Origin: Pristiophorus japonicus
Taxonomy: Eukaryota
Assembly (NCBI RefSeq): GCF_044704955.1
Contig: NC_091985.1
Coordinates: 115,320,001 to 115,384,000, forward strand
Length of the DNA stretch: 64,000 nucleotides
Direction of reading: 5' to 3'
The position numbers and the translations under genes were made by a program. Each line of letters begins with the position of its first letter. The stretch's first letter is position 1. Of this stretch, positions 1-64,000 are shown piece by piece. Under the pieces are notes generated by a model that was given only the letters and a program-made list of their open reading frames with translations, was not told where the DNA came from and ran no database searches.

Positions 1-572
1 GTATAGAAGACACCTCAAGTCGCTGGAGATGTATCACCAACGATGTCTCCGCAAGATCCTGCAAATCCTCTGGTTGGACAGGCACACCAACATGTGTCCT
101 CGTCCAGGCTAACATCTCCAGCATTGAAGCACTGACCACGCTCGATCAGCTTCGCTGGGCAGGCCACATAGTTCGCCTAAGCAAATACTCTATGCGGAGC
201 TCCTTCATGGCAAACAAGCCAAAAAGTGGGCAGCGGAATCATTACAAGGACCCCCTCAAAGCCTCCCTGGTAAAGTGCGACATCACCACTGACACCTGAG
301 AGACCCTGGCTGAAGACCGCCCTAGGTGGAAAAAGTGCATCCGGGAGGTCGTTGAGCTCTTCAAGTCTCAATGCCGAGAACGTGAAGAGGTCAAGCGCAG
401 GCAACGGAAGGAGTGCGCGGCAAACCAGTCCCACTCAGCCCTTCCCTCGATGAATGTCTGTCCCACCTGTAACAGGGTCTGTGGTTCTCGTATTGGACTG
501 TTCAGCCACCAAAGAACTCACTTTAGGAGTGGAAGCAAGTCTTCTTCGATTCCGAGGGACTGCCTATGATGA
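1..572 (+). mobile_element. RTE-clade LINE, 3' end (degenerate)
   Basis: Translates across frameshifts as YRRHLKSLEMYHQRCLRKILQI... with a C-terminal CPTCNRVCGSRIGLFSHQRTH zinc finger and ends in GAGGGACTGCCTATGATGA. Same family as 24030-25549. Confidence 0.8.
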
Positions 573-924
573 CATTTCCAAAAGACTCTCGAGCCCAAAT
601 TTATTTTGAAAGAGTCATTCACTGTGTAAAGATCCACGGGGAAATGTCACCTGTTTATCGGTGAGAAAGGCCCTACTCAGGTGATTTCCACACACAAGTG
701 ATTACCCCGATCTATGATTTTGTCCCTTTCTATTGATAATTTGTTTTTAACCTGATGTGGACAGTGTATCTTGAGTGCATTACCTGGGTGTATTTACATT
801 CAATGATATTTTGAAGTTTTCCTCTCTACTGCTGTTTCCCGCAAGATCATTAAAATTGCCATATTTGGGTTTCCAGTCCATGCGCTTTATTGTGCAGCAA
901 GCTTCAGTCTGTCAACTTCAACAG

Positions 925-1520
925 CTCAGAGCCAGCACTGAATTAGAAACCAGAAATGCGAGTGCAGCTCAGAAACTTCTTTCTTACTTAAGTTCATAAG
1001 AACTTAAGAGCTTGAGCACAGAGCTGGGAGATTCGCAAACTGAGTGAGGAAATTTGAGCGCGCAGAAATTCGGTGGAGAGGAGGAAGGCAGTGGAGACAT
1101 CTGACTGAAAAGGAGGAGTGGAACCACAGAACCCAAGGTCTCTATCTTAATAGACGCTAAAACAGACCTGCAGGACAGCGAAAGCGGCAGCAGATAAAGG
1201 TAGGCCCAAGAGCCCGGAGGGATCGCGAGTGTCAGGGAACGAGGTAAGTGACGTCAGCGCAAGGGAATGAGCTGATTGGTTGAATGAATTTTTAAGTCCT
1301 AAGTTTATTTTTATTAAGTTACTAAAAAATGAGGTTACTTCATAGTTAAAAAATAAAGGCATGGCTAGGCAGCTCAGTCCTGCAGAATGCACATCCTGTG
1401 CCATGTGGGAACTCCAGGATGCTTCCCGTGTCCTGGATAATCACGTATGTAGGAGGTGTCATCAGCTGGAGGAGCTCGAGCTCCAGATTTCGGTGCCTGA
1501 GCAGTAGCTGGCAAACTCGG
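925..1520 (+). mobile_element. CR1 LINE 5' UTR and ORF1 N-terminus (fragment)
   Basis: ATG at 1361 gives MARQLSPAECTSCAMWELQDASRVLDNHVCRRCHQLEELEL, a CxxC..CxxC plus leucine-zipper start. Homologous to the ORF1 start at 32986. Confidence 0.75.
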
Positions 1521-2242
1521 GCTCCAGTCAGATCTGAAAGTTGACAAGTTCAGTTTGGATCATCAGCTTTCAGTTTACCCAGTCTTAAAAGGCTGGGACC
1601 TGTTAGAGTTGGGAACAGCACATTTCCTGGGAGTCGGATCGCTGACTGACATGCTGGGAGTTGGAGAATCAGGAAAAGGACAGTCAGCTGTGAGACTCCG
1701 CTCTGTTCACAGACTCTTCTTCCCTCTCCGTGAATTCGGTCCAGGAATGATTAATAGCGATGGATTCATGAACAGCAAAAACCCTGCAGGGAAATATCCC
1801 AAATGGAGCTTCTTAAAGGGTCAAATCTCCAACTAAAGAAGTTAAGGATAGCATGTGATTGAAATCAGAAGCTTATAATGTTGCGAAGAATAGTAGTAAG
1901 CCTGAGCATTGGGAGAGTTTCAGAAACAAGCAAAAAGTGACCTTAAAATTGATAATAAGGGAAACAGTAGACTATGAGAGAAAACTAGCAAGAAATATAA
2001 GAGCTTTTACAAGTATGTAAAAAGGAAGAGAGTAGCAAAAGTAAATATTGGAAGCTTGAAGACTGAGGCAGGACAAATTATTATGGGGAATAAGTAAACG
2101 GCAGAAACATTAAACAAATATTTTGTATCTGTCTTCATAGCAGAAGACGCAAAATGCATACCTAAAATGATGGGGAACCGAGGGTCTAATGAGGGTGAGG
2201 AACTTAATGTAATTCATATAAGTAGAGAAACTAATGGGATTA

Positions 2243-5200
2243 ACATAAGAACATAAGAAATAGGAGCAGGAGTAGGCCATATGGCCCCTCGAGCCTGCTC
2301 CGCCATTTAATACGATCATGGCTGATCCGATCATGGACTCAGGTCCACTTCCCTGCCCACTCTCCATAACCCCTTATTCCCTTATCATTTAAGAAACTGT
2401 CTATTTCTGTCTTAAATTTATTCAATGTCCCAGCTTCCACAGCTCTCTGAGGCAGCAAATTCCATAGATCCACAACCCTCTGAGAGAAGAAATTTCTCCT
2501 CATTTCTGTTTTAAATGGGCAGTCCCTTATTCTAAGATTATGCCCTCTAGTGCCAGTCTCCCCTATCAGTGGAAATATCCTCTCTGCATCCACCTTGTCA
2601 AGCGCCCTTATAATCTTATAAGTTCCGATAAGATCACCTCTCATTCTTCTGAATTCCAATGAGTAGAGGCCTAACCTACACAACTTTTCCTCATAAGTCG
2701 ACCCCCTTATCTCTGGAATCAACCTTGTGAACCTTCTCTAAACTGACTCCAAAGCAAGTATATGCTTTCGTAAATATGGAAACCAAAACTGCACGCAGTA
2801 TTTCAGGTGTGGCCTCACAAATACCCTGTACAACTTTAGCAAGACTTCCCTGCTTTTATACTCCATCCCCTTTGCAATAAAGGCCAAGATTCCATTGGCC
2901 TTCCTGATCACTTGCTGTACCTGCATACTAACCTTTTGTGTTTCATGCACAAGTACCCCAGGTCCCGCTGTACTGCAGCACTTTGCAATCTTTCTCCATT
3001 TAAATAATAACTTGCTCTTTGATTTTTTTCTGCCAAAGTGCAATCTCTCACACTTTCCAATATTATACTCCATCTGCCAAATTTTTGCCCACTCACTTAG
3101 CCTGTCTATGTCCTTTTGCAGATTTTTTTGTGTCCTCCTCACACATTGCTTTTCCTCCCATCTTTGTATGGTCAGCAAATTTGGCTACGTTACACTCGGT
3201 CCCTTCTTCCAAGTCGTTAATATAGATTGTAAATAGTTGGTGTCCCAGCACTGATCCCTGCGGCACCCCACTAGTTACTGGTTGCCAACCAGAGAATGAA
3301 CCATTATCCCAACTCTCTGTTCCTTATTAGTTAGCCAATCCTCTATCCATGCTAATATATTACCCCCAACCCCGTGAACTATTATCTTGTGCAGTAACCT
3401 TTTATGTGGCACCTTGTCAACTGCCTTCTGGAAGTCCAAATACACCACATCCACTGGTTCCCCTTTATGCACCCTGTTCGTTACATCCTCAAAGAATTCT
3501 AGCAAATTTGTCAAACATGACTTGCCCTTCATAAATCCATGCTGACTCTGCCTGACCGAATTTTGCTTTTCCAAATGTCCTGCTACTGCTTCTTTAATAA
3601 TGGACACCAACATCTTCCCAACCACAGATGTTAGGCTAACTGGTCTATAGTTTCCTGCTTTTTGTCTGCCTCTTTTAAATAGGGGCGTTACATTTGCAGT
3701 TTTCCAATCTGCTGGGACCTCCCCAGAATGAAGGGAATTTTGGTAAATTACAACTAATGCATCCACTGTCCCTGCCGCTACTTCTCTTAAGACCCTAGAA
3801 TGCAAGCCATCAGGCCCAGGGGATTTATCTGCCTTTAGTCCATTAACTTACTGAGTACCACCTCCTTATGATTGTGATTGAGTTAAGTTCATCCCCCCAC
3901 CCCTCCCCCCCATAGCCCCTTGACTATCTACTGTTGGAATATTATTAGTGTCCTCCACTTTAAAGACTGATACAAAATATTTGTTCAGAGTTTCTGCCAT
4001 CTCCATGTTCCCCATTACTAATTCCCCGGTCTCGTCCTCTAAGGGACCAACATTTACTCTAGCCACTCTTTTCCTTTTTATATACCTATAGAAACTCTTG
4101 CTATCTGTTTTTATATTTTATGCTAGTTTACTTTCATAGTCTATCTTCCCTTTCTTAATCATTTTTTTAGTCATTCTTTGTTGGCTTTTAAACGCTTCCC
4201 AATCTTCTGTCCTCCCACTAGTTTTGGCCACATTGTATGCTCTTGTTTTTTAGCCACGGATGGCTATCTTTTCTCTTACGCCCTTTCCTCCTCACTGGAA
4301 TATATTTTTCTTGAGTGTTGTGAAATATCTGCTTTAATGTACACCACTGTTCATCAACCGTCCTACATTTTAATCTATTCTCCCAGTCCACTTTAGCCAA
4401 CTCAGCCCTCATACCTTCATAGTCTCCTTTATTTAAGCTTAGTATGCTGGTTAGAGATACAATTTTCTCACCCTCCATCTGAATTTGAAATTCAACCATG
4501 CTATGATCACTCATTCCAAGGGGATCCTTTACTAGGAGATTGTGTATTAATCCTGACTCATTACACAGGACTAGATCTAAGATAGCCTGCCCCCTGGTTG
4601 GTTCTGTTATATACTGCTCGAGGAACCTGTCTCTTATGGATTTTATGAACTCTTCCTCAAGGCCAATGTGATTTGTCCAATCAATATGGAGGTTTAACTC
4701 ACCCATGATTATTGCTGTTCCCTTTTTGCAAGCCCCCACTATTTCCTGGTTCATGCTCCGACCAACAGAGTTGTTACCGTTAGGGGGCCTGTAGACTACA
4801 CCCACCAGTGACCTTTTCCCTTTATTTTGTTTATCTCCAACCAAACTATTTCAACATCCTGATCATTTGAGCCAATATCGTTTCTCACTATTGCAGTGAT
4901 TGCATCCTTTATCAATAGAGCTACTCCTTTTCCTTTCTTTCGGTCCAAATACCCCTGAATATTTAATTCCCAGTCCTGGTCACCTTGCAACCATGTCTCT
5001 GTAATGGCTATCAGATCATACCCATTTGTCTCAATTTGTGCTGTCAACTCATCTATTTTGTTACAATTGCTACGTGCATTTAGACAAATCGCTTCTCGGC
5101 CTTTTGGCTAAGATCATGCGTAACTTACCTGACAGGGGAGTAACCATGACCCCAACGTGGTTCTCCCTGGATCAGGAAGGTGATTCTCCTATGCTTTTTG

Positions 5201-5838
5201 GAAATAGGAGGTGGGTGGGGTGGATTGACCCATCCACCTCCACGGAGGTGTGTGGGGGGCCTGACCCATCCACCTCCATGGCACGAACCTGGTATTGCAG
5301 TACTTCCAGGAACGGTGCAGTGGCTCTAGGCCTTTTGGCTAAGAGCATTGGCGCAGAGTGATCCTTGATGTGTGCAAGGTGACCTCTGGCGTTTGTAATC
5401 TGACAAGATGATCTGACAAAGAATTGGAAAGATTGGCAACGAATAAATTTTTTTTTAAATTGCCTCTAAATTTGTTTTTTTACCCTTTTTTCCTGCTTAT
5501 TCCTCTCTCCTTCAATCTCACTTTCTTTATTTTTGTTTTCTAATTCCAGCTTTATCCCCTCCCTGCTGAATCAATTTTCAGGTTCCCATCCCCCTGCCAA
5601 GCTAATTTAAACCCTCCCCAACAGCACTAGCAAACCCCCCGCAAGAATATTGGTCCCGGATCTGTTGAGGTGCAACCCATCTATCTTCTACAGGTCCCAC
5701 CTCCCCCAGAAGTGCTCCCATGCCTCAGGAAGCGAAAGCCCTCCTGCCTGCACCATCTCTCCAGCCACGTATTCATTTGCTCTATCCTCCTATTTCTGTA
5801 CTCACTAGCTCGTGGCACTGGCAGTAATTCAGAGATTA
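2243..5838 (-). mobile_element. CR1 LINE (ORF1 esterase 3' part, APE endonuclease, RT, 3' tail), degenerate
   Basis: Minus-strand ORFs contain ITETWL, VYRPPN, LDLVL, SDH (APE) and NYRPVSL, LDFQKA (RT). Tail reads ACATAAGAACATAAGAA on + at 2243. GATTA occurs at both junctions (2238-2242, 5834-5838). Confidence 0.9.
5088..5459 (+). mobile_element. Chimeric U2/U1 snRNA-derived retroposed element (SINEU-like candidate)
   Basis: 5088-5116 is identical to U2 nt 1-29 (ATCGCTTCTCGGCCTTTTGGCTAAGATCA). 5123-5176 is U1 5'-like (ACTTACCTGACAGGGGAGTAACCATGA). 5191-5319 is the U2 Sm site, duplicated SLIII and SLIV (ACCTGGTATTGCAGTACTTCCAGGAACGGTGCA). 5320-5347 is a second U2 SLI. A unique tail ends AATAAAT10AAA. 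The block interrupts a CR1. Confidence 0.75.
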
Positions 5839-6505
5839 AAAGCTGACAAATTCCCTGAACCTGCCTGCCTACATCCTAGGGTTCTAAACGAGGTGGCTGC
5901 AGAGATAGTGGAAGCATTGGTTTCTATCTTTCAAAATTCGCCAGACTCTAGAACGGTCCCAGCGGATTGGAAGGTAGCAAATGTAATATCGCTATCCAAG
6001 AAAGGGGGGAGAGAGAAAATAGGGAACTACAGGCCAGTTAGTCTGATATCAATTGTTGGGAAAATGCTGGAATCCATTGTTAAGGAAGTTGTATCATGAC
6101 ACTTAGATAATCGTAACATGATCAGGCAGAGTCAGCATGGTTTTATGAAAGGGAAATCGGGTTTGACAAATTTATTAGAGTTGTTTGAGGATGTAACTAG
6201 CAGGGTAGATAAAGGGAAACCTGTGGATGTAGTATATTTGGATTTACAAAAGGCATTCAATAAGGTGCCATATAAAAGGTTATTACACAAGATAAGGGCT
6301 CATGGGATTGGAGGTAATGTCTTAGCATGGATAGAGGATTGACAGAAAACAGAGAGTAGTGATAAACGGGTCTTTTTCAAGTTGTCAGGCTATAACTAGT
6401 GGGGTGCTGCAAGGATCAGTGCTGGGGCCACAGCTATTTACAATCTATATTAATGACCTAGATGAAGGGACCAAATGTAATTATTCAAGTTTGCTGATGA
6501 TACAA

Positions 6506-8791
6506 TGGATCATTAGGATGATGCATTATGATGGAGAATGAAACAGTTAATTCAGAGACATGGTCCAGAACTTAAGGAAGGGTAACTTTGAAGGTATGAG
6601 GCGTGAATTGGTTAGGATAGATTGGCGAATGATACTTAAGGGGTTGACTGTGGATGGGCAATGGCAGACATTTAGAGACCGCATGGATGAACTACAACAA
6701 TTGTACATCCCCGTCTGGCGTAAAAATAAAAAAGGGAAGGTGGCTCAACCGTGGCTATCAAGGGAAATCAGGGATAGTATTAAAGCCAATGAGGTGGCAT
6801 ACAAATTGGCCAGAAATAGCAGTGAATCCGGGGACTGGGAGAAATTTAGAACTCAGCAGAGGAGGACAAAGGATTTGATTAGGGCAGGGAAAATGGAGTA
6901 CGAGAAGAAGCTTGCAGGGAACATTAAGGCGGATTGCAAAAGTTTCTATAGGTATGTAAAGAGAAAAAGGTTAGTAAAGACAAACGTAGGTCCCCTGCAG
7001 TCAGAATCAGGGGAAGTCATAACTGGGAACAAAGAAATGGCAGACCAATTGAACAAGTACTTTGGTTCGGTATTCACTAAGGAGGACACCAACAACCTTC
7101 CGGATATAAAAGGGGTCAGAGGGTCTAGTAAGGAGGAGGAACTGAGGGAAATCTTTATTAGTCGGGAAATTGTGTTGGGGAAATTGATGGGATTGAAGGC
7201 CGATAAATTCCCAGGGCCTGATGGACTGCATCCCAGAGTACTTAAGGAGGTGGCCTTGGAAATAGTTGATGCATTGACAGTCATTTTCCAACATTCCATT
7301 GACTCTGGATCAGTTCCTATCGAGTGGAGGGTAGCCAATGTAACCCCACTTTTTAAAAAAGGAGGGAGAGAGAAAACAGGGAATTATAGACCGGTCAGCC
7401 TGACCTCAGTAGTGGGTAAAATGATGGAATCAATTATTAAGGATGTATAGCAGTGCATTTGGAAAATGGTGACATGATAAGTCCAAGTCAGCATGGATTT
7501 GTGAAAGGGAAATCATGCTTGACAAACCTTCTGGAATTTTTTGAGGATGTTTCCAGTAGAGTGGACAAGGGAGAACCAGTTGATGTGGTATATTTGGACT
7601 TTCAGAAGGCTTTCGACAAGGTCCCACACAAGAGATTAATGTGCAAAGTTAAAGCACATGGGATTGGGGGTAGTGTGCTGACGTGGATTGAGAACTGGTT
7701 ATCAGACAGGAAGCAAAGAGTAGGAGTAAATGGGTACTTTTCAGAATGGCAGGCAGTGACTAGTGGGGTACCGCAAGGTTCTGTGCTGGGGCCCCAGCTG
7801 TTTACACTGTACATTAATGATTTAGACGAGGGGATTAAATGTAGTATATCCAAATTTGCGGATGACACTAAGTTGGGTGGCAGTGTGAGCTGCGAGGAGG
7901 ATGATGTGAGGCTGCAAAGCGACTTGGATAGGTTAGGTGAGTGGGCAAATGCATGGCAGATGAAGTATAATGTGGATAAATGTGAGGTTATCCACTTTGG
8001 TGGTAAAAACAGAGAGACAGACTATTATCTGAATGGTGACAGATTAGGAAAAGGGGAGGTGCAATGAGACCTGGGTGTCATGGTACATCAGTCATTGAAG
8101 GTTGGCATGCAGGTACAGCAGGCGGTTAAGAAAGCAAATGGCATGTTGGCCTTCATAGCGAGGGGATTTGAATACAGGGGCAGGGAGGTGTTGCTACAGT
8201 TGTACAGGGCCTTGGTGAGGCCACACCTGGAGTATTGTGTACAGTTTTGGTCTCCTAACTTGAGGAAGGACATTCTTGCTATTGAGGGAGTGCAGCGAAG
8301 ATTCACCAGACTGATTCCCGGGATGGTGGGACTGACCTATCAAGAAAGACTGGATCAACTGGGCTTGTATTCACTGGAGTTCAGAAGAATGAGAGGGGAC
8401 CTCATAGAAACGTTTAAAATTCTGATGGGTTTAGACAGGTTAGATGCAGGAAGAATGTTCCCAATGTTGGGGAAGTCCAGAACCAGGGGTCACAGTCTAA
8501 GGATAAGGGGTAAGCCATTTAGGACCGAGATGAGGAGAAACTTCTTCATCCAGAGAGTGGTGAACCTGTGGAATTCTCTACCACAGAAAGTAGTTGAGGC
8601 CAATTCACTAAATATATTTAAAATAGAGTTAGATGAAGTCCTTACTACTCGGGGGATCAAGGGGTATGGCAAGAAAGCAGGAAGGCGGTACTGAAGTTGC
8701 ATGTTCAGCCATGAACTCATTGAATGGCGGTGCAGGCTAGAAGGGCTGAATGGCCCACTCCTGCACCTATTTTCTATGTTTCTATGTTTCT
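6506..8791 (+). mobile_element. Young 5'-truncated CR1 LINE (RT), nested in older CR1
   Basis: Long RT ORFs 6560-7450, 7453-8067, 8080-8694 ([13 protein letters not shown]). (TTTCTATG)n tail. Host CR1 resumes at 8792. Confidence 0.92.
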
Positions 8792-10069
8792 AAAGCTAGG
8801 TGGAACAGTAAGCTGTGAGGAGAAAACAAAACACCTGCAAAGGGATATAGATAGACTAAGTGAATGGGCAGTAAGGTAGCAGATGGAGTATAATGTAAGG
8901 ACATGTGAGATTATTCATTTTGGTAGAAAGAATAGAAAAACAATGTTTTTTAAATGTTGAGAAACTTTTAAATGTTGGTGTTCAGAGAGATTTGGGTGAA
9001 TTTGTGCAAGAAACACAGAAAGCTAGCATACAGGTACAAGCAATAAGGAAGGCAAATGGCATGTTGTCCTTTAGTGCAAGGGGCTTGGAGTAGAAGAGTA
9101 AGGAAGCCTTGCTACAATTGTACAGCGCCTGGAGTACTGTGTACAGTTTTGGTTTCCTTATCTAAGGAAGGGTATACTTGCCTTGGAGGCAGTACAATGG
9201 AGGTTCACTAGATTGATTACTGGGATGAGAGGGCTGTCTTATGATGAGAGACTGTGTAGAATGGGCCTATACTCTCTGGAGTTTAGAAGAATGAAAGGTG
9301 ATCTCATTGAAACTTACAAGATTCTGAAGGGGATTGACAGGGTAGATGCTGAGAGATTGTTTCCCCTGACTGGAGAGGTTAGAACTAGGGGTCACGGTCT
9401 TAGCATAAGGGGATGGCCATTTAAGACAGAGATGAGGAGGGATTTCTTCACTCAGAGGGTTGTGAATCTTTGGAATTCTCTGCCCCAGAGGGCTGTGGAT
9501 GCTGAGTCTCTGAATATATTCAAGGCTGCGATAGATAGATTTTTGGAGTCTAGATGAATCAAGGGATATGGAGTTCCAGTGGGAAAGTGGAGTTGAGGTC
9601 GATGATCAGCGATGATCTTATTGAATGGTGGAGCAGGCTCAATGGGCCGTAGAGCTTACCCCTGCTCCTATTTCTTATGTTCTTATGTTCTTAAAGGGTC
9701 TCGATCCTTTGCCCCAGTCCGGGACATTTTATTCAGAGTCTGATTACTGTGAAATGTGCAAAGTCCTGCACTGATATAATCTTCCACAGTTACAGTAACA
9801 ATTCTAATTTCAGCTGGCGTAATAAGTATTGACACTGTATCCATTTCCCACTCATAATTAAAACCGTGTCCTATAAGACAGACTGAGAGAATGTTATAAG
9901 ATGAATGTACTGTAACACAACAACAGAAATAGCCTGAACTCGAATTAAATAGACAATGGTTTGTTACACTGTTTGGTCACTTTAGATATTCAGCATAATT
10001 GGTGCCAACGAACCGGAAGCTGCACAAAAGCTTACTGCGCAAGGCAACAACCGAAAGTATGATGTTTCT

Positions 10070-10160
10070 GAAATAAAAACAGAAAATGTGTAAATCTCAG
10101 TGGGTCAGGCAGCATCTGTGGAGAGATCAGAGTTAACGTTTCAAGTTGATGACCCATCGT
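10070..10160. repeat. Short repeat AAAAACAGAAAATG...GGTCAGGCAGCATCTGTGGAGAG (probable Penelope terminal-repeat fragment)
   Basis: A reverse-complement relative lies at 54890-54930. The Penelope assignment is from recollection only. Confidence 0.45.
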
Positions 10161-10307
10161 CAGATGTTTCTGCTTTTTATAAGGATGCAGCTGTTTGCAC
10201 TACAAAATGCTCTGATTGGCTCGCCACGATCACATGGCCTGATTACCGATTGGTCCCCTTGGAGAATAAGACATACCCAGAAGTTTCTCTGGAATGTGTA
10301 ACTGGAA

Positions 10308-10592
10308 TCACCCAGCCCAAGTTCTGAGTGACTTTGCAAAGTGTAATTCGAGCCATTCTGACCAGACCCCAGACAGGATAGAGCTCCCCATCCCAGCACA
10401 AGTTCCTGACACCCTCAGCCCAAGTTCATGCACCCTCCCACCCAAGTTCATGCCTGCTCCAGCCCAAGTTCATTAACACCCCCCCCTCCCACCCCAGCTC
10501 AGGTTCATTAACCACACCCCCACCCCAGCCCAATTTCCTGATCCCATCCCAGCCCAAGTTCCTGCCTCATTTCTAGCCCAAGTTCCTGACCT
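10308..10592. repeat. Degenerate minisatellite (CCCAGCCCAAGTTC core)
   Basis: The core recurs about 8 times with variable spacers. Confidence 0.7.
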
Positions 10593-10774
10593 TAACGCCC
10601 CCCCCCCACCCCTGCCACCATGGGGCATTGTGTGTGGGTCACGTATTGGTTATGAAGTGAATGGCTGTCGTGATTTCCGTATCTCCAATGATGTCCCTTG
10701 TCACACACACACCGAGCTTTCCGAGAAATCGGTGTGGATGTAAAGAGGGAAGAACATGATCCATCTTCCCTGAG

Positions 10775-13700
10775 TTCCCTCTCCCCCCTCCGATCCCCTC
10801 GTCTGCTTCCCTCTGTCTCTCCCCCAGTCTCTCTCACTCTCCCTCCAAATCTCTCTCACTTTCCCCAGTTTCTCTCACTCTCCTGTCCCCTCACAATTTC
10901 TCTCTCTCTCTTCCCCACAGCCTCGCTCTCTCTCACTCTTCGCCCAGTTTCTCTCCCTCTCTCCCCCCCAGTCTCTCTCCTCCCCCCGCACAGTCTCTCA
11001 CTCTCTCTTCCCGCCCCCTCCCCACACTCTCTTTCTCCTCCCTCGCCCCCCAGTCTCCCTCACCCATCCCAGAATCTCTTCCCCCGATAGACTCTCCTGC
11101 CCCCCCCCCCACAGTTTCACTCTCTCTCCCCCACAGCCTCGCTCTCTCTCACTCTCTCCCAGTCGCTCTCTCTCTCTCTCCCCCCAGTCTCTCTCTCTCC
11201 CCCAGTCTCTCTCTCTCTCTCCCCCCAGTCTCTCTCTCTCCCCCCTCAGTCTCTCTCTCTCTCCCCCCGCACCCCCCAGCCCCGCAGTCTCTCTCTCCCG
11301 CCCCCACACACAGTCTCTCTCTCTCTCTCTCTCACCCATCCTAGTCTCTTCCCCCCCCCTCAAAATCTCTCTCATGCTACCCCCAATCTCTCTCACTCTC
11401 CTCCTAGTCTCTCCCCCTCCCCCCAGTCTCTCTCCCTCCCCTGTCTCACTCTCTCTCCCTCCCTCCATATGCTCTCTCTCTCCTGCCCCAGGGTCTCTCT
11501 CTCTCACTCACACCACACCCCCCCCACCACAGTCTCCCTCTCTCTCCCATCCAGTCTCTCTCTTCCACCCCACCCCTACAGTCACTCTATCATGCTCCCG
11601 TCCCCACAGTCTCTCACTCCCACCACCCCATCCCCACACAGTCTCTCTCTCTCTCTCTCCCCCAGTCTCTCTCTCACCGCCCCCAGTCTCTCTCTCTTCG
11701 CCTCCAGTCTCTCGCTCTCTGCCCCAGTCTCTCTCTCTCTCTCTGCCCCATTCGCTCTCTCTCTACCCCAGTCTCTCTCGCTCTGCCCCAGTCTCTCTCT
11801 CTCTGCCCCAGTCTCTCTCTCTCTCTGCCCCCAGTCTCTCTCTCTCTCTGCCCCCAGTCTCTCTCTCTCTCTGCCCCCAGTCTCTCTCTCTCTCTCTCTG
11901 CCCTCAGTCTCTCTCTCTCTCTCTCTGCCCTCAGTCTCTCTCTCTCTCTCTCTGCCCTCAGTCTCTCTCTCTCTTTCTGCCCCCAGTCTCTCTCTCTCTC
12001 TGCCCTCAGTCTCTCTCTCTCTCTGCCCTCAGTCTCTCTCTCTCTCTCTGCCCTCAGTCTCTCTCTCTCTTCCCAGTCTCTCTCTCTTTCCGCCCCCAGT
12101 CTCTCTCTTGCTCTCTCCTGCCACAGTCTCTCTCTCTCCCCCACCCCCCACAGTCTCTCTCTCTCTCTCTCCCCGCGAGTCTCTCTCACCCATCCCAGTC
12201 TCTTCCTTCCCACCGCCCCCCCCCGGCCCCGCAGTCTCACGCTACCCCCATTCTCTCTCACTCTCCCCCTAGTCTGGCTCGCTCCTTCCCCAGTCTCACT
12301 CTTTACCCCTCCCCCCTATGCTCTCTCTCTCCTGCCCCATGGTCTCTCTCTCACACACACTCCCCAGTCCCTCTCACTGCCCCCCCCCCACGACTGTCTC
12401 CCTCTCTCTCCCATCCAGTCTTCTCTCTCTCTCTTCCACCCCACCCCGCATTCTCTGTGTCTCCCTCCTCTCCAGTCCCTCTCTTTCTCTCCCGTCCCTC
12501 TCTTTCTCTCCAGTCTCTCTCACCCCCCTCCCCCCACTACAGTGTCTCTCGCTCTCTCCCCTGCCCCCAACCAGTCTCTCTTGCTCTCCCCCATAGTCTC
12601 TCACTCTCTATCTCAATCTTCCCCAGTATCTCTCCCCACAGTCTCTCTTTCCCCTCCCCCACCCGAGGACTCTCCCCCAATCTCTCTCTCCCCCCCCAGT
12701 TCTCGCTCTCTCTCTCTCTCTCCTCCCCACAATCTCTCTCTCTCCTCCCACCCCCCAGTCTCTCTCTCCCCCCCAACTGAGTCTCTCTCCCCCAGTCTCT
12801 CTCTTTCCGCCATTCTCTCTCTCCTTCTCTCCCCCCCACAGTGTCTCTCTGCCCCCCCAGTCTCTCTCACTCTCACACACCCCCAACCCCACAGTCTTTC
12901 TTTCTCTCTCTCTCACTCTCCCCAATCTCTCAGTCTCCCCCTTCCCGACCCAGTCCTTCTCTCTCTCTCCCCTCCACAATCTCTCTCGCTCCCCCGTAGC
13001 ATCTCTCTCTCACCTGTCCCAGTCTCTCTCTCCCCCCACAGTCTCACGTTACCCCAATCTCTCTCACTCTCCCCCTAGTATCTATCTCTCCCTCCCCAGT
13101 CTCACTCTCCCACGCTCCCGCCACACACAGTCTCTCTCTCACCTTCCTCCCCCCCCTGCACAATCTCTCTCACGCTACCCCCAATCTCTCTCTCACTCTC
13201 CCTCTAGTCTCTCTCCCTCCCATCTCACTCTCCCATCCTCCCCCACAGTCTCTCACTCTGTCACTCTACTCTGTCTCTCTCACTCTCCCCCACCCCACCC
13301 CCCCACCCACTGCAGTCTCCCTCTTTCTCCCATCCAGTCCCTTTCACTCTCCCATCCAGTCTTTGTCTCCCAACCCCACGTACTCTCCCCCACAGTCTCT
13401 CACACCCCCCAAGTCTCTCGCACTCTCTCCCACAGTCTCTCTCTCTCTCTCTCACCCCTCCACCCCCCCCCCTCACAGTCACTCTCTCACTCTCTCCCTA
13501 GTTTATCTCTCTCCCCCCCACAATCTCGCTTTCTCCCTCCCCCGCAATCTCTCTCCCTCCTCCCACAGTCTCTCTCTCTCTCCCCTCACAGTCTCTCTCT
13601 CTCTCTCTCCCCTCACAGTCCCTCTTTCCCCTCACATTCTCTCTCTCTCCCTCCCCAATGTCTCTCTCCTTCCCCGGTCACTTATTTCTCCCCCCCCACC

Positions 13701-16068
13701 CCAGTCTCTCTCGCTCTCTTCCCCCCCCCCCCCCGCCATCTCTCTCCCACTCCCCTCCCAGTCTCTCTCACTCTCCCCCCCCACCCCACCCCACCAATCA
13801 CCCTCGCTCACCCCCACACAGACTCTCTCTTGCCCCACAGTCTCCTACCCCCTACAGTCTCTCTCTCTCTCCCTCTCCCACGCCCCCAACCCCACAATCT
13901 CTCTCTCTCACTTTCCCCCCTCTCCACAGTCTCTCTCTCTCTCCCCCCCCAAAGTCTCTCTCCCCCTCCACCCAGTCTCTCTCTCCCCCCACCCAGTCCC
14001 TCTCTCTCTCTCTCTCCCCCACAGTCACTCTTTCCTCCCCCCGCTGTCTCTCCCTATCCCTCCCCAGTCCCACTCGCTCCCCCTCACAGTCTATCTCTCT
14101 CTCTCTCTCACTTTCTCTCCCCCATCTCTCCCTCTCCCTCACCTAGTCCCTCTCTCTCTCCCCCAACGTCCATCATTCCCCTCCCCCCCCCCTCGCCCCC
14201 AGTCACTCTTGCTCCCAGCCCCCCGGCTCTGTCTCTCCCACTCCCCCTCCCAGACTCTCTCATTCTCCCCCCCCCCCCACTAGTCACCCTCTCTCAACCC
14301 CCATAAAGACTCTCTCTCTCCCCCCACACCAGACTCTCCTCCCCCCCGCCAGTCTCCTACCCCAGTCCCCTCTTTCCCCCCAGTCCCTCTTTCCCCCCAC
14401 CCCGCCAGTCCGTCTCGCTCTCCCCAGTCTCTCTCTCCCTCCCCAGTCTCTCTCTCTCCCTCTGCAGTCTCTCTCTCTCTCCCTCCGCAGTCTCTCCCTA
14501 CCCCCCTCACTCTCCCTCTCCCTCTCCCCCAGTCTCACACTCTCTCTCCCCTAGTCTCTCAACCCACCAACACAGTCTCCCTCTCCTCCCCAAGTCTATC
14601 CCCTATCCCGCTCTCCCTCCCCCCCCCGCCCAGTCACTCTCTCACTCCCCTCCCCAGTCTCTCTCCTGCCCCCACGCCGCAGCCTCTCGCTCTCCGTTCA
14701 AGTCTCTCACTCTCCCCCCTACAGTCTCTCTCTCACACAGTCTTCCCCAGTCTCTCTCTCTCTCTCACTTCCTCCCAGTCTCTCTCTCTCCCCCACAGTC
14801 TCTCTCTCTCTCTCTCTCTCCCTCCACCCCACAGTCTCTCTCCCTCCCCCTCCCCCCACAGTCTCTCTCTCTCCCCTCCCCACCCCACAGTCTCTCTCTC
14901 AACCCCCCACCCCACAGTGGCTCTCTCTCCCCCCACCCCAGTCTCTCTCTCTCTCTCCCCCCCACCACAGTCTCTTTCTCTGATACTATCTCTCTCTCCG
15001 ATCCAGTGTCTCTCACTCTCCCCCCAGTCGCTCACTCTCTCTCCCCAGTCACACTCTCTTCCCTACAGTCTCTCTCTCGCTCACCCCCAGTCTATCCTGC
15101 TCCCGCCCCCCCCCACCCTGCCAATCTCTCTCTCCTCCCCGCCCCAGTCTCTTATCTCTCTCTCCCTGCCCCCACATTCTCTCCCCTAGTCTCTATTTCT
15201 CTCCCAGTCTCTCTCTCTTTCCCCAATTTACGTGTCCCCCCTCTCTCTCCTCCCTCGTCTCTCATTGCGCCCCCACCACAGTCTCTCATTCCCAAGTCTA
15301 TCCCACTCTCTCCCCCCTCAATCTATCTCTCTCCCTCCCCAGTCTCTCTCTCTCTCTCCCTCCCCCCTCCCTCCCTGGTCTTACTCTCTCTTTGCACCAG
15401 TCTCTCTCTCCCTCCCTCCCTCGTCTCTCTCTCCCTCCGCAGTCTCTCTCTCTGTCCCCAGTCCCTCTCTCTCTTCCCTCCCCCCCCCACAGTCTCTCTC
15501 TCTACTGCCGCCCCCCCCACAGTCCCTCTCTCTACTCCCCCCCGCCCAATTTCTCTCACTCCCCATCTCTCTCTCTCCCCCACTCCCCCTCCCAGTCTCT
15601 CATTCTCCCCCCACCACAGTCATCCTCTCTCACCTCCACACAATCTCTCTGTCTGTCCCCACATTCTCCTATCCCCAGTCTCTCTTGCTCCCCCCAGTCT
15701 CTCTCTCCCCCCCAGCCTCTCTCACTCTCCACCCACCCCCGCCACTACACTGTCTCTCGTTCTCTCCCCTGCCCCCACCCACTCTCTCTCTCTCTCCCCC
15801 ACAGTCACTCTTTTTCTCTCACAGTCTTCCCCGGTCTGTCTGTCTGTCTCTCTCTCTCTCTCTGTCCCCCTAGTCTCTCTCTCTCCCCCGCCCCCCCCCC
15901 CATGAGACTCTCTCCCCCTGTCCCTCTCTCTCCCCAGTTCTCTCTCCCCAACCCCATAGTCTCTCTCTCAGACTTCCCCCACCCCAGTCTCCCTGCACCC
16001 CCCCCCCTCAGTCTCTCTGCTCCCCCCACCCTAGTCTCTCTGTCCCCCTCATAGTCTCTCTAGTCTCA
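10775..16068. repeat. 5.3 kb polypyrimidine/polypurine low-complexity tract, core CCCC(A)CAGTCTCTCTCT
   Basis: Almost only C/T on +, punctuated by CAGT. More regular (CT)nGCCCTCAGT units around 11720-12060. Confidence 0.95.
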
Positions 16069-17748
16069 ATTCTTGCATATATCCAATTCAGTTTCAGATT
16101 GTGCACCTAGAGTGGGGAAAAAGTTAACACCTTTTGACATTTTAAGTTACAGACACTGATGTGGATTTGCTTTGACTGGAGCAGCATGTGCAGCTATAAA
16201 ACAGAGGCAGCTTGTTTTAAAATAGATAAGTAACCTTCAAGTTACAGTTACCATGGTGTCTGATATAAAATGAATCTGAACTTTTCAAAATATTTTGTTT
16301 TAATTTGATTACAGTAAGAAAATGCTATTGCCTTATCTAGTTTAAATTAAAATGTGTGGTCCCAGTTTAAATCAATTTGAATGTTTACAAAGCACTGTCA
16401 TCTTAATTCGGTTACTGAAAGTCCAAAACCCCCACTCTTTTAGTTTTTGATAAGTGGAAAGTAATCAGAAATTGTAAATTGGACTGAAGGAGCGAAAAAG
16501 ATAAATTGGAAATGAAATCAAGTGAGGAGAAAGGAAGAGATTCTGTCCCTTTTCTACTTTCAATGTTGTGTCTCTTTAAAAAGCCTGTCTGAATGTTTCA
16601 GAGCTACAAGCTGAGTGAAGATATGTCCTCTATTTCCTTTCATGAAGAATGTTAATGATTTTTCTTTAAATGTGCAGACTAATTTTTCTGCAGTTATATT
16701 CAGTACTTTTACAGTCATTTGGAAAGGCACCTGAATAACAAAGCAAAAAATGTAGTAATTGACTTGTTTTTTTGTAAGCATGTGCAATTTTGTTTTATTT
16801 TATTTCTTCTGTATTGTGTTTAGGTAATAAAATATTGATCTGAATTCATTTCAAATTATTGAGGCTAACCTATTAAATTGTGAAAATCTGACTCAGTGAG
16901 ATTCTGGTGATCCAGCCATTTTAAGAATTTATCAGCAGACATCAAATGTCACAGCATGCTGACCTTTTGGACTAAAGGCTTTGCTTTTCAAAAACTCAGA
17001 CTCAGACTTAACCCATTCAGGGTCATTTTTCTCTATCTCTAGAGCGTGATTGAGGAGGGGAGATATGGAAGTTAACTTGCAAACTAATTGCGAGCATGTC
17101 TGTCTCTAATTGAACATTGACAAAACTTGCAATACTGCTATTTGGAGTTTGGATAATTTTGAACCAATCAAATGGACTTGGCACGATATATCGGGCTATT
17201 TTTGGAAATTAAATGTAGCCTAACCTCTCTATGAGACAGTAACACTGATGGAAAAACTCTGCATCACAAATCAAATCCTAGAATATGAAATCCTCCAAAT
17301 CAGCAGGAATAATGTGTTTGTAAAGTGCTGAACCAGACTGGGAAGGGAACTGTGGGGAGACGGAATAGGGGCTGGCACTGAAATGGAAGGAGACGGATCG
17401 ACTTGTTGGGGTGGGAGGGAATCTCCTGTTGAGTTTCTACCCTGGGCATATTACACTAGTTTTATAAGCATGTTTATTCAAGCATCATTGTGCATTGTGA
17501 ATCAGTTACATAATAATAATACAAACTTAAGACTATAACTAATAATACTTATTTCATTTAGTCCAGTTAGTTAGTGGGGGGATTTAAAAATGAAGATTTG
17601 CCCCTTTCTTACACTCCTTCTTAAAGGGACAGTCTACCGAAATGGGCGCACTATATTAAAAAAAGGCCTACCTCATAGTGCAGAATGCTACAGCATCTCA
17701 GCAGGGTACCCAGACATTAGCATTTCTAAGCATCCTGAGTGGACACAT

Positions 17749-18139
17749 GGGGCCCAAGTTCCCACATGATTTGCAACTGATTTTTAGGAGCAACTGGTGG
17801 AGAACGGACTATCTTGGAAATCGCAATTCTCCACATTTTTTTTTCTGCAGAATTTTTTCTTCAAAAGGGGGCGTGTCCGGCCACTGATGCCTGATTTCAA
17901 AGTTTCCACAGTGAAAACGTACTCCAAACTAAGTTAGAATGGAGCGAGTGAAGATTTTTGTAGAACTGAAAAAACCTGTTCTACACATAAAAAAATCAGG
18001 CGCAGGTTACAAATTAGGCGTCCAGAACGAGGTGGGGGGGGGGGGAAGGGAAGTCATTAAATTCTACAATAAATCCTTATTTATACTTCTACAAATATTA
18101 TACAAATAAATCCAACCTGAATAAACATTTATAAGCAAA
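17749..18139. mobile_element. Probable non-autonomous DNA transposon end (Harbinger-like), cut by assembly gap
   Basis: Starts abruptly with GGGGCCCAAGTT, similar in style to the GGGC.. termini of the Harbingers in this window. The second terminus is not visible. Confidence 0.4.
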
Positions 18140-18339
18140 NNNNNNNNNNNNNNNNNNNNNNNNNNNNNNNNNNNNNNNNNNNNNNNNNNNNNNNNNNNNN
18201 NNNNNNNNNNNNNNNNNNNNNNNNNNNNNNNNNNNNNNNNNNNNNNNNNNNNNNNNNNNNNNNNNNNNNNNNNNNNNNNNNNNNNNNNNNNNNNNNNNNN
18301 NNNNNNNNNNNNNNNNNNNNNNNNNNNNNNNNNNNNNNN
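18140..18339. other. Assembly gap (200 N)
   Basis: Run of 200 N, a round-number scaffolding gap. Confidence 1.
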
Positions 18340-19033
18340 GGGAGGAGAGAGACCGGGAGGGGAGGAGACAGACAGAGTGACAGAGCAGAGAGCTCCACCT
18401 CCCAGCTCATTCTCCACTTCCAGTTTTCTCCAACCGCCAATTTCAAACCGTTTTTCTTCAGTAGAACCGAAACTCAGCTCTCCGCTAACTGCAATGCATC
18501 ACCCCCGAAACCAAATTTTAATTTGATCTATTAAGATTCCTTTAATTTGGTTAATTTATAGTTTTATCGGTTGAGGCCCTTTCAGGGGGCACAGGGCTGA
18601 CGTTTCATTGACAATTAACCTAAATGAAAGAGTCAGCGCTCCACACAAACCCTTACAGACTCGGGCTTCATATTCCAGGATTTCCAGAAACCGGAGTTTG
18701 TAAATAAGGTCCTGCTACAATGAAGAGTCAGTAATATTCCCGCCTAAGTGCAGTCCCTTCTGTAACAAGTCGAGCCGGTTCCTTCTATTTCAGTGGCAGC
18801 CCCTATTCCATCTCCCCACACTTCCCGTCCCAGCAGTTTAGTGACACCTTACACACCCAACATGTCCCCAGGTCCTGTGAGGCCCGGCCCAGATCCCATT
18901 GTGTTTTAGTGCAGACAGTGGGGGAGGGTGCAGCCGATGTCAGCGAGTCACCAGGGATCCTGGTTTTATTGGGAATTATTCCTATCTGAAGTCTGGGCCA
19001 GGCACCGAGACAGGAATCATGTGATTCCGGGAT

Positions 19034-19074
19034 CAGCTCTTTTCTGAGAGACGTGGGTGGCTCTGAAAAGAGCC
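19034..19074 (-). terminator. Histone mRNA 3' stem-loop and U7-binding HDE (H1 copy A)
   Basis: Minus strand GGCTCTTTTCAGAGCC (19059-19074) followed by ACCCA and AAAAGAGCTG (19034-19043). Confidence 0.95.
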
Positions 19075-19110
19075 GTTGGGTTCAGATGTTTACAAGTTGC
19101 ACTTGATATT

Positions 19111-19791
19111 TTACTGCGTTTTGGGCGCTGCCTTCTTTGGCTTTGTTGATTTGGGCTTGGCCGCCTTGGGGGTTTTGGGCTTCTTCACAGGAGACTTTTT
19201 CTTAAGGGCTGACGATCTCACCGACTTATTCGGCGCCTGCGCCTTCTTGGTGCCGGCTTTCTTGGCCGCTGGTTTCTTTGTTACAACTTTCTTGGCTGCT
19301 GGTTTCTTCGTTGCGACTTTCTTGGCCGCTGGCTTCTTCGTTGCGACTTTCTTGGCCGCTGGCTTCTTCGTTGCGACTTTCTTGGCCGCTGGCTTCTTCG
19401 TTGCGACTTTCTTGGCTGCTGGTTTCTTGGCTGGAGATTTCTTGGCCGTTGGTTTCTTGGCCTTTACCACTTTTTGTTTGACGATTTTGACGGAGCCGGA
19501 GGCGCCTTTGCCCACGGTGTGCACCAGGATCCCGTTTTCCACACACCTCTTGATACTCCTCTTGATCTGGGACCGGTACTTGGTCATATCCAGGCCGCTG
19601 TTAGTCAGAGCCTTCTTTACCGCGATCATGGACATCCCCTTGCGATCGATGCAACCCCCCACAATCTTGACGATCTGATCGCTCAACTTGGGGCGGGTTG
19701 TCTTGGGCCGTCGAGCAATCTTCTTCTTGGGAGCCTTGGTTTGAACGGCGGCGGCAGGAGGAGCCGTTTCGGCGGCGGCAGTGTCCGTCAT
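19111..19791 (-). CDS. H1: Linker histone H1-like, 226 aa, copy A
   Basis: Starts MTDTAAAETAPP. Winged-helix core (KGMSMIAVKKAL, GKGASGSVKI) and K/A/P-rich tail. Intronless, with stem-loop/HDE. Start set at the ATG at 19791, downstream of the TATA-like element. Confidence 0.93.
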   Translation of the reverse strand: MTDTAAAETAPPAAAVQTKAPKKKIARRPKTTRPKLSDQIVKIVGGCIDRKGMSMIAVKKALTNSGLDMTKYRSQIKRSIKRCVENGILVHTVGKGASGSVKIVKQKVVKAKKPTAKKSPAKKPAAKKVATKKPAAKKVATKKPAAKKVATKKPAAKKVATKKPAAKKVVTKKPAAKKAGTKKAQAPNKSVRSSALKKKSPVKKPKTPKAAKPKSTKPKKAAPKTQ

Positions 19792-19867
19792 GTCGGGAAC
19801 TGTGTCGAAAATCTCTCTGACAGTCAGAACTGGGTCAGAAATGAATCCAGAGGTGGCGGCACAGAGC

Positions 19868-19942
19868 AATTTAAAGGCAGCGAGCGGACGGGGCGGAGAC
19901 ATCCTGCTGTCAGCTCTCGGCCCCTGCAGCATTTCTGTGTTT
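19868..19942 (-). promoter_or_regulatory. H1 promoter: H1 (AC) box, GC box, TATA-like element
   Basis: Minus strand AAACACA (19936-19942), CCGCCC (~19891-19896), TTTAAAT (~19869-19875). Confidence 0.7.
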
Positions 19943-20549
19943 CTCTCTCCCACAAACTCTCCCATACCAATGAAAATCGGTCACTCCACGATCCCAGTCT
20001 AGATCCTTCCTCATTCTAAGACCACAATGTTTGCTGTCGAAAAACTTCCAGCCGAATTCAAGACCCCAGTCCCGATTTAAACCCCTTTCAATGCTGCACT
20101 GATCGCGCTCTCTCAGCCGATCGCTGGCATGGTCTCTGGTTTTCGACTGAAATCTTGACATGAACTCAAACATTACCTTAAATTCCCACTTCGGGGCTGA
20201 GCAGGGGCACGGGGCGATCCTATGACTGGGAAATCATTTTATTTTAGACAAGAGGCACTCGGAAATCGGGCGATGAGTCGGGACACACAAACACAGTGAC
20301 ATTGGACACAGCCGCCCGCCCCTTTAGCACACTCTCTCTGACATTCCGGACATTCACAGGACTAACTGTTCCCCAGATTTACAGTTCCCAGGACAGGCTT
20401 TCCTCTCCGCTCGGCCTGTGCTGCGGATTCACGGGGGTTAGTTGTAGTTTCCCAGCTCAGTAACTGTTAAACATTCTTAGGCCGGCGCTCCTCACAGAGT
20501 CTGTTCCCCAGATTCAGGGGCAGGAGCCAATCACAGCTCTGGCTGTGTT

Positions 20550-22310
20550 AATCATAGAATCATAGACATTTACAGCACGGAAGGAGACCATTTCGGCCCA
20601 TCGTGTCCCTGCCTGCCAACAAAGAGCTATCCAGCCTAATCCCACTTTCCACCTCGTGGTCCGTAGCCTTGCAGGTTACGGCACTTCAAGTGCATATCCA
20701 AGTCCATCTTAAATGTGACGAGGTTTTCTGCCTCTACCATCCTTTCAGGCAGTGAGTTCCAGATCCCCACCACCCTCTGGGTGAAAACAATTTCCCTCAA
20801 ATTCCCTCTAAACCTCCTACCAGTTACTTTAAATCAATATCCCCTGGTTGTTGACCCCTCTGTGAAGGGAACTAGGTCCTTCCTATCCACTCTATCTAAG
20901 CCCCTCATAAATCTTTACACCTTAATTAAGTCTCCCCGCAGTCTACTCTGTTCCAAGGAAAACTACCCAGCCTATCCAATCTTTCATCATGACTAAAATT
21001 CTCCAGTCCAGGCAACATCCTTGTACATCTCCTCTATACCCTCTCTGGTGCAATCACTTCTTTCCTGTAATGTGGTGACCAGAACTGCATGCAGTACACT
21101 AGCTGTGGCCTGACTAATGTTTTATACTGTTCAAGCATAACCACCCTGCTCTTGTATTCTATGCCCCTGCTGATAAAGGCAAGTATTCCGTATGCCTTCT
21201 GAATCATATTTTCTACCTGTCCTGCTACCTTCAAGGATCTGTGGACATGCACTCCAAGGTCCCTCTGTTCCTCTACACTTCTTAGTGCCCTACCATTTAT
21301 TGTGTATTCCCTCGCTTTGTTAGCATCCTCCCCTCACCCCCCGCCCACATGCATTATCTCATACTTCTGTGGATTGAATTCCATTTGCCACTGTTCTGTC
21401 CACCTGACCAGTTCATTGATATCTTCCTGCACTCTGCAGCTTTTTTCTTCATTATCAACCACATGGCCAATTTTTGTATCATCTGCAAACTTCTTAATCA
21501 TACCCCCTACATTCAAATCTAAATCATTGATATATACCACAAAAAGCAAGAGTCCTGCGGAGCTGCACTGCAAACAGCTTATACTTCCTGCCTCTGAGTC
21601 CATTGTTATCCAACTTGGCACTTTGCCTTGGATCCCCTAGGCTTTTACTTTTGTGACCAGTCTGCCATGTGGGATCATATAAAAAGCCTTGCAAAAATCC
21701 ATTTTTACTACATCAAATGCACTACCGTCATCGACCCTACTTATTACCTGCTGAAAAAATTCAATCGTTAGTCTGACATGACCTTCCCCAAACAAATCCA
21801 TGCTGACTTGTCTTTGATTAATCCGTGTTTTTTTAAATGAAGGTTTATCCTGTCCCTCAGAATTTTTTCTAAATATTTTCCCACCACCAAGGTTAAGCTT
21901 ACTGGCCTGTAATTACTTGGTCTATCCCTTTCTCCCTTTGTAAACAATGGTATCACGTTAGTAGTCCTGCAGTCCTCCGGCACAACATCTGCAGCCAGAG
22001 AGGATTGGAAAATAATGGTTAGAGCCTGTGCTATTTCCTCTCTTGCTTGTCTTAATAGCCAGGGAAACATTTCATCCAGGCCTAGGGATTTATCCACTTT
22101 CAAAGGGGCTACACCTCTTAATACTTCCTCTCTCACAATGTTTAGTTCATCTAATATTTCACACTCTTCCTCCCTGATTACAATGTCTGCATCGCTCCTC
22201 TCTTTTGTGAAAACATATGCAAAGTATTCACTAAAAAACATACCCACATCTTCTGCCTCCACACACAGATTACCTTAATGGTCTTTAATAGGTCCTACTC
22301 TTTCTTTAGC
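20550..22310 (-). mobile_element. Old CR1 LINE RT/3' fragment (copy A)
   Basis: NYRPVSL, KFADD and VRPQL.YC motifs in broken minus-strand ORFs. Tail reads AATCATAGAATCATAGA on +. Confidence 0.88.
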
Positions 22311-22814
22311 ACACCGGCTTTTAAATTACTCTATTGTGCACACGCTGAAATATGTAAGGCAGACAGAATGTGAAGAACCTGCTATTTATGTGCAGTTTTC
22401 TCTCCCCAAATGAGCAGTGAACGTTCCTGGTTTACTTCCAGTCTCGCCCTGCTTGCTGTTATTGGACAGTGAGCAGTGGAAACAGATCCAGACAGTAAGG
22501 ATGTGAGGAGTTATACAAAGACCATTTATTGCAGGTGCCAGGTGATAAGTGTGAATGACACATTTTAAACAGAGGCTATTAATTTCAGTTGAACGGTTAG
22601 TCTCATGGGAGTGAAAAATAGAAATCAGATCAGTGCAAATATCCCTACTCCATGGGATAGTCCCATTCATTGAGCAGTGCAGGGGCTGGATTGTGTCTGA
22701 ATGTTCCTAAATTGCTGAAAGTCTGCCCAACACACCTGATATGCAGAGGCTCAATGCTGCAGTGGAATCAGATTCTGACACTGTATCGCTGGCTTTCCTT
22801 TGTGGTTCTTGATA

Positions 22815-22874
22815 GTGAGGGGGGGAGAGGGAAATAGAGAGAGAGAGAGAGAGGACAGAGAGAGGGAAGACAGA

Positions 22875-22912
<38 letters not shown>

Positions 22913-23145
22913 CAGACAGGGAAAGAGAGACGTGCTGATAGAGAGTGAGAAGGAAGGTCAAAGGGAGATAGAGGACAATGGAGCGAACAGAGAGGGAAAG
23001 TGTGGAAAAATGAGAGAGGGACAGTAAGAGAAAGAGGGACATGAGAGAGAGAGAGAGCAGGGGTCTGAGAGACTCTCACACACAAGGAGACAGAGGGAGA
23101 GAATGATAGAGAGTGAGATAGAGGGAGATAGTGGGACAGAGAGAT
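22815..23145. repeat. GA-rich simple repeat
   Basis: (GA)n and (GAGACA)n runs. Confidence 0.9.
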
Positions 23146-23147
23146 GT

Positions 23148-23352
23148 CACTGTTGTAATGTAGGAAATGCAGCTGTCAAATTTTGCACAGCAAACTCCTG
23201 CAAACTAATCAAATAAATAACCAGATAAGCTGTTGTTTATTAATGTTTGTTGAGCAATAAATATTGGTCCAGGACACCAGCAGAGAATTCTCCCTTGCTC
23301 TTCTTTGAAATAATGGCGATGGGATCTTTTGCGTTTACCTGAGAGGGCAGAT
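23148..23352 (-). mobile_element. Deu-domain SINE fragment (SacSINE1/AmnSINE1-like)
   Basis: Reverse complement of CTGCCCTCTCAGGT..AAAAGATCCCAT..AAGAAGAGCA..GTCCTGG..CCTACATTACAACAGTG. Matches the copies at 28312-28936 and 31770-32001. Confidence 0.7.
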
Positions 23353-23573
23353 TCTCATCTGAACTGGTTATGTACCAGAAAACATGTGTTTGGGTGAAGA
23401 GAACAGTAGCTGGGGTCTGTTAAAGGATGGAAATCAAGTGCCACAATTGTAAGAGGAGGAAGAAGTTCTCCTGGTATCTGAATCCAACATTCACCATTAA
23501 TCAAATCTATCAACACTTCTGTTCTTTAGGGATACGTGGCCTTGCCTGAATGCAACATTCCCTCAGTAAAGAG

Positions 23574-23847
23574 TCAGCTGTGGCTCAGTGGGTAGCAATC
23601 TTAGAGTCTGAAGGTCATGAGTTTGAGTCCCCACTCCAAAGACATTATTTTTATTCATTCAAGGGATATGGGCATCGCTGGCAAGGCCAGCATTTATTGC
23701 CCATCCCTAATTGCCCTTGAGTCGAGCCCCATAATTTAGGCCGACACTCCCCGATGCCAGTACTGAGGCAAATTTGCACCATTGAATGTGCTGTCTTTTG
23801 GATGAGACATTTAACCGAGGACCCCTCTGCCCCCTCAGGTGGACGTT
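23574..23847 (+). mobile_element. tRNA-headed Deu-domain SINE, 5' half, with nested LINE-tail fragment
   Basis: A box TGGCTCAGTGGG and B-box-like GAGTTTGAGTCCC, then GCTGTCTTTTGGATGAGACATTTAACCGAGG. Confidence 0.7.
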
Positions 23848-24029
23848 ATGCAAAATTACATAGAATTCACAGCACAGAAATAGGACATTCAGCCCAACTG
23901 TTTTGTTGATGATCCTCCCACTATATTATTTGATCTCCCCCATCAGCATATCCTTCTACTCCTTTCTCTCTCATGTACTTATCAAGCTTCCTCTTAATTG
24001 CATGTACGCTATTCACCTCAACCACTCCT

Positions 24030-25549
24030 TGACCAGGGACTGGTTTGCTTCACGCTCTTTCCGCCTGCGCTTGTTTTTTGCATGCTCTCGGCGATGAGAC
24101 TCAAGGTGCTCAGCACCTCCCGGATGCACTTCCTCCATTTAGGGCTGCCTGTGGCCAGGGACTCCCAGGTGTCGGTGGGGATGTTACACTTTATCAGGGA
24201 GGCTTTGAGGGTGTCCTTGTAACGTTTCCTCTGCCTACCTTTGGCTTATTTGCCATGAAGGAGTTCTGAGTAGAGTGCTTGCTTTGGGAGTCTTGTGTCA
24301 GGCATGTGAACATTGTGGATTGCCCAGTGGAGCTGATCAAATGTGGTCAGTGCTTCAATGCTGGGAATGTTGGCCTGGCAGAGGACACTGATGTTGGTGC
24401 ATCTGTCCTCCCAGGGGATTTGTAGGATCTTGTGGAGACATCATTGGTGGTATCTCTCCAGTGACTTGAGATGTCTGCTGTACATGGTCCATGTCTCTGA
24501 GCCATACAAGAGGGCGGGTACTACTACAGCCCTGTAGACCATGAGCTTGGTGGCAGTTTTGAGGGCCTGGTCTTCAAACACTGTGTTCCTCAGGCAGCCG
24601 AAGGCTGCACTGACGCACTGGAGGCGGTGTTGAATCTCGCCGTCAATGCCTGCTCTTGTGGATAAGAGGCTCTCGAGGTATAAGAAATGGTCCACGCTGT
24701 CCAGGGCCGCACCGTGGATTTTGATGACTCGGGGGAAGTGCTATGCGGCAAGGACAGGCTGGTGGAGGACCTTTGTCTTACGAATGTTTAGCGCAAGGCC
24801 CATGCTTTCGTTCACCTCAGTAAATGACTATGTCCTCTGTATGCCTCTGTATGTGCACAGACGCAGGCATCGTCCGCGTACTATAGGTTGACGAAAGAGG
24901 TTGGGGTGGTCTTGGACCTGGCCTGGAGACGGCGAGGGTTAAACAGGTTCCCATTGGTTCTGTAGTTTAGTTCCACTCCAGCAGGGAGCTTGTTGACTGT
25001 GAGGTGGAGCATGGCAACAAGGAAGATTGAAAAGAGGTTTGGGGCGATGACATAGCCCTGTTTGACCCCGGTCCGGATGTGGCTTGGGTCTGTAATGGAC
25101 CCGTTGGTAAGGATCACCACCTGCATGTCGTCGTGGAACAGGTGGAGGATGGTGATGAACCTTTGGGGGCATCCGAAGCGGAGGAGGACGCTCCATAGAC
25201 CCTCACCCTTGAGAGTGTCAAAGGCCTTTGTAAGATCGAAGAAGGCCATATATAAAGGCTGGCGCTGTTCCCTGCATTTTTCCTGCAGCTGTCGCGCTGC
25301 AAAAATCATGTCTGTTGTGCTCCGTAGGGGACGGAATCCACACTGTGACTCTGGGAGGAGCTCCTCGGCCACAGGGAGGACACAGTTAAGGAGGATTCTA
25401 GCGACGACTTTCCCAGTGGCTGATAGCAGGGAGATTCCTCTGTAGTTGCCGCAGTCAGACTTGTCCCCTTTTTTAAAGATGGTCACCATCACTGCATCTC
25501 TGAGATCTCCTAGCATGCTCTCCTCCCTCCAGATGAGAGATGAGATCAT
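24030..25549 (-). mobile_element. RTE-clade LINE RT fragment
   Basis: ORF 24881-25549 has CGNYRGISLLS, ESQCGFR, FFDLTKAFD, GVKQG. ORF 24441-24695 has LLYGSETW. Confidence 0.9.
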
Positions 25550-25599
25550 GTATTCGCCAACAGTGCCTCTCCGTCATACTTCAGTTAGTATATCACTAA

Positions 25600-25832
25600 C
25601 AAGACAGTTTCACAGAAGCATGAAAAATTGACACCGAGCCAGGTAAGGGGATATTTGGACAGATGACGAAAAGTTGGTCCAAGAAATTGATTTTAAGAGA
25701 GAGGGACGGGGAGAGATTTAGCAAGAGAATTCCAGAGCTTGGGGTCTAGGTGGCTGAAGGCACGGACGCCGATGATGGAACTGTGCAAGAAGCCAGAATT
25801 GGAGGAGGACGGAAATCTCTGAGGGCTGGAAG
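25600..25832 (-). mobile_element. L2-like LINE 3' fragment
   Basis: Purine-rich ..GAATTCCAGAGCTTGGGGTCTAGGTGGCTGAAGGCACGG.. resembles the reverse of an L2 ORF2 C-terminus. Recognition only. Confidence 0.45.
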
Positions 25833-25869
25833 AATTCCCCCACTACACTTTTTGTACCTCCATTCATAT

Positions 25870-27886
25870 TGTTTTGTCTTGAATAAAGAGTCAGACTAGA
25901 TACTGCAAGCTCAAAGTAAGGTGTGACCGTAGTCCTTTATTACAGATCTCAGAGTGCCTCTCCAGTCTGTGAGGCCTCCTTATATATAGGTGCTCCCAAG
26001 GGATTGTAGGATCCCTTGGGACTCCAGGGGATAAGCCCTCTGGTGGTATTTACAGGTTTACATACATAACAACATTCCCACCACCCCCACCCCCCCACCA
26101 CCCCACCCCCGCCAAAATCAACAGTGTAACTATTTACAATGTGCGTTGATCTGGGGCCTTCCTTTCCCTGGTTGATCGTCTCGGTGCAAATGCTGGTTTT
26201 GGTGAGGCGTTTGTTGGGCCGTCGCTGGGCTGCTGAGCAGCTGGCATTGCTGGGCTGCTGGGGGTGGTGAGTCCTGCTAGGCGGCTGTGGGTGATTGGTT
26301 CTGCTTCGTGGTCAACCACTGGGTCGGTTGCCACTTGTGTCTGTGTTGGAGGGTCGAAAAAGGTAGAATCTATTGTGGGTTGTTCTGGATAGTCCGTAAA
26401 TCTGAGTTTGGTTTGGTCCAAGTGTTTCCTGCAGGTGAGTCCTTTTGAGAGTTTGACCTAAAAGACCCTACTCCTATCTTTGGCCAAAATAGTGCCAGGG
26501 AGCCACTTGTGACCTTGTCCACAGTTCATCACAAATACAGGATCATTTATCTCAATTTCGCATGACACAGTTGCGTGATCATAATATGTATTCTGTTGAA
26601 GCCGCCTGAACTCTACCTGTTTGTGTAGATTAGGGTGGACTAACAAGAGCCTTGTCTTAAGTGCCCTTTTCATGAGCAGTTCAGCGGGAGGGACCCCAGT
26701 GAGCGAGTGGAGTCTTGTGCGGTAACTAAGCAGGACTCGGGATAAGCGAGTCTGCAGTGAGCCTTCAGTTATCCTTTTCAAGCTCTGCTTGATTGTTTGA
26801 ACTGCTCGTTCTGCCTGACCGTTGGACACTGGTTTAAATGGGGCAGATGTGATCCCATTGCGGGTCATGAACTCCTTGAACTTGGCACTGGTGAAGCACG
26901 GTCCATTGTCACTCACAAGGATATCAGGCAGCCCGTGCGTGGCAAACATGGCCCGTAGGCTTTCAATGGTGGCAGGGGACGTGCTTGCCGACATTATCAC
27001 ACATTCAATCCATTTGGAGTACGCATCTACAACCACTAAGAGCATTTTTCCCAAGAATGGGCTCGCATAGTCGACATGGACCCTGCACCACGGTTTGGAG
27101 GGCCAGGACCATAAACTTAGTGGTGCCTCCCTGGCTGCATTGCTGAACTGTGAACATGTATTACATTTGTGCATGCAGGACTCTAAGTCTGCATCGATAC
27201 CAGGCCACAACATGTGGGATCTGGCTATCGCTTTCATCATTACGATGCCTGGGTGGGTGCTGTGGAGATCACTAACTTTTAGGCACCACTACCCGATTAC
27301 CCCATGGGAGATAGACTGCCTGTTTAGACATTGCAGCTCTGCGCCGCTGATACAGCTTTATTTCTTCCTCCATCTCTAACGGGACACTAGACCAACTCCC
27401 GTGCAGCACACAGTTTTTTTACTAAGGACCGTAAGGGGTCCTGGCTCGTTCAGGTTCTAATCTGTCCGGCGATAACAGGTGATTGCTCACTCTCGAATGC
27501 TTCCATTACCATAACTAAATCTGCGGGCTGTGCCATCTCCACCCCTGAGGTGGGCAATGGCAGCCTACTGAGAGCATCGGTAGTTTTCTGTGCCTTGCAC
27601 ACGTGAGTTTGTATCCCATCCTCGTTGACAGTTGTTATGTCTTGAAAAAAAAAAATAAAAAAAATTTTAAAAAAATTGTTATGTCTTGAATAAAGAATTA
27701 GACTAGATACTGCAAGCTCAAAGTAAGGTGTGACCATAGTCCTTTATTACAGATCTCAGAGTGCCTCTCCAGCCTGAGGCCTCCTTATATACATGTTCTC
27801 CCAAAGGATTGTGGGATCCCCTGGAACTCCAGGGGATAAGCCCTCTGATGGTTAGACATCGTATTTACAGGTTTACATACATAACA
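25870..27886 (-). mobile_element. Internally deleted Gypsy/Ty3 LTR retrotransposon (integrase retained)
   Basis: Two ~205 bp direct repeats TG..CA (25870-26071, 27677-27886). 5-bp TSD CATAT/CACAT. PPT next to the left LTR and PBS-like ACTGTCAACGAGG next to the right LTR. Integrase ORF 26458-27240 (VHVDYA, VSDNGPCF, SNGQAER). gag and RT are absent. Confidence 0.92.
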
Positions 27887-28311
27887 CACATGTCAGCCAC
27901 TTGTTAAAATTTGGGCACCGGTCACTCTGCTCCTTCAGTCTATGGCTGTTGCCCATCGAGCCACAATCCAGCAACAGGCAAGCTACCCCTCATGAGAGGG
28001 AGGTGGCATGATAGCCCTATTTATAGGGTGGACAGAAGTCAGGGTTCAGGGGTTGGAACTATATCTCCCCACAATGCAACGCGGTTTAAGCGGCAATATG
28101 AATTCAATACTCCCAAAACAACCTTTCCTTGATTTGTTAACAAGTACACAGAAAATGAACAGGCAAACATCCATTTTTCTGACTGGGGGGTGAAATTATC
28201 AAAAAAATGAGTTTGATCTTTTAATTAGAAGGCTCATTTAATTCATTCATGGGATGTGAGAAACACTGGCAAGGCCAGCATCTATTGCCCATCCCTAATC
28301 GTCCTTGATTA

Positions 28312-28936
28312 GAGCCCGATAATCCAGGCCGACACTTTCCGATGCCAGTACTGAGGTAGATCTGCACTCTTGGAGGTGCTGTCTTTTGGATGAGATATTA
28401 AACCGAGGACTCCTCTTCCCTATCAGGTGGACATTTTGCAAAATTACAGAATTTACAGCACAGAAACCTGTCATTTGGCCCAAGAGGTCTATACCGGTGA
28501 TTCTGCTCCATACGAGCGTCCTCCCACTATATTACTTGAGCTCCCCATTTTAGCATATCCTTCTATTTCTTTCTCCCTCATGTACTGATCTAGCTTTCTC
28601 TTAAATGCACCTATGCTATTCGCCTCAACTACTTCATGCGGTAGCAAGTCCCACATTCTCACCACACTCGGAGTAAAGAAGTTTCTCTTGAATCCTTTAT
28701 TTGATTTATTAGTGACTATCATCGGGACATAGAAGATCCCATGGCACATTTGATAAAAGAACAGGGAAGTTCAACCAGGTGTCCTGGTACAATATTTATC
28801 CCTCAGCTAAATCACTGGAAGCAGATGGTCTGTTCATTATCACATTGCTGTTTGTGGGGCCTTATTGTGTGCAAATTGGCTGGCGCATTTCCCTCTGGTA
28901 CTTCATTGGTTGTAAAGCACTTCGGGACGTCCTGAG
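28312..28936 (+). mobile_element. Deu-domain SINE interrupted by a minus-strand CR1 3' tail (~28440-28725)
   Basis: GCTGTCTTTTGGATGAGATATTAAACCGAGG..CAGGTGGAC breaks off and resumes at AAGATCCCATGGCAC..GTGCAAATTGGCTG..GTACTTCATTGGTTGTAAAGCAC. Confidence 0.75.
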
Positions 28937-28971
28937 CACTGTTCCCCCTGAGCTGTCAGGCCGCACTGTTG

Positions 28972-29152
28972 CTTAACAGAAAACAGAGAGTCGGGACAAA
29001 TGGGTCATTTTCCGGTTGGCAAACAGTAACTAGTGGGGTGCCACAGGGATCAGTGCTGGGACCTCAACTATTTACAATTTATATTAATGACTTGTAGCCA
29101 AGTTTGCTGATGATACAGAGATGTGTGGGAAAGCAAATTGTGAGGACTGCAC
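28972..29152 (+). mobile_element. CR1 RT fragment
   Basis: Encodes [20 protein letters not shown] and KFADD. Confidence 0.85.
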
Positions 29153-29184
29153 ATAGGAACCCTCTATGGAGCTGAGCTTCAGGG

Positions 29185-29520
29185 AGGGAGAGTTAAGATT
29201 GGAGAGGGAGAGGGGGAAAATGGGAGGAAGGAGGTTAGAAGAGGGTGGGGAGAGGGGATCGGGGGAAAGGGGATGGGGAGGGACACTAGTGGGAGAGAGG
29301 GAATGGGGGGGAAGAGACTGGAGAAGATAAAGCGTGGGAGAGAGACACAGGAACAGAGAGTGAGACAGCATCAGAGGGAGAAAGAGAGAGAGAGAGAGAC
29401 AGGGTCAAGGGGAGAGAGAGAGAGAGAGAGAGAAACAGGGACTGAGGGACAGAGAAAGATACAGAGACAGAGAGAGTGAGTGAGAGACAGACAAAGAGAC
29501 AGGGGCAGGGAGATAGAGAA
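29185..29520. repeat. GA-rich simple repeat
   Basis: Purine-only runs and (GA)n. Confidence 0.9.
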
Positions 29521-29529
29521 ATATTGAGC

Positions 29530-31340
29530 ACCATTTTTTGGCGCCCAACGATTTCTTTGGCGTAATGCGTCAGTTTACATTTTCATCAAAGTTTCGGCGC
29601 CGGTGCCGACCATCCTGGTCTACGTCGAAAAGTGATTCCGCACTATTTCTGGCCATTTAGGCCATTATCCACATCGCCGATTTAAAAAAAAAAGGCACAG
29701 AGACCTTAGAGCCCGTTTTTAAAAAGTCTACCGTAAGTTAATGAAATCGGTGCTGGCCCGCTGCAAACCCTGGCCGCAGGTCCTCCACGCCAGACTGAAC
29801 AACTCCAGGTAAAAATAAACCAGGCAAAAATAAACTTCCAGAAGAGCCTTTTCCATCGAAGAACAAGCTCCAGGCACATTACAAAATAAACATCCAGAGG
29901 AGCCATTTCCACGCACCCAACCCGACCTGTTGCAATCCCTGGCCGAAGATCCTCCACGCCAGACTGAACAACAAACTCCAGGCACGTTGGAAAGGATCAC
30001 AGTATATAGAACCTGCCCGTTTCATTTAAACTTATTTTTTTTTAAACTACATATTTTATAATAAAGTTAACAGCATTCACTAGATTAATTTTTATATATT
30101 TTAATGCCTTTATTACAAATTTTATATGAAAGCTTAACATTAGTGCTTGTAGTTTCAAGTTAATGAAATAGTTTTCTGAACTTTACCCAGTTTGGTTACA
30201 ACACAGGAGGCCATTTGGCCTGTTGAATCCGTGACATCAGCTAGAAAGATATTCTAGTGCTGGATTAAAAAAATAATGTACAGGATTCTGGTTAAATGTA
30301 TAAAATAAATGTTTATTAAATATTTGTATAGTACAGTTGTACTTAACTTTCAACTTTAATAACTTTAATAAATTTTGTATCAAACTTTTCAATGAAGAAA
30401 CAAACAAACAAGCCATCTCTGCTCCCCCTTAGCACTATGCACCACTCCTGCCCCTGTTACTGCCTCTACCCCTACCCGTTGTTGCAGACTTTTGCTTCCT
30501 CGCCCCACTGACTCCCAAGGTTTTTTCTGTTTTCTTTCTGACAGCGCGTTTGTTGTTGGTTGGTTTCGACAGAGACAGAGCTAGTAGACGTCATTGTAGA
30601 TGGCCCGGATTCCTCTTTGGACTCTTCTTCAGCCTGTGGATCAACCCCTGACATTCCCTCTCTCATCTGTCCCGACAGTGTTGCTACCTCTAATGACAGT
30701 CCCGCAATCTCTCCCCTCACCTCACCCATTCCTCCAGCCTGTGTTGCTACTTCATGGGCTAGAATTTGCAATGTTTCACCGCCCGCTTTCTTGACGGTAT
30801 TGGCCGTTTTGGGCAAGAACCGGGTCGGCGGAAAATTCCCCAGCTGAGGCACGCTGGCGATTTCGAAGTCCCACTGGGGAGAGAACCGCCGGCGTGCATC
30901 GTCCACAGATCACCCTGGAGCGATCTTTGACTGAGCGGGGACCCGTAGGTAAGTATAAAACTTTTTTTTTTAAAACCGCCCACGAGGATCAGCGGTGCTG
31001 GGCGGTAGGTAAGTAGGTCTGCAAGTAAAAGGTAAGTGATTGGGTTTTTACTATTTATTTTCAAAATCTGTTGGGGTGATTTAATTTTAAAGTGTCTTGG
31101 GAATGTTTTGGGGATTTTTTAGTTAGATTTTTTTGAAGAATTATTTAAATTCTTTTTTTGGTCTTAGGCCCTACCTGCAGCCTCGCTGTAAGTTTTTATA
31201 GATTTTTTAATTTTTCACCCATTTTCTTTAGGCACCGCCCAATCCAGCCGAAATTGCACTTTTCTGCCCAGATTGGGGGTGCAAGGCCCATATTTTTCCC
31301 TGGGCGGATTTTAACATTTTATTTCGGGACATTTTCTACT
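29530..31340. mobile_element. Fragmented Harbinger-like DNA transposon remnants
   Basis: CpG-rich subterminal-type sequence. GGGCTAGAATTTGC at 30756 resembles the TIRs at 39408 and 41468, with an imperfect partner near 31250-31269. A minus-strand coiled-coil remnant lies at 30470-30755. Confidence 0.45.
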
Positions 31341-31769
31341 CTCACCCCACCCAAGGTTTCCAGGAGCGATCTGGTGAGCTGGATGCTCTCCCACTCATCC
31401 TCACGAGCTGTCCTATGTTCCCTTCATTCTATGTTTCAGGTTCAGCTTTCCCTCCCACCCTCCTCTGCCGTCTCGCAGGTGTGGCTTGCTGCGACACACT
31501 GGGACCCGCAGCCTCAAACGGTACACCTAGAGTTATGAAATAGCCCCTTAAATGTCTGCCGCTGCTTATCAATCGTCTTACTATTTAATTTATTTTCCCA
31601 GTCCACATTCACCAACTCTGCCTTCGTACCTAATAATGTTGGGAGAATGTTGGGTCCAGATACTGGAGAACTTCCTGCTGTTCTCCCAAATGTGGTGTGG
31701 GATTTTCATCCTTTAACAGACCTCGGTTACTGTTTCCTCCCAAATGCCTTTTTCTGGGGTTTCACTAGT

Positions 31770-32001
31770 TTGGATGAGTTGTTAAGCCGAGACCTCGTCT
31801 ACTCTCAGACGCAAAAGATCCCACGGCCATTATTTCAAAGAATAGCAAGGGGACAGTTCTCCCCCGGTGTCCTGGGTCACTACTTATCCCTCAACCAACA
31901 TTGCTAAAACAACAGATTATCTTGTCATTCATTTCAATGCTATTTGTGAAAGTTTGCTGTATGCAATTTGGCTAACATGTTTCCTACATTACAACAGTGA
32001 C
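31770..32001 (+). mobile_element. Deu-domain SINE fragment
   Basis: GGATGAGTTGTTAAGCCGAG..AAAAGATCCCACGGC..TTCTCCCCCGGTGTCCTGG..TTCCTACATTACAACAGTGAC. Confidence 0.75.
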
Positions 32002-32698
32002 CTCTCTGTGTCCCTCTCTTTCTGATCATCTCCCTCGTTCTGTATGTGTGTCCAACTCTATCTCTCTGTCTCCATCGCTCTCTTTCTCTCTTCTGTCTGT
32101 CCCTCTCTCTCACAGTCTCTCCAGCTTTTGCTTTCTCTGTCTATGTCTCTCGCAGACCAGCTCTATCTGCCTTACTCTGTCCTCTCTCACATTGTCCCTC
32201 TCTTGCTATCACTCTCTCCCTCTCTGTCTGCCTCACCACCATTTATTCTCTGTCTGTTTCTGTCCGCCTCTCTCTCTGTCTATCTGTCCTTCCCTCTCTC
32301 TGTCACTTCTGTATCATTCTCTCTCTTGGTCTCACCCACTTCCTGTATCTCTCAGTCTGTCTTGCTCGCTGTCTCATTATCTCTCTCTCTGACCCGCTCT
32401 TTGTCCCTCTCTCTGTGCCATTCCCTTTGCTCTCTCTGACTCGTTCTGTCTCTTCCTCTCGCTCTGTGCCTCTATCTGTCTCAATCACTGTCTAGCTCTC
32501 TCCCTCTCTAATTTTCTGTTTCTCTCTGTTCTTCTCTCTCTTTCTCTGCCTTTCCCACTCTCTGTCCGTCTCTCTATCTTTGTGTTCTCTCTCCCTATCT
32601 GACCCTCTCTCTATATCTCCCTCTCTCTGTATGTTTTTCTCTCTCTTTCTGTCGATCACTCTCTTTAGCTCTATCACTGACTATCCTCTCTCCTTCTC
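32002..32698. repeat. CT-rich simple repeat
   Basis: (CT)n and (CTGT)n low-complexity sequence. Confidence 0.9.
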
Positions 32699-33219
32699 TG
32701 GGAGCAGCGGCAGTGTCGAGGAGGCGGAGCAGGATGTTGGTGAGCCGTACAAGAGGCCCAGCAGTTGCAGGGAACAGCGACAGCGTCGACGAGGCGGAGC
32801 GGGACGTTGGTGAGGCGAGCCGGTGCAGTTGCAGCAGGGAAGCAAAAAAGTAGAAAGAAATTGAATGGTGACGTCACAGCAAAGGGGGTAAATGATTGGT
32901 AAGTAGTTTTTCCTCTACTTTTTCTTTATCAGTAAGTAACCTTCAGCATTGTTGTTGCCAAATTAAGTTAATCTAAGGGTTAAGACATGGCAGGAGAGCT
33001 CGGACACATGTTATGCTCCTCCTGTACCATGTGGGAAGTCAGGGACGCTTCCGGTTTCCCTGACGACTACGTGTGCGGGAAGTGTATCTGGCTTTAGCTC
33101 CTGACGGACCGCACTACGGCACTGGAGCTGCGGGTGGATTCACCCTGGAGCATGCACGATGCTGAAAATGATGTGACTAGCACGTTTAGCGAGTTGGTCT
33201 CACCGCAGGTAAAGGGTAC

Positions 33220-34322
33220 ACATAGAAACATAGAAAATAGGTGCAGGAGTAGGCCATTCGGCCCTTCTAGCCTGCACCGCCATTCAATGAGTTCATGGCT
33301 GAACATTCAACTTCAGTACCCCATTCCTGCTTTCTCGCCATACCCCTTGATCCCCCTAGTAGTAAGGACCTCATCTAACTCCTTTTTGAATATATTTAGT
33401 GAATTGGCCTCAACAAGTTTCTGTGGTAGAGAATTCCACAGGTTCACCACTCTCTGGGTGAAGAAGTTTCTCCTCATCTCGGTCCTAAATGGCTTACCCC
33501 TTATCCTTAGACTGTGACCTCTGGTTCTGGACTTCCCCAACATTGGGAACATTCTTCCTGCATCTAACCTGTCTAACCCCATCAGAATTTTAAATGTTTC
33601 TATGAGGTCCCCTCTCATTCTTCTGAACTCCAGTGAATACAAGCCCAGTTGATCCAGTCTTTCTTGATAGGTCAGTCCCGCCATCCCGGGAATCAGTCTG
33701 GTGAACCTTCGCTGCACTCCCTCAATAGCAAGAATGTCCTTCCTCAGGTTAGGAGACCAAAACTGTACACAATACTCCAGGTGTGGCCTCACCAAGGCCC
33801 TGTACAACTGTAGCAACACCTCCCTGCCCCTGTACTCAAATCCCCTTGCTATGAAGACCAACATGCCATTTGCTTTCTTAACCGCCTGCTGCACCTGCAT
33901 GCCAACCTTCAATGACTGATGTACCATGACACCCAGGTCTCTTTGCACCTCCCCTTTTCCTAATCTGAAACCATTCAGATAATAGTCTGTCTCTCTGTTT
34001 TTACCACCAAAGTGGATAACCTCACATTTATCCACATTATACTTCATCTGCCATGCATTTGCCCACTCACCTAACCTATCCAAGTCGCTCTGCAGCCTCA
34101 CAGCATCCTCCTCGCAGCTCACACTGCCACCCAACTTAGTGTCATCCGCAAATTTGGAGATACTACATTTAATCCCCTTATCTAAATCATTAATGTACAG
34201 TGTAAACAGCTGGGGCCCCAGCACAGAACCTTGCGGTACCCCACTAGTCACTGCCTGCCATTCTGAAAAGTACCCATTTACTCCTACTCTTTGCTTCCTG
34301 TCTGACAACCAGTTCTCAATCC
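33220..34322 (-). mobile_element. Young 5'-truncated CR1 inserted in ORF1 of host CR1
   Basis: Uninterrupted RT C-terminal frame, nearly identical to 7685-8791. Tail reads CATAGAAACATAGAAA on +. Confidence 0.92.
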
Positions 34323-35417
34323 AGATAGTAAATGGGTGACCAACAGGAAGAGCAGTGGAAGGAAGGTAGTGCAGGGATCCCCTGCGGTCATCCCCCTGCA
34401 AAACAGATACTCTGCTTTGGGTACTGTTGAGGGGGATGAATCATCAGGGGAGGGCAGCAGCAGCCAAGTTCATGCCACCGTGGGTGGCTCTGCTGCACAG
34501 GAGGGCAGGAAAAAGAGTGGGAGAGCTGTAGTAATAGGGGATTCAATTGTAAGGGGAATAGATAGGCATTTCTGTGGCCGCAACCAGGACTCCAGAATGG
34601 TATGTTGCCTCCCTGGTGCAAGGGTCAAGGATGTCTTGGATAGGGTGCAGGACATTCTGAAAAGGGAGGGTGAACAGCCAGTTATCGTGGTGCATATAGG
34701 TACCAACGATATAGGTAAAAAACAGGATGAGGTCCTACGAGACGAATTTAGGGAGTTAGGAGCTACATTAAAAAGTAGGACCTCAAAAGTAGTAATCTCA
34801 GGATTGCTACCAGTACCACGTGCTAGTCAGAGTAGGAATCGCAGGATGGTTCAGATGAATACATGGCTTGAGGAGTGGTGCAAAAGGGAGGGATTCAAAT
34901 TCCTAGGACATTGGAAACAGTTCTGGGGGAAGTGGGACCAGTACAAACCGAACGGTCTGCACCTGGGCAGGACCGGAACCAATGTCCTAGGGGGAGTGTT
35001 TGCTAGTGCTGTTGGGGAGGAGTTAAACTAACATGGCAGGAGGATGGGAACATGTGCAGGGAGACAGAGGGAAATAAAATGGAGGCAGAAGCAAAAAATA
35101 GAACGGAGAATAGTAAAAGTGGTGGGCAGAGAAACCCAATGCAAAAAACAAAAAGGGCCACATTACAGCAAAATTCTAAAGGGGCAAAGTGTGTTGAAAA
35201 GACAAGTCTGAAGGCTCTGTGCCTCAATTCAAAGAGTATTCGGAATAAGGTGGACGAATTAACTGCGCAGACAGTAGTTAATGGTTATGATGTAATTGGC
35301 ATCACGGAGACATGGCTCCAAGGTGACCAAGGCTGGAAACTCAACATCCAGGGGTATTCAACATTTAGGAAGGATAGGCATAGAGGAAAAGGAGGCGGGG
35401 AGGTGTTGCTGGTTAAA

Positions 35418-36289
35418 GAGTGACTTGGATAGGTTAGGTGAGTGGGCAAATGCATGGCAGATGAAGTATAATGTGGATAAATGTGAGGTTATCCACTTTG
35501 GTGGTAAAAACAGAGAGACAGACTATTATCTGAATGGTGACAGATTAGGAAAAGGGAAGGTGCAATGAGACCTGGGTGTCATGGTACATCAGTCATTGAA
35601 GGTTAGCATGCAGGTACAGCAGGCGGTTAAGAAAGCAAATGGCATGTTGGCCTTCATAGCAAGAGGATTTGAATACAGGGGCAGGGAGGTGTTGCTACAG
35701 TTGTACAGGGCCTTGGTGAGGCCACACCTGGAGTATTGTGTACAGTTTTGGTCTCCTAACTTGAGGAAGGACATTCTTGCTATTGAGGGAGTGCAGCGAA
35801 GATTCACCAGACTGATTCCCGGGATGGCGGGACTGACCTATCAAGAAAGACTGGATCAACTGGGCTTGTATTCACTGGAGTTCAGAAGAATGAGAGGGGA
35901 CCTCATAGAAACGTTTAAAATTCTGACGGGTTTAGACAGGTTAGATGCAGGAAGAATGTTCCCAATGTTGGGGAAGTCTAGAACCAGGGGTCACAGTCTG
36001 AGGATAAGGGGTAAGCCATTTAGGACCGAGATGAGGAGAAACTTCTTCACCCAGAGAGTGGTGAACCTGTGGAATTCTCTACCACAGAAAGTAGTTGAGG
36101 CCAATTCACTAAATATATTCAAAAGGGAGTTAGATGAAGTCCTTGCTACTCGGGGGATCAAGGGTTATGGCGAGAAAGCAGGAAGGGGGTACTGAAGTTT
36201 CAATTTCAGCCATGAACTCATTGAATGGCGGTGCAGGCTAGAAGGGCTGAATGGCCTGCTCCTGCACCTATTTTCTATGTTTCTATGTT
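35418..36289 (+). mobile_element. Young 5'-truncated CR1 inserted in endonuclease domain of host CR1
   Basis: Nearly identical to 7920-8791. Host APE sequence resumes at ~36288. Confidence 0.92.
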
Positions 36290-38956
36290 AATGCTACAGT
36301 AAGGAGGGACATTAGTCTGGATGATGTGGAATCGGTATGGGTGGAGTTGCGGAATACCAAAGGGCAGAAAACGCTAGTGGGAGTTGTGTACAGACCACCA
36401 AACAGTTGTATTGAGGTTGGGGACAGCATCAAACAAGAAATAAGGGATGTGTGCAATAAAGGTACAGCAGTTATCATGGGTGACTTTAATCTACATATTG
36501 ATTGGGCTAACCAAACTGGTAGTAATGCGATGGAGGAGGATTTCCTGGAGTGTATTAGGGATGGTTTTCTCAACCAATATGTCGAGGAACCAACTAGAGC
36601 TGGCCATCCTAGACTGGATGATGTGTAATGAGAAGGGACTAATTAGCAATCTTGTTGTGCGACGCCACTTGGAGAAGAGTGACCATAATATGGTAGAATT
36701 CTTTATTAAGATGGAGAGTGACACAGTTAATTTGGAAACTAGGGTCCTGAACTTAAGGAAAGGTATCTTCGACGATATGACGCGTGAATTGGCTAGAATA
36801 GACTTGCAAAGGATACTTAAAAGGGTTGACGGTGGATAAGCAATGGCAAACATTTAAAGATCACATGGATGAACTTCAGCAATTGTACATCCCTGTCTGG
36901 AGTAAAAATAAAACGGGGAAGGTGGCTCAACCGTGGCTAACAAGAGAAATTAAGGATCGTGTTAAAAATAAAGGAAGAGGCATTTAAATTGGCTAGAAAA
37001 AGAAACAAACCGGAGGACTGGGAGAAATTTAGAATTCAACAGAGGAGGACTAAGGGTTTAATTAAGAGAGGGGAAATAGAGTACGAGAGGAAGCTTGCAG
37101 GAAACATAAAAACTGACTGCAAAAGCTTCTATAAATATGTGAAGAGAAAAAGATTAGTGAAGACAAACGTAGGTCCCTTGCAGTCGGATTCAGGTGCATT
37201 TATAATGGGGAACAAAGAAATGGCAGACCAAGTGAACAAATACTTTGGTTCTGTCTTCACGAAGGAAGACACGAATAACCTTCCAAATGTACTTGGGGTC
37301 AGTACAGTCTAGTGAGAAGGAGGAACTGAGGGATATCCTTATTAGGCGAGAAATTGTGTTAGGGGAATTGATGGGATTGAAGGATGATAAATCCCCGAGG
37401 CCTGATTGTCTGCATCCCAGAGTACTTAAGGAAGTGACCCTAGAAATAGTGGATGCATTGGTGATCATTTTCCAACAGTCTATCGACCCTGGATCAGTTC
37501 CTATGGACTGGAGGGTAGCTAATATAACACCACTTTTTAAAAAAGGAGAGAGAAAACGGGTAATTATAGACTGGTTAGCCTGACATCAGTAGTGGGGAAA
37601 ATGTTGGAATCAATCATTGAGGGAAATAACAGTGCATTTGGAAAGCAGTGACAGGATCGGTCCAAGACAGCATGGATTTATGAAAGGGAAAACATGCTTG
37701 GCGAATCTTCTGGAATTTTTTGAGGATGTAACTAGCAGAGTGGACAAGGGAGAACCAGTGGATGTGGTGTATTTGGACTTTCAAAAGGCTTTTGACAAAG
37801 TCCCGCACAAGAGATTGGTGTGCAAAGTCAAAGCGCATGGTATTGGTGGTAATGTACTGACGTGGATAGAGAACTAGTTGGCAGGCAGGAAGCAGAAAGT
37901 CAGGATAAACGGGTCCTTTTCAGAATGGCAGGCAGTGATTTGTGGAGTGCCGCAGAGCTCAGTGCTGGGACCCCAGCTCTTTACAATATACATTAACGAT
38001 TTGGATGAAGGAATTGAGTGTAATATCTCCAAGTTTGCAGATGACACTAAACTGGGTGGCAGTGTGAGCTGTGAGGAGGACGCTAAGAGGCTGCAGGGTG
38101 ACTTGGACAGGTTAGGTGAGTGGGCAAATGCATGGCAGATGCAGTATAATGTGGATAAATGTGAGGTTATCCATTTTGGGGGCAAAAACACGAAGGCAGA
38201 ATATTATCTGAATGGCAGCAGATTAGGAAAAGGGGAGGTGCAACGCGACCTGGGTTTTTCAGTCATTGAAGGTTGGCATGCAGGTACAACAGGTGGTGAA
38301 GGCGGCAAATGATATGTTGGCTTTCATAGCTAGGTGATTTGAGTATAGGAGCAGGGAGGTCTTACTGCAGTTGTACAGGGCCTTAGTAAGCCCTCACCTG
38401 GAATATTGTGTTCAGTTTTGGTCTCCTAATCTGAGGAAGGACGTTCTTGCTATTGAGGGAGTACAGCGAAGGTTCACCAGGCTAATTCCAGGGATGGCTG
38501 GACTATTATATGAGAGACTGGATCAACTGGGCTTTTATTCACTGGAGTTTAGAAGGATGAGAGGGGATCTCATAGAAACGTATAAGATTCTGACAGGACG
38601 GGACAGGTTAGATGCAGGATGAATGATCCCAATGTTGGGGAGGTCCAGAACCAGGGGACATAGTCTTAGGATAAGGGGTAGGCCATTTAGAACTGAGATG
38701 AGGAGAAACTTCTCACTCAGAGAGTTGTTAACCTGTGGAATTCTCTGCCGCAGTGATTTGTTGATGCCAGTTCATTGGATATATTCAAGAGGGAATTAGA
38801 TATGGCCCTTACGGCTAAGGGGATCAAGGGGTACGGAGAGAAAGCAGGAAAGGGGTACCGAGGGAATGATCAACCATGATCTTATTGAATGGCAGTGCAG
38901 GCTCGAAGTGCCGAATGGCCTACTCCTACACCTATTTTCTATGTTTCTATGTTTCT

Positions 38957-39220
38957 CTCTCTGTCCTCCCTCTCTGTCCCTCATTCTCTTTTTCTGTCTA
39001 TCCATCGCTTTTGCTCTCTCTCTCTCTGGCTCTATCTCCCTCTGTCTTTCATTCTCTGTCTCTCTTACCCCTGTGCCTCTAGTTCCTCTCTCTGTCTGAC
39101 TGTCTCTCTCTCTCTCTGTCCCTCACTCTCGTTCTTTCCTTCTATCACTCTCTTTCGCTCTATCACTCAAGTGTCCCTCTGTTCCTCTCTCTCACTGTCT
39201 TTTTCTCTCTCTGTCTCTGG
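38957..39220. repeat. CT-rich simple repeat
   Basis: (CT)n expansion that follows the CR1 tail. Confidence 0.88.
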
Positions 39221-39407
39221 ATGAGAATTTTGAAATCGAGGCATTGCTTAACCGGGAGCTAATCTAGGTCAGTGAGCTCAGGGGTGATGGGTGAACAGGA
39301 GTAGGTGCGAGTTAGGACATGGGCAGTTGACTTTTGGATGACCTCAAGATTATGTAGGGTTGAACGTGGGGGGCCAGCCAGGAGTGAGAAGAGAGACAAG
39401 ATATATA

Positions 39408-41355
39408 GGGCTAGATTTTACACTTTTGTGCAGATTGCCCAAAAATGGGCGTTATTTCCGGCGTGTACGGTAAAAATGGGTTTTCAGATCGCCGGCTTCT
39501 CGCCCATAATCAAAGCACCTAGTCTCCACTTTTGAAATTGGACATTACCACGAACGATACGAAAAAGGCGACAGCATTAAATCTCTCTGACCTTCTGCCT
39601 TAAAGTATCACCATCCTTAACAACGGCATGGCAACGCCCGATTTCTGCGATTCAGGAGGTCAAGGGTCATAATGACATGCTCAGAAGAGGAGACAGAGAG
39701 AGGGAGATGAGAGGGACTGAAAGCATATGTGGCTGTGGTGTGTGCTTCTTTGGCTGTTGAGGGAGGCACGAGGGAGATTCACCACCAGCAGCAAAAAGCC
39801 TACTAACCACCAAGAACATAGTTGACACCGAGTTTTTGTCCAACAAATAATATATATAACATGGAAGAGATGGTGGAGGCCCTGGATTTGGTAGCCAGGA
39901 ACACTGGTGGCAGAGGACTTCCAGTGGTCCTGGAGTGCGGCACTGCACCCCAAGGTGCAGCACCCCCATTGCCAATGACACAAGAGCCAGGAACATCTTG
40001 CTTCTGGCTTGGAGCATGTTCCCACCTCGGGACCATCCTCTCCCTTATCCGTCCAAGCAGCTGTTCGGCTATCATCCCCCCCCCTAATGAAGCATTGCCT
40101 GAGGAACTCCTCGTCCAGGCGGCATGGAGTCAGGAGGGGAAGGGGAAGGGTAGAGGTGGGGAGGAGAAGTGGAGGGGGGTGTGGAGGAAGGGCTGGTTTT
40201 TACAGAAATACTGATGATTTCAGACAAATGTTCAGTTTAAATGTTTTTTATTTAACAAAACCTTGTTGCGCACTGGCTCAGATAGCTGCACTATTGCACG
40301 CTGGTGATTCCTTATCAAAGGGTATAATTACACTTAACTTCAATCAACTTAAACTTTAATTGTCACCAATGATGTATGACCTGCACACTCAGCAGTGTGT
40401 CAGCCTTGTAAATACCACCAACGTTCTTTCAGGCAAAGCGCTCATTGATGAGCTCCTGAGATAAGGCTCTTGCAGCTATCATGCCACCACGGGCCCTTTC
40501 TTGCGGTCTACGGGGGGGGGGCAGTGGCATGGCTTCAGCGTCAGTCTGCTTGTCTGAGTCGATGTCAGCGTCCGCCTCCTCTTCCTCTCTTTGGTGAGGT
40601 GGACTGTCAGACTTTCAGGCAACTCTTGTGCCCTCCTGGTAGCCAAGTTGTGCAGCATGGAGCACACCACGACAACATCAGTCTGGCACATCTTACATTG
40701 GGCACATAATGCTGTGAGTGTATCTTCGGTCATCTCAAGCCTGCAACATGTAATTGGTCATCAAGACAGGGTGAGAAAGGACAGGCCCCATTGCAATAGC
40801 TCTGTTTCCAACCGATTGGTCTCAAAGAATGAATGTCACGACGAAGACACATATTAAATTCCAATCATTCACAGTATAGTAAAGATGTTTGTACAGATGT
40901 TCACATCACCTCCAAATACCTCCAGAGTACATCCGAACTCCCCTGAGGTTAAAGCAGAACATCCTTTTAAAGAATGCGACATGTGATGTAGAACATGGCA
41001 TCCATAACGCTGTGATTAGTTCCAGTTAGTTCCACTTTTTCCGGGCGTTTATTTGGGCGAGCGATATAGTGGGCGATATGTGTGCGAGGTGATGAAAGTG
41101 ACGCTGGGCGATCTCACGGCCATTAGTTTTGGCCAATGTGATCTTTAAGACAAAAAAAGTGAGCGAGCAGTATTATTTTTTCCCAGCGTTACGCACATGG
41201 GGAAAGTAACACTCGGCGATAAGTTTCCGAAAAATGCCCGGTCAGTTTCCATTTTGTGGCTAAATAGGCGATATATGGCCGTTATACGTCATTTCAGCGG
41301 TAAAATGGACATTAAGTGAGCGTTAAGCATGCAAAAAAAGTGGAAAATCTAGCCC
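39408..41355. mobile_element. PIF/Harbinger transposon deletion derivative 1
   Basis: TIRs GGGCTAGATTTT(A)CACTTTT and AAAAGTGGAAAATCTAGCCC. Minus-strand transposase C-terminal remnant VVVVCSMLHNLATRR (40479-40733). Subterminal regions are homologous to 41468-44581. Flanks ATA/ATC. Confidence 0.82.
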
Positions 41356-41467
41356 ATCGAGAGACATCAACAGAGAGATAGAGACACAGAAACAGAAGGA
41401 CAGAGTCACCTGTCTATTGGTGCGAGGGACCGATATTCTCAGGGGACTTTCACATTCCAGACTCTAT

Positions 41468-44400
41468 GGGCTAGAACCTCCACTTTGGTGCTTATCGTCC
41501 AAAAATGGGCATTATTTCCGGCGTGGGCAGTAATAAAGGATTTTCAGATCGCCGGCTTCTCGCCCATTCTCAAAACACCTAGTTTCCATTTTTGAAAATG
41601 GGCGTTACCGCGAGCGATATGAAATAGGCGGTAGTGTTAAATCTCTCTGACCTTCTGCCTTAAAGTATCGCATCCTTAGCAACGGCATGGCAATACTGAT
41701 TCCTGTGATTCAGGAGGTCAAAGGTCATAATGACATGCGCAGAAGAGGAGACAGAGAGAGAGGGAGCTCAGAGGGACTGAAGGCGTGTCTGGGTGTGGCA
41801 TGGCTGCTTTGGAGGGAGACTTTAGAGCTTCACAGCAAGTAGGCAAACAAAAATTAGCTGTTACCAGCCACATATTTGACTGCATTTGGCCTATAATGGA
41901 GAGGAGGAGGCATCACAGCACGCTATGGAGACTGACGCTGGAGAGAGCAGTGTGGGAGAGGAGCACATTGGGGGGCGCAAAAGAGCCAGGAGGTTCTCAG
42001 ACGATGCAAATGCCTCCCTCCTGCAGGAGGTTGAGTTATGCTGGGGTGATTTGACACAGGGACGGCATAGGAAGCCCACCCCAAAGGCATACCAGAAGAT
42101 ATGGACCGAGATAGCAGAGGTGGTCTTCGGCGACCAATGAGGTGCAAGAGGGCAATCAATGCCGCAAACGATGGAACGACCTTGTGGGATCCGCAAGAGT
42201 AACTAATACATTGATTTACATGTACTTATGTATTTATATAATTTGATTTGTAACAGTCATGAGTGACTATCATCAGATGTGAGGTCTTTCACTTTTACCA
42301 GTAATGTTTTACTCAAAGCCTGTGGTCACGGTGCACGTCTTTAGGTAAAGAATGATAATTTCTTAATAATCATGATTACATCTGTTGGTTATGTGTTGTA
42401 TCATTGTCTGTGACAGTACCTAGCAATGATATCACGCAATGATCTCAAGCCATGTCATCCTGTCACCTTTTACAGAAGAAGCTATCGACGATGAGGTCCA
42501 GACACAGGTGAATGGGTGGGGGGCACCAGTCCCCAGCTACATCATCGACATGTAAGAGCGTGTGCTCGCACTCGTGGGGTACCACCCCCGGACAGCCATG
42601 GACGCATCTGCAGACCCTGAAGTGATGCCACGTGAGTAAAGCTTACACCATTGCGCAATGTAATGTCAATAGATGCCACACCCACTCATATCCAAACATT
42701 CGTATATGATAGATGATTTCTAAAATAGTCATAGAAATAATGATGGCCTAATGAAAATCATTGCAATGCAAATGTGTTGGTGGTCATGAAATGTAATGTC
42801 TGCGATGATTTTGAGAGCGGTGGTGCTTTTGTCGTGCATATGCTGTATGTAGCGCTGGACTCACCTTGTGACCCTAGCACCCCATTCTCCTCTAATAACC
42901 TCATTTGTGTTTTTCAGCTCAGCCAGCAGCGCGTCCCAAGGCAAGACCACAGAGGCCAGAAGGTGAGGGCGTGGAACAGGAGTCGACGGACAATCCTACG
43001 TCTGGTGCTAAAGAGCTCCGATTCTCGCCCATCAATCCGCTGGGTCTGTTCTCCACAGATGAGAGCATGGATTTCGAGGAACCTGCATCGCCACACTCCA
43101 GAAGCCATTCCACCCGAAGGCTATCTAGTGGTCCTCCGGTCATTCCCATCTCCACTGGAGGTACCGGCCCCAAGCACCTCGCCACAGGGCACCCAATTTG
43201 TCCTCAGCACTGCGCCGATCCCACGGAGGTCCCGTGAACACGACAGGTCTGTTCCACATGCACCACATGACAGCGGAGAAATCGTACAGTTTTCCAGGAG
43301 GACTGTAGACATTGGTGAATAGCTCATCGAAGCATTGGGGAGCATATCCCGACAGCTGGCCACCATGACGGAGTACATTCCGCGGATGGCGGAGACCCTG
43401 GATGCGATAGCCAGGAACACTGCTGACACAGGCCTCCCAGTGGTCCCCAAGCGCGACACTCCACTGCTAGTTCCGCACCACCGCTGCGAACGACAGATGA
43501 GAGCAAGGACCAAGATCCTGCTTCTGCATCAGAGAATGTTGCCCCCTTGGCATCCCCCGCTCCCGTACCCATGCAACGACCGCATCTACCTTCATCCCCA
43601 ATGAGGCACCGCCTGAGGAGCTCCTCAGCCGTGGAGCGAGGAGGGGAAGGGGTAGAGATGGGGAGAAGAAGGGGAGGGGGGGAAGGAAAGTGAGGTGCAT
43701 GTCCGCAGGTGATGGCAGTGTTATATCTCCATCTGGGTGTATGCAATTTGTTGCAATGTATCGGGGCTGGGGACCACGCTCCAGCTTTGCCTTTGTATTC
43801 TGTGTTGCTGGACATGTTGAACATGTGATTGATGTCAGTGGTGGAAAAAGTGTGGTGTGGGCGGGGATACTTATGATTTCAGACCAATGTTGGTATAACA
43901 TTTTTGTGATTGAACATAACCTTGTTGCGCATTGTCTCAGATACCTGCACCGTTGCACACTGTTGATTCCGTAACATGAAAGGGGTTAAATACAACTTAA
44001 CATCAATCAACGTAAACTTTAACTGGCACCATTGATGTCTGAGCTGCACACACATAGCAGTGTGTCAGCGTTGTCACTCTCATCAACGCTCTTTCAAGCA
44101 AATTCTTCAGATTTCAGCTCCTCACGTAAGAGTGGGATTTTAAAAATACCAGCCACACCGCTGGCATTCGTTCAGAACAGTTCCACCTTTTGAGGGCGTT
44201 TTTTTGGGCGAGCGATATTGTGGGCGATGTGTGTGCGAGGTGGGAAAAGTGACGGTGGGCGATCTCCTGGGCGTTAGTTTCGCCAAATGAGCTCTTTACG
44301 ACAAAAAAGTGGGCGGACGGGATTATTGAATTTCGCCGTTAATTCCGTGCGGAAAGTAATGCTTGGCGATACTATGGGCGTTGGTTTCGCTCATTCTGAT

Positions 44401-44581
44401 GATTCCGCCCAAAAAAAGGGGCCGGCGGTAATATTTGTTCCTGGCGTCAACCACATGGGAAAGTAACGCTCAGCGATAAGTTTTCTAAAAATGCCCAAAA
44501 TGGGCATTATATGGTCGTTATACGTCATTTCAGTCGTTAAATGGGCGTTAAACATGCAAAAAAAAGTGGAGGTTCTAGCCC
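41468..44581 (+). mobile_element. PIF/Harbinger transposon deletion derivative 2 with Myb/SANT-like gene relic
   Basis: Perfect 19-bp TIR GGGCTAGAACCTCCACTTT and 3-bp TSD TAT on both sides. Relic ORF RKRARRFSDDANASLLQEV..KIWTEIAEVV..QCRKRWNDL (~41925-42198) is followed by GT..AG intron-like spacers. No transposase. Confidence 0.9.
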
Positions 44582-45443
44582 TATGAAAACTTTGTTGCTC
44601 CTGACTCTGCCTGCCCACTAATCTGAGTACATACGCTTTATCCCTGCTCTCTGACTCATACTTCCCAATCCATTTCCAATTCAACAGGCTACTTCCAATT
44701 CCATACATTCTCATTTTTGATAGCAATAACATCTCTCCACATTGGGAAATTGAACCCTGGTATCCCTGGTTATAGATGGGCACACTGAGCATTATGGGCA
44801 CAATGAGGAAATAATACTAATGACCTGGCTAGGAGTGACGCCCCCATAAGCTCACGAAAGGCATTAACCGCTTCGAGTGAGACTGGAGGGGTCAACTGCT
44901 CCTTTTAGGGATTAATCAATTACTGTGCGACTGGAGGGGTAGTACACTTCCTTCAGGAATCATCCACGTAGTCTGGGACTGAAGGGAGGCAGGGTATCTT
45001 CCCCGAATGACACGATTGGGTTTTTTCCTCAATCCGGAATTTTTTATGGTTATTAATCCACAAATTGCCAGATATTTTTGAACTGTGGGAATTGAACACC
45101 ATCCAGTTCGATTCCAGTCCTATGGCCACTAAAGTTCCATACCTGACCTGTGAGCACTTTGTTATCTTTAGCAGTCCAGAGCCGGCACTGAGTTAGAAAC
45201 CAGAAATGGGAGTGTGATATCAAAGGAAGGAATTGGTGCTGAACCTTTAAATAATTGGTGAGTACCTTTTAAATACCACCTACAAGTTAGAGTTGAAAAA
45301 CTGTTTACAGGAAAGGAGGAAATCTGTAGAAAGAACAAAGAGAGGACAGAGATCAAGGATAAGGATGATTTGGGGTATGAGTAGGCTCTAACACGGTCAA
45401 CCGGGGCACGGTACTAACGAATAAGTATCAGTCAGGAGATGCG

Positions 45444-46950
45444 ATGGAAGTACAAGAGTAGCCCACTAAGGGAAAGGTAGCCCCTTAGCAATCTTAGAAT
45501 AGCGGGCGAATACAACTGGGGACCCGAGGGATCTATAGGGAAAATGCTAGCAGATAAAAACATGAGACTAATTGAGGGAATGAAGAAAAAGGGATGGCAA
45601 CCAGACGACCCACCGGAGGCAGGCGAAGTGGTGGGAGTGCCAGACAAGAAGTATTAGCCTGCTATTGGGAACAAAATAAAGAGAAGGAAAGGAAGGATAA
45701 AATAATACAGGAACTAAAAGCTAAAATAAAAAAGATAGAAGAGGCAGAAGTAAGCAGTAGGAATGGTACAACATGTGCAGCAGTAACTGGGTGACCTACA
45801 GTGCCACCTACCCCACTGCCTGCACCGGTACTAATATATCCCCCACTGGAAGTTTTAAGTGAAGAAATAGAGAATAGTGGGGGACCAGAGTTGGCTCGCA
45901 AATATAATCCAGACGATGACGACTGGGGAAGAGAAGTTGGACCTCCCCCATACCAGAAGGTACGGGCAGCCCCGATCAAGGTAGAATCTGTACCCGGCAC
46001 CCCAGCTGTCCCAGCAGTACCGGCTGCCGGAGGCAACCTGGGCGCGCCCACAATACCTGCCGTGACGCCTCAGATAAAAACCACCTATGTGTCACTGACA
46101 CCCGGGGACACATTGAAGTTATTACAAATGCCACCCATGTTAGAGAGGAGACGAAGTACTGAACAGTTTGGGCAGAAAATACGGGAAATAAGAATATGCC
46201 ACAGCCTTCACAACCGAGATGTTGTGTTAGGTAGTAAGCGTTAGTTAGTAACAGCACAAATGACTGAAGAAATGTGGCAACAGTTGGGACAACGACACTT
46301 GGTGTGCGATGATAGCCCCCACCATTGCGCAGTCGGAGGCAGAATATCAGGCGTTTAAAGCAAACGTAACTTGGGTAGCAGGAGCAATACCCATAAACTG
46401 GGGAATAATCATGGGGGTCACTCAAAACAAGGGGCAATCCGCACATGACTATGAAGAGCGGAAATGGGTGAACTTCCAAATGTACTCGGGAATACTGAAT
46501 CCCACCAGGGATAATCAAGCATTCCTAAAAATATACAAAGACGGGTTGAATACTGCACTCGAAGACATATTAAAAACAGGGCTAGTCATAATGCAAAACT
46601 ATGACGGCTTATCCAGACTGGCGTCTGAGCTGGATGCTACTCAGAAAAGGAAAGTAGCTTCGGTAGAAGCGCATGTGGCCACAGTGGCAGCAGCTGCGGA
46701 AGGAACGAGTGAGGAAGGAAAACTACACCCAGCCCCCTTGACTTGTTTTCATTGTGGAAAAGACGGCCACTTTAGTGGAGAGTGCCAGCATATAAAAGCG
46801 GCTCAAGGGAGGAGTGGGCAATCAAGGCCGAAGTGCCAGAACTGTGACAAATTAGACCATACAGCGAGGAAATGCTGGGCTAAGGGGGAGGGGCGGAAGA
46901 ACAGGGACCCAGACAGATTAGAGGAGCCCCAGGAGGAGAACCACCCCTGA
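45444..46950 (+). pseudogene. gag: ERV gag (disrupted)
   Basis: PPPY late domain (45942-45953). Two CCHC knuckles, CFHCGKDGHFSGEC and CQNCDKLDHTARKC. Confidence 0.85.
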
Positions 46951-47119
46951 CCAAGGGAGAAGTGGTAGCGCTCCTTAGAGAAGCTCGGCGGACTCTGTGA
47001 CCATCCCCCTCCGCAAGAGACGCTTGCTAACGAGGATGTCATAAGTATGCTACAGTTGGCAGCCACTCAATAGGGGCTACTGGCCCCCGGTGAAGATGTG
47101 GAACCACAAAGAGAGGACC

Positions 47120-50100
47120 CAAGAATGTTAGTGCAATGTTAGGGGGCTGGCATTGTGGGATGCTGATAGACACGGGAGCGTCAATATCCATAACTAATCT
47201 AGACTTACCCCTTACCAAGGAAACGATCAGCATGCAACGAGTGGGAGGAGGTAACAGAAAGGCAACTTTAAGTGAAATTGTACTATTGGAAGTACAGGGG
47301 GTAATACTACCCACCCAGTATTGGTGCTGCCCCAATCCCAAAGGCACCATATTAGGATAGAAATATTAAGGGAAATAGGGGTACTCGTAACCGAGTAGTC
47401 TGGGGAGACGAGCATCAAACTCAGTGTAAATTTAACCACCCGGGCCATCAGCAGCAGCAGGTGCCTGGGATCTGTCCAATAGATCCCGAGTGGGAAACAA
47501 AGGGTGCTTGGGGAAGTATATGTCAGTTATACCCTGCCCTATGGGCCCAACACAAACAGGACTGTGGGTTGATGGGGCCCGGGCCAGTCAAGATCCCAGG
47601 CGCAGAACATAAAGCCCACAGGCAACACCCGCTGAAGCCCAACGCTGAAGCAGCTGTCCTTCAGATAGTGAAAGAATTGGAAAGGCAAAGGGTGGTGAGA
47701 CAAACAATAGCTACAAACAACTCACCAGTATGGCCGGTAAAGAAACCAGACGCCTCATATAGGCTGACAATAAACTATACTGTCTTAAATAAAGTTACAC
47801 CCCGGGAGCACCCGATAGTGGCCAGCCCGACAACTATTTTCAATGGCTTGGGCCCGGAACATAAAATATTCACCGTATTGGATATAGCAAATGGATTTTG
47901 GGCCATACCCTTAGACAAAGGGTCACAAGGGAAGTTCGCCTTCACTGTAAGAGGAAAGCAGTATACATGGACTAGAGTGCCCCAAGGATTCCATAACAGC
48001 CCAAGTAAATTCCACCGGACGCTGGCTGGGGTCCTGGAGCCAACAGATGTAGGGGAAGTAAGTACCCTCTTACAATATGTTGACGACAGAGCGTCCACCA
48101 CGGAGAAACAGCACGTGCTGACATTGACCACGGTGCTTGGGGCCCTACAACAGGCAGGGCTGAAAGCCAGTCAAAAAAAGGCCAAGATAGAGAAGGGCCA
48201 AGTCACATACCTAGGGTACATAGTAACACAAGGAAAAAGGCAGAGGATAGGAAGGAGGCCATTAGGACAATGCCAAAGGCAGGGACCGTAAAGGGAGTCA
48301 GACAGGTAGTAGGACTGTTTAATTACTGTCGGAACTTTATTCCAGTATATGCAGAAATGGCTCAGCCCATACAAGATTGGGTAAAAGGAGGAAAGCCCTC
48401 CCAAGAGCTGGTAGACTGGGGCTCCGAACAAGAAGCAGCCTTTCAACAGCTGAAACAGGCCCTTATGAGCGCCCCCACCCTGAGAGTACCGGACCAGAAT
48501 AAGCCCTTCCATGTTTATAATCACCAGAGCAAAAATCACTATAATGCAGTGGTGGCCCAGCAACATGGGGACAAGCAATGACCGGTGAGTATTACTCCTC
48601 TAAGCAACAACCTGTAGCTGCAGGATTATCTAGATGTGTAGCCGCTCTCGACTGCGCAGGCAGGGCAGTCAGAATTAGTGAACCCATAGTAATGTCAGGA
48701 CAAATTATCCTACATACGCAACATACCCTGGTAGAGCTATTAAACACGGGGAGACTGAGAACAATGTCAGACGCAAGAGCGACATGGGAAGCGGTACTAA
48801 TACCCCCGAGCAGCACAGTAACAATAGTAAAAGATAGCAGTAACAACCCCACAGGATGGATCATTACAGAAGGCCACGTTCATGAACGTAACCCGATAGA
48901 GGGGGCAGAGGAAAGTAGCTCGATAAAAGAAGAGCCACTCGAGGGAGCAGAAATGGACCTTTACATACACGGGTCCCATCGGTACATCGACCGAAAGCCC
49001 CAAACGGGTGGGCGGTAGTAGACGGTGAAGGGCAAACACGGGGAGTTGGGCAGTTAGAAGGGAGCCTTTTGGCCCAAGTGCCGAATTAGTCGCCCTAACA
49101 GAAGCCCTCAAATGGGCAAAAGGTAAAAGGGTAAAAATATATAGACAGCCAATACGCGTTTGGGGTGGTCCACGATACTATGGTAGCCTGGTGTCGGCGA
49201 GGTTATATGACATTGGGGAGAGGACCAATTCGACACGAGAACATCGTTAAGGAACTGGTAAAGGCTTCCCTCCAGCCCCAGGAGGAACTGGTAAAGGCTT
49301 CCCTCCAGCCCCAGGAATGTGCAATAGTACAGATCAAAGCCCATAAGAAAATTACTGACAGACATCAGCAAGGTAATGCATGGGCGGATGAGGCAGCTAA
49401 GTGAGCGGCAGAAGTACGGGGCCTACGGGCTAAAATAAGTGCCTGTGCACTTGGGCCGGAAGAAGTAAATATGTTTAAAGTACAGGAGGCAACCATACAG
49501 CAGGATTAAGATGAATGGAAAAGACAGGGAGCTAAACAAGGCGCGGATGGAATCCGGAGGAAAGATTGTAATGTGGTAGCCCCAGAGTGCATACAACAAA
49601 ACTTATTGAGTATATACCACGGGTATGCGCATACAGGTAAGACCAGCATGACGAGTTCAATGTCCCAATGCTGGTGGTGGAAGGGATTGGGAAGAGATAT
49701 TGAAAATTACTGTAGGAAGTGCTTAACATGCGTAAAGCATAACCCAGGTGGAAAAATAAAGGTCAGAATGGGACATCAACCCTGAACAAAGGGACCATGG
49801 GAAAACCTGCAGATAAACTTCACGGGCCCGTTGCCCAATCACCAGGGAAAAACATATTGTTTGGTTATAATAGATCAATTCACAAAATGGATAGAAGCAT
49901 TCGCAACTAGAAATTGCTCAGCTGAGACGGTGGCTAGAATATTAGGAGAAATTATACCTAGGTGGGGAATGTCCCTACAGATAGATTCAGATCAGGGTAC
50001 ACACTTCACGGGTAAAGTAATGAAATAAGCATGCGCCCTACTGGGAATCAAGCAGAAATGTCATATCCCCTATCATCCGGAATCGTCCGGATTAGTAGGA

Positions 50101-50390
50101 CGTACGAACGAAGGACCCTGAAGAATGCATTGGTCAAGGTGATCGACGAGACAGGAAAGGGATGGGTAGATATGCTGCCCTGGATTTTAATGAAGTTAAG
50201 GGCGACCCCAAACCAGACCACCAGACTCACAACTTTCGAACTAATGACAGGAAGGGCAATGAGATTACCTGAGGTTCTAATGACGGAGAGTGATGACGTT
50301 GGACCCTACCGGGACCGAGTAAGAAGATTTGTGATGGAATTATGTAAACAATTACAAGATCTGAAGGCACCGGGAATCACAATGCGGTAA
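47120..50390 (+). pseudogene. pol: ERV pro-pol (protease, RT, tether, RNase H, integrase; disrupted)
   Basis: LIDTGAS; SPVWPVKKPD, LDIANGFWAIP, VPQGFHNSP, YVDD (48076-48087); AELVALTEAL, KAH..GNAWADEAAK; H..H..CRKCLTC, IDSDQGTHF. Confidence 0.92.
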
Positions 50391-52066
50391 TGGGTCCTTA
50401 TGGGGAATGTTTGCGTGTAAAATAGGTATCCCAACCATCACAATAGCCCCAACCACAACGACCCCAGAACCCCCAGGATGCCCAAACATGACACAGGGGG
50501 CAAGCGGAGGATTAGTAATGAAAACAACTAGAGACAAAATCCACTTCGGGGTACGCCAAAGGGTAATTACGGTATTGTTAAACCTAACGGATATAACGAT
50601 CCCACTGTTTTGTGGTAAGAAAACTATAAGATTATATGAAAACCTAACCCTAAGGGCCCTTGAGGGGCCCAAATTCAAGACTATGAAGTTCAACGTAAAA
50701 AAGCCAAATAAATATGGGAAAGGCGGGAGGAGAAAGAGGGGAATATTGGAAATGGTGGGCGCGGGATCTTCAAACAATAGAAGAGCAGATCATCAACCTG
50801 ACACAGATCTTAAAAGGACTGCTGGAAAGGGGAGATGATAGGGGACGGGGCGGAGTAGGAACTGCTACAGGTTGCCCATACATTGCGGAACCATGCATAA
50901 ATGATAAATTTGGTAAACCAGGCTGGATAAAAAAGAAAGAAGGCCGAGATAGTTTGTGCGGGATATGGGGCTTGGATGCTCAATACGGTGGAACATAACA
51001 TAGAACAACTCCAGAATGGGGAGGTGCCAGATTGGATAATCAATGATGTATTTGCTGAATGGACATTGGGCAAGAATGACACCCAAGCCTGTGCGGTCCG
51101 GATGAATAGCCATGCCTGGGTCCCTAAGAACAGGTGTGTAACCAGACATCAGAATATAATAAGGTTTGTGTTATCAATATGTACCACAATATGACATGAC
51201 AAAGGGAAACACATTGTACTAAGTAAACAATATAGGAGAAATAAGGAATCAGACCCATGTGCAGTTTTACAAATTGCATCAGTACGTAATTAAAAAGGGA
51301 AACAATACCAAAGGTGTCCATGTTAAAGATTGTTTTAAGAATAATCAAGTTGTTTTATGCCGACAGCATCCAGACCTCGGTAACAACAACTGTGGATATG
51401 GCCAAACAGAAGGACGTGTTGAGTGTCACACCGCTGACAATGGATTCCGAAACGACTGCAACCTCACAAGGAAATGGAGGCTGGTGTGTGAGCACCACGG
51501 CGGTCAACATGACAGTGGGAGGAGGTACCTACTGCCCGATCACGATCATCGACTTCTGTTTTACACCAAAAGAAGTCGTCGATATTCAGGGATATATCAT
51601 ATATCCAGAATTGAAAGGCGAGTCCGTCAACGGGATGGCGATGGAAACTATCAAAGCAGGGTATAAAGGTTTTGAGGAACCACAAGGACAACATATACCC
51701 AAACTTAGTGAAGAACAAACTAAGTTGGAACAGGACATCCATGAACAACGGCAGAAGTACATCATCCTGATGAAGAAGATCGACAAACTCCAGAAGGACA
51801 CTAAAGAAATGTTGGCAAACCAACCCTGGTATACAAGGCTTTGGAACTTTGGACTAAACATGCAGGTGCACCCCTGGATTAAAATAATATCCCAAGTATT
51901 GGTGATTGTACAATGTGTGGTTTTAACGGTATTGTTGATTGAACTATGTTGGAGATGTAAACGACGGGCGAGGAAAGCCATTGCTCAGGCCACCATAAAA
52001 GCCATAGAAGAAACTAAACCTTTAGTATCTAAGGAAAAATCTGTAAAACGGGTAAATGGTGTGTAA
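50391..52066 (+). pseudogene. env: ERV env-like glycoprotein gene (disrupted, 5' part probably deleted)
   Basis: Furin site RRKR (50728-50739) then GILEMVGAG. Heptad LQTIEEQIINLTQILKGLL, Cys-rich middle, second heptad, Trp-rich stretch, TM helix IISQVLVIVQCVVLTVLLIEL and basic tail. Confidence 0.82.
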
Positions 52067-52222
52067 AGGTAAAGAGATACGAGAAACAATCCTGAAGTAA
52101 GGGCTTGGCCACCCAGAAGGATGGATTAAGATGACAATATCACTTCCCCTTTGGATGAAATAATGAGGGGACGGCACATTGGCCTATCTTGGGGTATATA
52201 GCCAAGGGCCAACAGGGGGGAT

Positions 52223-52700
52223 TGTAAGGGCAAGATTGATTATCAAAGATGTTATCTGACTATTGTGAAAGCACTGAGCTGGCTAAACAAGAGGTATGCT
52301 TAAAACTACACATATGCATAAAGCACAATAGAGCTACGAGATGATCACTCGTTGACCTCGGGCTCAAGGGAGCAGTAAAGAAATCCAAAGAGGAACTATT
52401 ATAACCATATAACAATATAAGGCGAGTGACATCAGGAAGAAGGGAACAAATGGGTATTCGATCATGCGTTGGTACAACCAATCACGTCACTGTTAAGGTC
52501 CATCCACGAGGACACTCATGTGCCAAAACCTGTATAATTAAGGTATAATTTGAACAGTTCAGTGGAGATCCTCTCAGGCGACTAAGAAGTGAGATGCTCC
52601 CCCTGCATGCGCTGGAATAAAAGATCGTTGAAGCTTATCCAAGGTATCAGGCTGTTGAATCCGGGCTTGTTACGAGAGGACAAGGGCAATTCTCCCCATC
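52223..52700 (+). repeat. ERV 3' LTR (3' boundary approximate)
   Basis: Starts TG after the PPT. Contains CCAAT (~52478), TATAA (~52533) and AATAAA (52616-52621) in the expected order. Confidence 0.75.
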
Positions 52701-52701
52701 A

Positions 52702-54890
52702 ATGGAGATGTTGAAAGTTATGAAGGATTTTGATAGAGTAAATAAGAAGAAACTGTTTCCAGTAGCAGAGGGGTTGGTAACCAGCAGACACAGAATTGGC
52801 AATAGAATCAAAGGGAGAGATGAGGAGATATTTTTTCCACAGCAAGTTATTATGATCTGAAATGTACTGCCGAAAAGGGTGGTGGAAGCAGATTCAATAA
52901 TAACGAAAGAAAGAGTAGGGCTTATTAGAGACCAAAAATGAAACTTGTGTGTGGAGGCAGAAATTATGGGCATGGTTCTTAATGAATACTTTGGGTGTGT
53001 CTTCACAAAAGAGAGGGACGATACAGATATTGTAGTTGAGGAGCAGGAGTGTGAAATATTGGATGAGATAAATATAGTGAGAGAGGAAATATTAAAGGGT
53101 TTAGTATCTTTGAAAGTAGATAACTCTCTAGACCCAGATGAAATGTATCCAAGACTATTAAGAGAAGCAAGGAAATAAATAACAGAGGCTCTGACCACCA
53201 TTTTCCGATCCTCTGGCTACAGGTGTGGTGCTGGAGGACTGCAGGACAGCTTAACTTTGTACCATTGTTTAAAAAGGGAGAAAGGGATAGATCAAGTAAT
53301 TACAGGCCAGTCAAGCTAACCTCGGTGGTGGGCAAATTATGGGAAAAATTCTGAAGAAAAGCATAAATTATTTTAAAAAGTACAAATTAATCAAGGACAG
53401 TCAACATGGATTTGTTAATGTAAGGTCATGTCTGACTAACTTGATTGAACTTTTTGAGGAGACAACAAGGAGGGTCGATGAGTGTAGCGCATTTAAAACT
53501 GAGATGAGGAGGAATTTCTTCTCTGAGGGTTGTAAATCTATGGAATTCTCTGGCCTAGAGAGCTGTGGAGGTTGGGTTATTGAATATAATTATGGCGGAG
53601 TTAGGCAGATTTTTGAGCGATAAGGGAGTAAAGGGTTATGGGGAGCGGGCAGGGAAGTGGAGCTAAGTCCACGATCAGATGAGCCGTGAACTCATTGAAT
53701 GGCAGAGCAGACTCGAGGGGCCGTATGGCCTACTCCTGCTCCTATTTCTTATGTTCTTATGATGTAGTCGACATGGCAAACTGGTCAGAAAAGTAAACGT
53801 CCATGGGATCCAGGGCAAAGTTGCAAGTTGGATCCAAAATTGGCTAAGAGGCAAGAAGCAAAGGATGATGGTTGATGGGTGTTTTTGTCACTGGAAGGCT
53901 GCTTCCAGTGAGGTTCAGTACTAGGTTCCTTGCTTTTTGTGGTATATATCAATGATTTAGACTTGAATACAGGGGGCATGATTCAGAAGTTTGAACATGA
54001 TACAAAAATTGGCCGTGTGCTTGATAGTGAGGAAGAAAGCTGTAAACTGCAGGAAGGTATCAATGCATTCGTCACGTGGCAGAAAAGTGGCAAATGGAAT
54101 TGAGTCCGGAGAACTGTGAAGTAGTGAATTTGGGGAGGGCTAACAAGGAAAGAGAATACACATTAAATGGTAGTAGGATATGGAGAAGTGAAGACGAACA
54201 GAGAGACCTTAGAGTGCATGTTCACAGATTCCTGAAGGTAGCAGGACAAGTAGATAAGGTGGTTAAGAAGGCATACGGAATACTTGCCTTGATTAACTGA
54301 GGCATAGAATATAAGAGCAGAGAGGTTATGCTTGAACTGTATAAAACACTAGTTAGGCCACAACTGTACTGCGTGCAGTTCTGGTCATCGCATTACAGCA
54401 ATGACATGTTTGCACTAGAGCGGGTGCAGAGAAGATTTACGAGGATGTTGCCTGGATTGGAGAATTTTAGCTATGAGGAAAAATTGCAGATGCTGGGTCT
54501 GTTTTCTTTGGAACAGACGAGGCTGAGGGGAGACCTAATTGAGATGTATAAAATTATGAGGGGCCTGGATAGAATGGCCTGTTTCCCTTCACCCAGGAAT
54601 TAACATGCGGGGGACATAGATTTAAAGTAATTAGAGGAGATATGAGGAGAAATTTCTTCACCCAGAAGGTAGTGGGGGTCTGGATCTCACTGCATGAAAG
54701 GGTGGTAGAGGCAGAAACCCTCATCACATTTAAAAAAATAATTGGATGTGCACTTAAAGTGCCGTAACCTACAGGGCTGTGGACCAACAGCGGGAACGTG
54801 GGAGTAGGCTGGATAGCTCTCGGTCAGCCAGCACCTACACGATGGGCCTAAATGGCCTCCTTCTGCGCTGTAAATTTCTATGATTCTATG
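52702..54890 (+). mobile_element. Old CR1 fragments with a nested CR1 3' tail (~53490-53760)
   Basis: RT motif relics (QHGFV, VRPQL.YC). Tails TTCTTATGTTCTTATG at ~53760 and TTCTATGATTCTATG at ~54890. Confidence 0.85.
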
Positions 54891-55082
54891 CTGACTGACC
54901 TGAGTATTTCCAGCATTTTCTGTTTTTATTACATACTAACCCTTAATGTTCGGCTTCTTGCGCCAGGATTCTGGGTTCCAGTTCAGCTCCTGCTGCAGCC
55001 CCTGTGAATCGAATCAATGCACAATCTGATGTTTGTTTTAGAAATATTTAACGCCGTTAACTTTAGCCCTTTTGCGGCCTGC

Positions 55083-55186
55083 TGATTGGTGAATCACTCG
55101 CTGGTGACAGGAACAGTCCAATGAGAATCAGGACAGAGGGACCAATCACAAGAGCCTCCACCGCATTCCTCCTGAAGGTATAAGAA
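55083..55186 (+). promoter_or_regulatory. H2A promoter (CCAAT boxes and TATA)
   Basis: ATTGG ~55085, CCAAT ~55118 and ~55142, TATAAG ~55179, upstream of the ATG at 55228. Confidence 0.7.
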
Positions 55187-55227
55187 GGGCGAGTGCCGGA
55201 ATAATTGCTCATTGTGAGATTGTGGAA

Positions 55228-55558
55228 ATGTCGGGAAAAGGAAATAGGTGCCGGGAAAGTTCGGGCCAAGGCCAAGTCTCGCTCATCCCGAGCCAGACTG
55301 CAGTTCTCGGTGGGCCGTGTTCACAGGCTCCTGCGAAAGGGCAACTTTGCTGAGCGTGTGGGTGGCGGAGCCCCGGTCTATCTGGCTGCTGTGCTCGAGT
55401 ACCTGACCGCTGAAATCCTGCAATTGGCCGGCAACGCGGTTCGCGACAACAAGAAGACCCGCATCATTCCCAGGCACCTGCAGGGCGGGGTGTTGCCCAA
55501 TATCCAGGCTGTGCTACTGCCCAAGAAAACCAGCGCCGTGAGCTCCAAAACAAAGTGA
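55228..55558 (+). pseudogene. H2A: Histone H2A pseudogene
   Basis: The ATG at 55228 (MSGKG) is out of frame with the body because of a 1-nt insertion near codon 6. A 60-bp deletion joins RHLQ to GGVLPNIQ. Several substitutions at conserved sites (RAGLQFP>RARLQFS, EILEL>EILQL). Confidence 0.9.
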
Positions 55559-55588
55559 AGCAGTGAAACTTTAATCTAATAACTCAAA

Positions 55589-55604
55589 GGCTCTTTTCAG
55601 AGCC
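55589..55604 (+). terminator. Histone mRNA 3' stem-loop (H2A pseudogene)
   Basis: GGCTCTTTTCAGAGCC, followed by a degenerate HDE (GAAAGGGGCAG). Confidence 0.9.
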
Positions 55605-56235
55605 GCCCACAGTATCGGTGAAAGGGGCAGGTTGCTGTCTGAAGCGAGTCACATTTTTAAGTCTGTTTTAATCACTCCGGATGTTTGCCTCCAGCCATTA
55701 TACTTCGGTTCTGTACTCACACTCGCTCTCCTCCAGTTAACGGTGGATTATAGTTTGTCTGAATTCCACCACTTTCGATCTAAAATACCAATCTGTTCTG
55801 GCGTATTAATGGTTGCTGTATGAATAGCTTGGAAGATGAATTAATTTAGTAATAAGGCCTGATGTAGTTCTAGTCTTAACACCGTAAGAGGGGAAAGTCT
55901 TAAAATTTGAACTTTGGCACAGTAAGCCGGGGCAGGAACATTAACGGGCTCCTTTCCTAAACATTACACTTTTTCCTCAGATCTACCTTTTTTTTTACCC
56001 CACCCCACTCCACTCCACTCCACTCCATTATCCCCACAAAAAGCTGCCGGTGATTAGTGAGACTGCGATGTTTATTAATATCTCAGCAGATGAATCGGAC
56101 AGAGGGCGCAGCAATGTATCCGGCTGTTCCAGATCTCGGTGCTGCACCCCTGGAAGTACAGTTCTGTGGCACCACATAACCATGTCGCACCGAAAGTTAA
56201 TGAGCAATACATATCAGTATGCCAGCAGGCGGTTA

Positions 56236-56276
56236 CATCTCTTTCGTTTGCGGATTTGGTGGCTCTTAAAAGAGCC
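56236..56276 (-). terminator. Histone mRNA 3' stem-loop and HDE (H3)
   Basis: Minus strand GGCTCTTTTAAGAGCC (56261-56276) then AAAGAGATG. Confidence 0.93.
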
Positions 56277-56301
56277 GTTGTTGCACTTGGTGTTGGAGGG
56301 T

Positions 56302-56751
<450 letters not shown>

Positions 56752-56778
56752 TTAATGTGAAGCCGGTTCTGCCGCCGC

Positions 56779-57049
56779 CTTTTAAAGGGACTGTGAGGGT
56801 CCGCCCCGGGGCTGTGATTGGCTACAGGTTCTGTGAGGGAACGCCCTGGGGCTGTGATTGGCTACAGGGTCTGAAGGACCGCCACGGGACTGTGATTGGC
56901 TACAGGGTCTGAAGGACCGCCACGGGACTGTGATTGGCTACTGTCCCCTCGTCAATCAGGGACGAGCTGACAGTCAGAAGGAAACGGCGACAATTACGGG
57001 GCCCTGATTGGCTGAGTTCAAATTTGTCATCATTTTCAAAACACCCGCC
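56779..57049 (-). promoter_or_regulatory. H3 promoter: TATA-like element, five CCAAT boxes (four in a tandem 38-40 bp repeat), CDE/CHR-like element
   Basis: TTTAAAAG ~56779-56786. ATTGG on + at 56817, 56857, 56895, 56933 and 57007. Minus strand GGCGG-GTGT-TTTGAA at 57035-57049. Confidence 0.75.
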
Positions 57050-57541
57050 AATTTCAATGTAACAAATAACGGAGTTTGAGCGAAAGCCTGTTTGTGACAA
57101 CAAATAATAACCTCCCTTTTATAGTCCCGGATTGCCGGCGCTATTTTACAATCAGGTTTTAAATCGGCTCCTTGTTCGGTTCTGTCAGATGGGGAATGTT
57201 CTTCACTTTGTGCGCTCCTGTAAAACGGCTGATGGGGAATCGGCAGCACGTCTTAGATCTCCCGATTAACATTCCCATTGGCCGCACTGGCTGCCGACTC
57301 GCTTTCACCCGCTCTACAATATCGGTATTTAAACAATAAATGTGCGGAGAGCCGCAGTGTGTCCATGTGAGACTGCTCTCGCTGTCTTTACACCCAGGGC
57401 GGAAATGTCCCAGGTAAAACACACACACAAATTCTCACTATTTCCCGAACCATTGGCGAGTGTTCGGGAAATCTAACCACATTCATAAATATCTTGAACC
57501 AATTACCATCACAATATATCCCCGCTCGCGTTCCCAGGTCA

Positions 57542-57582
57542 CTGCTCTCTCTGTGAGGTGTTGGGTGGCTCTTAAAAGAGCC
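57542..57582 (-). terminator. Histone mRNA 3' stem-loop and HDE (H4)
   Basis: Minus strand GGCTCTTTTAAGAGCC (57567-57582), ACCCA, then GAGAGAGCAG. Confidence 0.93.
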
Positions 57583-57616
57583 TTTGTTTTGTGCCGAGTA
57601 GAAAGGGTCGAATGGT

Positions 57617-57937
<321 letters not shown>

Positions 57938-57981
57938 TCACTCAAGTCGCTGCTGAATGAGAAAAAAAACTGCTTCTGGCT

Positions 57982-58012
57982 CCTTTTTATAGAGCTGACC
58001 CTGACCTGACTG
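57982..58012 (-). promoter_or_regulatory. H4 core promoter (TATA box, upstream GGTCA repeats)
   Basis: Minus strand TCAGTCAGGTCAGGGTCAGCTCTATAAAAAGG, about 55-85 nt upstream of the ATG. Confidence 0.7.
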
Positions 58013-59079
58013 AGAAAGCGTCAGAGTGAGAGAAACCGGGAGGGGAGGATACAGACTGAGAGTGACATCAGAGAGACTGGGAGGGGAGGAAACAGAGCAG
58101 AGAGCAACCTCTGATCTTCCAGCTCCACCTCCAGTTTTCTCCAACCGCCAGTTTCAAACCGTTTATTGTCAGCGCTCCTCACATTTGAAAATAGAAATTA
58201 TATGCTCACCGCCCCTCAAGCTTGTCTGCGTTTCCCTCTGCTCAGAAACTGAGGGATATATAACAGTAACTTGTGTCCTACCCATCCCATCCTGAGCACC
58301 CAGAGACTGCGATCAGAGACTAACAGAGATACGCTGTATCAATCTTAAGCTTCGTGTCGGATTCCCCATATTACGCTCAATAACGGTATCCCAGCTACAT
58401 GTACAGCACGACAGATACAGGCAAGTAGCAATCTTACACTTACCGACAGTGTATCTAGAAATTAAAAGTTTCACACCTTTATGTACAGAACCAGAGAGAT
58501 AGAGACAGTGCATATCAATTACACTGCATATCAATGTGTCCATATCACGCTCAATAACAGCATCCATACAGTACAAGAGAGAGCAGATAGCGACAGAGAG
58601 GGGACGAAAGGAAAAAGAGAGAGGCAGAGAAGGGCGGTGAAAGACAGAGATAGTATCAGTTCCAGACTGACATGTAAATTCCCGTTCGATCCAGAAAGAA
58701 CCCATTGGAGAGGCAGAAGATGCAGTCTCATTGCACAGATCTCTTACCAGACACATTATGAATCCCACACTGCGGGAAAGTACGAGAGAGTGAGAAAACA
58801 ATATTGTATCTTTAACCATCTCATGCCTGTTGTACTCGCTGCTGTTTTGCAGCTCAGGACGGTTCGGTATTACTCTCATTGACCGAGTCTTTCACTCTGA
58901 TTTAATTAATGTGGGACAATGGCCGTCAGATATTAATTTCTGCATGGTCCCAGATAACACTCCGACTCCTTCGTTCCTCTAATGTTTCCGCAGGATTGCT
59001 ATCTGAAGATGGGCTCATTTCGAACAAACATTCTGCAAGGAATGATCCCAACTTGAGCATCTTAAATGGGAACCCCCCG

Positions 59080-59547
59080 CCCCTCCCCCGCTTTAAACTT
59101 TCTCTGTCCTTTCCCACCAGGCCCATTTTCTTTGCTCAGATTCTGATGAAAGTGAATTGGGGAAAGTTCAGACCCCTCCCTCTGGCCTCTTGCCTTCTCT
59201 AGATCTTTTCATTGCGAACTGCTGACGGGACATCGGCTGTCTCAATTTCTCTGCTCCTCTCACTCACTCCAATCTACCTCCCTCTGAACTTGTAGCACTT
59301 TGCTCTCTCAGATACAACCCCAACATTGTGATTAACCTGCTGTTATTGTTTGGAGAACTGACCTCTACCTTGCGGCTGCTGAACGTCAATTCTCTGACAC
59401 CCCCTCCTACCTCCCCCTGGACCATGATCCCACTACCGATCATCAAGCTATCATTTCCCAGATCTTCACTGACCTCATCTCCTCTGAAGATCTTCCTTCC
59501 AGGGCCACCGACCTTACAGTTTCCCAAACCAGCACAGCCTGTTTCTG
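59080..59547 (+). mobile_element. Penelope-like retroelement RT fragment
   Basis: Across frameshifts reads NLPPSELVALCSLRYNPNIVI..ERQFSD..YLPLDHDPTTDHQA..DLISSEDLP, resembling a PLE RT N-terminus. Confidence 0.6.
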
Positions 59548-60247
59548 GGGAGGAGACAGACGGAGAGACCGGGAGGGGAGGAGACAGACAGAGTGACAGA
59601 GCAGAGAGCTCCACCTCCCAGCTCATTCTCCACTTCCAGTTTTCTCCAACCGCCAATTTCAAACCGTTTTTCTTCAGTAGAACCGAAACTCAGCTCTCTG
59701 CTAACTGCAATGCATCACCCCCGAAACCAAATTTTAATTTGATCTATTAAGATTCCTTTAATTTGGTTAATTTATAGTTTTATCGGTTGAGGCCCTTTCA
59801 GGGGGCACAGGGCTGACGTTTCATTGACAATTAACCTAAATGAAAGAGTCAGCGCTCCACACAAACCCTTACAGACTCGGGCTTCATATTCCAGGATTTC
59901 CAGAAACCGGAGTTTGTAAATAAGGTCCTGCTACAATGAAGAGTCAGTAATATTCCCGCCTAAGTGCAGTCCCTTCTGTAACAAGTCGAGCCGGTTCCTT
60001 CTATTTCAGTGGCAGCCCCTATTCCATCTCCCCACACTTCCCGTCCCAGCAGTTTAGTGACAACTTACACACCCAACATATCCCCAGGTCCTGTGAGGCC
60101 CGGCCCAGATCCCATTGTGTTTTAGTGCAGAGTGGGGGAGGGTGCAGCCGATGTCAGCGAGTCACCAGGGATCCTGGGTTTATTGGGAATGATTCCTATC
60201 TGAAGTCTGAGCCAGGCACCGAGACAGGAATCATGTGATTCCGGGAT

Positions 60248-60288
60248 CAGCTCTTTTCTGAGAGACGTGGGTGGCTCTGAAAAGAGCC
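60248..60288 (-). terminator. Histone mRNA 3' stem-loop and HDE (H1 copy B)
   Basis: Minus strand GGCTCTTTTCAGAGCC (60273-60288) then AAAAGAGCTG. Confidence 0.95.
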
Positions 60289-60324
60289 GTTGGGTTCAGA
60301 TGTTTACAAGTTGCACTTGATATT

Positions 60325-61035
60325 TTACTGCGTTTTGGGCGCTGCCTTCTTTGGCTTTGTTGATTTGGGCTTGGCCGCCTTGGGGGTTTTGGGCTTCTTC
60401 GCAGGAGACTTTTTCTTAAGGGCTGACGATCTCACCGACTTATTCGGCGCCTGCGCCTTCTTGGTGCCGGCTTTCTTGGCCGCTGGTTTCTTTGTTGCGA
60501 TTTTCTTGGCCGCTGGCTTCTTCGTTGCGACTTTCTTGGCCGCTGGTTTCTTCGTTGCGACTTTCTTGGCTGCTGGTTTCTTCGTTGCGACTTTCTTGGC
60601 CGCTGGCTTCTTCGTTGAGACTTTCTTGGCCGCTGGTTTCTTTGTTGCGACTTTCTTGGCTGCTGGTTTCTTGGCTGGAGATTTCTTGGCCATTGGTTTC
60701 TTGGCCTTTACCACTTTTTGTTTGACGATTTTGACGGAGCCGGAGGCGCCTTTGCCCACGGTGTGCACCAGGATCCCGTTTTCCACACACCTCTTGATAC
60801 TCCTCTTGATCTGGGACCGGTACTTGGTCATATCCAGGCCGCTGTTAGTCAGAGCCTTCTTTACCGCGATCATGGACATCCCCTTGCGATCGATGCAACC
60901 CCCCACAATCTTGACGATCTGATCGCTCAACTTGGGGCGGGTTGTCTTGGGCCGTCGAGCAATCTTCTTCTTGGGAGCCTTGGTTTGAACGGCGGCGGCA
61001 GGAGGAGCCGTTTCGGCGGCGGCAGTGTCCGTCAT
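60325..61035 (-). CDS. H1: Linker histone H1-like, 236 aa, copy B
   Basis: Same N-terminus and globular domain as copy A, with one extra 10-aa tail repeat. H1 box AAACACA at 61180-61186. Confidence 0.93.
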   Translation of the reverse strand: MTDTAAAETAPPAAAVQTKAPKKKIARRPKTTRPKLSDQIVKIVGGCIDRKGMSMIAVKKALTNSGLDMTKYRSQIKRSIKRCVENGILVHTVGKGASGSVKIVKQKVVKAKKPMAKKSPAKKPAAKKVATKKPAAKKVSTKKPAAKKVATKKPAAKKVATKKPAAKKVATKKPAAKKIATKKPAAKKAGTKKAQAPNKSVRSSALKKKSPAKKPKTPKAAKPKSTKPKKAAPKTQ

Positions 61036-61793
61036 GTCGGGAACTGTGTCGAAAATCTCTCTGACAGTCAGAACTGGGTCAGAAATGAATCCAGAGGTGG
61101 CGGCACAGAGCAATTTAAAGGCAGCGAGCGGACGGGGCGGAGACATCCTGCTGTCAGCTCTCGGCCCCTGCAGCATTTCTGTGTTTCTCTCTCCCACAAA
61201 CTCTCCCATACCAATGAAAATCGGTCACTCCACGATCCCAGTCTAGATCCTTCCTCATTCTAAGACCACAATGTTTGCTGTCGAAAAACTTCCAGCCGAA
61301 TTCAAGACCCCAGTCCCGATTTAAACCCCTTTCAATGCTGCACTGATCGCGCTCTCTCAGCCGATCGCTGGCATGGTCTCTGGTTTTCGACTGAAATCTT
61401 GACATGAACTCAAACATTACCTTAAATTCCCACTTCGGGGCTGAGCAGGGGCACGGGGCGATCCTATGACTGGGAAATCATTTTATTTTAGACAAGAGGC
61501 ACTCGGAAATCGGGCGATGAGTCGGGACACACAAACACAGTGACATTGGACACAGCCGCCCGCCCCTTTAGCACACTCTCTCTGACATTCCGGACATTCA
61601 CAGGACTAACTGTTCCCCAGATTTACAGTTCCCAGGACAGGCTTTCCTCTCCGCTCGGCCTGTGCTGCGGATTCACGGGGGTTAGTTGTAGTTTCCCAGC
61701 TCAGTAACTGTTAAACATTCTGAGGCCGGCGCTCCTCACAGAGTCTGTTCCCCAGATTCAGGGGCAGGAGCCAATCACAGCTCTGGCTGTGTT

Positions 61794-63555
61794 AATCATA
61801 GAATCATAGACATTTACAGCACGGAAGGAGACCATTTCGGCCCATCGTGTCCCTGCCTGCCAACAAAGAGCTATCCAGCCTAATCCCACTTTCCACCTCG
61901 TGGTCCGTAGCCTTGCAGGTTACGGCACTTCAAGTGCATATCCAAGTCCATCTTAAATGTGACGAGGTTTTCTGCCTCTACCATCCTTTCAGGCAGTGAG
62001 TTCCAGATCCCCACCACCCTCTGGGTGAAAACAATTTCCCTCAAATTCCCTCTAAACCTCCTACCAGTTACTTTAAATCAATATCCCCTGGTTGTTGACC
62101 CCTCTGTGAAGGGAACTAGGTCCTTCCTATCCACTCTATCTAAGCCCCTCATAAATTTTTACACCTTAATTAAGTCTCCCCGCAGTCTACTCTGTTCCAA
62201 GGAAAACTACCCAGCCTATCCAATCTTTCATCATGACTAAAATTCTCCAGTCCAGGCAACATCCTTGTACATCTCCTCTATACCCTCTCTGGTGCAATCA
62301 CTTCTTTCTTGTAATGTGGTGACCAGAACTGCATGCAGTACACTAGCTGTGGCCTGACTAATGTTTTATACTGTTCAAGCATAACCACCCTGCTCTTGTA
62401 TTCTATGCCCCTGCTGATAAAGGCAAGTATTCCGTATGCCTTCTGAATCATATTTTCTACCTGTCCTGCTACCTTCAAGGATCTGTGGACATGCACTCCA
62501 AGGTCCCTCTGTTCCTCTACACTTCTTAGTGCCCTACCATTTATTGTGTATTCCCTCGCTTTGTTAGCATCCTCCCCTCACCCCCCCGCCCACATGCATT
62601 ATCTCATACTTCTGTGGATTGAATTCCATTTGCCACTGTTCTGTCCACCTGACCAGTTCATTGATATCTTCCTGCACTCTGCAGCTTTTTTCTTCATTAT
62701 CAACCACATGGCCAATTTTTGTATCATCTGCAAACTTCTTAATCATACCCCCTACATTCAAATCTAAATCATTGATATATACCACAAAAAGCAAGAGCCC
62801 TGCGGAGCTGCACTGCAAACAGCTTATACTTCCTGCCTCTGAGTCCATTGTTATCCAACTTGGCACTTTGCCTTGGATCCCCTAGGCTTTTACTTTTGTG
62901 ACCAGTCTGCCATGTGGGATCATATAAAAAGCCTTGCAAAAATCCATTTTTACTACATCAAATGCACTACCGTCATCGACCCTACTTATTACCTGCTGAA
63001 AAAATTCAATCGTTAGTCTGACATGACCTTCCCCAAACAAATCCATGCTGACTTGTCTTTGATTAATCCGTGTTTTTTTAAATGAAGGTTTATCCTGTCC
63101 CTTAGAATTTTTTCTAAATATTTTCCCACCACCAAGGTTAAGCTTACTGGCCTGTAATTACTTGGTCTATCCCTTTCTCCCTTTGTAAACAATGGTATCA
63201 CGTTAGTAGTCCTGCAGTCCTCCGGCACAACACCTGCAGCCAGAGAGGATTGGAAAATAATGGTTAGAGCCTGTGCTATTTCCTCTCTTGCTTGTCTTAA
63301 TAGCCAGGGAAACATTTCATCCAGGCCTAGGGATTTATCCACTTTCAAATGGGCTACACCTCTTAATACTTCCTCTCTCACAATGTTTAGTTCATCTAAT
63401 ATTTCACACTCTTCCTCCCTGATTACAATGTCTGCATCGCTCCTCTCTTTTGTGAAAACATATGCAAAGTATTCACTAAAAAACATACCCACATCTTCTG
63501 CCTCCACACACAGATTACCTTAATGGTCTTTAATAGGTCCTACTCTTTCTTTAGC
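61794..63555 (-). mobile_element. Old CR1 LINE RT/3' fragment (copy B)
   Basis: Duplicate of 20550-22310. Confidence 0.88.
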
Positions 63556-64000
63556 ACACCGGCTTTTAAATTACTCTATTGTGCACACGCTGAAATATGT
63601 AAGGCAGACAGAATGTGAAGAACCTGCTATATATGTGCAGTTTTCTCTCCCCAAATGAGCAGTGAACGTTCCTGGTTTACTTCCAGTCTCGCCCTGCTTG
63701 CTGTTATTGGACAGTGAGCAGTGGAAACAGATCCAGATAGTAAGGATGTGAGGAGTTATACAAAGACCATTTATTGCAGGTGCCAGGTGATAAGTGTGAA
63801 TGACACATTTTAAACAGAGGCTATTAATTTCAGTTGAACGGTTAGTCTCATGGGAGTGGAAAATAGAAATCAGATCAGTGCAAATATCCCTACTCCATGG
63901 GATAGTCCCATTCATTGAGCAGTGCAGAGGCTGGATTGTGTCTGAATGTTCCTAAATTGCTGTAAGTCTGTCCAACACACCTGATATGCAGAGGCTCAAT

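Follow-up and report, generated by a model that had tools for sequence, protein, structure and literature searches.

An snRNA mosaic interrupts a CR1-like element

The window, by which we mean the whole 64,000-nucleotide stretch of DNA that was analyzed, contains a block assembled from pieces of U2 and U1 snRNA (Table 1). The block lies antisense within a minus-strand CR1-like element, which it cuts in the first codons of the endonuclease frame; an interrupted CR1 had been recognized in the first-pass annotation. Elsewhere in the window, a duplicated segment carries a histone H1-like gene in each duplicate, and broken gag-, RT-, and env-like frames likely represent an old LTR element or endogenous retrovirus. 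All 35 matches of the window histone H1 were to shark proteins (51 to 63% identity), which supports a shark-type host, at the clade level only.

Table 1. Coordinates of features in the window
Feature	Position	Strand	Evidence or remark
U2 snRNA nt 1-35, head	5088..5122	+	33/35 identical, first 29 exact
U1 snRNA nt 3-57, covering the 5' end and a stem-loop I with altered loop	5123..5176	+	46/55
U1 nt 28-47, second partial copy, lengthens hairpin	5170..5189	+	18/20, folding
U2 nt 97-147, with Sm-like T-run (5195-5199) and stem-loop III, copy 1	5192..5244	+	38/53, folding
U2 nt 109-186, with stem-loop III, copy 2, and stem-loop IV	5241..5320	+	61/80, Rfam, folding
U2 stem-loop I again (nt 7-29)	5325..5347	+	21/23
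Non-snRNA tail with hairpin, 97 nt	5348..5444	+	Common to family C, longer here
AATAAA (5442-5447) and T/A tail (T9A3 to 5459)	5442..5459	+	Mostly A-rich in other copies
Host CR1-like copy, ORF2 side	3500..5087	-	SINE antisense, in first codons of endonuclease frame
Same CR1-like copy, continuing upstream of ORF2	5460..5830	-	Empty homologous sites in L008, L186
Duplicated segment, first copy	18347..22755		98.6% to second copy
Histone H1-like gene	19111..19791	-	In first duplicate
gag-, RT-, and env-like frames, broken	46264..52066	+	Likely old LTR element or endogenous retrovirus
Duplicated segment, second copy	59563..64000		98.6% to first copy
Histone H1-like gene	about 60325..61035	-	In second duplicate

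Alignment of the block (5088-5459) to the host genome's own U2, which lies in tandem arrays, and to its U1 confirmed the mosaic. The first-pass annotation had the modules in the right order: a start exactly at U2 nt 1, a switch near U2 nt 35 to the U1 5' end and stem-loop I, a return to the U2 Sm region followed by two tandem copies of stem-loop III, stem-loop IV, and U2 stem-loop I again, and finally a dedicated non-snRNA tail ending in AATAAA and a T/A run. It overlooked the second copy of U1 28-47. U2 36-96 is missing from the element and stem-loop II is gone. The head stops 2 to 3 nt short of the Keno cut site, and the branch-point-pairing GTAGTA is lost. The second U2 stem-loop I extends to nt 38, the Keno site, in C1, the simplest relative of the element. 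No clear target site duplication (TSD) flanks the window copy, as had been noticed at first pass (best 6/7 match, 5086-5092 versus 5457-5463); most other copies do have TSDs.

The block folded into a chain of hairpins (z = -4.46), with none of 100 shuffles equally good. Of the two snRNAs that were to be checked against Rfam, U2 exceeded its gathering score (61 bits versus 46) and U1 fell under the cut-off (25.8 bits, E = 6e-4). Because this copy passes the gathering score, Rfam U2 calls are inflated in such genomes. A match to Prion_pknot, below its cut-off, was rejected as a chance resemblance to the repeated stem-loop III. The element does not read as a classical Pol III SINE with a tRNA, 7SL, or 5S head: the only credible Rfam matches, in the window copy and in 4 further loci, were to U2 and U1, and the window copy has internal T-runs (5102-5105, 5195-5199, and 5333-5336).

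A young family with subfamilies

The U2/U1 junction of the block had 2,164 exact matches in the genome and the U2/tail junction had 5,144, with none for the reversed controls; as matches to exact patterns, both counts are lower bounds. Candidate counts from a first look with U2 and U1 (224,200 and 128,409) were rough and are excluded as copy numbers. A DNA search with the block gave 46 matches from the best 40 of 1,892 candidates, mostly near full length and 94 to 100% identical, in agreement with the original proposal of an amplifying family with common junctions and tail.

We then sampled 60 loci from the start of the U2/tail-junction match list, on contig C1, skipping a few matches that had already been retrieved. 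TSDs of 8 to 23 bp (median, 15) were present in 34 of 59 scorable loci, compared to 0 to 2 in a null of mismatched flanks, and 9 of the 60 loci held tandem trains. The element is about 360 bp long. Among 70 sampled copies, the 5' end fell within nt 1-20 in 40 and beyond nt 20 in 30, with 26 at nt 100-170. The median nearest-neighbor distance among 37 near-full copies was 0.9%. The block in the window belongs to a young U2/U1-derived SINE family with more than 5,000 copies.

Two further patterns were seen in the positions of copies. In the sample (L231-L290), 5' ends bunch at element nt 110-127, directly 3' of the Sm-like T-run, where reverse transcriptase could have stalled at a bound protein or hairpin. 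Separate SINE insertions also share an identical position in each of two common host repeats (L259, L267, L286, L014, and L084; L018, L072, L264, and L284), which suggests insertion hot spots.

We labeled the subfamilies A (that of the window copy, and the largest group), B (including B1), and D (head U2 1-52). A simpler family, C, consists of almost the whole of U2, U2 7-35/38, and a short tail, with 561 exact matches, and is likely the precursor. At L309-L333 and L113:6087-6560, family C appears as a U2-dimer SINE with TSDs that has itself been hit by A, B, and the LINE described below.

The first-pass annotation had also predicted that the family's RNA would carry a motif pairing with the 5' splice site. 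This did not hold: ACTTACCTG was found in 1 of 65 heads, that of the window copy, where it is internal, whereas 44 heads read ACTGACCTG and 12 read ACTAACCTG. The U1 loop varies among copies, and the U2 branch-point sequence GTAGTA was retained in 6 of the 65 heads. Judging by head sequence, the family has lost both splicing-recognition motifs.

These features bear on whether the copies might be a family of variant snRNA genes that still function, or an accumulation of pseudogenes from separate template switches. The hairpins are kept and some copies have extra U2 5' pieces (L020 and L126), as either origin would allow. Against both stand thousands of copies with exact common junctions, TSDs, A-tails, 5' truncation, and subfamilies. 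The snRNA parts themselves are short of what a working U1 or U2 has, given the counts for the splice-site motif and GTAGTA above and the absence of U2 36-96 with stem-loop II. We consider this explanation very improbable, and it is already largely refuted.

B1 copies and an intact LINE occupy the same site in U2 genes

What we regard as the main point escaped the first-pass annotation: copies have inserted into U2 genes, at the position that Keno uses. The first sign was a SINE copy inside a neighboring U2 gene, found in the flank of one U2 gene. In the U2 arrays, the poly(A) at the B1 3' end adjoins U2 at nt 38/39, the same junction as that of an intact LINE residing in the same arrays. This LINE is 5.7 kb long and has two ORFs. 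ORF1 (569 aa) has ZCCHC3-type RNA-binding domains and a zinc knuckle, and ORF2 (1,145 aa) has an AP endonuclease, a reverse transcriptase (RT), and a zf-RVT domain. Its U2-resident copies are 99.5 to 99.9% alike. The target reported for Keno in PMC6136364 and PMC4640811, U2 nt 38/39, is the 3' flank of the U2-resident LINE. The nearest matches of its RT were unnamed amphibian (47 to 49%) and pufferfish (39%) RTs, none labeled Keno, and a PDB search found L1 and R2 relatives only.

We took a census of all 56 poly(A)/U2 nt 38 junctions in genuine U2. Twenty-nine were Keno-like LINE 3' ends, 20 were B, 1 was A, and 6 were family C. Of the B copies, 17 lay directly behind a U2 upstream region of type A and 1 behind type B, while 1 was at a contig edge and 1 had a LINE in its head. 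Among 266 units with type-A upstream DNA, in five array stretches, 17 start with a SINE and 15 contain a LINE. The SINE head substitutes for nt 1-37 of the U2 gene, in register with the upstream region, and the DNA upstream of array SINEs is that of plain U2 genes (250/250 and 300/300). A TSD of U2 38-53 (16 bp) was seen both for the LINE (C1003) and for the SINE (L150).

Copies at U2 nt 38 numbered 52, compared to 0.0004 expected from 737 intact target sites, the 52 not being independent, as many are duplicates and six C8 matches represent one or two events. Even a few independent events at this position would be far above chance. The array copies may derive from few insertions spread by unequal crossing-over. 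In the type-A upstream DNA we found no octamer and, in a comparison with U1, no match to the U1 proximal element, so we use the label "promoter" by position.

At one array edge (G000:C19:69.62-69.73 Mb; L101-L105 and L224-L229), insertions were present in 16 of 17 units: intact Keno-type LINEs, in some cases tandem, in 11 and SINE B1 in 5. One B1 copy there has a LINE within its head. Another type of U2 gene, 96% identical to the array type, occurs at G000:C9:111.0 and 113.4-113.8 Mb in duplicated units of 18 to 21 kb, each followed by a truncated LINE and U2 38-191.

Dispersed copies resemble array copies in target and sequence

Dispersed SINE copies were inserted at sites that read GY/A, with G at -2 in 21 of 29 (background, 0.245; P = 7e-8), a profile for which 5 of 34 TSDs were excluded for not beginning with A. 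It resembles the U2 site, AGT/ATC. The target motif of L1 is TT/AAAA. TT was present at 1 of the 29 dispersed sites, so L1 is disfavored as the mobilizer.

Dispersed copies of B1 are also close to array copies in sequence. Of 5 that were compared, 4 match an array copy with 0 to 1 differences in 324 bases. The most derived array variant, recognized by a 26-mer, had 18 exact matches, 16 in arrays and 2 dispersed. Both dispersed copies are 100% identical to it (339/339 and 341/341), and one has a 12-bp TSD. U2 upstream DNA was absent in front of all 29 dispersed heads beginning at U2 nt 1 (best, 6/12 bases), as would be expected if the RNA begins at U2 +1.

Identity between array and dispersed copies does not fix the direction of transfer, and the source could be a dispersed one, with the arrays as recipients. 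The dispersed copies would then be transcribed from unrelated promoters lying upstream, or by read-through out of trains of LINE and SINE, and array turnover would have spread the copies in U2. Such trains were seen in the sample at the frequency given above, LINE-SINE trains exist, and flanking promoters are what Kojima proposed for the crocodilian SINEU elements (PMC4494074). Subfamily A, though the largest group, was not found behind the U2 upstream region, nor was D (0/266 units; 0/31 and 0/56 matches); the 31 further A-tail copies adjoining U2 nt 38 sequence all lie within trains or within copies of family C rather than in plain U2 genes. Unrelated promoters do not account well for 40 of 70 copies starting in U2 nt 1-20, for the lack of common upstream DNA in all 29 heads that start at nt 1, for a newest variant with 16 copies in arrays versus 2 dispersed, or for a D head that equals U2 1-52. 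On balance we judge a dispersed source unlikely.

The identity of the mobilizing LINE can be questioned in the same way. Relaxed Tx1 relatives, or L1, might have moved most of the dispersed copies, leaving the U2-resident LINE responsible only for the insertions at U2 nt 38. The genome has about 1,960 dispersed Tx1-type 3' ends, which are 72 to 94% like the intact LINE (30 read); 5 of these 30 have TSDs of 13 to 16 bp, 3 of them at GC/A. Zero-divergence dispersed B1 copies, on the other hand, need currently active machinery, and the sole intact, near-identical LINE copies that we saw, having sought them in that lineage only, are the U2-resident ones; the L1 part of the proposal meets the rarity of TT/A. 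We find it distinctly improbable that relatives of the U2-resident LINE did most of the work.

Dispersed Tx1 relatives (L181-L210) lie at recurrent sites in other repeats (L181-183 and L185; L202, L207, and L208). In L184:1534-1662 (pattern orientation), a Tx1-type 3' end is fused to U1-like sequence from nt 40, possibly an insertion at a U1 site.

The SINE tail has no counterpart in the partner LINE. We compared it with the intact U2-resident LINE, the one LINE tested for the 3'-end match that the first-pass annotation had proposed to look for, and with the flanks of U1 and U2, and found no match. A tail-only search for a partner LINE gave 30 loci, all SINE copies, from the best 40 of 337 candidates. 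The tail stems were paired in all 235 cells examined and the loops vary, with two-sided covariation in 0 of 19 pairs and 2 one-sided changes; selection on tail structure is suggested.

Proposed mechanism and origin

We consider it probable that the SINE is mobilized by the U2-targeting, Keno-type Tx1 LINE and transcribed from U2 genes that carry insertions. From the positions, junctions, TSDs, and identities observed, we infer use of the U2 promoter, mobilization by the LINE, and the history of the family as follows. The U2 promoter would produce an RNA starting at U2 +1. LINE proteins would then prime reverse transcription on the A-run of the SINE, mostly at relaxed GY/A sites and sometimes at U2 nt 38. 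At U2 sites, the head might anneal to the target, which would place the new copy behind the promoter and renew the source.

Recurrent insertion at U2 nt 38, together with template switches to U1 and U2 RNA, would build the mosaic. The module joints lie at or near the LINE site: U2 nt 38 is where the C1 tail is attached, and the heads of A and D stop at nt 35 and nt 52, respectively. C1 would thus be U2 plus U2 7-38 plus tail, A and B would have had a U1 piece swapped in, and the D head would be the length left by the 16-bp Keno TSD. In C1, the end of U2 is connected to U2 nt 7 across 3 bases that match the 3' flank of the gene itself, consistent with a template switch on host U2 RNA and thus with an origin within this lineage. 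Having lost the branch-point and splice-site motifs, the RNA would be spared from splicing, and the element would no longer contain its own target site.

Under this mechanism, the window copy, as a member of subfamily A, is likely the dispersed product of a source not found among the U2 units. Such a source may be unseen where arrays are broken in the assembly, it may have been lost, or the dispersed-source explanation may be correct. A broader version, to which we give about even chances, is that the element is a promoterless SINE and second-order parasite of the U2 array, which lands at U2 nt 38 by way of Keno, uses the U2 promoter and head, forms an snRNA-like particle, and is still jumping, and that snRNA-headed SINEs generally arise in this manner, out of the gene that an snRNA-targeting LINE attacks.

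Relation to known systems

The closest comparison is with SINEU-1, -2, and -3, which PMC4494074 (Kojima 2015) describes from crocodilians, with none found outside them. Transcription is an open question there, the U1 and U2 promoters lying outside the RNA, and the proposed mobilizer is Tx1-Mar, of a group clustering with Keno. As in SINEU, the head is derived from U1 and U2, the element is under 500 bp with an A-tail and internal T-runs, snRNA pieces have been gained repeatedly at the 5' end, tandem copies occur around the TSD, and a Tx1-clade partner is inferred from a common target, with no LINE found to share the tail. All features of the SINEU class were found here: an snRNA head, an A-tail with many copies, insertion marks, and a target in common with a Tx1 LINE.

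Unlike SINEU, our family has a shark-type host and targets the U2 gene itself at the Keno site; the target given for SINEU is Mariner-N4 (Mariner-N4_AMi). The SINE target preference that we found is U2 nt 38, with otherwise varied flanks. It is further set apart from SINEU, as described there, by copies that follow U2 upstream DNA, by the presence of an intact partner and of zero-divergence copies, and by a different module order. Its origin is likely independent of that of crocodilian SINEU.

The LINE has the AP endonuclease, RT, and U2 3' flank described for Keno in PMC6136364 and PMC4640811, but it has its own altered U2 head and shares the site with a non-autonomous snRNA SINE. Crocodilian Utopia uses the same U2 site, with relaxed specificity outside U2 genes, and is autonomous with a restriction-like endonuclease, according to the account of it in PMC4640811, in contrast to the AP endonuclease here. 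Drosophila R2 SIDEs are likewise non-autonomous and occupy their partner's site in a tandem RNA gene, where they are made as part of the host transcript. SIDEs, however, derive from their LINE by internal deletion and carry a ribozyme (PMC3414825). This SINE contains nothing from a LINE; it is assembled from the RNA of its target, and its copies have reached thousands of sites away from that target.

A literature search, which did not extend to Repbase, Dfam, or subscription journals, turned up neither an snRNA-derived SINE in sharks nor any SINE that uses the Keno site; a paper on shark SINEs (PMC5499810) never mentions snRNA. The new finding is that B1 occurs within genuine U2 genes, at the position that Keno uses, with its head continuing in register from the upstream region of the gene. 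With this family, snRNA-headed SINEs would have originated a second time, likely independently, and its proposed mechanism would explain why the heads break at U2 nt 35-53. SINE and LINE together would disable about 32 of 266 assembled U2 units. With candidate sources behind U2 upstream DNA, an intact LINE, and identical dispersed copies, the question of how SINEU-type elements are transcribed becomes testable at named loci.

Follow-up and report, generated by a model that had tools for sequence, protein, structure and literature searches.

An endogenous retrovirus (ERV) present in many copies in the genome of the shark Pristiophorus japonicus carries, in the copy described here, a broken env gene. 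The envelope protein (Env) that it once encoded was probably a class I fusion protein of the paramyxovirus F type, as predicted from related copies, and the accompanying pol lineage is likely to be neither lokiretroviral nor foamy viral. This copy lies within a stretch of 64,000 nucleotides of contig NC_091985.1, hereafter referred to as the window. Precedents for an F-type retroviral Env are provided by lokiretroviruses, in which five sequences from the available part of the published data have no N-terminal head, and by foamy viruses, whose Env carries an inserted domain and whose Env structures constitute the second F-type retroviral case. In the part of the literature covered, no account was found of shark elements that combine an F-type Env with pol of such lineages.

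The decayed provirus and its family in the genome

The provirus extends from approximately 45258 to 52701 and comprises gag, protease, reverse transcriptase (RT), tether, RNase H, integrase, env, a polypurine tract (PPT) and a 3' LTR, with the positions collected in Table 1. The gag gene ends in a TAG stop codon (47071-47073) lying in the same frame as the protease, a single-frame gag-stop-pro arrangement that also occurs in copies L048 and L049, while copy L018 reads through that junction in one frame. A deletion between pol and env, already suspected in the first-pass annotation of the window, was borne out by the related copies: the approximately 580 bases lacking at the junction are retained in 6/6 fetched copies that span it (L013, L016, L018, L020, L021 and L023; 84-87% identical). 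Copy L015 breaks at the same place, and L019, a neighbouring ERV copy that is 98% identical to that of the window, has the same pol-env deletion; L019 also retains a 5' LTR, which resembles its own 3' LTR at only 92%. The window copy, without its 5' LTR, is unable to make Env and is inert.

Table 1. Features of the decayed provirus, in positions of the window
Feature	Position	Strand	Basis
Leader remnant; 5' LTR and primer-binding site missing, junction ~45251-45258	45258..45490	+	L019 and L020 carry both there
gag, broken; two CCHC zinc knuckles; start approximate	45490..47073	+	zf-CCHC found in two stretches at E 5.7e-4, narrowly short of the cut-off
Protease (DTG)	47094..47357	+	RVP E 0.017, weak
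Reverse transcriptase (WTRVPQG, LQYVDD)	47356..48288	+	RVT_1 E 1.1e-25
Tether domain and RNase H, broken	48084..49404	+	RT_RNaseH_2 E 3.3e-12; RNase_H E 1.3e-5
Integrase, broken; C-terminus lost to deletion	49510..50370	+	Integrase_H2C2, rve
Junction of ~580-bp deletion; lost: integrase end, env signal peptide, most of N-terminal head domain	50370..50371	.	Sibling copies
env: head end, Thr/Pro linker, F2-like segment (two strands and helix in model)	50371..50727	+	Alignment and model
Furin site RRKR	50728..50739	+	Sequence
env, F1-like portion, broken by several stops and frame changes: fusion-peptide-like segment and heptad A, then domains III, I and II as predicted	50740..51703	+	Model of paralog L013
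Heptad repeat B (HRB)	51704..51814	+	Sequence and model
Transmembrane helix, then basic tail up to stop 52066	51884..51952	+	Hydropathy peak 2.9 in L013
Polypurine tract	52211..52220	+	Sequence
3' LTR, TGT...CA, 479 bp	52223..52701	+	Sequence and sibling copies

From the furin site to the env stop there are 1,327 bases, or 442 codons, in agreement with the roughly 440 codons originally estimated. The fusion-peptide-like stretch, both heptads, the motifs DCFKNNQVVLC, GNGGWCVST and YCP..DFCFTP and one transmembrane (TM) stretch were likewise present, dispersed across five frame segments. The reading frame changes at least four times, and several in-frame stops interrupt it, between approximately 50770 and 51420. 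In the naturally open paralog L013, whose open frame comprises 663 codons and whose segments are 75-86% identical to the window, the distance from the furin site to the TM helix is 400 residues. This ectodomain part holds 7 Cys (slightly more in other copies), so that the post-furin part, initially described as Cys-rich, is better regarded as moderate in Cys content. A Pfam search with the five env fragments of the window returned coiled-coil noise only. Neither a CX5-7CC motif nor the immunosuppressive LQN[RH]xxLD motif occurs in 35/35 aligned family rows, which extends the earlier observation that the window has no visible CX6CC or immunosuppressive motif, and TLV_coat gave no Pfam match in 4/4 paralogs. 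The combination expected of a gamma-type Env, namely an immunosuppressive motif with CX6CC and a short TM ectodomain, was accordingly found in 0/35 rows.

With the last env frame of the window as query, at least 152 matches were obtained genome-wide, a lower bound for which 147 of 14,963 candidates were scored, and these matches form two subfamilies with ~80% and 60-65% identity. Twelve of them were fetched as 10-kb loci, several of which keep long natural frames, such as L013. The ratio dN/dS between the subfamilies was 0.06-0.13 in 11/12 pairs (one was saturated; with dS of 1.6-3.4, the values are approximate) and 0.44-0.67 within subfamilies (9 pairs), which indicates purifying selection between the subfamilies and is as expected if env had been selected during viral replication and had then decayed. 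The env feature of the window is therefore not a chance pattern, given its many copies and their dN/dS. Both LTRs are present at locus L020, with a K2P distance of 0.073 and a 5-bp target duplication; its age is poorly constrained, amounting to 17 My at the mammalian rate but 166 My with the shark rate that the available part of PMC4422223 assumes. L020 was kept for dating, and the LTRs of L019 (K2P 0.089) were set aside, since no match could be made between its flanks. The primer sites of L019, L020 and L022 complement the 3' end of the tRNA-Ser(AGA) of this genome. Contig C23 contains long tandem arrays with a period of ~1.95 kb that include a tRNA-Ser 3' end; exact matches across the genome number 1,022.

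A search among 1.84 billion proteins revealed 30 relatives of the env gene; 16 of the 20 that were looked up belong to sharks or a skate and 2 to frogs, consistent with the shark-like host that had been proposed from the sequence. Two database gene models, P0026 (fbxo15, Heterodontus) and P0029 (a cadherin-like gene, Pristiophorus), are fused to pieces of the env family, and may represent either exonised ERV or annotation chimeras.

Several other features were recorded in the window. Positions 18347-22755 and 59563-64000 form a duplication (offset 41.2 kb, 98.6%), a CT-rich microsatellite block occupies 10770-16000, a 30-bp tandem array lies at 19184-19570, and CR1-like LINE fragments lie at 52700-54900. 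Four histone-like frames are clustered at 55205-57937, which we take to be an H2A-like remnant, H3, an H2B-like frame and H4, and decayed frames at 39700-43900 presumably resemble the Myb/SANT-like gene of a Harbinger transposon.

Evidence for a probable F-type fusion protein

The fold of the Env core was predicted for paralog L013, as a monomer, from 35 aligned natural sequences, giving a mean pLDDT of 67 and a pTM of 0.46; the beta-rich part reached 80-90, and values below 50 occurred in the fusion peptide, in a section of heptad A and in the HRB linker. Eight of the 30 env matches (P0006, P0017, P0019, P0022, P0025, P0026, P0029 and P0032) were omitted from the fold alignment, as they represented the protein of the window itself, were short or chimeric, or had been superseded by P0035. 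An earlier fold calculated from 11 close paralogs was discarded at a pLDDT of 30.

A fold search against fusion proteins, which the first-pass annotation had proposed as a check on its suggestion of an F-glycoprotein-like Env, matched this model to paramyxovirus and pneumovirus F. Foldseek retrieved 83 PDB chains at E <= 0.001 (best E 1.1e-9), and the best 40 of the 83 were all paramyxo/pneumovirus F or foamy Env (foamy 8rm1, E 1e-6). With VIA, 50/50 matches listed were F, the best reaching Z 12.9 with 284 residues aligned at rmsd 5.6, and F of hMPV reaching Z 10.9 over 271-273 aligned residues (rmsd 4.4-4.6); residues 2-401 of the model align to approximately 22-433 of F, starting at the first F2 strand and proceeding without a large insertion. 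Matches in BFVD included lispivirus G, baculovirus F, paramyxovirus F and feline foamy Env. The Env of snakehead retrovirus (SnRV), WDSV and gamma type did not occur among the fold-search matches listed, and is not thereby excluded. The shark Env thus shares with paramyxo/pneumovirus F0 (PF00523), lispivirus G and the F-type proteins of baculoviruses and errantiviruses a predicted fold and the order in which the elements follow one another, beginning with the first F2 strand and ending with HRB and TM, and differs from them in its fused N-terminal head, its retroviral origin and a low sequence identity.

Sequence-based evidence was also obtained. A PF00523 scan of the whole genome, conducted as a stricter first look with 10 candidates, gave one match, a paralog 80% identical to the first env frame of the window, which on its own matched Pfam Fusion_gly at E 1.7e-6 with 27.1 bits, below the cut-off of 29.8; four other paralogs had no Pfam match. 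ESM Atlas ranked Fusion_gly first (0.94, 205/256 features). Sequence searches of the PDB found nothing with L013 and no F protein with a 28-row profile, and a word-index search with the env core across 5.8 billion proteins confirmed 0/4,408 candidates.

On this evidence, an F-type assignment of the Env is very likely. It could be argued that the structural match reflects long helices and a loosely similar layout, and that the Env belongs to a third kind of class I fusogen with no relation to F, given that the TM-scores are low (0.26-0.43), the identities reach only 9-15%, the helices are predicted with low confidence, Z values of 10-13 overlap the range attainable by long helices, and the sequence searches of the PDB gave no match. 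However, the structural matches cover 270-355 residues and take in the beta-rich part, which is the best-predicted one, and the Pfam and Atlas evidence is independent of the model; we therefore consider an unrelated fusogen very improbable.

Placement of the pol lineage

Among named viruses, SnRV gave the highest phmmer score with the window RT (158 bits), followed by WEHV1 (132), foamy virus (121) and MLV (105). P0061 was used as SnRV on the basis of an RT and RNase H match, by eye, to the SnRV of the available part of the PMC7947760 supplement. The best PDB match of the window RT is foamy, which was dropped as a placement because SnRV and WEHV1 score higher; SnRV Pol itself prefers MLV RT within the PDB. 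In an IQ-TREE analysis of 56 of 135 RT rows, picked by hand from a FastTree tree and with a very distant outgroup, the window falls in a 6-row clade (100/97) within a looser group of fish and shark sequences (90/90), outside the class I gamma/epsilon clade (98/96 and 100/99). Teleost members of the RT clade are P0036, P0041 and P0043. A second tree of 29 hand-picked RT-RNase H rows (591 columns, unrooted, with sister family L049 in place of the window) recovered the fish/shark group at 99/97, outside class I at 100/100, and contained a 100/99 split separating L049 from SnRV. The relation to SnRV is unresolved in the RT tree, and the window clade is not its sister in either tree. Reference viruses of the foamy, loki, CmiFLERV and ERV-L groups are absent from both trees, and two scans of IMG/VR for reference retroviruses confirmed none. 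The trees nevertheless agree with the second option raised for this element at the outset, namely another deep lineage.

The first option, a lokiretrovirus, which would be the first in cartilaginous fish, fared poorly. Like lokiretrovirus Env as described in the available part of PMC7947760, the shark Env has an F-type core, an RXKR site, a fusion peptide, a coiled coil and one TM helix, and the two share ordered motifs by eye; the level of the PF00523 match is also like that reported for loki (2.2e-7), and the original screen, with loki in 0/6 chondrichthyan genomes, was counted on the same side. The tether and RNase H in pol are present in both, but they are common to all retroviruses and not diagnostic. 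Against these likenesses, the window RT has PQG where 19/19 loki rows in the available supplement of PMC7947760 have PFG, by-eye identity across 74 core RT columns is higher to SnRV (52) than to Loki-Lch (44), SFV (39) or WDSV (34), and the RNase H motif is by eye nearly that of SnRV (group III) and unlike loki. The RT and RNase H motifs are thus of orthoretrovirus/foamy type. In addition, the shark Env core is preceded by an extra head of 130-240 residues, and cartilaginous fish are not reported as loki hosts in the available part of the literature. Judged from these sequence motifs, above all those of RT, the lokiretroviral reading appears largely refuted; the virus is almost certainly not a lokiretrovirus, which leaves that reading a very slim chance.

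Descent from a basal foamy-like virus, such as a cartilaginous-fish endogenous foamy virus or the CmiFLERV group, with an F-type Env inherited minus the inserted receptor domain, deserves somewhat more weight and is still unlikely. In its favour, the best PDB match of the RT is foamy Pr125Pol, and foamy Env, for which F-like domains I-III and a long post-furin subunit have been described (available part of PMC11468914; PDB 8rm1), was matched in the fold search; shark and frog FLERVs cluster, with their env never found according to the available part of PMC5512871, and the env relatives identified here come from sharks, a skate and frogs. Apart from the Env fold, however, the foamy characters compared are lacking. 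The RT scores and RNase H motif favour SnRV, the shark Gag has two CCHC zinc knuckles whereas foamy Gag is without Cys-His boxes (available part of PMC5210030), and gag-stop-pro lies in one frame whereas foamy pol has its own start in another frame (available part of PMC8278194). The PPT-LTR junction of the window reads GGGATTGT in contrast to foamy GGGTG, the target duplication at the one locus L020 is 5 bp rather than the foamy 4 bp, and in the shark Env, where ~84 residues lead from the start of the core to RRKR, no large domain intervenes between F2-like helix and furin site. Pol is therefore probably not foamy.

Among SnRV and its related ERVs (clade Huo, class III), SnRV has the best-scoring named RT and, by eye, an RNase H motif near-identical to that of the window family, and the layout with a gag stop to be read through is shared; SnRV is not sister to the window family in either tree. 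CmiERV lineage I, from a chimaera (available part of PMC4422223), and XtERV-S (available part of PMC8278194) share the tRNA-Ser primer site, but have a gamma-type TM subunit. Hand translation of CmiERV lineage I gave an RNase H resembling P0149 and L052, not the window, and an env with LQNRMALD and CX6CC; by eye, the window therefore differs from this described shark ERV in both pol lineage and env. With a P0149-like RNase H and the shared primer site, the gamma-type env of CmiERV lineage I suggests that env has been exchanged within that lineage.

Env families, proposed mechanism and implications

Searches with two distant env relatives revealed more families in this genome, with 70 and 150 matches, whose cores are homologous to that of L013 (E 2e-66 to 5e-12). 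Across four env families, the heads have no cross-family match, whereas between the cores E values range from 1e-12 to 1e-79 or better. One other family's head is weakly Ig-like (E 1.1e-4, under cut-off); for the head of the window family, Pfam gave no match, and a C-type lectin assignment (Atlas 0.82) was rejected as being at chance level. The F-type env follows three kinds of pol, represented by the window and L049, by L047 and L048, and by L046, L052 and L057, the last being closest to Xenopus P0149. The pol sequences of the first two never formed one clade in 200 bootstrap trees, and the second and third may belong together in a larger group, weakly tied to SnRV (83/77). The sister families, represented by L048, L049 and the further matches of these searches, include young copies, with one LTR pair identical over 602 bases and many long open env frames. 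Locus L046 contains a 786-codon open F-type env frame (1851-4208, minus strand), 45% identical to the 739-aa bamboo shark protein P0012, with only a frameshifted integrase end detected upstream; from its sequence, this env is a possible candidate for host co-option.

An intact virus of this family would likely have produced Pol by read-through of the gag stop. In its Env, the F fold (domains I-III) is predicted to begin directly after the Thr/Pro linker, and, by the function of F proteins, furin would cut the trimer at RRKR. By analogy with F (available part of PMC11468914), the N-terminal fusion peptide would then enter the membrane of the target, and a six-helix bundle would form as heptads A and B zip together. 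The variable N-terminal head is a putative receptor binder, judging by its position and variability, and would stand in for the attachment protein that paramyxoviruses encode separately and for the domain inserted in foamy Env.

A broader reading is put forward tentatively, at somewhat less than an even chance. The F-type Env may extend beyond lokiretroviruses and foamy viruses to at least three pol lineages of orthoretrovirus type in cartilaginous fish and frogs, one of them just outside class I, as an undescribed radiation that joins a conserved fusion core to exchangeable heads for receptor binding, the head of one family being Ig-like. In a chimaera, a gamma-type Env would be carried by one of these pol lineages, and the F-type Env would be ancestral, with the gamma type replacing it repeatedly. 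Wang and Han (available part of PMC7947760) left four scenarios open for the origin of retroviral Env, because no branch other than that of loki was then known to carry an F-type Env. Additional pol lineages with such an Env, close to SnRV and to the base of class I, would favour an F-type ancestor that was later replaced, or frequent env exchange, and the question of Env origin becomes testable by pairing pol trees with env trees. Some members of this large family are young, and neither Pfam cut-offs nor screens that start from gamma- or beta-type Env detect it. A fixed fusion core combined with unrelated heads, whose role is putative, would represent a third way of joining attachment to the F machine.
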